NCBI GenBank assembly: GCA_964035545.1
Contig: OZ037766.1
Span: 4,330,722 to 4,394,721 of the forward strand
Source of the DNA: Bugula neritina
Lineage: Eukaryota; Animalia; Bryozoa
DNA: 64,000 nt
Reading direction: 5' to 3'
This document shows, one piece after another, positions 1 to 64,000 of this stretch. Under the pieces are notes generated by a model that did no database searches, was not told where the DNA came from, and saw only the letters and a list, made by a program, of their open reading frames with translations. Each line of letters starts with the position of its first letter. Position 1 is the stretch's first letter. Made by a program: the position numbers and the translations under genes.

Positions 1-205
1 AGAATGTAGAGAATAGAGTATAGAGAATGAAGTATAGAGTATAGAGTGTAGACTGTAGAGTATAGAATTAAGAGTATAGAGAATAGAGTATAGAGTGCAG
101 AGTATAGAGTGTAGAGTATAGAATACGGAGTATAGAATACAACATATAGAGTGTAGAGTATAGAGTGTAGGGTGTAAAGTATAGAGTATAGAATATAAAG
201 TTTAG
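1..205. repeat. Degenerate heptamer tandem repeat (TAGAGTA/TAGAATA)n
   Basis: Repeated tagagta/tagaata/tagagtg units from the window start; a similar tract occurs at about 49285-49410. Confidence 0.85.
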
Positions 206-1111
206 AAATCAACTATAAATATTGAGAGAAGTTTCCCATAACACTTTGAACAAAGTTGCTGCCTACTGGTTATTCATAGTCTTGTCAAATTAGAGATTGT
301 CTTCTAGGATCAGCTGCTTCCATTGCAAATACTATAAACTATCAATATTTTGATAAATTTGATTATATTTTAGATGACATGTTGATACGAAAATCATTGA
401 GATTTCTGCTTGTAATATGAAACATTAAACATAACTTCATAACTTCGAAGTGCATCAAGACACTTGCTAGGAAGATTAATATTTTCCTATAGAGGCAAAG
501 TTTTTATAAACTTCCAAACCTAAGTGTAAATACTGTATGATATTATAGTATAACCTGTGTGTGCGCCCGTGTGTGCGTGTGTGTGTTTAATTCATGGTAA
601 GCTAGTGGCTATCAACTTTTAATAAAATCATAGGAGCATTTTATTGATAGCTCTAATTAATTTTATCGTGGTCTGTCATTAATACCTTAATAGCTACCAA
701 TTTTAAAGGCAATTTTAGGGTTGAAGGAGTAAACAAATGCTTTCGAAAGCATAAGCTTTGAAATCCTTAAACTTTTATATAGAAAAAATTTAATATCTCA
801 AAGCTAAGAATTATCTTCTCTTTTGAGAGTATATAAGAATTAAGCCTTCATTTACTACATTTTATGAAATGCTGCCAAGTTTCTGAGTTTTATCGCTGAC
901 TAGTCATATATTTTAGTTTAAGTAATTAATATAGAATTGGATGTTGTCAACTTTTGACCTTCCTCATAGTAATATTATTAGAGTCATGTTTTTTTTATAC
1001 ACATTACGGGTATATGGTAACATTAGATGACTATTTTTAAGTTTGTTGATATAACCCTTAGCAATATAGAAATACTACTTCAGCGTACTGACATTGCTAA
1101 GTAGTGTTATT

Positions 1112-4100
1112 ATGGACGGAATACTGTGCTTATGTTTTCGTTGCTGGTTCTTTATAGTTACTGTGTCCATCTTTTCACCAGTACAAGGTATGTTAGACAA
1201 CATCTTGTAAAAAGTTTATACATTTTCTATGTAGTTTGTATCTAACAGAATATTTAAATTGAATCATTTTTGTATTTTTATTTACCAATTGATACACAAA
1301 GTATGTTTTTTATTTCAAAGAGATTTTGAAAAGAAATTGTTATAAATTTGATTTGTACTAAAAATATATAATTATATAATCATTATTTACCCCACTAAGA
1401 GACTTCCTGTTGTATGAGTGGATTTCAAGTATAGAAAAAAGTAATATGTGCTAAGGGTATATCGTATATCCTATTAGTAACAAAATATTATATGCTTCTG
1501 GTGTTCTTTTCCAAGCATATAGATGTACAAGTAAACGCTTAGTAGCCTAATGGTGCATTTATACTTAACAGTTTTGGCTACCTTAGTATCCAAATCAAGC
1601 CTAACGTTTAACAAATTGAGATTCAGGCAATAATTCCGTAAAATAAAAAGCTATAGCAAATTGGGTTGTTTATAATTTTGATTGAACAAACAACATTTTC
1701 TGTAAATGATGCGTTGCATAATAAATGTATAGCCTCAGTCACTATTCAGTCCTTCTACCTTTCAATTTTTCAGAATATATGATTCGATAAAAAGAAATAG
1801 GCCCTATAGCTGTATAACAACCTAATTCGTACAAATTAAGGAGAAACTAAACTAAGTGAATGAAATGGTCTTGTTGGTAACTAAAATTCCTACAAGTTGC
1901 AAAAGCAGATAAATGATAGAGCTAAGTTTTTTAATTGCTATTACTAGTAGTTATCATGTGCAAAAAATAGTGTCTTCATGGGAATATTAAACTCTCTATC
2001 TGTTACTCTTTTTATGAATTTAAAGGAATAACCTGCGAATGGGAATCGAGTCTGGGATTACTAGATCCTTATGTGAGGTACGGTAGTGTGTCAACACTCT
2101 TTGTAACCAGTGAGAATGAGTGTAGAGCTCAGTGTATGCAGCAGACATCATTTATTTGTGCCTCAATAAACTACAGACATGACGATGGGGAGTGCCAACT
2201 TTTGGTAGAGAATAACCAGACTGCCTACGCTGTACACAGTAGAGCTGGTGTCTCACGCCAGTCAAAATATTCTGTTAGACCGAGGTGTGCCGGTAAGTTC
2301 AAGTTGTGCGTCACTTTACTAAATAGCTCATAATATACTAAAGTCTATTAGCTTCTTCAGGAAACTATATAGGTGTTTTTCTTGAATGGTTGCATTGTTG
2401 GAAGTTCTAGAAAAAACTAATATATTATTCAGGTATCAAAATTATTACTGTGTTATATAATGCAGTAAGCAGCAAATTTAAAGAGACTTTTATATATACC
2501 TTCACCATTTTAGTCAGAAGTTTTCAGTGCAGGCTTAAACATACCTTGAGACCATTTAAGAAATACAGTTATCATGCTCTACAATACTGAATATGAAGCT
2601 CAATAGTAACGTTTCAGTGCTGCTTATAATGAACGTCTATAGCTAAGTGCTGTTGCTCTCGCACAAATATAATAAGAACTTTGTAAAAAAGCTATAATAA
2701 CTTTGAAACAACCTGAGACAAATAGCGTTGTTGAAAATATACATTACAGTGTGTCACTTCCAATTAAAGTGGCAGTCATATTGAAATACAAGTACATTCT
2801 GGTATAAATTAAGGTATCCGTTAGCCAAGTGACTCATGTATGCAAAATTTTTGAAGCAACTAAATTTATAACAAGCTCTTGTAATTAACAGGAATATGGC
2901 AGCCATGGACGGCCAAAAGAGGTTTTCTTCAAAATACTGTCATCGGAATGGGGAATAAATACGACACGAAAGGAACACTGTATCTTAAAAGCTGTATGAG
3001 TTTCTGTTTACAAGATAACAATGTCAACTATACCTGTAGCTCAATAGTCAAGTCAATCTACTCTTATGTTTGTGATTTTGTTGATAAGAGATCAGACCAC
3101 CCAGGAGTTATTCTGGAAATTTCTACAGACTATCAGTATTTTGACCTGCCTCTTTGGTATTCAGGTAATAAATGTGCAATCTTTATAATGATTTTGTATT
3201 TAATTTTCCATAGAATGAACTTTGAAAACAATTTTTAAAAGATTTTAATTTTATTATAGTCCAATTCAGCTGCAGTATACATAATTATTAAAGGCATTTC
3301 AATGTTTTTAAAAAAGTGTAATATATAATGGCACACATACATATCACCGTTAGGAACAATAAAAAAAAGAAGATTTGTATTTCCAACAAAATTATACATC
3401 ATCTTAATGATTCTAAATCAAATCTTATCTACATGATTAATGATTTTCACTCACTCAAATAAAATGACAAAGTTTTCAATATGGTTTCACAGGTCCTTAG
3501 TTAGTCAATTAGTATGACATTCCTGTTAATATAGACATTACAGCCTTATTCTAGTGTCTAGTTAAAGTTGAGAAATAATATTTTTTAACTATCTTTATTA
3601 CAAGGTATATATGCAAGGATATAAGTATTAAGTGTATGTTACAACTGGACTCTCCAATATGAAACTATTGCATATAATAACTGCTTATAATATAAGCAAT
3701 GTCTAAGACTCTTTCTAGATAAAACCAGGCTGGTAAAGTCAGATTAATCTGACTGTTTGAACTAATCAAACTTGCAATTAGAAATTACAATTTATATATA
3801 ACTGGCAAAATCCCTTTTTACTAGCCACTGAGGTGTTTCCATTGGTTGAAATGTAGTTTAAATTAACTCAACAGCTGAATGAAGTTAAATATTGGTTTTC
3901 TATATTTATTTTTACACAATTCAACTTTTTAAACTTGAGTCTCTGCAGTTTATTTTAATAATGTAATAACAAATAGTTTTTATTGCTTTTGAAAAAAAAA
4001 TACTTTATTGTAACAGTTTTGCCTTGAATAATTTTTAAAAACTTGTTATAATTTTATAGACAGTTCTTCAAGTATAACAAATACGAAAATTGAAGATTAT

Positions 4101-7100
4101 GGATCGGGTGCACATGATTTCATGTTACTCTTCAACTACAAGATAGAAGCAGACGGATATTTAGTTGGCTGGAAGTATTTGATTGGTCATTCTACTGACT
4201 ACTGTGACTCATATGCTGCTATCTGGAGACAGACAGGGGAAGGTAAATCTGCTGTATTCGATCTGATTACAGAAACTCTACTCACACCTGAACATGTATC
4301 TACAAGAGGAATCAGATTCCAGTTTGTACAGAACTCTACAGAAGTAGTTAGAAAAGGAGACTTTCTTGCTCTCTATACGGTAAAAAACAACACCTGTTCA
4401 GGCAGTCTTGTTTCATTTAGAGAAAATATACCAACAGATCCTCTAGCTTATATAAGCAGTAATCCTAACAGAAATCGAGGGGACAGACTCGAAGCTTCAG
4501 ATGTTGGCGTACAAACTAGAGCAGTAGCACTGAGAGCCTACATAGCAGGTACAAGCAACCAAATAAGTTCTAATGAAATGTTAACACTCTTATATATAGT
4601 CTACAATATGACTTGAATAGCAGATACAAAGTGAAGAAACGAATGTACTAGTATACTCAATTGTACAGCTATAATGTTGTCTGCTATATTTATACATTTA
4701 CACGTATACAACTTTGCAAAAAAAGGCTGTACTTCCAGCAAAATTTCACTTTAGCTACATTTACATTCTTAGTAGCATTGTGAAAATTCCTCAATCAGTT
4801 TATGGTCATAGTAAGGAGATTTATGTATTGTATGTAGTAAAAGTTTAATAAAAAGCTTACCCCATAACATAATAATTATAACTATAGCATGCAGAAAGTA
4901 TTGCTGCAGGCAGGTTATTGCAAAATAATTGCTAGCTACTTGAATGTGTTGTAGATCTAATAAAATTATTCATCTAGTATTTGAATCAAACCTAATTGGA
5001 TTTATGAGAATTTCTGGCTTTAATTAAACTTTAATTTCAAGCTGTTTCAAGCTATTATATAAGCTGATATTTTTGTGAATAATTTGCTTTTAGAGTTTAA
5101 GCAGGGTTACACATTATATTTGCTAGGCCTTCTTATTCTTGCAGTTAACAGTTTAAAATAAATTGCCCTGTAATTTTCTCTTTGACAGAAAACCTGAAGC
5201 TTATTGGCAACCCATTATGTGTCCACACAAATCTGTCAGCAGGGCAGATTAGAATTACATGGAAATTTCCAGCTACTGCACCCAATCAGGAGCTCACAAC
5301 TACACATTTTAAAATAGAATGTTCAGACAACTCCAACTTCGACATAATAATAAGTTCTAAATTAGTTTCTATAGACTACAGAGAGACTGTGATTAGCAAT
5401 CTGAATATACAACAACCTCACTATGCTAGAGTATCTACTGTGGGGAATTATAACAGTGAAGAGTTAATACAAGATGTCTATACAGTCAACTCTCTGTTTT
5501 GTGCAGGTGCAGTTCTGTTATGACGTAAAGTTGCTGATATTCTTTCTGATAAAAATGCATGTTCTATAATGAATATTTTAAAAATACGATAAAATGCGCA
5601 TTTCAAAGCTTCAAAACCAAGTTGAAAAGTTGTTTATTTTGTTATTGTTTCAGAAAGAGGCAGGGTGGTATCAACTAATGCGTTTATAACAAAAAGTGAG
5701 GTTTTACAACCAGAAGAAGAAATAACATTTACTGTATCTATCCCTTCATTGGTAAGTTTTCTGAGGCATTTATGAAGAATTGGATTTATCACACCAATGA
5801 ATTTTCTTGAGTACACTTGATAATTTTTTCATAATCAAAAATTTCTGACATCGATAGTAATACCTGCAGTTTTGCTCTAAATAGCATAAATTAGAGTTGT
5901 AATATATACAGTTGTTATGTTATTTGGGTACATGGGCTATAGTTTATTTATAATATTTATTTAACTAAATAATTTTTAGCTGCGTGTAGTGTTAAATTAA
6001 ATAAAAACCAAAATTTATACCAGGAAGCTGATGACTGTGTATCCAGTGTTACATTAACTCATGGAAGTGGACAATTAGCCAATCAGAAGAAGTCAGGATC
6101 ATGGACTTTCACTAAACAGCAAGGTGTGACCTTTGAACTGACTATTAAAGTAGAGCTAATAGATGGACATGAGAATATAATATGGCAGGAAGAATATACA
6201 ACTGGTAAGACAGCTTATAGCTCTTAAGAAACATATATGTTGATAAAAATAAAATAATCTGCATGATAAAATGATTAATTGTGCAAATTTAAAAATTGAT
6301 TAGGGAGCTAGTGTTGTTAGTCAAATTATGTTTAGATTTGCTTTGATTGACCAGCCATTTGATTCTGGTCCTACCAGGTGTTGAATTTATATAAATCGCT
6401 TACTTTCACCTTGATTGAGACTCAATAAGCGTAATAGGCTACTCCTACACTACAACTTTGTAGTCTTTGCTATAATTTAGTAGTATATAAATCGTGCAAA
6501 ACTAAAACTTAAACACCCCAGTTTTTGTGAGCTTAAATGTAGATCTCCCTTTCGTTTGATAGCAATTTGCGTGATTTCTCAGATATCTATAAAATAAACA
6601 GACTTAGTGAACGGACAGTAGATAAGTAAATGTAGAAATAGGTAAGAGTTATTTAATGAAATTAGGCATATAGGTGAAGGATTGAATACTGGACTTTTCT
6701 CTTTTTTAACTATAAAATATATAGGCCTACTTGAGGCTTTGAAATAATATGAAATCTGTCAAAAACAAAACAAAAACAATGTTTTGTAGCCTATCACCTA
6801 AGCAGATGTCCTGAACCGCCACATGTAGCAAATACCGAAATCAATGGAAAGGGAAATGATTTCTCCATCAACTCTACAGTATCATACTATTGCCAATGTT
6901 ATGGTCCTGTTGTCATTACATGCGTGCTGGTGGATGGCAAAGGAGAATGGTCTGACAATCCTCCTACATGTGAACTACCACCTCAAAGTATGTGTCTTCA
7001 GAATACTGTAATGCAGATTGCAAAGTGATTTTTCAGTAACAAATGTAGTCAAACAATGGTGTGATTTCATAGCAACACATTTCTCTTTTTTCCTGTTAGC

Positions 7101-8896
7101 CATGCTTAAAGTTGCCTTCAAAAATAACCCAAAAAGGATATATGTATATATAAAGCAGAAAAACATACCTGTCTGATGTATGTAACTCATTTTAAGCCAA
7201 AAAACAAAATTACTACTAGTTTAGTGAAAGATATACTAATGATATTGCTCTAGTCTCTAGTGGCTTGGTTAGGAATGGCCAAGTTTTACAATCCCTCCAA
7301 CACACTAAATATATATATATATATATGTACCTGCTTTATGATTTTTAAGTTTGCAAAAAGCTAACATTTTTATTATAAGTATATAAAATAGTTCCACAGG
7401 TGCGCCGGAAATGTTGCAGGATTCTTTCTTCTTTAAGGATTACCAGTCCAGTTTGAGGTCAAAGGTTAAGCTCATAGGTTGAGGTCACAAGGTTAACCTC
7501 ATATCACGGGCTTTCCATGTACCGATCTCAGATCGATCTCGCTGAGATCGATCTGAAAAATGTGCTCAGATCGATCGTTTTTCCATGAGAGTGTCAGATC
7601 GATCTTGCGAAGTTGCCTCCTCTTAAGTGAAGGATACTTTAAAAGTATAATTTGTTCACCTATTTGAGTGATAAAAGCTACTACTGTTGAAAACAAGATG
7701 GTCGTAGTCTAAAATTTAATTCCAGCTATAAACTATACGCAGCAAAGCTTTCTGTGTATGGTAATTTGGCCAATTTAAAATAATTAGTTTTAATTTCTTA
7801 GCTTGACAGCTTATATAAAATTAATGGCTGTCTTGCAGATTATTAATAAACTTACAGGACTGTTAGGCTTAAAATTACAAAGAAAATAGCTAATGAAACT
7901 AAGTTTTAATAGTCATTTAAATTCAATTTAAATTCTCCTATTTTTTTTTACTTTCTACTGCATATAATTGAGTTTTCTTAATCATTGTACTGAAAGTCAA
8001 AGTTTTGGCATCTGAAAAGGTGGCTATCATAATTATTTAATACTTTGCTTAGTAATTATCAATAAGTTATCATTTTTATTAGCAGACAACATTGTAGCGC
8101 GCAGTCTTTTTCTACTTCTCAGATCGATCTGGCATCTTTCCATGGTCTTATTGACATGAGATCGATCTGAGTTCGAGCTCCACAGACCGACCAGCTCAGA
8201 TCGACTGAGATCGATCTTTGGCGTCTTTCCATGGATCGATCTCAGTGAGATCGATCTGAGATCGGTCCATGGAAAGCCGGTGTATGTTGAGGTCACAAGT
8301 GCTATTACCTAACACAAGCAGGTTTATATGAAAATGTAAACATAATAATTGACAGCACTTACAAGTAATTCCATTATATTCTGAGTATTATGACAAAATT
8401 AATACAAAGCCTATCTATGTCACCAATGTGCCTCCGCAGTTAATCTTTTTGAGATGTAGTAAAATATAACTTATTTCCAGTTTGTTAATTATTACCAGGT
8501 TGGACCATAGGAGTGGCAGCTGGTATCCCGACTAGCTTATTGATAATTCTACTGACAGTGATTCTTATTGTGGTGCTGGTGAGAAGATTATCTGGTACTG
8601 AGTCTAGAGGAAAAAGATCCCAACCTGATGCAGAGTGCAGTAGAATAGAACTGCTACCCACTTCTACGATTGAGGAGAATGCTACACCAGGTTCACCCGA
8701 TGCACCAGATGTACCGAATGCACCCGGTGTATTGTATGCACCAGATGTACAGGATCGACCAAGACAAAGCCTTAAATATGAAAAACTAAATCTTCAAGCT
8801 GCTGTTGATAATCATGACTACGAAAAAGTTAACCAAACTAGAGAACAAAATTCCGTTCACTATGAGAATTCTTCCACATTTATTGACAGCAGGTAA
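1112..8896 (+). CDS. Type I membrane protein, about 765 aa: signal peptide, 2x PAN/apple, uncharacterised beta-rich domain, FN3-like, Sushi/CCP, TM, Tyr-motif tail
   Basis: Nine in-frame exons: 1112-1187, 2026-2292, 2892-3164, 4060-4548, 5189-5506, 5654-5751, 6024-6204, 6790-6987, 8499-8896 (2298 nt). Signal peptide MDGILCLCFRCWFFIVTVSIFSPVQG; PAN motif ECRAQC..FICASINY..ECQL; Sushi CPEPPHVAN..VSYYC..ITC..GEWSDNPPTC; TM GIPTSLLIILLTVILIVVLV-RR. The exon 7 acceptor is the least certain junction. Confidence 0.8.
7505..8282. mobile_element. Non-autonomous DNA transposon (MITE-like, 778 bp) with about 49-bp TIRs and 3-bp TSD TAT
   Basis: Left end cacgggctttccatgtaccgatctcagatcgatctcgctgagatcgatc; reverse complement of right end caccggctttccatggaccgatctcagatcgatctcactgagatcgatc. 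TAT flanks both sides. Many subterminal gatcgatct motifs; no transposase. Confidence 0.85.
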
Positions 8897-9770
8897 AGCT
8901 GATGACAGAGCTGAGCTGTTTGTAAACTACAGAACTTGCTACTAAATAACAGAAATTTTGTATGAAACAATTGACATTTATGTGGCCTGTACGTGCTTGA
9001 AAAGCTATTTTTTAAGTTTCTAGTAACCTAAAAACTGAACTAGCTATTATTTCACTTGATTTCTTTTTTAGAATTTCAGCTTCTAACCTAAATTTCGCAT
9101 TAGATAAAATATTTTATTATAAATGCTATTATAAATTTATCAACATATGATTTATATTAGTTTTTGTTTTGCTTTACAACTAAATAGCAACCCCATCACT
9201 GAGTTAACAATGCACCAATATAGCCAAATTCCTTTTGTACAAGGGCTGGACAACTTGAGTGATACTTTAGTCTATCACAGCCAATAATTTCAATTCTGCA
9301 CAATAGAATTATTTTGTCAATCTGTCAGTCCTGTTCTATTCACTTCAAAACAGCACCAAAGTTCCTATGCAATCAAATTTTGCTAAATCTAAGCAATACT
9401 CAAGCATAGCTCATTACATCTGAGAAAAAGATCATTATTAGTATGTCCATAAACTCTGTAATATCCAGCTCATAGTACACACAGCTGAAAGTGAGTAAGC
9501 AATGTGTTAGCTATGTGGCAGGACCTTCACAAATTATTAAATATACAATGGCAATTTCGTTCTATAAATGTGTTAGATGTGGTTAAACAACATTTTATGT
9601 TTTATGAATATTTTTTTTATACTTTTGAATGCATTTCACTGAAAAACTACACATAAAAACAAATATTGCACACGTAATAGAAGTTGTTACAGTTTATTAA
9701 CAGATATATTTAGAGTAACATATGGCGTGCTAATAAAAATGCAAGAAATACATTAGCATTTAAGAGCTAA

Positions 9771-9830
9771 GTGATAACATCAAGTTGAAATATCCTCTTA
9801 TAGGTTTGTATTACAACTGTCATAAGGCAC
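9771..9830 (-). promoter_or_regulatory. SECIS element (type II) in the 3'UTR of deiodinase-like gene A
   Basis: Minus strand reads AUGAC-AGUUGUAAUAC-AAA-CCUauaagAGG-AUAUUUCAACU-UGAU: AUGA/UGA kink-turn core, about 10-bp helix II, AAA bulge, apical ministem. It lies about 450 nt after the stop, with AATAAA at 9693-9698 (- strand). Confidence 0.9.
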
Positions 9831-10276
9831 ACAATGCCCTGAATGCATATGAGAAATCTCGTAATTTGATTAGCATGCTTTCTGGTACTTCAAAAAATAT
9901 ACACAAATAGGCCATAAAAATGCATATCAAATTGTATAATAATTATATAAAATATTTCAATAAGCAAATAAACATAAACAAACAGTAATTTAATTTTCAT
10001 ACTCTAAATATAATTATATATACTAAAGTTTTAGACCAAACACTTGAAAGTATAATTGAAAATTGATATAAAATAATAATCGTGCAATCAATGCTCAAAA
10101 ACAAGTATAGCATTTTTGTTTGAATAAACTAATAGTTATTGATTAGCCTATAACATTAAGAAATTTATTAGATATTATTTTGCTGTGTTTCGGGGGTTTG
10201 AAAATTCTATAACTATCATTGCTATTTCCCAAAAAATAGTTTCGCTATAATTACTAGTTTTTTAGCAACATGCAAG

Positions 10277-12845
10277 TTAATTACATTTCGCAACAAATGA
10301 TTTTATCCACTCCTGGAGTCTACTGAGGTCATATGACAGTGGCCCAGAACCCCCTTCATATACCACCGTACCGTCTAGTACAACATACAGTCTCTCTGGG
10401 AAAGCTGCGAACTTTAAACTCACGGAGTTGTTCATCATGTCCACCAAGATTGGGAACTTCATATTACATTCTGATTTCATGTCGGCTGCAACCTGAAGTA
10501 AATCATGTGCTAGCACTGTAAAAACTAGAAACTTATATCATTACGCATCTATCTGCCTTAGTTTAAGTCAACATGGTGTTATAATTTAAATATAATATAG
10601 ATATATAATTGGTATTGTAAAATAATTTTGCCCCCCCACTGGGATCGAACCCGAGACCTCCGGCTTGCAAGCAAGTGTGCTAACCATTACACCACGGAAC
10701 CCCTGGGTAGACTCATCACTACAGGTATATAATTTGTATATCAAATCTTATCATGACCATATAAATAAATATACCTGCATTCTTTCACTGCAACTAGTAG
10801 CTTGATCTATACCTTTAAACTCAAGAGGATGAGCTTCTGCAATGTAGACTGCAGCAAAGTCCATCGACTCTTTATATTGGTCGGCGAGATCACAGAAAAC
10901 CTGCATCTCAAGCCTGAAAAGTAAAATCAGAAGTCAAGACGGCATAACTAATTGGAGAACGAGCAAGAGTATAAGTAGGCACACTGCATGTAAGCTGAGT
11001 ATGTGTTCTCATTTCCGTTCACCTAATATTTTGAAAAGTATTAGCAGTTGCTAGAGCTACACTAGATTATAAGAACTAATAATTAATTTCACTTTAATTT
11101 AGTTGACTGCTACCAAACTGAAGTTTCAAACAAAACCAATTATTACTATCTTGGTACGTGTGAGTACTTGAGTGAATCGTCAAAACATATAAGTTTGTTA
11201 GTCAAAAATAGAAATAATTAAGAAAGAATATTTTACAAAATTCAACATCATGTTAACTGCAGTAAAAAAATGAAATGCATTTGCTGAAGCTGATTGCCAT
11301 GTTCAAACTGTCCTTTTTTTGCTGACTTTTGCATTTTAGCAGTTGGCTTATTTGAAAGTCAATGCGTAGTGTTACAAAATATTACTGGTTACCTGCTGTA
11401 TTTCAAAAATGTAAGTGTTACGTGTAGCAAACAAGTAACAAATAGCTAATGATTATCTATGTATCAAAGTACAAGAAATTAAAATGTTACATACAAACTA
11501 CATAGCTCATCACAATCAAATTTTCTAAAAACCTACTAAAAATCAACATTGAATATTCAACAGTTTCTGGTTTTCAAACAGCTAAAAGTGTAAATTAATT
11601 AGTCATCATTTATGTACATGTAGCTAATATTATATTGGCTTAAGAATACCTGAAAGGGTGTCAGGTATAGCTGCCAAAGTTCAACACCAAAGGTCTGCCC
11701 TTTTTAGCAAATGACAGAAGTGTTGAAACTTTTTTAGACTCTAAGTCTATAACATCTCCATCAGGAGCAGGCAACCCTTGGTATGCTTCTTTATAAATAG
11801 CAGTTATGAAGAATTTGTAAAAAAACTGCATCTAAAAGGTATATAATAATATATCATTATATTCTAGGATTATTAGAGTATATAATTCTTCTAAGACCTC
11901 ATATACGTATTTGTAACAACAACGTTTATTGGCTGTTAAATTTAAATCTTTGCTTGAAACTGCCTTTTTAGACTTTAAAACTTTTGAACGCATAAAAATT
12001 GTTCAAATCATCATTACAGTATACCAGTTTTCAACTTTTTCATACCCATATAAATAAGATCATAGTTTATATCAAATGCGAAAATAGTCTGAATTTACTA
12101 TTAAAACCTAAACTAATTTTTGCTCACCACCCTAGAATGATGAAATACTCGTCTCATTGCTTTCGGATTCGCAGAAAATTCCTTCTTGAACAAGTTATTG
12201 GAAAAGAAGTGCAGCATGATTTCTAGAATATAAATAAATGATCTCTACAGCATCAACAAGAGTTTACCAGGTACTTTTCAAATTAAAGACGCAATATATA
12301 TTAATCACAGTCTAGCCGGAGTCAGGTAACACTTCATTAGGTATCTATTGCTCATTAAACCAACTATAGAGGTAGAAGATCGAGTGCCAACTTGCCTACT
12401 AACAGCTTGCTCTACTCTTGACACAACCTTAACAAATGATTACTGCATGTGTATACCAGTATATTATATGCTGTATGTTAGTATACTTACAAAAAGTATT
12501 GCATTATTTCTCAAAGGTTTGATTTGAACAAACGTTAAATTAAATTTCTAACTTTTTCTTTAAGTCCTTCCAAATAGCCAACGGGATAGCATAGTGTAGG
12601 TATCTTCCTCTATTGCCACTAAATAACCTACTTTTCAAGCTTAACATAAGTAGAATAGTCTTACCTGCAACCCTTTGGTTTACCAGTTCTTCCAGCTTGT
12701 GGAATCCAAGATAATCAGAAAGGAAGTATATAAAGTTGATAGCAAGAAATACAGCCAGCACTCCCAGTGTTTCACATATAGCTATTAGCAATCTTATGGA
12801 AACATGCCAGGGCTGACTGGTGTCTTGGGCTGCTGATACCCCCAT
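10277..12845 (-). CDS. DIO: Iodothyronine deiodinase-like selenoprotein A (270 aa, Sec at TGA 11661-11663)
   Basis: Exons 12665-12845, 12128-12222, 11650-11831, 10775-10913, 10277-10492 (813 nt, phases consistent). N-terminal TM; APDGDV; RPLVLNFGSYT(TGA)HPF; VYIAEAHP; PILVDMMNN..AFPERLYVV..YEGGSGP..Y; SECIS downstream. Confidence 0.92.
10626..10725 (-). mobile_element. tRNA-derived repeat (SINE-like head or tRNA pseudogene) in intron 4 of deiodinase A
   Basis: Minus strand GGTTCCGTGGTGTAATGGTTAGCAC...CGGGTTCGATCCCA has A and B boxes, but the acceptor stem does not pair. A diverged copy lies at about 32983-33075. Confidence 0.7.
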
Positions 12846-15800
12846 AATCTCTCGCTGACTATCAACAAACATTACCACAAGTTCACAGGGTATACATAAT
12901 AATGAAGCAACTTTAGTAGCTTGAATAGTTTACAAATTTTAATGATCTGTGTAAAAAGGAAGAGCAAGAAATTGCTTTAAAAATTATATAAATATCATTT
13001 TCTATGACAATGGCACTTTTTCTCTCTACTTGGTGTAATTGCCTTTTACAGAAACTTGCAGCTAGTTTGTTATAGCCATAGAGTGTGTACCAGAAGATAG
13101 AATAGGATATGTGAAAAAAAACTTTAAATTTTAAAAAGATATCTTAGCCTACCTCTTATTTAGAAGAAGCTTCTACATGCTATGAATCTGCAGTACGGTG
13201 TTCTATCTCCAGGCACATGCATGCAAACTGAGATGTTGCGTTGGAATAGTTCAATAATAGATTCCTGACTAATGAGGCGTGAATGACATTTTGCATATAG
13301 CATTTAGTTCAACAATTTTGTATATATAACTTAGTGCCAGCCTCGTATCAAGACATTTTTCATTCTATTGCTATTTCGCCACCGCAGCATGCGACGAAGT
13401 TTATTATGCGTATGGGTGTGACCTTTAGCTCATAGTTTAGTTTGGTGTTCTATTTTAGAACTTGATTGCTTTTTCCTAGCCAGACAACTGCTTATTATGC
13501 ACAATTTTGCTAAGACTTCTAGCAATTCTGCATCTATATATCTATGTTTTGCTGCAGATTATGTATAAGTACTTATGTGTATATAATTATATATATACAC
13601 TTAGTTCATATTTGAAAAGTCCTTTATTTAAAAAAAGCAATACTCCTTTTTAGAAATAACTTACTTTATAAATATAAACTGCAACATAATATTAGCTTTA
13701 TCACCAGAGAGAAATGATACTTCGTTATGCCTCAAATTTCTATCTAGACTAACATATAAATTATATAGCATACATGCTGCCAAGCTACATATAATTTTTT
13801 TCTTATTATAGCATGTCTTTTTTTAGAAAACTTCTACTTTTGTCTATTAAACTATGGAAGACAAGTTACTAAAAGAAAGACAACTTCTATTCAATTTAGG
13901 CAAAAGGTGTAGTTGGTAAATTTTTCAGCTGTAAATTCAATACTAGCAACAAACAAAAATTTTTTCTAGCATTACGCGCTATTTAAGATTAAATTGGTGT
14001 AATTTAGACATGTTTTCTAGTATGAATAGCCCTTGATGCTGTGGGCTGTTTTCGATAACCTTTCAACAACTGAAAGGTTTAGCAATGAAAGTGTTCTTAA
14101 AAGTGAATAGTATAATATATTATTAAATATGCCGCACTATATCTGTGATACAAGACACATCATATTTGCGCATAGTAATTTATATATTGATGGTAAGGCT
14201 GATGAGACATCTTTATGAAGACTTTAGCCATCAGTATAGTCATAATATTTAAAAACTACTATATAGTGATGGTCTACCAACACATGGCTTTGTCTTGAAG
14301 CAAATAATGCTTATGAGAGACTTGAGTAAACACTAGTTTTCCAACAGCTAATAGTAAGTAAATGAAAAGGTTCGGTATATTATATAGTTATTGTCACATG
14401 CTGTAACAGCTGAACTATGGAGTGACAGGTTGAAGTGTTATGATATGCAAGTGTCTGAAAATGGTACGCTTTTTGGCATACAAGTATCATAGTTTATCTA
14501 GTCTGACAATAGAGTCAGTACAATAACAATCTTACTTGGCACGCTGAGTTGGACGCTGCATACATATCATGTGAGTTGCCAGATGCTATATATTTCTAGT
14601 TTCTAGTAGTAACTTGTGTAAGCATAGGGCCATACAACGAGGAGTTTCTGCATGCAGGTCCAAATATTTGAAAATCCACACACACAATGCATTAGTTGTG
14701 AGTGCAAAAAGCTTATTAGCTAATGATTTATTGCCATTTAACTTTGCTGCTTGCCTACAGGTGTTTGTTTTTTAATCTACATCATCTGTAAAGCGACTTA
14801 GATATTATGGAAAATGCAAACTATTTGAAACTGTTTTAAATCAGTTCGCTAAAAGTTAAAACAAGAATTGAAATTAAAAAAGTGTGCTCGCTAATGAAAA
14901 CCAACCAATTAGATCAAACTCACACGAGCTTTCTGCACTCTCCGCTCAGCACGTTATCCCCATTTTTGGGCTAGACGGGTTTCCAAGCATGTGGCCCTTT
15001 GCTAACAGTGTCGCAGAAGAACAATAAGAATCGCAAGGTATGTGTTGTTTTCAGAGAAAGTTTTAGCCCATTGTTTTGGCTAGTAATGACCTTACATGAG
15101 AGGAAGAAGGAAAGAGAGAAGCAATGTTTAAATAAGTTAATAAGAAATTTACATTTTGTCAACCAAATATTATAGTTACATAGGACTTATAGTTGAATAA
15201 GTTTACAATTTAAAAGAAGGTTAGCCATTTAAGTAGAAGTCTGAAGTTTGTTAGTTAAAGCTTTTAAGTAGCTCAGATGGCTTCTGAATGTTCATGAATA
15301 ACTAATTAGGGTCAGCTTTGCCATTTATATTGTGTTTTAGAGTTTTGCGCTTTTATAAGATGAACAAACATTCATGCCCGTTTATATACATCTTGCAGAA
15401 TGTAGTCATCCTCGGTATGCTTGCAATGGTAATAAGCAAATATAACTAGGTGATCCCACTAAATACATATAATAAAAGCATAACAGGCTATTCTAATGCC
15501 CCTTTTTTTTTAAAATATAAACAGCTATAGCTTTAACAATCTAGAGAGAAGCATGAGCTTAAAATAAGTAGATATTTTGTCATAATTTTAGTTTAAGCTT
15601 GGCTTATGTTCGTGAGATTTATTAGCGCATACTGGAGTTTTCTCCTCAACATAAGAAAATACTGTAATGGATTTTCATCCCCTGTTGTGCTGGAAAGTTC
15701 TAGAATGCATTGCATCATTATTACTAACTATTGCATTATTATTATAATTATACTCTTTTGTGTAGCTTTTATGAATGCCTTCAAAAGGTTGTTATTATAG

Positions 15801-16657
15801 CTAAACTCTTGGGTTATTGAATTATTCATTTTTCTTTGTCTACTTTTCTTTTGTTTCTGTCAAGCTTAACTTTCTTCTGTCTGTTGGAAAATTCTAGAGT
15901 GTGTATGAAAGCAGGCGAGTTACAAAGAGATATGTTCAGCACTTAAGTTTCATTCAACCCACAAAGTTACTACAATACGTTCACTATTGCTTATATAACT
16001 AATATTTTTTCTTATGGGAGCAATAATTATGGTCAGTTGTAATTAATTTTCTATTTCTTGCTATTTAAAATGTTACAATAAGCAATTAAATAGCTTCATT
16101 TAATACAACTGCAACTTTATAGGATAAGATTGTTTTATTTTGTAATAAATCTAAGTAGGTTGTCAATAACGTGATAAGCACTTCCCTGGATGCAATGTTT
16201 ATTGATCTATTTATGATTGTCCAAAAATGTGGACATGACCTGGAGATGCCTATCTCATGATGGCATGTATCTGGAAACAGGGTCACTGCTATTTTGTCAT
16301 GCAGTTGCTACATAATATATACATTCCTAGTCACGAGACTTTCAAATCTCAGAAAACATTTATATATACAAAAACTCAATTTATACATATAGAAATAAAC
16401 ATTTATTTATCACTCTATAACAACTTAATGTATAGTTAGCCTACATAAGTTATTGTTTGTAAAGTGATATACCTTGTAAACAAGAATTTTTACATTCAAA
16501 TAATTTCATAATAATTACATCTTGATTAATTCAGGTTATTTAGCCACTATTGTGCAAAGCAGTGTTTTATAGCATTGTTTTTAGTAAAAACTTGTACCAG
16601 AAAAGCATGTAAGAGCCAAAAACAATATACCATACTTGGATATTATTGCAAAACATA

Positions 16658-16720
16658 GTGGTAACATCAAATTGAGATAGCCTGTTGCCAGATTTATATC
16701 TCAACTGTCATTTTTCTCAC
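16658..16720 (-). promoter_or_regulatory. SECIS element (type II) in the 3'UTR of deiodinase-like gene B
   Basis: Minus strand reads AUGAC-AGUUGAGAUAU-AAA-UCUG-GCAA-CAGG-CUAUCUCAAUU-UGAU: 10-bp helix II, AAA bulge, ministem capped by a GNRA loop. About 195 nt after the stop. Confidence 0.92.
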
Positions 16721-16913
16721 GGATGTTTTGGAAATATCTAGGAAGTATACTTGTTGGTTAAATTGCTTTATCAATAAACAATATATGAAAATATAATATT
16801 GTCACGTAGCTACTAAATACTGATATTCATAATGTAACACTTGTATGTAAGCTATGTACTAGTAAATGTAGTAAACTATAGAAGCTGAATTGCATCCTTT
16901 AATTTAAGTATGT

Positions 16914-19428
16914 TTAAATGCTAGATGTGTAATTCTGAATAAATGCCTCCAGCTCCTTGATACTGTAGAAGAATGGCCCAAAACCCCCTGCATACACCAC
17001 TGTACCGTCTAGTACCACATACAGCCTCTCTGGGAAAGCTGCGTACTTTAAGCTCACGGAGTTGTCCATCATGTCCACCAAGATTGGGCACTTCATATTA
17101 CAATCTGATTTCATATCTTCTGCTGTCTATAACATGAAATATATACACCGAATGCAGTATTCCATGCGTTAGCACCAACTAACTAATTGAATTACAATTG
17201 CAGGCAACAAATAAATTCATACAAGTGGAACAGTTTTTAGCGATTCAAGTGTTATTCTGCAAACTCTTGCAATAAACATGATCATAATTGAGCAAATAAA
17301 TGTTCTAACAAAGCATTTGTCAGTTCAACGTAGATCTTAAATACTTTGTCTTTCAAAACTTACAAATGGCCAATTAATCAAAGCAAATACTTTGCATAGT
17401 AAATGTTTGAATTTTATTTGACTTTATATAAAGTTACTTCTGATTCCAATTTATATTTTGCATTACTATAATATATATTTACATTCTCGAGAGCTTGGAC
17501 AATTACACCAATTGTCAATCCATTAATTATTTCAAAGTTATATTTTTTTCAATATAAGAACCAATGCAACATATACCTGCATTCTTTCACTAGCAGTGGT
17601 AGCTTGGTTTATTTCTTTATATTCAAGAGGATGAGCTTCTGCAATGTAGACTGCAGCAAAGTCCATCGACTCTTTGTATTGGTCGGCGAGATCACAGAAT
17701 ACCTGCATCTCCCCTCTCCACAATAAAACACTCAAATCATTAATAAAATGAGGCAATGCTAACACAAAAGTAATACAAATGTATATATATTACACATTTA
17801 CTACCAAAGGGAAAAAGTTTTTATAACAACAAGATTCTATTTGAAAATCTTTTCTTCTCTTTTAAAGCAGAATATAGATTTTCAACTGCTATAAAATACA
17901 GAATAAATATCAATTGCAAAACTACAGTTCATAAGAAAAAAGGGTGTGTCCAGCAGTAAATGGTAAATTGGGTTTAAAATTTACCTGAAGGGGTGTCAGG
18001 TATAGCTGCCAAAGTTCAACACCATAGGTCGGCCTTTTTTAGCAAATGATAGAAGTGTTGACACTTTCTTAGATTCTAAGTCTATGACATCCCCATCAGG
18101 AGCAGGCAACCCTTGATATGCTTGTTTGTAAAGGGCATTTGTGAAGAGTATATATAACCCTTGACTCTAGAATAGATATTTTTGCATTGAAGTCGTCTGA
18201 CATTCTTCTACAGACATGCATGAAATGAACACTCATAATAATATGTTACGCATTTTCATGTTTCAATTAATGATAGAAATAATGTAGAATAGGAATAATG
18301 TAGGCTATTTGCTTTAGTGTTGACACTACAAATTGGCAATTTAAGTTCTCCCTTTGAACAAATTTAGTATGTAGTATATTTTATTTAAACTTCACTCTGC
18401 ATATAGTCTTGCTAATTTATATCAACCCAAACGCTTGATAATTTTGCTAATATAACTATATGCACATGCATGCACATAAGTTATTAAGTTGCGAAAAGCA
18501 TGTATAGTAATAATATACACCTAAGGTACATGTTTTGAGCTATATTATTTTAAAAATTTAGGCGTTATAAAGTTAGAACGCACAATGAGTATAGTAACTC
18601 CTGCTACGTTCTTATTTCAACCGTAAATAAATAAAATTTATGAGCTTGCAGAAAAAATGCCAAACAAGTAAAACATCTAAACTTGTAAAAAATTTAGTTT
18701 TTCTCAGCAATACATTGACTTTGTTATATACCTAATTGAATTGAGTAAACATGGGTTATATAGTAAACTTACAAAAACGCCAGAATAGTGGCAGAGATAT
18801 CTAACCCAAGTTTTAGCATCACTGCTGAAATTCTTTCTCAACACATCATTGGAGATGACGCTAGCTATGAAATCTATAACATTATCAGTAATATGTAGCA
18901 ACTTTAACAGTGATGTAATACAGCATGCACACTAAAGTTTTATGCTTGCACAAATAACATCGTCTACCTAACTTATAGAAAATAGGAACATGGTTAAAAA
19001 CTATATTTGTATATTTTGCATGTCTATCTATTATCTACAGTTTAATTATCTAAAAGAGCACGCGCATATATATATAGTTATTACTAATTTGCAGGTTGCA
19101 AGACTTAATAGCTGTTTTTCTTTGCAACTATTTGTCTCTAAAACTTGAACTTAGCCAAATTTTGCTTAATTCTGCACCAATTAGAGCATATGTTTATTAC
19201 ATGCAGTCAAATGCTTGGCAGTTCTTTACCTGCGACCAATTTCTTACCTCCTACAAGTTGGTTTGCCGAATCTTCTAATTTTTTAAATCCAAGATAATCA
19301 GAAAACAGAAAAACAATATTCATAATAAAGACAACAACTAACAACCCGAGTGTTTGACTTAAAGCTAATATCAGTCTGATGGAGATATGCCATGGAGGTT
19401 GAGGCTCTATCGTCTCTGTCACCCCCAT
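16914..19428 (-). CDS. DIO: Iodothyronine deiodinase-like selenoprotein B (271 aa, Sec at TGA 17996-17998)
   Basis: Exons 19248-19428, 18773-18873, 17985-18166, 17577-17715, 16914-17126 (816 nt), with the same phases as paralog A. RPMVLNFGSYT(TGA)HPF; VYIAEAHP; CPILVDMMDN..AFPERLYVV..YAGGFGP; SECIS downstream. Confidence 0.92.
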
Positions 19429-19474
19429 GCTGTCAAATAGAACAATACCTACAATAATTATCACAGCCCGGCGT

Positions 19475-19677
19475 GCACAAACTTACACACAAACACACAC
19501 ACACACACAAACACACACAAACACGCACACACACGCACAAACACACGCACACACAAACACACACAAACACACACACGCACACACACACACAAACACACGC
19601 ATGCACGCACAAACACACGCACACACACAAACACACGCACACGCACAAACACACACACAAACACACACACACACAAC
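19475..19677. repeat. Imperfect (CA)n/(TG)n microsatellite immediately upstream of deiodinase B
   Basis: About 200 bp of CACA/CAAA/CACG units; source of several spurious ORFs in the track. Confidence 0.95.
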
Positions 19678-21719
19678 CGTTATATAAAACACAACGACAA
19701 AATCACTAAAAACACCGACTTTATATAGCGCAATTTAAAACCCAATAAAAGTGCTTTCTTCATATCAACAATTCAAGTTTTGCAATATTAGGAATATGTT
19801 TACATCTTCTACGCTAGAAATTTATAACAAATACCTGTAATGGTGAAGTGAAAGATTTAAGTTCACATTTGTGTCCACTCAGCCAGCAAGTTTATCAAGT
19901 CACTGTATTACCACAGTCTACCGTCACCCAATTCTAAAGTTCAACTGATAAGGAAATGTAAAAATAAATAATCTGCCCAGCAACAGTAACAATGAAACAC
20001 AGTAATGCATGTATGCTTGGTCACTGTCATGTCAAGGGGTTTGCAGGCAATTTTGAAATAGTTTGTTGGCAAATGTGGCTTATAACATGGAAGGCAACTC
20101 CAAAAATCATTTCAAACCACACTTTAGGTAATATCAGACACTGACTGATGTGATAATACAATTGGTTGAATTGAATCTCACAGTTCTATACCCAACTTTT
20201 ATTGCAATTGTCAAATTAATTAGTTCAACTTCATGTACCCACAAAGCACACGGCACACGCATATAAGTTTGAGATAGATGATTACATAAAAACTTAAATA
20301 AAAGTAAATAAAATAAATAGCATATATTTATTAAGATCAACAAATTCTATATATAATCTACATTTCAACTTTCTAGTAGCAAGCCACCCATAGTATTTAT
20401 TCGTATCACTGTTACCATTAACCTATGACCATCAGTTTGTCAACACATATGCACAAAAATACAAACATAAAGGTGAATTTTATATAACTATACAGTGTAA
20501 TGTCTATTGGAACTTCTAATTGTAACTTGTATGATATAAGGTTGCAAGCAGACAAAAAGTTTCAGTCAACTTTAACCTAAAACTTTCTGCTAACTTACAT
20601 TATGTAACGACTAATTTTTAAACAATTGGTGATTTCATCTCTGTAGCTGTTTTAGATACTGGGGGTTTTCAGATATACGTTAAGTACCTAATGCAACGCA
20701 ACGTGTATATATACACGCAATTATATTCTAGATAGCTGTGTATAATATAATGGTATATAATATATATATATTCTATACATTATATATATATAATGTTACG
20801 TTTCTATTGTACTAACCGGCAGTATTGTTTGTAGAAGCTTCTTCTCTTCCGTCACGTCTGATTAGGACGAACTTCAGCACAAGAGATCAGAGATTTTTTT
20901 GCAGCTGTCACATCAGTTCAGAGTGATCTCTCCTTATAAGTTATACTTATGCTAGCTAGAGCTCCGATGCTTGATGTAAAGGTTATAAGATTAGCGAAAG
21001 TGTCAAGTATGGCATTTCTAAAGACTAAAATATGCTCTAATCCTTAGTCTAGGAGTTCATGTACAGAAATGTATATGTTAAAATACGATAAAGTATGTAC
21101 GTTGTTGCTAAACTAAATATAAATGTATTATCTCCAGCAATTAAGTGAATGTCCTTATATATCGTGATAACCTCTATGTGTGTCTAATTATTGTTGCTAT
21201 TACTATAATATATTGTATATACTGTGTATATGGCAATAGCAATTTGGCAAAATATAATCATACAAAAGATGTAGAATACAAATGTAAGCATTCAATACAA
21301 GAGAGTATTAAGCCCTAACCAAAGTGACATGGAGTTGAATACTATATAATGTTGTATACTATATATCACTCATATCAGTGTATAGCACACGTAATGTCAG
21401 TTATAATATAATACCTCAAAACATCTATAGCACTGTGATAGTCATTAATGTATTAGCCAATAAATAAAACTAAAATCATATAAAAAACATGTAAATATAT
21501 TATTCATGGTCTTTTATTATACAGGCAAGTTATTGCGGTTTTACTACTAGAGGATAAAGTTAGAGTTGTCCACCTCTCTATCGCCATTTTCTGAGATGTC
21601 ATAAAGGATATATGTCGTATTTTACGACTGTTGAGTCGAATATAAAAACAATAATCGATCCCATCTAGTAATTATGTGACTGGTTTCCGTTTTATATGTA
21701 AAATATCAGTAATCCTTGT

Positions 21720-22620
21720 AATACTTGTACTAATACTAATACTATTACTAATAGTGTAATAGTAATACTTATACTTGTACTAATAGTAATACTTATACTT
21801 ATGCTTATAATAACACTAACAGTATGAGTATTATCAATAAATATATAAATTAATTTTCTTCAAGCTCAGGTAATAAATCGGTTTTAGTAATATGAATATC
21901 AATATCAATATCAATATGCAAGTTTGACTATAAGTATAAATATAAGTATATCAATATGAATATACCAATAATTATAATATATCAATAATTTTTATGTGCA
22001 ATATGAATATGCATATTCACTTATTGAATATGCATATTCATATTGCATATAAACATTTTCTGCTGTAGACTAGCAGTAGCACTAGCAGTAGCACTAGCAT
22101 GGCACAAAAATTCAAAATCAAAATGAAAATGAGCATTCACTCTCCATCACTATCAGTGTCAGTGTCACTCACAGTCACTGCGACTGTCAGTCCGAGTCTC
22201 AAGTTTATTTGATCACTAATAATAAATCAATATCATACTCATACAGTGATACTGACTATCAGTACCATTATGACTATCACTTATCAGTATGATTATCATT
22301 ATCATTATAAATATGAGTGTATTAAGTTCAACTGTGACATTAAGTGGTTAAATACCAGTATTACTATTAGTATTACTAATGGCATTAGTATCACTATTAG
22401 TATCACAGCCACTAAAACTATGGTTATGACTATCACTATGACTATGAAGTGTGAGTATCACTGTCATTAGTATCACTATGAGTATGTATGGTGTCAGTAT
22501 CAGTATGATTATGAATATTAATAGGAGTATCAGTATCAGCAGGTGTAGCAGTTTCACTATGACTATGACTATCAGTATGACACTGGCTTTGAGTCACTAT
22601 GACTAAGTCTAATGAGTAGA
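21720..22620. repeat. Degenerate hexamer low-complexity repeat (ACTAAT/ATCAGT/ACTATG-type)
   Basis: Runs of actaat, tatcag, actatg and tatcaa; a similar tract at about 56010-56125. Confidence 0.7.
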
Positions 22621-23169
22621 TTTTCCAAAAGCACTATGACTATCTATGCATACGGCCTGTAAGTTGAAAAATCATTTGAAATTATTACACAGTATTACTG
22701 AATACCATAATCAACTATTGTAAAAATGGTATTGTTATAACATGTTGCAAATAATGATAGTTTTTTGTATAAGCTTGAGCAAAGTATGTATTGGAATATT
22801 ATGTACTTATAGGAAAGTTAAATGTGTAAGTATTAATATAACACAATATAGGAACTGAAACTTTGAATTAATAAAATTAATAAAAATTGACTTGTATAAT
22901 CGAAGACATAACCTATAGATTTGATGGCCTAATATTCTGTTATCATATATTTTTATTAACTTTATTGTTTGCAACTGAAAGAAATGAGGAGCTGGGAGAA
23001 CAGAGTTGCATGTTTTCATTTTTGTAAAGAAAGTGCCAATACTATGTTATATAGTTTTTCGTGCCTTCTATTTTAGAGTCAGCTAAATGAAATCTTCAAC
23101 ATGTAAAATATAGAATTTTATTTTAAGGTGAATAATTTTTAGTAATTTGTTATAGCGAATGCCAATGGC

Positions 23170-26100
23170 ATGGATGATGATGGTGTAGTTGAAGTGAAAC
23201 CAGATGTTTTCACAGACCATGATTTAGCTAAATGTGAGTTTTGTTAGCTCATGAATTTTTTACAATATTGCTCTATAATTTTTCTGATTTTATCACTGTG
23301 TATATTTTAATTTGGGTTGATTTTTGTATCTAATTATCTGTACGGCTTTGCAGCCACTGCACCAACTCGTACCAGAGCTGACTCTGAGTCAGCGAGCAGA
23401 CAAGAATTTGTTATAGATCTCACTAAAGCTGTGCCTAACGACTCTCTGCCGCAGATAAACTCACCGGCAGAGCAAGAGGTTAATAGTTAACAGCTATTTT
23501 ACTCTCTCTACTACTCTTTACTAACTTTTATTCAGCTTGTAGCTAACTATTTACTAACTTACTACTTACTCTTTATTAGCTGTCCACTTACTCTTGAGTA
23601 ATAGTTTTCTACTTTTGATTCTTTAAATAATATATTATTTTACATTTTAATGCTGCTACAGGAATTTACTGGTAACTCTACTTAAGCACAATCAGAATAT
23701 GCTTTGCAAAACTAACTTCCGATATCTCTATACGCACGTAGAGCAAAATTCAACCCAACAATAAAATATAAAATAGGCAATAAGAATCTATTTCAAGTGT
23801 ATTTTTAGTTACTGGAATGGCATTGAATTAGTTTGTTACTCATGGAAACTGATCCAGAAATATATTCATTGAAAATGTTATTTTTGTTGTGGCATTTTTT
23901 AATAACCTTGTCATAGATATTTTCAGGTACAAATGTTCTTTTGTTCATGTAGAGTGAGAAATTATTTTTTTTAGATTATTGAAAGAGTCAACAAGTCTTT
24001 TAGTCGAAGTTCTTCAGTTACGGTTTCTTCTTTTACGGCTGTCATAGAGAAAGAGATGGCGCTCTACGACACTGAAGACATCGTGACTAAAGTCCACAAG
24101 CCAGAGAAAGTGGTGAAACCGATGGAGTCATTTGTGATCTACACTGTCTCTACTAAGGTTGACATGTAACTTTCTTCTATGGTGTTTTCCAATATAAATA
24201 TAGCACCGATATAAATATAGCACCAATATAAATATAGCACCAACATAAATATAGCATCAATATAAATATAGCATCAATATAAATATAGCACTGTTTCATA
24301 GTATTTCTTGCTTCATGTGTTGCACTGTAGGATGTTGATTGGTGCACTTGGCTCAAATTTGTTTTACTGTTTGCAAGTGTAGCCAAGCTTAAAGCTTGTA
24401 ACGAGATGTTATCATAATACAATTGGAGGTAGGCGCATTAATGGCAAAGATGAAAAAAGCCTGAATTTTAGATTAAAAATGTAACAAAAAAGTCATGCTT
24501 TCACAAGAGTTTCAACCCACTCCCTAATATTATTAATAATTATTAATAAATTATTAATAATATTAGCCAAAAATTATTAATAAATTTAAAAAACTTGGGC
24601 TATGAAAAAGCTTCTCTACCACTTCACCTAGATGCACCTAAATAGTTTGTATTATAATATACTCTACATGTTTATATAAGGCAGTTTTCACATATAAATA
24701 TTAGCCAGGATAAATGAAAAACAGCACATATATCTGTCACAGTCATTTTTGAGATCAATTCGCACAAAGTTCACACCAGTTTACGTATTTCCCTTGCACT
24801 TGCAGACGACCAGAGAAGAGTTCAGTGAGCCAGAGTACACGGTGAAACGGAGATACAACGATTTCCTGTGGCTTCACGACCAGCTGTCGCAGCAGCACCA
24901 CCTGTTGATATTACCTGTGAGTCAAATGAGATGCTCAACCTTGCATATTACTTCTCTGTAATTGAATCTCTCTCGAGTTAGAGTCAAGTCTCTTCAGAAT
25001 ATCTCTCGATTTAGAGTTGAGTCTCTTCAGAATATCTCTCGAGTTGGAGTCGAGTCTCTCTTGAGTTAGAGTTGATTTTCTTCAGAATACCTCTCGATTT
25101 AGAGTCAAGAACCTGACTAGACATGCTAATTTAATATTTTAAGATTTGAAAGCACCCAACCATTTGGCTACAGCTTTTTCTAGAATTATGCTATCGTGTA
25201 GTCGGCACCTCTACTGGTCACAAGACGATTACACACCATAGAATAGAATGTTCGGTAATTTGTAAAAGTGTTTTTTGCCTCGAGTTTGTAAAATTGAGCT
25301 CTCTTTTGACCGAACTATATAGTGTGTTACTTTCTGTATGAAGTTAGAGTAAGACCTCACTGAATATAAACTGTATTGTTTGATGTGGAACTTCAAGTAC
25401 CTACGTGCTCATTAATTATTAATGTGACTGTATTTAGTGTTATGTAATGTTACTAGGTATTTCACCGTGTGATTAACCTTAGAGGTAAGCTGCATTAACA
25501 TCACTAGTTAGTAATTACGTGACATGAATCACTCGTCCTTTTACTGCAATCACATATGGCAATGGAATGTTTTCATCACCTCTCACCTGTAACATATCAA
25601 CATGTAAACAATATCCTGTGACAGTTTTGCCAAGCTGGCTAGTGCAAGTGCACTGATGCAGCATGGTGTACGACATACGTGGAAAATGATGCTACCTGAC
25701 AAATCTTGTTATCTCACACACTGCTTAGTGGTACAGAATTTGTAGTTAGTTTTGGTTTATAACTTGTTTTAGTATACGGGTTTGGGGCGTGTTTGCTGTG
25801 TTTCGCAAGCAGACAAATTCTGATGCTGCAAATATTAAGCAACTGCAACTTTGCATTCTCCTTGTGTAGTTTCCTCTGCAGAAACACACCCTTTGCTGCC
25901 AATTGTTTACTGTTTGCTGTCTACTGCAGCCTCTACCTGAGAAGCAGCACCTGACGCTGGACAGGTTTGACAAACAGTTCATAAGTTACCGGGAGGCAGC
26001 GTTGTGCCGGTTCGTCAGTAGACTGTGTCAGCACCCTCTCTTCTCTTACAGCAAGTTCCTGCAGGCCTTTCTCACCCTTGAACCCAGTGTAAGTGTGTTT

Positions 26101-29100
26101 CTGTAAGTGTAGGGAAGGTGTAAGTTTGTTTCTGTAAGTGTAAGTAGAGTGTCAGTGTGTTTCTGTAAGCGTAAGTAGAGTGTAAGTGTGTTTCTGTAAG
26201 TGTAAGTAGAGTGTAAGTGTGTTTCTCTAAGTGTAAGTAGAGTGTAAGTGTGTTTCTCTAAGTGTAAGTGTATTTCTGTAAATGTAAGCATATGACTGTA
26301 AGTGTACGTATGTGCCTTATGTAAGTGTAAGTGTGTCCTTTGTAAGTGTAAGTATTTGTCCATATGTGTAAGTATATTGGTAAGCTAGAGCCACGTGGAG
26401 TGAAACTTGAAGTATGAAACCATATGCTGTTAAAATATGCTGCGGGAGTCACCTGTTAGTCCCTTCCAGGTGCTGAGTATTTTGAGATGGGTGCTATTAT
26501 ATAGGTGAGAGGTGTGTGCCAGGTGTAATGTGGTGTGTGGTGAGCAGAAATATATTTTTACAAAGTTGTGTAAAGCTACTTGTAGTTTTGTACTACTGAA
26601 TGACAGGTGATGCCCTCATATTCTCTCTATATAAAGCCTACCAGTATGAAAGTTGATAGTTGTACATGTTGTAGTAGCACATCATATACACCACATGCTG
26701 TTAGCATACTCTGTTTGTTTCTCTTGCACTGATCTTTTATCTGCTTACCATTTAATTTAGGAAAATGTAAAATAAAAGTGTATAATCTATGAGATGTTGT
26801 CCTTTGAAGCATATGACAGATATAGCCTCTACTTCAAAGGAGAGCCCACATAGCTAGTTTTACTATGAAAAGTGTTACATTGTGAACTATATATAGTCAC
26901 TAATGAGGCTTTAAAATTAATGTTACTTGCTATGTCAATTTTGTAACATTCAAGTTAGTAAACAACTTCTCTAGCATGCATAATTAACAAATAACAGAAT
27001 ATCTGTAAATATGTAACTCCACATTTCAATTTTTTAACTTTACATATTTTTATTTCGAAAATATTATCCATTTTAACTCTTAAATGGGAATTTTCTCCTC
27101 TTTGATATGTGAAAAACCATGTGTTTTTATAAAAGCTGTGTTTTAAGCTTTGTTTAATACAAATATCTCTAACTAAAAGTTGTCTTCCCTTGCCACTATA
27201 TGTACTGACTTCTCAGAGTGTAAATTATTACATTGATTCAACCTTGACCTGTGGTTTTGCAGGCATTTAGCAGGTATAAAAGGCAGAGCAGTAGCTCTAC
27301 ACCACTGAGCATTGTCTCCTATCTCCAGTACCCCTACAGTTCCTATAAGAACTCAATCACGCCCAGCTACGAGCACCAGGCTCTCTATAAGTACGCTGAC
27401 AAGTTTGGTGAGAAGATGGCTGCCTTAGAGAAAATTACTCACAATTTAGTACAGCGTCAATCTGGTGGGTGGAGTTTGCATAAATTGCTGCAAGCATTAT
27501 ATAAATATCTTGCTATATTTTAATTGTACATTACGACATTTATTTACGTAATGTCATTTGCTTTGCGGATTGTTTAGTAGTGTTGAATGCAATCAGTTGT
27601 ATGTATTTTATAGTTTTACCTGCGGAGGCTGCCATCTTTAGACCACATAAAAGTATTACAACACTGTTTTTTATTTTATTTTGGTTTTGCTATTAAATAC
27701 TAAACGTGGTAACTGGTGCTTACCGTACTGTTGAAGTTATCATAGTTTGTTAACAGTTGATGTACACCAACTGCACACAATTTGCATACAGCAACTTATA
27801 TCATATGCATTTGTTTCAAGTTAACTTTTAAAAATTGTTAGCCTAATGTTATAAAACTAATATTATTTTATAGAATATGCTGTGTGCAGCATGAGTTCAT
27901 AACTCCATGTTGTTTCAGATTATGCCAAGTCTATGGCGGCTTACAGTAGTGCATATAACCAGTGGGCATCAAGTGAAACAGAGCTGGCCTCTCCCTTGCA
28001 AGCAGTGGCTGAGCTGTATGATCACATTCTTATCACTGTTCATGAACTGGTAAACTATGCCATCTTATAATCATGCTATTAATTGTCTTTGATAAAATTA
28101 AATTAATTTTGTTCTAACTATTAAGTAAATCATGAGTCATTTGAGACATACAAGTAAAAGAATCTAATTTCTCTTCAAGTTGAAAGACTACAGATTACGT
28201 TGCGTGAAAAAAGCTGTGATTGAACTCCATGCAGTTTTGTACAATGTGATTTAGTTTTACTTTTCATGTATTTTTCTATGTCATATATTGTAATAATATA
28301 ACATCTATAGTAATATATAATACAATGTGACATTTATTTTGATATATAATATAACATATATAATATAACATCCATAATATTATATAATATAATATAACAT
28401 AATATATCACGTGATATTAAATATTTCAGATAGACCGTACACCTATCACTGTCTCTTTATCATTCAAGGAATACTATCTGTTTTCAGCTGTTATAAAGGT
28501 AGGCTATTTAATATCCATTACGATATGTTTTTTATGACATACAGTAACGTAATGTGGTTACTAAATCAATTATTGATATTAATTACTGCTGAAAACTTTC
28601 ACATGGAGACATTCTCGTGCCAACTCATTCTAGTTACTTTGACTAGCTTGCTAAGTCATTATGTTATTTCACGCTTTTATTATGTTTACACATTTATATA
28701 ATAATGTTGCACTTACTTTTGCATTATTTCAAGTTTACTTGAAATCTATTTTTTTTAATAATTTTTGTTTCAAGTTATGTTTCTTCTTTGTTAGTCAAGT
28801 TTAGACAAGAGAGACTACGAGCAATACAGGTTTGAGAAGTCTCTAGCAATGGTCAAAGGTCAGGGGGAGTCTTCTAATAATCCCCAATCTCCAGCCTTGA
28901 GCGCCTCGGTAATGACTGGATTTTTATAACACATACACTTTATTCAGCAGTGTTCAACCAAATTACTCAAGCTTTCAGGCAAATTGTAGATTCATAAATT
29001 TAAACTCGAATGTTTTTTACATGTTCAACTTATGTTAATGTTATTTACATAGGAGATTTTATTGCTTTCTAAATTATTGTGATTCTTGTTCATCTAAATA

Positions 29101-30816
29101 TTATACTAAATATCGGATCATCTGCTGGCAGCCATAACCAAAAAGTTACAATACACATTGAATATCTGTGCTATTTGCATGACTCATAGTGTAATGGTAT
29201 AGTATCAGTCATGACTCATAGTGTATTAATATATCAGCCATGAATCATGGTGTATTGGTATAGTATCAGCCATGACTCATAGTGTATTAATATATCAGCT
29301 ATGACTTATAGTGTATTGGTATAGTATCAGTCATGACTCATAGTGTATTGGTATGGTATCAGTCATGACTCATAGTGTATTGGTATAGTATCAACCATGA
29401 CTCATAGTGTATTGGTATGGTATCAACTATGAGTTATGCAATAACCTGATGAGTGAGTGTTATCCTTGTGTATTTCATTAGATGTCTGACAGTAACAGAA
29501 CGTGTGTTGCTGCTTCATTGGCTAATGACAAGTCAGCTGATGGAAAACCTAAACATGTGAGTATATTATACTAGCACATGCTTACCCGTTTGTCAAGTGA
29601 TGAGATGTCTATTACATGATATAGATCCTAGACATGTGATATGTTCTTCTATGTTTGCACACATGGGGGCTTTTATGCTGAGGAAAACAACTATGATAGG
29701 ATACTTTAATGTTGAGTTTGATTAGCTATGTTTTATTAGGTAGAGGTGCTGGCCTAGCACAGTGCATGGTGCAGTAGGCTGTAGTAAGTGATGTGAGAAA
29801 AGGCAGTCGGCCTGTGTCACTTTAGAAGTTGTTAAAATGAATGGGGGTGAGGTATCTAACTGCGTTGAAAAATATCTTTCATCGTCAGAATTTCAACTAG
29901 CATAGTCCATTTACTGTTGCGTCTTGTTTGGGAATTTATATTCTAATGTTTCTGCTTGCTTTGCTCCGGTTTACCTAGTATTGTTAGTCTAAATGTAGTC
30001 ATTATTGTTAATAATAGTAAAGTGATGCCTGCCTTTAAAGAAGTGAAAGGTTAGCACTTCTGTTTACAACAAAGTATATTGTGTGTATATTGAAACTTGT
30101 ATTAAGCAATTTTGTGTTGACATTTCAACAAAATTTTGTCTGACAACTTGCTCTATCAAGCTATAGACTAACTGTTTACTAGTCAAGTATGTCTAGCGGG
30201 AATCTTCCACTTGTGTATTGCTAGGAATTCGGAGAGGCAGATGCGAGAGACAAGCTAGACAAGGCCAATGCCGAGATTGAGGCAGACTTCCAGAGGTGGA
30301 ACATCAACAAGAACCGTGACTTGAGGAATTGTATAGAAGAGATGGCCTCGAGGAATATTAACTTCTATGACTCCGTATGCATGTCTTATTTATCCTTGAC
30401 CTTAGTGAATATATGTGCTGTGTTGAATAAATCTTTCAGTTAGACTGTTTGCCATCTCCCACTATTTCTATGCGAGGTAGCTGCAGTTTCTAGCCTAATC
30501 CTAACACTTGTTTTACAAAATGTTTCTTGTCTTGAATTTTATTAAATTTTCTTTTTTTCACCAGGTTATTTAAACTCACAATAAGTGGAAAGTGTTTCAA
30601 CCAATATGTTAGCACTGATGTCTCACTAGAATATTTTTCTTGTACCGTTAGATGGTATAACTTGTTTGTCGTATTAATTGTTATTTACGTTTATAGTGGT
30701 TGATAACATTGTCATTCTATTTTTAGCAACTCAGCTGTTTGGAGTCTTTGTTGAAAAAATTAAAAGAGCGCAAGTTTCAAAGCTCACCACTCATCAATCA
30801 AAGACGGGGCGTATGA
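23170..30816 (+). CDS. SNX30: Sorting nexin 7/30 (PX-BAR)
   Basis: Exons 23170-23233, 23354-23478, 23975-24157, 24806-24916, 25930-26088, 27263-27464, 27919-28049, 28430-28498, 28795-28908, 29482-29556, 30225-30374, 30727-30816. PX domain: KPEKVVKPMESFVIYTVSTKTTR..VKRRYNDFLWL..LPPLPEK..DRFDKQFISYR..HP. BAR domain: WASSETELASPL, KEYYLFS, KRD, ANAEIEADFQRW..MASRNINFY. The true start may lie in an upstream exon; SNX7 versus SNX30 cannot be resolved. Confidence 0.88.
24190..24291. repeat. 17-bp minisatellite, 6 copies (caatataaatatagcac)
   Basis: Direct inspection; inside a SNX intron. Confidence 0.9.
24965..25108. repeat. About 33-bp minisatellite (tctctcgagttagagtcaagtctcttcagaata)
   Basis: About 4 imperfect copies in a SNX intron. 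Confidence 0.8.
26089..26385 (+). repeat. 31-bp GTAAGT-rich minisatellite beginning at a SNX splice donor
   Basis: Unit gtaagtgtgtttctgtaagtgtaagtagagt; starts at the first intron base. Confidence 0.9.
29178..29433. repeat. 28/32-bp minisatellite (catgactcatagtgtattggtatagtatcagt)
   Basis: About 8 copies in a SNX intron. Confidence 0.9.
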
Positions 30817-31960
30817 CAGGACGTACCCTCCTTTACTAGCTGCAATGTCGAAACCCAACTCGAATAAAGATATACATAAAACTTCTAGCATTTCATCTTG
30901 TGAAACCTGCATTCCACAAGGTTTATATTATTATTTATAGTATATATATTACTTTTTCTTAATTTATTATAAGTTTTTTTAAAGCTGAAACGGCATATAG
31001 CATGACGTATTATACTCTTATCTATATACAGTCCAGCGTACTCTATTCTTGAGTGACATGCCTAGTAGACAAATCTAACAAATTTTGTTTTCACAACGAG
31101 ACTTGATTTATATATACAACCAGATACTCTTTTAGTTTACTGTTTTAATATATCAATTATTTAGATCTGTACATATAATTGAAAGTCATTGAGCTAGAGA
31201 GTCAAAGGGTTTGTATATCTGTAACGTAATTAATGCTGTTGTATATTTTAGTCATGATATTTTCTTTTCAAAAGGGGATGTTGATCTGAATGATATATGT
31301 TACCTATCTTCTGTGCAATTGTGTTCATTCATTTATACGTATGTCCCAATTACTGGTGGTTATTGATTTTACTGCACATGTAAGTGTAGAAAGACATTAT
31401 TTGTGTTGATGTATATTTATATTTGCTGTTAATTTTTATCTGGTAGTAAAAAGTTGCTTCTGTATTTGAGTTACATCTTAGATCAATGATAGTAAATTAA
31501 TTTGATTGGAGGATTTTTTCTCTTAGTTCAGGCTTATATTTGTTGTGCATTTTTGCATTTTACACTGAAATGATCTGAGTTTTTTCAATAATTTAGCCTT
31601 TAATTTGTATGTGTAAAGCTTGGTGCTGTGTATTGAATATTTAGCTGCTTCTACTTAAATCGGTGTTGCTTTACCTTTTATACCTGTTTAGATCTACTCA
31701 TTGAAGATTATGGGTCTTATTTAAATAAACACAATAACTATCCTCATTTTAGTGTTCATTTCATTAGTTATTTGTTATTAATAACACATAAATGTTATAC
31801 AATCGTGGTTGGGTCTGTAAACAGTTTCCTGTAAAAGTTGACCAATAAGATTTATAAGCTCAATAGAACATCTAAAAATAGAACATCTGATAAATAGTGT
31901 AACATTTTGGTACAGAACTTGAATATTGTTAACGACTTGAAAAGTGTTGGTCTAAGCATT

Positions 31961-38979
<7,019 letters not shown>

Positions 38980-40150
38980 TGTTAGAAACTTCTTGAAAGT
39001 CACAAAACATAAACTTGAAACACTTTGCTAGGAAATGAGAGAATAAAGCTTAGAGAATAACTGACACCTATGCCAAGCAGTGACCTCTCCTATTATCTCA
39101 ACAAGGGGGTGTCGCATTTCTATTAGATTATAAACAGTTATTATGTTGAAGCTCCTATCACTTTATGGTATCATCATGTGCACCACCCACTCTAGATCAG
39201 CTAGTATATATACTAGATGTGTATAATATGTATACATAAGTATGTATATACATGCAGTTATGCCTGGATTTGAGCACAAAACTGTAATGACCAGCGAATT
39301 ATTTTGCTTTTTAACATTACTACTCTATTACCAGAGAAACCATTCTTAGCAAGAGTTATCTTTTCTTACTTGGGTATTGTCTTAATTAAATAGTTTGATT
39401 TCTGTTCCCTATCATTTAGTTATAAAATGCCAATTCATAAATAGAATAATTATACAACTATAGTTTATTAAAGTAACCTTGAAAATATTATAACCTCATG
39501 AAAATGAATGGTACGATAAGCTATAAGCAAGCATGCCATTCAGTGCTGGACATACATATAGATGAGCTCATATAATAAGGTCACAATAGTGTAGACAGTT
39601 GACAAAATTTTTTAATATTTAAAATTTTAATAAAAAGAAGTCTACGTATTAATAGTTATATATTAATAGATTCACATTAATCAATTTTTGCTGGAGCTTT
39701 CCATAATGTTGATAGGTTATTCATTTGTGTTATAACACCAGCTGGCTGGCACTCATTTGATAAGTCTGAAAATATTGTAATATACGCATAAAGTGTAATG
39801 ATTAACAACAGAAGTTATGACAACAGTTTAAAATTGCCATATCACTTCCCCCCCCCCAGCTTTAAAGAAGTAGTTGGTATTTATAACTTTTCAGTTCTCA
39901 TTGAGTTTAGTCAAACTCAGTTTAATATTTTCTAGCATTGGGTATATACACACTTCAGATACTAATTACATTTGCATGCATAACGCAAACTGCACATACA
40001 ATATTCACAGTAAAACGCATAGCCTAGCATCACCAGCACATTTTAGATGCTATGTACGCCAAGCCATCCTTCACAGCTCAAAATTAAGCTAACAATAAAG
40101 AACCAGCAGCAGTATTACAGCTCTACCGCATTGCAATCAGATTGTTGAAT

Positions 40151-43100
40151 ATGAAGAAGAAAATGACAGAAGAGAACTTAGGTCTGGTGGCTAACGAGAA
40201 GTGTGGAGGAGTAGAGCATGGTATAGAGCAGAAGACAAACAGACACGCTGACATTGACTTGTATAAGAGAAGATGGTGGATATTATTTGTCTACTTCTTT
40301 GTGTCTGTAGTACAGGGAATTCTCTGGAACACCTGGGCACCCATGACTGATGCTGCAGTTGTGGCCTTTGGTTGGTCCGAAGGACAGGTGGCTGCCATTC
40401 CAGCTGTTGCTAATTTGTCTTTTATACTTCTTGCTTTTCCAACCCTGTATCTCATTGAAACATATGGTAAGCCAATTGCAGCACACTGCTCTGGGTAGAG
40501 GTCCTAATAGCTGCTAGTAATGTTTAGATTGCTGCAGAGTTGCTTTATATTCTTAAGAATTTTTGGTGACAAATGTTTTTATATGTGAAGTACACACTCT
40601 GTCTCTAAACCTGCTGTCAATAAGACCTAGGGGCCTTTAAAGTAAAGCAAGAGTAATTTTGTCTCAATACCTTTTTCTGGGCATTGATCAATGTCCTTGT
40701 TAATGTTTGCTCTATAATCTATACTAGGCAGGAATTTGCTTGTAACATTGTTAAATTTCATATAGTGGTGAAATAGCGTTTGAAAGCATGAAGAAGAAAT
40801 ACAATTTGCCTTTAATTGTTTTCATCTATCAACTTAGTACAATTCATGCAGACCCCATAGAAGCTTGTTAGGCTTAATTATTTTAATCTCAAATAAAATA
40901 ATGCACAAGTTGCTCTTTTAGGTATTCGAGGACCTTTCATAATAACTGTCACTTCGTTGGTGTTAGGAGCTGTATTATGGGCTATAGGGGTGAGGATGGA
41001 TTTATACAGGTACACATGCAGTTTCTAACCTTGTAATACTGTCCTGACTTGAGATATATGTAATCATTATGCTGTCTGACATATTCAATAGAAAGCATAT
41101 TGGTTCCACTATGTATATCTTTGATATTTATACATTTGCATTGCTTTGAAGCTAGACTTTGGGTAACAAAGCTATTACATATGCAAAATTAAATGTAACT
41201 TCTTGTTTAATTTTCATATCTTCTCTAAAAATAAATGAACTCACAAACTAATCTTTTAAAAACTCAAACAAATTTTTGTTATATGATTTTATATTCAAAC
41301 AAAATTATTCCACTGATTTTCCTACAGCAAAGTGCAATCTGGAAAAGTGCAGGCATTTACTGATTTTGAGACAACATATAAAAACCCAGTAATCAAAATT
41401 CATTATTTATATCAAAATAAGATTTTAGATTAAACAATTATTGTATTCATGTTTTTGTTTTATAATAAATTATAGTTGCATAGCATTCTATAAAACATGA
41501 GGTGTTAACTAATCACAACTAGCAAAACATATTAAATGTTTTATAATTCACCAAATTATAATTTTATTATGGTTCAGCTCAAAGCTAAAATAATACAATA
41601 AAGCTTCAAATAAAGTAACTCTTATATGCACAATGTATAGAAGACATAATATTTAAAATATTTGATCCAATTATTTAGTTTGGCAGTAGTTGGAGCATCG
41701 TTTGTTGGGATTGCAGCCTGTGCTCCTCTGATAGCCCCCTCATACTTCTCAGTAACCTGGTTTCCTGTATGTGAAAGAAACACGGCTACAGGGTTTGCAG
41801 CAATAGGAGCCTATCTTGGAGTAGGCTTGGCTTTCATCACTGGTAGGTCATGTGCATCATTGAGTTGGAGTATCAATAGAGCTCTAGAATATTCTTTCAT
41901 AACTTTTCTGTCATCTGTTTAAAAACAAATTTAATTTTTGTACCGGAGGTTTCAATTGTAATTCACTCAATATTATAGTTGACATTTTTATAAACCTCAA
42001 CTTCACGTGGGTTTATAGTGACTATCGCTGTGAGAACCCCTGATGGGAAAGTTTTTTTAAAATGGGCTGAGGAGTTTTTTTAATGTGCCACAAAAGCAAT
42101 TATGACTGGATGCTCTTCTTAATATCACTGCTGGCGTTTGGACTCGAACCACTGAGCCACGGCTGCTCCCCTTTAGAAACTTTAAACAATTTATGCTATT
42201 TATATGCTGCAACTGTTATTCCTTACATGCTTTGGTGTAGCAGCGAGGACTTCATAGCACTGTTTATTGAACATTAATATAATTGTGTTACTTTGAGCAT
42301 TGATTAGGCAACAGGGTATATGTTTCTAAACACAGCATAATAATTAAGTTATATTTAAGACTGGCTTAATTAATGGGACAACTCTTCAACACTTTACATG
42401 TTTTATTTAATTATAGCACATAAAGTAAATCTCATTTAACTATTTGGCATTACCGCATCTTTCCAGCACTGCTCTTGATTATGAATATACATGAAGCAAC
42501 TTATATTAGCATAATATACAAGCATATATAGCCATAGTCATAACTATAGTGCCATTTTAATTAACTAGTTATACAAAATTTAACTCATCCACTATGCAAA
42601 TGAGTAACAGTTAATTTTTTGAACTCTAAAGCCAAAATACTATTAAACCAAACACTGAAAGAAATAAAGCTTTTCCATGTCTACACGCACCTCAATGAGA
42701 TAATGGAACAATGAGAGAGTGGGTGCGATAGTGAAATACTCTATTATGCTGTTGTATATTATTGTATTAATATATATGGTAATCATGATATATTACAGTT
42801 TACAGCAGCCTATATTAGATAATATATAATGCTGTGGGCATACAACATATTGTTTACACAAAGCTTCACTCACATTTATAACATTATAAGTTCATGTTTA
42901 AATTTAATTATATCTTGAGTATATAAAATGGCCATACTGAATTATATTATATTGTAATACTTTATTGATTTATATTAAATAAAATTATTATATTATTTGA
43001 ATTTTATGTAATAAATATGAGATAAGATGTAAATACTGTTGCAAAAACTGCTTTACTTAAAGTTAATTTTTGATCACAATTATGCCGTTCTGTAATAAAA

Positions 43101-46100
43101 AGCCTATGTCTGTATTAAAGTATCTATAATTGTGTAAAAGCTAAAGTGTTTTCTAAGCTAGCTGGGAAAAGGACTGTTTATGCTGTGGCAGAGAAGCAAA
43201 TTTGATTGGCTTACTCTTCCTGACACCATCACTGGCCCTGCCTGGATTCAAACCCATGATCTCGTGCATACTCAGTTAGTGCTCTAACCAGTGCACCTTG
43301 GCTGCTACTTATGTATATATTACAACTATAGTTTTTAAAGATACAATTACCTATAACACAGGACAAAGGCAATGTAAGAAGTTAAAATGTGAAAAAAATT
43401 AAAACGCAAATTTTGGAGCTTCAAAGCTATAATAAGAATAATATTAAAACCTGCAGCTATAAACATCGAACGCACCTTGAGATATTGAAACAAGTTGCAC
43501 ATTATAGCACATACCAACTGTTCTATACGCTGAATATAACCTGAACTGTACATCCAACTGTAGGTCCACATATTAGCGGAGAGCATGTGACAGCTGAGGA
43601 TGTGATCAACAAGGAGTCTCACACAAAAGGTTACTGCTTGCCCGCCTTCCGTATTTCTTTCCTACTATAGCTTTACCAGCACAGCTTTCTTAATATCACA
43701 TTTTCTTAAAGCTCAGTATAAAAGTATTTTGTAGTGAAAGTTTAAAATTATTCACTTTACATAGTACTAATAGGACGTCAGCCCATAAATAAAAACATGG
43801 ATAAAAAGATCAAAAACTCAAAATTTTTAATTAATTTTCATCTAATATTAAAAATAAGAAGAATGCAGTTGGTATTAGCATCATTGAAAGTCAAGAAGCT
43901 TAAGATTTATACATTGGTATATAATTTATAAATTGAGAAGTTCTTAAAATTATATTTCCTTTGTCTCAGATATTTGTTATTCCAGGTAAAGATAATATAC
44001 TGATTATATATAAAATAGTATGAGCGTGTTCTTTCAGGCGTGGTATAATTTGTAGAAAAACCGTAATTTGCATATTTCATTCACAAATATATAATTATGT
44101 AAACATGAGTGTATAATTACTTGACTAAATAAAGTACATTTTGTAGAGAAGTTATTACAGCTTTCCAATGGACTCCAAAAGGTCATGTATTTTGGTAAGT
44201 TATCTTTTTTCTCAACTATATGTAAGCACAAAGCTATAAAAAATTATTAAAAGACTAGCTAGTATAAGTTTCAAAAAGCAATTGTATATTTTTCATTCTC
44301 TCAGAAACCTTCTGTTGCTTATCGTTAAAAAGTCATCTTATGGTTGCAACTTTATATTTGGTTTAATCCCACAAAACAAAACGCTATTTGCCGTATAATG
44401 CTATATATTTCCATATACTATATACCAATATAGCTTCCATGCAGCTTTTATACAAGATATAAATGCTTGAAACAAATCATACCCGTTTCATTGCTGAAAA
44501 AATTAAACTGGACTCAATAAGAGCCATTTTAAAACCTAAACCTTAAACTTAAAATATTTTCTCATTTCTAGTGATGACATTTATTTTAAACTGCTTAGAA
44601 ACTGTTTAAAAACCTGCTTTACCAGTGACTAATATAACAATTACGTTGATGTATTCAAAAGTTACAGAAGTGTATCAGCACTTTCATTACAGTATCTTTT
44701 TCTTTACCAAAAACTAGTTGTACTATTTTAGATATTGGATTAGCACTAGCTTGCTTCATCTTGGTCATGGTGTACTTTCCAAATAGACCACCAAAACCTC
44801 CAAGTCAATCACAAATTACAGAGCGCATGGGATACTGGGAAGGAATTCTCTTCCTGCTAAGGTAATTAACATGACTACAGTAAGTATGTAGCTACATACT
44901 ACAGCTGCAGTTTGTATGACTGTAGTATGTACAGGTGTAGTACAGACTTAATTTTTCTATCATCTTTCAATAAAGCTGATTAATCATTAGCTTTGATTTG
45001 CCAACATTAATATAATTACATAGCATGATATAATTAACGCAATATAAAACTATATTATAATGTAACAATATAATACTATGTTTGATAGAATATTAATATA
45101 ATGTAAAAATGTACTATAATATATAATATAACAATTATATAACATAATAATTTAGGAGCCCCCAACTATGGTTGCTGAACCTGGCTTTCAACTGTGCTGG
45201 TGGATTCTTTAATGCGTGGCTACCCTTGGCATCTATAAACCTCAGACCAATGGAGATAGACCAGGTAAGACTTAATATTTGTATACATTATAAAATTACT
45301 TTATAAGTAATAATTGGCAATATGTTACTTACTACAAGGTTTCTACAATGGTTTAAACTCACAACAAAATTTTATTAACACTACAAAGCTTTGCAGTATA
45401 TATATACAACTTTTGGATTAAAACCTTAATGTAATTTTTGAGAGTATACTTTTTATGACCCAAGCTCTGTCTACACTTTCAAAATTAGTACCTCAAGTAA
45501 TTAATTTCTACGAGTTACAAGAGCTAACTAGTTGTTAATAACTTTCAAGTGTCTGTGATAGATAGCCCAGGTAGTCCTAGGTACTTTGGTGACTCCAGGC
45601 ACTAGTTGTTGCCTAGTATAATAACTCTCAAAGTATTATTAATAACAAAACACATGGCTAAAAATTACTTGCTGTAGAGGAATTATCATATCATTAGATA
45701 AACACTAATCACAATGATCTTCATAATTTAAGAAGTCAGAGGTGTTTCTATATTGTAATTTTTTTTTCAAAGTGCTGAAAACACTATATGTTAATCAGAA
45801 AGAGTATAATAAAGTAGCAGAATTGAAAGGTGGTGCCAGACTTTATATTTTATCAAGTGCTTTCAGAGTTCTTTGGTTTTAAGCAGGACTTTTAAGACTT
45901 TTAATTTGGTGGTAAAGGAGTTCCTTGCAAACTGTGTCAATAAGCATCTTTGCAGCTGACAAAGAATTAAAAGAACTTTTTAAAACCAGTTTCTTACTAC
46001 TAATCACAAGCAGACGTCAGGCATTGCTCTGCTTAAAATAAACAGAGAGAGTAGAAATGTTGAGTAGCTGTCAATAAGCTTAGAACAATTTAGTCTTCTG

Positions 46101-47659
46101 ATAGGAAACAGGGCTATTGATGGACTCAGAAGATCTTTTATAAAAATGACCAACAACAGAGAAAATTGAACATCAAACAACTAGCCTTGCTGTGTGTGCA
46201 AATGAGCTAAAATATCATGAATTTAAATCTAAAAATAGAAAACCTCATAAATGCAGGGTTTAACATACTTGTAACTTATATTTCACTGTATAAATAGTTT
46301 TGTGTTGTAAAAATATTGATGTTTCTACGATTTGTTGAATAATAATCATTGTTTATTTTCGTTGCCAGGCAACTGCAGGCTGGATTGGATTTGGTGCTAT
46401 GGTGGCCGCCGGCATTGGTGCCATTCTGATTTCCAGGGTTGCTGACTTTTTCAACAGGAAGTTACGCGTCATAACTTTAGTCAGCACTTCCTGTGCCATC
46501 ATCATAATAGCCGTCCTGGCTTGCTTTCTCCAGGGTTACATTGTGGTACCTTCTAAACACTACTCTACAGGTATGATAGTACCTCAGCTTGGCAGCTCTA
46601 CTGTGATATCTTGTGGTGTATTAGTAATTTAGTATATACAGTGTATAGCATATATACTGGTGTATTAATATATACAGTGTATAGCATATGCTGGTGTATT
46701 AATTTATACATTGTATAGCATATGCTGGTGTATTAGTAATTTAGTATATACAGTGTATAGCATATATACTGGTGTATTAATATATACAGTGTATAGCATA
46801 TGCTGGTGTATTAATATATACAGTGTATAGCATATGCTGGTGTATTAATTTATACATTGTATAGCATATGCTGGTGTATTAATATAGATAGTGTATAGCA
46901 TATACTGGTGTATTAATATATACAGTGTATAGCATATGCTAATGTATCAAACAGGAATGTATGTTTTGCTATTTTCTTTGTAAATGTGGAGATAAAAATT
47001 AGCACTTTTGAAAATCTTAGAAAGTAATATTTAACTTGTAAGTGACTCATTTTATACATAGTCATTCAAAAAACTTTGCTTTTAACTTTATTGTAGTGCT
47101 GCTATTTGTGCTCTATATCGGAGCCTGTGTCACTGTTAATGGAGTCATCCCCCTTTATTATGAGATCGGAAGTGAGATAGCATACCCAGCTCACGAGGCC
47201 GTGGCTGGTACATTCCTGCAAGTCATCAGCTTTGCTTTTGGAGCCATATACTTCTTGCTCTTCTTCAACTCAACTCTTGCCAATTGTAAGTCAATTATAA
47301 GAGTTTTAAAGTGCTTAAAGAATTTAAGTTAACGTTTTAAGCTAATCAACCATCAAAAAAATCCATTCCTAGACTTTTTGAATTCAATTTTGTCGGAGCT
47401 TACAGTTCATCCTGATCCTAGTATGAAACTCAATCTTTGTTATCAACAAATTCATATTATTAGAGTTTTCTCCCCTGTTATGAAGTACAATAACTGGAGC
47501 CCAATATGCCAGTCACATATACCTTCAGCATGTTGTACAGGTACCAGCTGGATGACATGGACGCTGCTGGGAACTACCGCTGTCACTCTCATTCTACTCC
47601 TCTTCGTCAGAGATTACTACCCCCGTCTGGATATTGAATACGGCAGCAATCCGAAGTAG
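40151..47659 (+). CDS. SLC49A4: SLC49A4/DIRC2-like MFS transporter, copy 1
   Basis: Exons 40151-40466, 40922-41009, 41679-41842, 43564-43629, 44147-44194, 44732-44861, 45156-45264, 46369-46570, 47097-47285, 47541-47659. Motifs YKRRWWIL..QGILWNTWAP, SVTWFPVCERNTAT, YFPNRPPKPPS, PLYYE..EIAYPAHE, YPRLD. Confidence 0.9.
43228..43310 (-). mobile_element. Degenerate tRNA-derived repeat remnant
   Basis: Minus strand ..aggtgcactggttagagcact...tcatgggtttgaatccaggcaggg has A- and B-box-like motifs. Confidence 0.45.
46615..46940. repeat. About 34-bp minisatellite (ggtgtattaatatatacagtgtatagcatatgct)
   Basis: About 9 copies in an intron of SLC49 copy 1. Confidence 0.9.
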
Positions 47660-47846
47660 CAGCAGGCGTCTTGTCTTTTTTGAAACATCTTACAATAAAC
47701 TTGGTTTGAATGTTTTAAAGTTAATAAACAACTATTGTTATATTTTGTACTTGCTGTGGAGATGTGACTAGAATCATATCAATATAAAAAATATCACTAT
47801 AACAACTACATTTTATACATGATGGGTATCAGCCAATAACCTATAC

Positions 47847-48071
47847 CAAGGGTGGGCAACTGGAAGCCCCAGGGCCACCTGTGGCTCTTTGCCCATTTTT
47901 CAGTGGCCCTTTTAAAACTTGAGATAAGTAAAAACTGTTGTATATGCATCCGGATTAGCACATGGTATAGGTTTGGTAACAAATTACTTTATTATAATAA
48001 ACATTACCATGTGTACAATCATGTGGCTCTTGGCTTGGTGGCCTTCATGCAAAAGAAGTTGCCCACCCCTG
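47847..48071. mobile_element. hAT-family MITE (225 bp) with 8-bp TSD
   Basis: TIRs caagggtgggcaact and agttgcccacccctg; perfect TSD acctatac at 47839-47846 and 48072-48079. Confidence 0.92.
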
Positions 48072-48455
48072 ACCTATACATTCCCCGACATTCAATGCAT
48101 TGCTATAATAACTGCAGACAGTGCATGCAAAACAAACCTAGTGAGTCAAAGACCACGCATTCATCCAATGAGTTATAAGTAATTATAAGTAATTAATCAT
48201 GTGCATTGAGTTTCATCTTTCATTCTGTCTATCCAAGTGTCTGTACAAATAAAATACTGGGTGATGGCATAAATGCATGCTTCATTGCCTTACTCTTTAA
48301 GTTCCGGCTAGTAGAGCACAATTGATCTCTAAGATCATATCTCAGTCACACTGTGAGCCATAAGAATATGTGGACACACTATGACTTTTGAGTGAATAGA
48401 AAAAACTTTTAGTTAGAAGTTGATACGTAAAAATAATTTATTGTAAAGACTGGCT

Positions 48456-51400
48456 ATGAAGGAGTCAGTTGATGGAGAAAAGTTGGAGTTAGTAGAAAAA
48501 ACACCGAAGTGTGTAGATTTGAGTGACTCACAACCAGCTATAGAAACAGACAACACCGAGATTAAATTATATAAGAGAAGATGGTGGATATTATTTGTCT
48601 TTTTCTTTGTATCTGTCGTTCAGTCACTTCTGTGGAACACGTGGGCTCCGATAGTAGATGCTGTAGTTGTGGCCTTGGATTGGACTGATGGACAAGTAGT
48701 GGCACTACCAGCAATAGCAAACGCTGTTCTAGTTGGGCTCTCACTCCCAGTTCTGTACGTACTTGAACTATATGGTGAGTCTGTATTATTTATCAAGATG
48801 AGCTAAAGTAGCAAAACTGCAATACATAGTGTCTAAACTTAAAAATGATAATATATGCATCAGCAGTGGTGAGCTCGTCAAGATAACCAGGCTGACACAT
48901 TGCTAGTTTCTGTCCAGTGCTAAATGATGTTCAGAATGAATGTTTGTTTAGAAGAATGATAGAACTGAGTGTAAACTTCATAGAGCCAATGTTTCACGAT
49001 CACAAGTACAGATGATTTTACTAAAATGACTTACTCTAGCTTTGGAATGCTCCTCTAATTAATATTATAAGTTCACCCAAACAAACTCATTTGCAGTGCT
49101 ATGCTGCTACGCATTTATTTCAATATGTATTTCAAAGTAAAAACCTGCTTTACAATCCACAACTTATAGAAAAGTATTAAAAGTAATCCAACAAAGACAT
49201 TAACTATTTGCATGTGGCATAAAGTGTTAGTTTAAATACTATAAAGTTTTAGAGCATGCAGCTGTATAGATAGGAGAATACAAAGTATAGAGTTGATAGG
49301 TGTGGAGCTATGGAGTATGAATTCATAGACTATAAAGTTATAGACTGTAAGTTATAGACTTGTAGAGTGTAGAGTTATAGAATGTAGAATTATAACATTA
49401 TTGTGTAGAGTTAAATAATGCCATAGATTTATTAAGTGTATAATTATATAGCCGACCTGTCTAGCTATTATTGACTATAATATTTCTATTGTGTGATAGA
49501 TATTTCTTGTAGCAAGATACAAGTTGTCATTTCAACTGTGTGTTATATGTTATAGGTATACGACAAGCTCTTATAATCACGTGCCTTCTCTCCACACTAG
49601 GAACTGCTGGTTGGGCAATAGGAGTTCATATTGAAACATATTGGTGAGTATTACATGCGTAGAGATAGTACAACTGCGTTATGTCCATAATAAGTTATGC
49701 CAGGATGTATCTACATTTGCATAACTTTCAATTATTGATTATAAATTTGTAACTAGCCGGTTGCCTGAATGCTTTCACAGTTTACATGGAATACATTGAG
49801 TTGTATTCAGTGGCATTAATTTATATAAAGCACTCTAAAGGCAAATTTAACTTCAGAAAATTTTGACCGAACTCAAAAATAATTAAAATTGATTACTTGG
49901 CAAAAGTTATAGTTGATGAAAATTGGCCACGTAAAAAAAAACTCGATGAAATAGTATTTTTCAAAAGAAATTTTTGTTGTGTTCAACTATATCAAAATCA
50001 ACTTTGGAAAGTGCAGCGCAGCAGCATATAACTTAGTATCAAAATGCTATGATTATAAGTTGTGCTGCAACTTGCATGTAACATTTTTATAAACTTTGAT
50101 TTAAATAATCCATATATACAAATGCTATATAAATATATTATCACAAAGTATACCATATAACGCATAATTATACTATATTACACACTACTATAATACCATA
50201 TTACAAACTATAATATGCAATGTTGTACACTTTTATACCATATCACACCATTATAAGAAATAATCAACATGCTAGTATATTTATGCATAATACATGTTGT
50301 AAAAGTATAATATAGCACTTTAAATGTTTATTTTAGGCTGGTTGCCATTAGCACAGTTTTTACTGGGGTGGGGTCATGCATTCCTTTAGGTGCCCCATCT
50401 TTTCTCTCAGCAACTTGGTTCTCAGCCAAAGAAAGAATCACAGTGACTGGAGTGAGTCTATTTGGGACATTTCTAGGTGCTACTCTGGGCTTTCTCATAG
50501 GTCAGTTATATACCGAGCTAAATTGGTCAATTAGTGGTTACTATATGGCTTTTAATGGTACTGAGTAGAGTTTGTATAAGATCTAAACACTACTAGATAC
50601 AAATTAAAAAAGTTAAATGTTGATTATATGACCAAATTTATATTTTCCCTTTTATCAAGTAGTATTTTATTGTCTGAACAACTTTTCTACTACAACTTCT
50701 TTGCCAGCCTTTTACTAGGTGTAAAGTTTATTGCTAGTCGCTACAACATTATTATTATTATGGTCATATAGTGAGTTTCAAAGAGAGAAGCAGGCATTGC
50801 GAGGCAACAAGGTTTATAATATAAACCTTATTAAACCTTAAAATATTATTTTCAAGTAAAATTATTTCTTTCTGAGGTAGGTAAGGTAAGGCAGGTTGTG
50901 CTATAAATGAAGGAAAAATTATTTTATAAAAGTTACTAATTCAAAAACATCAAACTTGTGTAAATTAATAAATCATGTAGAGTGCTAGCTTGCTGTATGT
51001 TTGGTGTTAACAGCGTTATATTTTAATGATTTACTTATCCACAGTTATAAAAATGGACAGTTTGAATTGTTGTTTTGTAGGCCCTAGTATTATTGGTATG
51101 AAAATAGCTGCAGAGGTAGCTGAAAATCGAGACAATCAAACGGCAGGTTAGCCTTAAATCCATAAGTAACAGAAGTTTAAAAATTTATAAAAAGATAAAT
51201 AACTTAAGTGCGTTTAACCTATCTATCTTTTTTATAAATTCTCAGTATAAAATAATTAGGGGTTCGATCAGTTACAAAGTATATTTATTTTATTTTTTAC
51301 CCAAAAAATAATAGTTCTTTTCTAAATCTTGAAAACAGTAAGCCGCCCATAAACAACTAGAATGTATAGATAGCTTTCAAATCATTTTCTTCACAGCTCC

Positions 51401-54400
51401 AAGTATCTTCAATTTCTGGAAGTTAAATTTTAAGGCCTTTATTAGTATTTGGAAAGCATGTAAACACACATTTTCTGTAAATCTAATATTATACTCATAA
51501 AATGAAGCTCTATTATTATACAGAGTATCTTCAAGAAATAAAGTTGGGTATAGAAAGAGTCATCTATGTTGGTAAGTACATATAAAACATATTATATAAC
51601 TCATTCTTACACAACAATAAACTATAACAATATATATAATTTCTAAAGAATGTGGCAAAACCTGCTATACCAATATGTTCTAGATGTAGCACTGGCTCTA
51701 GCTTGCGTAGTGATAGTACTTGCTTACTTTCCTAACAAACCACCATCACCACCTAGCAGGTCTCAAATGCACGAGAGATTAGAGTACTTTCAAGGCATAA
51801 AGCATTTGTTCACGTAAGTAATTCATATACACCTATTTTCGTCACAAGAGTATTATATTACATCATATCGCTTCTTTAACACATTTACAATGTAAAACAT
51901 GTTCAAACTCTTTCTGCATTACTAGTTTTATAGTAAATAATTGTATATTATTTTATACTGCCTCTTTACTATACTATTTTTACTCTTATATACCATTATA
52001 ATTATGGAAGATTGCATTTGCAATTAATATTGCATAAATGTAGGCAGAAGCGCTATAGCTATATTTTTACCTAACTTATATTCGTATGTTGATGTTATAT
52101 AAGTACAATGCCTCTATGTAATTTCAAAAACAAAGTTGCTAATTTGCTATACATTGTCATGGTAATAACTAAAGTAAATTACAATTTGTTTTCTGACTGC
52201 GTATAATTCTATTAGAGACAGTAAACATTAAAACTTTGGTGCAACACTGATTTATTGCCTTGACCATACATATTTTCAAGACTATATAAAAATTTACAAG
52301 CAAATTGAAATTGCTTTGTATAGAAACCCACAGTTTTGGCTGTTGATGGTGTCTATGAACTTATCATATGGAATATACAATCCTTGGCTCCCTCTGATCT
52401 CTATAAATCTTAGGTCATTGCGTATCGACCAGGTAAGCAATTGTCACTGCTACTATTCAATTGTAATATATAGTGCATGTGATAGAATTTATCGTATTAG
52501 TTTATTAGTTTATTTATGAGTACTGAAAGACATAAATCATATACCATTTTAATCCTACATAAAAATATCATAATTGTAATACAAGCAAGGGCTAAAAAGA
52601 GCATGCAGTGTACAGTACCAGTATGTAACCTTATATTGCTTGCATTATTGTTTATGTTTTGATCCATGTGTGTAGTTTATATTTATACTGTGTAGTCTAT
52701 GTTACAACTGCTTAGCTTATATTACTACTGTGCAGCTTATATTACTACTATGTGGTTTATATTACTACTGTGTATCATATATTACTACTGTGTGGTTTAT
52801 ACTACTACTGCCTATCTTATATTATTACTATGTGGTTTATATACTACTACTGTGTAGCTTATATTACTACTGTGTATCTTATATTACTACTGTGTATCTT
52901 ATACTACTACTGTGTAGCTTATATTACCACTGTGAATCTTATATTACTACTGTGAATCTTATATTACTACTGTACGTGTAGCTTATATAATACTGTTGCA
53001 GTATGTTGCTGGGTGGATTGGACTATCTTCAGGGCTGGCAGGCGCTTGCAGTGCTGTCGCTGCCTCATATCTAGCTGACCACCTTAAAAGGAGAATTCGG
53101 ATTATCATCATCATAGCTTTATGTCTCAGCCTTGTCTCAGTCATAAGTCTATCTTGTATTTTACAAGGTACCTTGGCTTTGCCTCATCAACACTTCAACA
53201 CTCCTGGTTAGTAAACAAGTCTATTCTTCTACTCTTTCTGTTTGCAAGTTTGGAGGAATGACTGAACTAAAGACTAAGTTCCTGTGATAGTAGTTATATT
53301 ATATGTCCAAATTCAAGTCTTAGCTTGAAGTTATATGAAAGGAGCTGTTTAATCTTTATATAAAGACCAGTAATTCTAATACATAAATCACATTTGTTCA
53401 ACATTTCCATTCATATTTGTGAGAACCCCTAATAGTAAGTAAGTCATGTTAGAAGTAATTGTTGTCAAGCGCTCTTTCTAACAGATCACTAAGTTGACTC
53501 TGATAAAACTCTAATCTATGACTCAGTACCCTCTAGCCACTAGACTGCTATAAACTCACAATATTGCATGCAAAGCATACTATCTGACTGATAGTGTTTC
53601 TACTTAATTGATCCGCACATACTAGTCCAGGTTTTTAATTTATAATCAGAAGTTTCAGTTTGGGTAGGAGATGTTATTTATTAAGTTATGATTAGTTTGA
53701 CTAAAATAACATATATGCATGTAATAAATTATAATATGGCAGTTTACTTTCCAAATGTTCATCATTACTCTGTACGTATGATTGGTTGATAAAACAAAGT
53801 GCCTTGTATTGTATTTACATTAAAAGAGTCCAGTGAAAATTATTCTCTCTCGTATTACCATATTATTATTATTATTATTCACAGCTCTACTCTTTGTATT
53901 ATTCGGCTTGGCAGCCATGAGCTTTGTTGGAGTTGTCCCACTTTTCTATGAAGCCGGTTGTGAAATAGCTTACCCTGTGAATGAGGTGTTAGTGGGAACC
54001 TGCCTTCAGGTGGCCAGTTTCATAGTCAGTGGAATTTACTTCCTCCTACTATTAAATCAGTTTTTAGCCAGCTGTAAGTATTGAATTTAGCAATTAGTAA
54101 TAATTGAAAGCGTTAAGTAATATCTAATGATATATTATATATTATTGCAATATTTTATCTAAATATGTTTGCAAAACAAGCCATTCTTCAACAACCTATG
54201 TGCACCCATTATAATTTTCTTTTTAAGGCTTAGGTGCTGGTATAGCGGTTTATTTGATGAGTATATCATATATCATATATTATATATCATATATATAATA
54301 AAGATTTTTTTATTAGTTTTGGCAATGTCATTTTAGCTACAGTTTCATATATATACATTATATACACACACTGCGCACATAATAAACAATTATAATTTTA

Positions 54401-54574
54401 TTATAAGATACAACTTTGCTTCCAGAGCTATAGTACACTCCTTCTATTGCAGATACAGCCTGGATGACCTGGACACTGTTAGCAGGCGCTACGGTTTCGT
54501 TATTTATTCTGTATTTTGTAAAGGATCAATACCACAGACTGGACTTGGATGATAGTGATATTTCTCCAATCTAA
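48456..54574 (+). CDS. SLC49A4: SLC49A4/DIRC2-like MFS transporter, copy 2
   Basis: Exons 48456-48774, 49556-49643, 50337-50500, 51081-51146, 51524-51571, 51684-51813, 52324-52432, 53002-53206, 53885-54073, 54453-54574; same motifs and phases as copy 1. Confidence 0.9.
52670..52998. repeat. 20-bp minisatellite (gtgtagcttatattactact) running into a splice acceptor
   Basis: About 16 copies ending at ..tactgttgcag of SLC49 copy 2 exon 8. Confidence 0.9.
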
Positions 54575-54624
54575 TATAATCATTATTAATCATTCTTTAT
54601 AATATAGGTTGTAAATAAACACAA

Positions 54625-54660
<36 letters not shown>

Positions 54661-55084
54661 ATGGAGTAATAATATAACAATGCTATATTTGTCATATGCT
54701 TGGCAAGATTTTTCTAAAGCCTGATAGAGAGTTAAATGGCATGTTGCAGCAGTATTTCAAATCATTGCCAAATTATGTATTAAGTTTATTTTTTAGATAT
54801 TTTCAACTCCTAACTTGTAATTGATTACATAGTAGCCTATTCATATAATCAATTTACAATATTTTAGATTTTCTTGTTAGTAATAATTTTGTTTATGCTT
54901 TGTGTTAACTGTAATCCAGCTTAATTGTCTTGATCGTTTGTGAATGTCAGTTTAAAGAAAATCTAAATACAAAAAAACCTGCTATACTATTCATATATAG
55001 TGCTGAAACAACTGTATATTACGTATACAACTTCTGTAAGTCTTACGATATGATAATGAAAATATATTATACAGTTTCAGTTCA

Positions 55085-55210
55085 CGCGGCATTTTCTTTG
55101 TAGCAGCTGCTAATTTTAAACACTATAGGAGTATAGGTGTATGATACACCTATACTCCTATAGTGCTTAAAATTAGCATAATATGCCGCTGCTACAAAGA
55201 AAATGCTGTG
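55085..55210. repeat. Near-perfect inverted repeat (about 55-bp arms)
   Basis: gcattttctttgtagcagc-tgctaattttaaacactataggagtataggtgtat G atacacctatactcctatagtgcttaaaattagca-(insert)-gctgctacaaagaaaatgc. Confidence 0.9.
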
Positions 55211-55641
55211 TTTACCTTCACTATTTAGCTATACCAGATCAGACATATATATGATTGATGAAAGAGCTATTGCCATGATGCTTTCAAGCAAATTATAATA
55301 CATGTAGTCGTATTGTTTATTATAGCTATAAGCCTTTATATATAGTACCTAATATTATTTGCATCATAACTATATATGTAAGCCTTTATATATAGTAATA
55401 TTATTTGCATCAACTATCACGATTTCACTTGAACATAATTGCATTTATGAAAAACGATTGTAGAAGTACAAGTCGAGTTTGTTTAGTGGTGACAAGTTTA
55501 AAAAGTTTAAAAACTTCTGTGCTGAAAATACTTTATTGAAGTTCATGTTATTTTGTGCTTCATTAGCAATAATAGACGTGTTACCTATTCAAAGAGTTAT
55601 CTATTCTAACCTCCGACTTGAAGATTCTACGTCTTAATGTG

Positions 55642-55803
55642 ATTGAATTGCTCTATAAGCAGCTCTCGGTTAGGGGTGATTAAGTGCAGTAGCCTGCAAT
55701 TCTCAGCGGGATATCAATAAATTAATCTTGACTTTAAACGCAAGAATTCTAAGTTACTGCACTCATTCACTTCCACTTGAAGCTGCTTATAGAGCAAATT
55801 AAT
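55642..55803. mobile_element. Imperfect palindromic MITE-like element
   Basis: Outer arms ttgctctataagcagct / agctgcttatagagcaa; inner arms agtgcagtagcctgcaattct / agaattctaagttactgcact; no clear TSD. Confidence 0.55.
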
Positions 55804-56589
55804 CTAATTACACAATGTCTTGCCAACACCTTTGATTTTAGTCGACTAACAACTAGAACTTGACTAACTACTACTGCTACGAGAAAAAACTCAAGTAAGT
55901 AAGTTTTAGTTGTTTTGTATGTCATCCAGTAGCGTTTTAGCTTAAATTTTATTCAAAAACATGCATGCTCCCCAACATTTGAGTATAAATATAACTGTAT
56001 AAGTATTTTGTATTCATAGTCATAGTCATACTGATACTGATAGTGATACTGGGATAATCATAGTGATACTGATACTCATCCTGATCCTCATACTGATACT
56101 GCTACTGATGGTGTCATAGTGATACAGCTCTAAGCCTATGAAGTATAGTAATAGTTGGTGTACTAATTTAAATTGGTGATTTAAATCTCAGCACAATCTT
56201 GACACCTGACTGGAAATCTTTGCAATTTATGCTTGAACGAATCTCCTAGCATAGTCAATAGATGCTTATAGTATTAATATATCAATATGGGCACACTACA
56301 CATGGGTGCATTCCATAATATCAGTTGTGGTCGACAATAGGCTATAGTGAATAGGGCATAGGCATAGCAATAGTCAACTGACCTATCAAACATGGATTGA
56401 GCATACGATTGGTATTCTAGAGCATTTGTCAGTTCGTAAAAGTCAATTTAAATAGCTGTCTGCTTTCATCTGCTGCAGATTTGAATGGACATATATGTCG
56501 TGCAATTACGGGGAGGCCGCTAGCTCCTCCTATAACTTGATTAGTACAGATAACTAGAGTCTAAACACTACTAATTAATAATTAGTAAA

Positions 56590-59500
56590 ATGAACCAAGT
56601 CCGAGATAGTCATGGTGATAATGAAGAATTTACAAATTTATTGAAATCCGACGACGAACATGACAATGAACTAGTACCGAAGGAAACCATTGGTCGTGTA
56701 GAGACTGCAGTGTATAAGAAAAGATGGTGGATGCTGTTTGTGTACTGTTTTACTGCCACTGCACAAGGCATGATCTGGAACACCTGGGCTCCATTGACCG
56801 ACGCTGCAGTTATTGGTTTTCAGTGGACTGAAGGACAAATTACAGCATTGCAGGCTCTTTCCTGCCTTGTATACATAATAGCTGCCTTTCCAATACTTTA
56901 TGTTATAGAAAAATATGGTAAGTTTAAATCGTGTATTTTTATTTATTAGTCAAAAATTGTATTTAAATATTTATATTATTTATATGCCTATTAGTACTAT
57001 TGCAGTGTTGGATTTTGTATTAGTAAGGCCCTACATATTTTAGTAAAACTTTATAAATAGAAAAATATAGAGCAATTCGAATTACATACAAGCGGAAAAA
57101 CAACGGTAATATGAAACTTTTGTATATCAAGAGTCGTTTTATAAAACAGGTTACACATGAAAAAAGAATAAACATCTGCTAAGCTAAACCTTGTTTTGTG
57201 CTATTAAATTTCATCATTGCAGGTATTCCATATAGGGAACTCTAAATAATGTGAAAATTAAAAGATTGCAAGTTTTTTTTTCTTACAAATAAAGAGTATA
57301 CTCTAACGATACTAATTAAAAACTATTAATACTAATAATACTATTAAATACTATTAAAACTAAATTACAGCCTTGTCATTATAACTACTAACTTAGTTAT
57401 TTCAATATGCTAGTTTTTAGTTAACCTAGTTTTTATCTATATGATAATTGTAAATGTTGTCAACACTCAATCTATTTTTCTCATTATCTTGATTGCCGAC
57501 AGCTGTTACAGTACTTCACATTAACCAAGTCTCCACTCTTATATATGTCATATATGACATGTAGCTACTCCATTTTTTAATTTATAAGTCTCTTGGTTGG
57601 GAAATTATTATGTGCCAAATCACCAAGCCTGTAGAAATCAGTGCAAATTTTATTTTTCAGGTCTTCGACTCGCTCTTCTATTAACCTTCCTATGTGCAGT
57701 TGTTGGGAATATTGCATGGGTGTTGGGAGTATACACCAACACATACTGGTGAGCTACTAGGTATTAGTTCTACCAGTATATTGTTTTGTCAAAGCATTTT
57801 AACCATTCCACACCATTATCTAGAATGATAAGATAGGACACTAAATCTTGGCCATTCTAGATGATGAACTCTTGCTTAATTTGAGATAGTTTTTTTAACA
57901 TAATTCAACACAGCACACTCACAGCACACACAATAATACATGCACAATATTGGTACTAAATGTGTGTATTATGGTAATTATATTCTCAAAAAGATGAGTG
58001 TAAAATATCTATATATAAGCTATACTTTATGTAAAAATATATTTGATATAAAATTTAAGAACTCCTGGCTTACCTGGCCTTTATCTTTCAATATCTAACC
58101 TGAATTAGAAAAAAATTGACATTATTGGGCTAAGACTTGGGTGATTTTATTGTGAACTGGGCACTATTTGAAACCCCAAATGAGCAATAGTCACTACTGT
58201 TGGTATTAGTGCAGTTATTACACTGTAGATTGTAGAGGCATATTATACTATTGCAATATCATAGCATCCACCCAAATGAAAATATCTATCCAGACTTCAT
58301 AGCCTCTACAATCATCTTAATTTTTAACCTTCTTTAGTGAACAATAACCTACTTGCTTGCTCAAGCGGAGAGGTTAAAGTGCAAATGCTAAGAGTATATT
58401 TTTAATTGCGATGTCCTACTAAATAACCCTTTACTAGCAAAGGATTCAAGGGCGTATTTATTTCACCATGGTTACTAATGCCTGATGTTGCTCCTTAAAT
58501 CTCTTCAACCACTCAGTGAGCATTTTGACAGCAGCTGGTAAAATGCAATAATTTTTTTTCAAGCAAAGAACTGAGCATGTTATATCATGATCAAAGTCTA
58601 GTGCGTGGCTGCATTGAAAGCCAGATTCACAGTGCCTTCTTTCAAAGTATGATAAGCTAGTAGTTATTTATAACAGTAGTGGTGATTGATTTCGGTTTCG
58701 TAAAGGCTTAATCAGTTTAGGAGTCATCAATGAAAAAAATAATGTATAAAACACAAGTTGCACAACTTGTTTTTAGAAGTCTGATTTTCGCAGTTAAACT
58801 GACCGGTTATATCTAAGTTATAATAAAGTATATTTTCAACTTGTACATATGTCTGATTGGCCAAATTATTGAGACTTTCTCCTTATTGCTGGAAACAGGG
58901 TAGTGGCCATGGGAAGCCCATTGGTTGGTGTAGGAATGTGCTCTATTCTCACAGCCCCATCCCTCCTCTCACTCACGTGGTTTCCTGTAAACGAGCGGAA
59001 TACGGCAACAGGATGCGCCTCCATAGCTGTTTATGTGGGAGTTGGTCTCGGATTCATAGCAGGTTTCAATTAAATTCAAATCTCTCAGCTATTTTCTACT
59101 TTCTATGACATTAAATGTACTTAGCTCATTTCTCAATATTACTCGAGTATTATTCAAGACTGATCTAAATTGCTTAGAATTTCTTGTTGTGCATACAGCA
59201 TATTATTTGTAATATTAATGTTTCTGGTTACACATTTAGCTTCATGAGGCGTGGACAAAGTCAGATGTGAATTATATAGAGAGAGAACAACTCTACTCTG
59301 AAACTTAGCAGCTACTGATGACTAATTGATGCTTTTGAAAAGCAAAACTATCATTTAAGCTTTATTTATAAATTATCTTAAACAATAATATAAGTGCATG
59401 CTATTGGTGGTTGTCTCCACATAGGTTATTTTTGTAGGTCCTAACATAGTGGGTACTGTAGTTACCGTCCATGACTTGGATAATGCAAGTATAATCCATT

Positions 59501-62500
59501 CAGAAGGTACCTATTTTACTCACAACTTAGTTTTAAATGTTTTAGACTATTTGTATAGCTACATGGAGAAATATAGTCATTGTTTTTTGTCAGGCAATAA
59601 AAAGAGGATTTTTTTTATTTACATTATTTGATAAATCAGTGCAATTTTCACAATAGTTTACACTAGCATGGTAATATACATGTATGTTATTTATGGACCT
59701 AAATTTTAGAGAAGTTGTTTAGTTCATATATGATTGCAATACATATGCTCATACCTTTGTAGATTACCTCGCTGACATTAGAAATGGTGTAAGAAACACT
59801 ATGTATTGTGGTAAGTATCAGACAGGATATTGTCATTTCAATAATAATTAACTTTTACATTCTTCATGACAAACGTTGATATATTTCACAAGTAGATAAA
59901 CAAAGAGGCATTTAGTAACTGAATTTAATTTATATAGTAATTCTGTACAGTCCACTATATGTGTGGTTGATATCAGTAATGATTTAGTTAGATGGAGTAT
60001 TCATGAATATCAATTTACTTGCAGATGGTTCAACACCAGTACCATTATAATCATACCTTATGTAAGTAACTGCTCTTAGCTGCTGGGTCTATTACTATTG
60101 ATGTATTGTGTAAAGTGTTATATATAAACATTTCTCTCATTTCATTGGTTTATCTGTAGAAAGGATCATATCAATTTTCTTTCAGGTGAAAGTTGGCAAT
60201 AAGTGGTCACTAGCACTTAGAATTTAATCTTTTTTCATGTTGCTTTTGATATTTTCTGTTTGAGATTAATGTTTTATTACTTTGTGCAATATTTTTTTAT
60301 TAATATCTAAATTGAGCCTTTGAAAAGCCAGCATGATGTCACGCAGGAGCTACTATGTTTTCTTATCACTTGTTTTTCATCCTTACTATTCAACAGTGCT
60401 ACATATTATACAGGTCAATGTACCTGAGTTAACCTGAATAATAACTTAGTAAGAGAGCTCAGAGCTGTTGAATGACCATAGTGCCCAACATTGCTTATTA
60501 TCTTGTGCTAAGAATTTATCATATTTTGATGGTTATCATGAGCTCAGCAATTCTATTAGAACCCAAAAGATATTATGTTGTTTTCTAGAGAACTAAACTG
60601 TTCATCAGAAATTATTTTGTTAGCTCTAAGTGTACCGTGTGTCTTGTTTCAGATTGTGCACTGGCAGTACTGAGTTGTCTCCTAGTGTTCATACATTTTC
60701 CCAATAAACCTCCTCTTCCACCAACTCAATCTCAGGCAGCTCCTCGTGTAGATTACTGGGATGGAGTGAAGCATGTTTTGAAGTAAATACCATGTGAACT
60801 AGACATATGATTATGGGAAGCCCCTACCAGATAACATTGAGGCATAGAAGTGGAGAAATTTTGATAGTCCAAGTTCTTTAATTTTCTTGATAAATTTTGG
60901 TTTGGGCCATGAGTTGAAATCCTCCAAGAACCTAGCTTCTTTTGCTACATTTCTAATGTAGAACCACAGGCTTTTCTCAAAATGCTTTGTTTTTGCAGGC
61001 CGTGGATCATTTTCATGGTTACAGGTTTAGCCTAGCCGTGGTATGCAATCTGATTATTTAGTTTACATTCAATAGTACATAAAAGTACTGATATGTATTG
61101 GTACATATATATTGTAAAGCTGAATTACTTCTTAATGCGGAAACTGGTGTATTATTATTCCCACAGGAGCAAACAATTCTACATACTGAATATGGCATTC
61201 AACATATGTGTGGGGATATTTAATAGTTGGCTACCTCTAGCTTCAATTATTCTGAGACCACTTGGTATAGATCAGGTAACTATTGACTACTAACTTGTAT
61301 CAGTGAGTCATAACATTGGCTCATATCAGTAACTATCAGTGAGAAGAATCTGTGATTGAGTTGAGTGAATTAACACAATGCTTTTTGGACTTGTAAATTT
61401 AGTTTCATACCTAATTATTCCAAAAAGTAGATAAAACTAGCTACCAAAAGCTTGAACGCTTCAGCATAACTTTATGTTTTTTACTAACTATTGTGTATGC
61501 AGAGTTGAAGGATTTTTTAGAAGCACTTTTATGAACATCTTGACGTATCAGATAAAGTTTTTGCTATCATCCATGAGCAATTTGAATGGTTTCAGAAACT
61601 GGCTGGTTGGATTGGTTTCTCTACAACTCCTGCGAGCATCGTCGGAAGTATTTTATTGACTAGGTTGGCCGATAAATTCAAAAGAAACTTGCGGCTCTTA
61701 GCAATTATTAGTACAAGTGCTGCTATGATACTGGTGGGAGTTCTAGCTTGTATTCTACAAGGCTATATACTCATATCTTCTCCACTTACCATGAAAGGTC
61801 AGTTGATCTTCACATCTTCCAGCAATTTCTATTCCAACTCAACAAGCATGGCAATGATTTTGCTAATGATCTCATTTTTAAATTTGGAAGTCATCACAGT
61901 ACTTTAGTTTAATATCGATTTTACACAGAGCCACCTGTTCATTCATTTCCTATAATGAAGTCAGTGAAGAACTAAATTCTATTTTCAACTCTGCGATAGG
62001 AAATTTACTTTTCACAAGTATTTATATTATTTTAGCAACAGTATAATATAATGTGGTATGTGACTTTTCAGTGGTGATATTCATCTTATATTTTGGAATA
62101 TGCCTATGTATCAACGGCTCTATACCACTATACTATGAAGTGGGGTGTGAAATGGCATATCCAGCACATGAGGCAGTCGTCGGGGTATTTCTTCAAATTT
62201 TGCAGCTCACAGTTATTGGCATCTACTTGCTGCTACTACTTAATGATTCTTTAGATACAAGTAAGTATAATTTCAGTGTTTATCTCATATGTACAAGTCT
62301 TGCCTTAACTCCAGTAATTTATTCTGTACTTTACACTTATTTTGATGACAACTGGTAACCAAAAAATTATGTTTAGTTTCCTTGCATATTGAAGAGTATT
62401 AGAAACGTTTCTTACCTTTCCCGCAAGAAACGTGTATTAATTCTGGTTCACATCCTTCGGCTACCGGAACATATATTTTTAAAAGCGAGTAAAGTAGTTC

Positions 62501-62706
62501 TTTTTCGTTATATTATTTAAATTTGCTGTATACACAAAATCTACCATCAGTATGATTAACAAAATCATTATCAACTATAACCCACTGTTTCAGATACAGA
62601 ATGGATGACATGGACGCTATTCGCTGGTACATTAGTTGCTATAGTATTATGGTTTGTCATGGATGACCGTTATCCCAGGCTGGATCTAGACAACTTCTAC
62701 ACATAA
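56590..62706 (+). CDS. SLC49A4: SLC49A4/DIRC2-like MFS transporter, copy 3
   Basis: Exons 56590-56917, 57661-57748, 58899-59062, 59438-59506, 59763-59810, 60653-60782, 61167-61275, 61596-61797, 62072-62260, 62594-62706; same motifs and phases; N-terminal dileucine EFTNLL. Confidence 0.9.
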
Positions 62707-62894
62707 TCAATTAGCAATAAAACTACTAAGACAGCCAGATGCCCTCCAGAAACAATATCATTGTAAGAACTCACAAACCAGTACCAAAACCTACTTCCAT
62801 TAACAAAACTGTAAATATTGTCAATACTTGATTTGTGTTATAATTACAATATTTATTTTTACAAAATATTTCAATATCTTACAAATATACCAAA

Positions 62895-63332
62895 TCACAC
62901 TTTATATTTGTGCAGTTTATTACATGTCAGTACATAAAGAGCATTGTTAGTAGCAGCCAAGCCATAGATTGTGTCACCACTATCCAATGAAATCACTTGT
63001 TGCATGGACACATGGGCTAGAGACTTGCCAGTCTTTCTGTTCCTCATATCTGTGCCGATTGTTTGCGGCTGTCTGTATATATAGACATGTTTTTCAGAAT
63101 CTGCTATGGCGACATAACTCTGACTTTCTGGACAGGAGATGAAACGTCTGTTCTGCTTTGATGCTTGAATATACCCAAGTGCATTGTGGGTAGCCGTATG
63201 AGTGGGTGGGTCATCAGCACCAGCAGACGGGCTCCAGACTATGCCGTCCACGTCGTGACGCGTACACAACTGTGCTGGTAGATTTAACACTGGAGGTCTA
63301 TTAAACAGCCAGCTGTACCCCGTCATGTTGGT
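62895..63332 (-). CDS. NUDCD1: NudC domain-containing protein 1, last coding exon (gene probably continues beyond the window)
   Basis: RHDVDGIVW..HTATHNALGYIQASK..HVYIYRQP..RNRKTG..QQVISL matches the NUDCD1 C-terminus; acceptor ttgtag ends at 63333. Confidence 0.9.
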   Translation of the reverse strand, partial: TNMTGYSWLFNRPPVLNLPAQLCTRHDVDGIVWSPSAGADDPPTHTATHNALGYIQASKQNRRFISCPESQSYVAIADSEKHVYIYRQPQTIGTDMRNRKTGKSLAHVSMQQVISLDSGDTIYGLAATNNALYVLTCNKLHKYKV

Positions 63333-64000
63333 CTACAAGTTAACACACACAATACCACACAATATCATACAACATGGCCTAAGCCAACACCTGGGGATAA
63401 TTTATTCAACTCATAGAGATCTTAAAAATTTTATAAACAACGACTAGAGATGGCCTAAGCCATAACTTGTAGGCAGCATGCTAAAGCTTAGGGTTGTTTA
63501 GATATTCAGCTTTCATGCAAGTCTTTTTCCAAATAAGGTAATGCAAATAGATTTTTTTATTAATGAGACTATTACCAAAAATTAGGTTTGAAGTAAACCT
63601 TAATATTGTTACTAATACTGACAATCTCTTTCACTTATGCAACTATCGATGTTTTTAAAAGAAGTTACATGCTAAATTTTTTTTATAAGTTTATTAAATT
63701 AAAAAATTATCGACGAACAACTAATACAAATAATTACATCTTTTATTAATATTTATTTTATATATATCTTTTGTTATTTATTAATCTTTAGAATCACTTT
63801 GTCTTTGGAAAAGAAGACAACATTGATCAAGTCCGAGAATACCAAATTATGAAATAGAATATTTACTGCTTCAACTGTTTGATAAAACAATATGGTTTTC
63901 TTTGTATTGCTGCGGATATTTGTATGTAAAAACTGTTGATTTTACTATTTTAAACCACCAGACTGAGACACTCTAAGTCCAAATGCTACTATACTGTATA

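What the first reader, a model, noticed from the sequence alone, without database searches (positions are those of the whole stretch)
9771..19428. Tandem pair of deiodinase-like selenoproteins with a rewired active site (SYT-U-HPF): candidate new dehalogenase subfamily
Seen: both genes have an in-frame TGA (11661-11663; 17996-17998) in RP(L/M)VLNFGSYT*HPF and each has its own SECIS, so both should encode Sec enzymes; ORF callers miss the catalytic exon. Established: vertebrate DIO1/2/3 have S(C/A)T-U-P(P/S)F, then YIxEAHxxDGW, a loop ending in a second His (H219, mouse Dio3 numbering), and Lys/Arg in GG(K/R)GP of Dio2/3. Seen in both paralogs: C168 is Tyr, P171 is His directly after Sec, DGW is absent with the deiodinase insertion about 7 aa shorter (EAHPLE(F/Y)K(G/E)I(D/N)QAT), H219 is Ala, and the last motif is GG(S/F)GP. 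S167, T169, Y197, E200 and H202 are kept. Exon 3 differences between paralogs are mostly synonymous, so both look functional. Inference: the Sec/proton-relay core is retained while the substrate-facing and recycling residues are replaced. This suggests a different halogenated substrate (for example bromo- or iodo-aromatics) or chemistry, with the new His perhaps standing in for the lost one.
Basis: partly seen in the sequence, partly recalled or inferred. Interest (0 to 1): 0.92.

Follow-up and report, generated by a model that had tools for sequence, protein, structure and literature searches.

The report
Bryozoan deiodinases with remodelled active site
A marine moss animal's only thyroid-hormone-deiodinase-type genes (three neighbouring copies) encode selenium enzymes with a conserved, reshaped substrate pocket, so they may strip iodine or bromine from molecules other than thyroxine, but this is untested.

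Summary
Two intact five-exon deiodinase-family genes have in-frame TGA and SECIS. A third copy lies just left of the window. These three are the only deiodinase genes found in this 216-Mb genome, most likely Bugula (bryozoan).

A distant relative (40-68% identical per exon, same three introns, own SECIS) shares aromatic-Thr-Sec-His-Pro and the 7-residue-shorter loop. On the last exon alone the group forms a clade (98/95). So this is a real, conserved variant.

His219-to-Ala leaves human DIO1 normally active (PMC9141512), and the relative keeps His219 beside the new His, so a stand-in role is unsupported. The GG-x-GP residue varies freely outside vertebrates, DGW is often absent in invertebrates, and S[YF]T-U is common in bacterial homologues. 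The paralogues' catalytic exons look homogenised by gene conversion, so they are not independent evidence. The genome keeps a thyroid-receptor-type gene.

Best reading: an ordinary selenol dehalogenation mechanism with shifted substrate preference (0.45), against a divergent iodothyronine deiodinase (0.35). No RNA or enzyme data. The scan had earlier noted only the gene A SECIS.

The parts
12665..12845 (-). Gene A exon 1: start codon and N-terminal hydrophobic (membrane anchor) segment
   Evidence: 19-residue hydropathy mean 2.29
12128..12222 (-). Gene A exon 2 (linker)
   Evidence: 87% identical in related sample L009
11650..11831 (-). Gene A exon 3, Sec exon, ends in FGSYT-U-HPF
   Evidence: (PF00837 35.9 bits)
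11661..11663 (-). In-frame TGA (Sec) of gene A
   Evidence: a contig of DNA run X1 spans it with no other letters
10775..10913 (-). Gene A exon 4: helix 1, strand 2, Tyr197/Glu200/His202 equivalents, shortened loop
10796..10828 (-). Gene A 11-codon loop after EAH (17-18 in most animal relatives); no Trp; Ala at the His219 position (10799-10801)
10277..10492 (-). Gene A exon 5 with FPERLY and GGSGP, to stop
   Evidence: 48.4 bits; best PDB hit mouse Dio3, E 2e-10
9769..9832 (-). SECIS element of gene A
19248..19428 (-). Gene B exon 1 with hydrophobic anchor (alternative donor at 19230 also in phase)
18773..18864 (-). Gene B exon 2 (linker)
   Evidence: conserved in L010
17985..18166 (-). Gene B exon 3, Sec exon
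   Evidence: (36.8 bits)
17996..17998 (-). In-frame TGA (Sec) of gene B
17577..17715 (-). Gene B exon 4 with shortened loop; entered by an atypical GAG acceptor
16914..17126 (-). Gene B exon 5 with GGFGP; Cys at the distal (Cys239-like) position, which A and C lack
16658..16720 (-). SECIS element of gene B
   Evidence: (orthologue in L010, 31.7 bits)

Best explanation
A three-gene, probably bryozoan-specific branch of the animal iodothyronine deiodinase family. Each gene makes a membrane-anchored thioredoxin-fold selenoenzyme (UGA recoded by its own SECIS). It most likely works by the normal deiodinase chemistry: the selenolate takes a halogen from an activated aromatic ring and the retained Ser/Thr-Tyr-Glu-His network delivers the proton. 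With Tyr/Phe in place of the proximal Cys it cannot form the usual selenenyl-sulfide, so it is reduced by an outside thiol or turns over slowly, as Dio2 does. The 7-residue-shorter loop removes the Trp and Asp that are modelled to hold the outer ring of thyroxine, and His replaces a Pro that lines the pocket next to Sec, so the preferred substrate probably differs from vertebrate T4/T3 (hormone analogues or smaller iodo-/bromo-aromatics). Shown: gene structure, conservation, clade, selection. Inferred: Sec insertion, chemistry, recycling, substrate.
For: PF00837 hits and Dio3/Dio2 as best PDB matches. tRNA-Sec in the genome; SECIS in all copies with covariation. Purifying selection in the Sec exon, dN/dS 0.06-0.25. 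Same motif set in a relative 40-68% identical per exon; clade 98/95 on an exon that holds none of these motifs. Among database relatives Sec+1 is Pro in 98 of 103 and His in none; the loop is 16 or longer except one pair at 12. Roles of Trp207, Asp211, Pro171 and Cys168 from PMC7506546 and PMC9141512. Non-synonymous changes between copies fall mostly in the loop. Precedent for a shifted substrate in an invertebrate deiodinase: amphioxus enzyme acts on TA3/TA4, not T3/T4 (PMC8143656).
Against: No assay, no RNA run, no model of the whole domain. These are the only deiodinase genes found in a genome that keeps a thyroid-receptor-type DNA-binding domain. Loop Trp is missing in 73 of 171 relatives and His219 in 40 of 171. 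The Trp/Asp roles come from simulation of Dio3; Asp211 is Dio3-specific. Halogen-bond calculations suggest only heavily brominated aromatics reach the needed strength (PMC7144113).
Confidence: 0.45

Rival explanations
1. They are the lineage's ordinary iodothyronine deiodinases, diverged in sequence but still acting on thyroid-hormone-like ligands of the animal's thyroid receptor.
For: Only deiodinase genes in the genome; thyroid-receptor-type gene present. Catalytic residues kept. H219A and loss of the proximal Cys are tolerated in DIO1 with DTT. An otherwise canonical gene has SCT-U-HPF (L022) and another has a 12-residue loop (P0082), so each change alone fits a canonical frame. Tandem deiodinase clusters are common in invertebrates (PMC3473315).
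Against: The three changes are fixed together across a deep split and surround the pocket; no characterised iodothyronine deiodinase with this combination was found in the papers searched. The receptor's ligand-binding domain and ligand were not examined.
Confidence: 0.35
2. They have left aryl dehalogenation and act as one-Sec peroxiredoxin-like reductases of peroxides, hypohalous acids or haloamines.
For: The fold derives from peroxiredoxins (PMC11592359); the shortened loop is the deiodinase-specific insertion; weaker look-alikes of the loop exon are GPx and AhpC/TSA (scores 0.79-0.84).
Against: The deiodinase-specific Tyr-x-x-Glu-Ala-His and Gln218/Arg225 positions are kept; the top three look-alikes (0.93-0.95) are deiodinases; scores under 0.9 are leads only.
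Confidence: 0.12
3. The S[YF]T-U motif came from a bacterial deiodinase-like gene by horizontal transfer.
For: S[YF]T-U-PPF without His219 is common in bacteria; the last-exon tree cannot reject grouping with one bacterial subgroup (p-AU 0.50).
Against: Each exon scores as well or better on an animal profile than on a bacterial one (Sec exon 42.8 vs 21.3 bits, last exon 73.8 vs 59.1, loop exon about equal); N-terminal anchor, introns and eukaryotic SECIS; bacterial loops are longer (20-21), not shorter.
Confidence: 0.04
4. The TGA is a real stop or the exon is skipped; the genes are decaying or make truncated proteins.
For: No RNA evidence available; SECIS scores are below the Rfam gathering cut-off; gene B has a weak acceptor.
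Against: TGA at the Sec position in six genes from three samples, open and conserved frames downstream, dN/dS well under 1, covarying SECIS, tRNA-Sec.
Confidence: 0.04

Closest known systems
Vertebrate iodothyronine deiodinases DIO1/2/3 (PF00837; PDB 4TR3, 9H48)
   Same: N-terminal anchor, NFGS-x-T-U motif, Tyr197/Glu200/His202, ERLY motif, SECIS-directed Sec; best PDB matches.
   Different: Tyr at Cys168, His at Pro171, loop 7 residues shorter without Trp207/Asp211, Ala at His219 (His in the distant relative), no Lys/Arg at 275.
Invertebrate deiodinase-like proteins (molluscs, crustaceans, corals, amphioxus)
   Same: Tandem clusters, FPERLY-type motif, variable GG-x-GP residue, frequent loss of DGW and His219.
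   Different: These nearly all keep Cys (or Ser) at Sec-2, Pro at Sec+1 and loops of 17 or more; single changes occur apart (L022 His+1; P0082 short loop) but not the combination.
Bacterial deiodinase-like selenoproteins (Acidobacteriota, Planctomycetota, Chloroflexota and others)
   Same: S[YF]T-U motif with no proximal Cys; His219 mostly absent. Function unknown.
   Different: Pro-Pro after Sec in the set sampled (fixed by my pattern), longer loop (20-21) usually with Trp; the window's exons fit the animal profile better.
Amphioxus non-selenoprotein deiodinase (TA3/TA4-specific)
   Same: Precedent for an invertebrate family member that does not act on T4/T3 (PMC8143656).
   Different: It has Cys, not Sec; its sequence was not compared here.

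Membership tests
Iodothyronine deiodinase family (PF00837) | Profile match above the curated cut-off | tested here: met
   Sec exon 35.9/36.8 bits, last exon 48.4 bits, cut-off 27
Iodothyronine deiodinase family (PF00837) | Catalytic Sec/Cys at the end of the NFGS-x-T motif, with recoding signal | tested here: met
   TGA in place, SECIS, tRNA-Sec; Sec incorporation itself not shown
Iodothyronine deiodinase family (PF00837) | N-terminal membrane anchor | tested here: met
   Hydrophobic 19-mers, mean 2.29 in A and B (simple hydropathy only)
Vertebrate-type DIO1/2/3 | Proton-relay core Ser167, Thr169, Tyr197, Glu200, His202 | tested here: met
   Present in A, B, C and the distant relative
Vertebrate-type DIO1/2/3 | S(C/A)T-U-P(P/S)F motif | tested here: not met
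   S[YF]T-U-HP[FY]
Vertebrate-type DIO1/2/3 | Omega loop with DGW, 17 or more residues, ending in His219 | tested here: not met
   11 residues, no Trp; Ala in the window's genes, His in the distant relative
Vertebrate-type DIO1/2/3 | Reductive deiodination of iodothyronines | not testable with these tools
   Needs an enzyme assay
Bacterial deiodinase-like selenoproteins | Descent from the bacterial group | tested here: inconclusive
   Profiles favour animals; last-exon tree cannot reject one bacterial sister group
Bacterial deiodinase-like selenoproteins | Long (20-21) Trp-containing loop | tested here: not met

The most novel reading that the evidence does not exclude
A bryozoan lineage has turned its whole deiodinase complement into selenium-dependent dehalogenases for marine organohalogens (brominated or iodinated phenols, tyrosines, indoles or diphenyl ethers), with the His next to Sec helping halide release or selenol activation. 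This would be an animal deiodinase branch dedicated to non-hormonal organohalogens.
Probability: 0.2. Interest if true: 0.8.

Novelty: new variant of a known kind. Interest (0 to 1): 0.55.

Why it matters
What invertebrate and bacterial deiodinase-like proteins act on is an open question. This clade is a natural multi-site variant of the parts of the enzyme whose roles are debated (omega loop, proximal Cys, the Pro after Sec), with a relative that differs at His219, so it gives a direct test of the loop and recycling models. If it removes bromine, it links animal selenoenzymes to marine organohalogen turnover in a phylum known for brominated alkaloids. If it still acts on T4, the loop Trp is dispensable, which bears on the Dio3 binding model.

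Tried and rejected
Folding the loop exon alone gave a helix where a strand is expected, so it was not used. The only sequencing run found was DNA, so splicing and expression are untested. Rfam missed the SECIS of copy C; it was found by eye and supported by folding and identity in a related sample. Alignments mixing exon pieces with a full-length protein misplaced the pieces; the first was used only to collect candidates, the second was dropped. No named bryozoan protein came up in three homologue searches. No paper on bryozoan deiodinases was found. Three of the four non-clade false-looking hits of the metagenome pattern and one bacterial-type hit were chance matches (L016, L017, L019, L020). 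The source organism of the distant relative could not be identified. Rejected: His stand-in for His219; GG(S/F)GP as diagnostic; two paralogues as independent support.
Full report
Observation. The window is AT-rich, intron-containing animal DNA. Both genes are on the minus strand and splice in frame over five exons: A at 12845-12665, 12222-12128, 11831-11650, 10913-10775, 10492-10277 (270 aa) and B at 19428-19248, 18864-18773, 18166-17985, 17715-17577, 17126-16914 (268 aa). Exons match PF00837, and the last exon's best solved relatives are mouse Dio3 and Dio2. B's fourth exon is entered through a GAG acceptor, also present in a related sample; this needs RNA confirmation.

Sec recoding. Rfam SECIS_1 hits lie 3' of A and B and of their orthologues and a distant relative. 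All score below the gathering cut-off. On six copies, 97% of cells pair and 8 of 13 pairs change on both sides; slid controls give at most 2. I named the structure from these sequences, so this leans in its favour. The genome has a tRNA-Sec (79.9 bits). Sec insertion is inferred, not shown; the only run found is DNA.

A third copy, and nothing canonical. The Pfam family, a canonical invertebrate deiodinase and a motif pattern each find the same three loci in the 216-Mb genome. Copy C lies at about G000:C2:4324213-4328301, just left of the window and beyond an inverted gene. It has SYT-U-HPY, the same short loop, GGQGP, and a SECIS-like hairpin identical in a related sample. JGI contigs named after AY690838 hold orthologues of all three; that accession is the Bugula neritina mitochondrial genome (PMC2678162). 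So the window is most likely Bugula or close kin (inference).

Selection and gene conversion. The Sec exon is under purifying selection (A vs B: 12 synonymous, 3 non-synonymous; dN/dS 0.06-0.25 over all pairs). The loop exon is less constrained (5.5 and 6.5), with changes mostly in the loop. Synonymous distances between paralogues in these two exons (0.06-0.44) are no larger than between orthologues, while the last exon of C against A or B is saturated. The simplest reading is gene conversion of the catalytic exons, so 'seen in both paralogues' is one observation.

Independent evidence. A profile search over 1.8 billion representatives led to genomic contigs of another organism (L013, L014; three more by pattern). 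It is 60-68%, 40-45% and 48-55% identical in the three catalytic exons, has the same three introns and a SECIS, and reads FGSFT-U-HPF with an 11-residue loop. Aligned to an animal profile it shows exactly seven gaps in the loop and keeps the His219-equivalent. On the last exon, which holds none of these motifs, the six sequences form a clade at 98/95 (68 columns only). Its source is unknown; another bryozoan is my inference.

Which departures are special. (a) GG-x-GP: free outside vertebrates (Q, M, L, P, I, V, T and others). (b) DGW: loop Trp absent in 73 of 171 measurable relatives; three DGW-less ones read at DNA level keep SC[TS]-U-PPF. (c) His219: absent in 40 of 171, and human DIO1 H174A, the same change, has normal activity (PMC9141512). 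With the relative holding both histidines, the stand-in idea has no support. (d) Cys168 to Tyr/Phe: rare among the mostly animal relatives (Cys in 94 of 105 motif matches) but present in at least 120 bacterial loci (110 Tyr, 10 Phe, selected by my pattern). DIO1 without it works with DTT but not GSH; Dio2 lacks it and turns over once or few times. (e) His after Sec: none in 103 database proteins, once in an otherwise canonical intronless gene outside the clade (L022). (f) Loop of 11: shortest seen; only one pair at 12 comes close. The signature is therefore (d)+(e)+(f) together. Counts come from pattern matching on redundant sets and are rough. Dio3 numbering rests on the cited papers, profile alignments and my recall of the sequence.

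Mechanism. Ser167, Thr169, Tyr197, Glu200, His202, Gln218 and Arg225 equivalents are kept, so halogen abstraction by selenolate and protonation through the Glu network should be intact (inference from PMC7506546, PMC9141512). In the Dio3 simulation Trp207 shapes the loop, Asp211 halogen-bonds an outer-ring iodine, Pro171 lines the Sec end of the pocket and Arg275 holds the carboxylate. All four differ here, which points to a more open pocket less tuned to thyroxine. Recycling cannot use a proximal Cys; the distal Cys is present only in B; a Cys eleven residues after Sec is present in five of six genes and is a weak candidate. Against a change of substrate: these are the only deiodinases found, and the genome keeps a gene whose DNA-binding domain matches thyroid receptor best (69.7 bits against 54.5 for the next class). 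Some bryozoans make brominated alkaloids (titles cited in PMC7230173), but I found no such link for Bugula. Fish and bird deiodinases are reported to debrominate some diphenyl ethers (PMC7144113), so debromination would not be new chemistry for the family.

Origin. Exons fit an animal profile better than a bacterial one, and anchor, introns and SECIS are eukaryotic. The short tree cannot exclude one bacterial group as sister. Convergence on the bacterial Tyr/Phe state is more likely than transfer.

Verdict. A real, apparently undescribed variant clade of the deiodinase family; no paper on it turned up. The name 'new dehalogenase subfamily' is fair as a sequence clade, unproven as a function.

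Noticed in passing
G000:C2:4324213-4328301 (L007 3214-7302, minus), SECIS near L007 2930-2982: Third deiodinase copy C outside the window, separated from A by an inverted gene; its SECIS is missed by Rfam but is identical in a related sample.
   Followed up: yes
window 10615-10725: tRNA-derived repeat (SINE-like) in intron 4 of gene A; about 1000 candidate matches in the genome at 83-91% identity, some in inverted pairs about 225 bases apart; absent from the orthologue in L009.
   Followed up: partly
window 40142-40498, 48456-48806, 56590-62358 (+): At least three tandem MFS transporter genes with similar first exons (weak PF07690 hits); by recall they resemble FLVCR/SLC49. A link to the deiodinases was not tested.
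   Followed up: no
window 1971-8896 (+): Multi-exon single-pass membrane protein gene with PAN-like, fibronectin/Ig-like and sushi-like pieces (read by eye), lying between copies A and C; synteny kept in L009.
   Followed up: no
window 23975-30440 (+) and 32627-38617 (-): A sorting-nexin-like gene (PX/BAR-type exons, by eye) and an amnionless-like membrane protein gene with a Thr/Ser-rich stalk (by eye).
   Followed up: no
L022 (JAAUYG010204154.1) 1352-1381 (-): Intronless, otherwise canonical deiodinase with SCT-U-HPF: His after Sec arose separately from the window's clade.
   Followed up: partly
   Followed up: partly
L157 1162-1655 (-), G000:C1 near 34.66 Mb: Thyroid-hormone-receptor-type DNA-binding domain in this genome; ligand-binding domain not examined.
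   Followed up: partly
database proteins P0028, P0128, P0230-P0338: Many predicted deiodinases in the protein collection carry Trp at the Sec position, evidently TGA read with a different genetic code; these are probably Sec.
   Followed up: no
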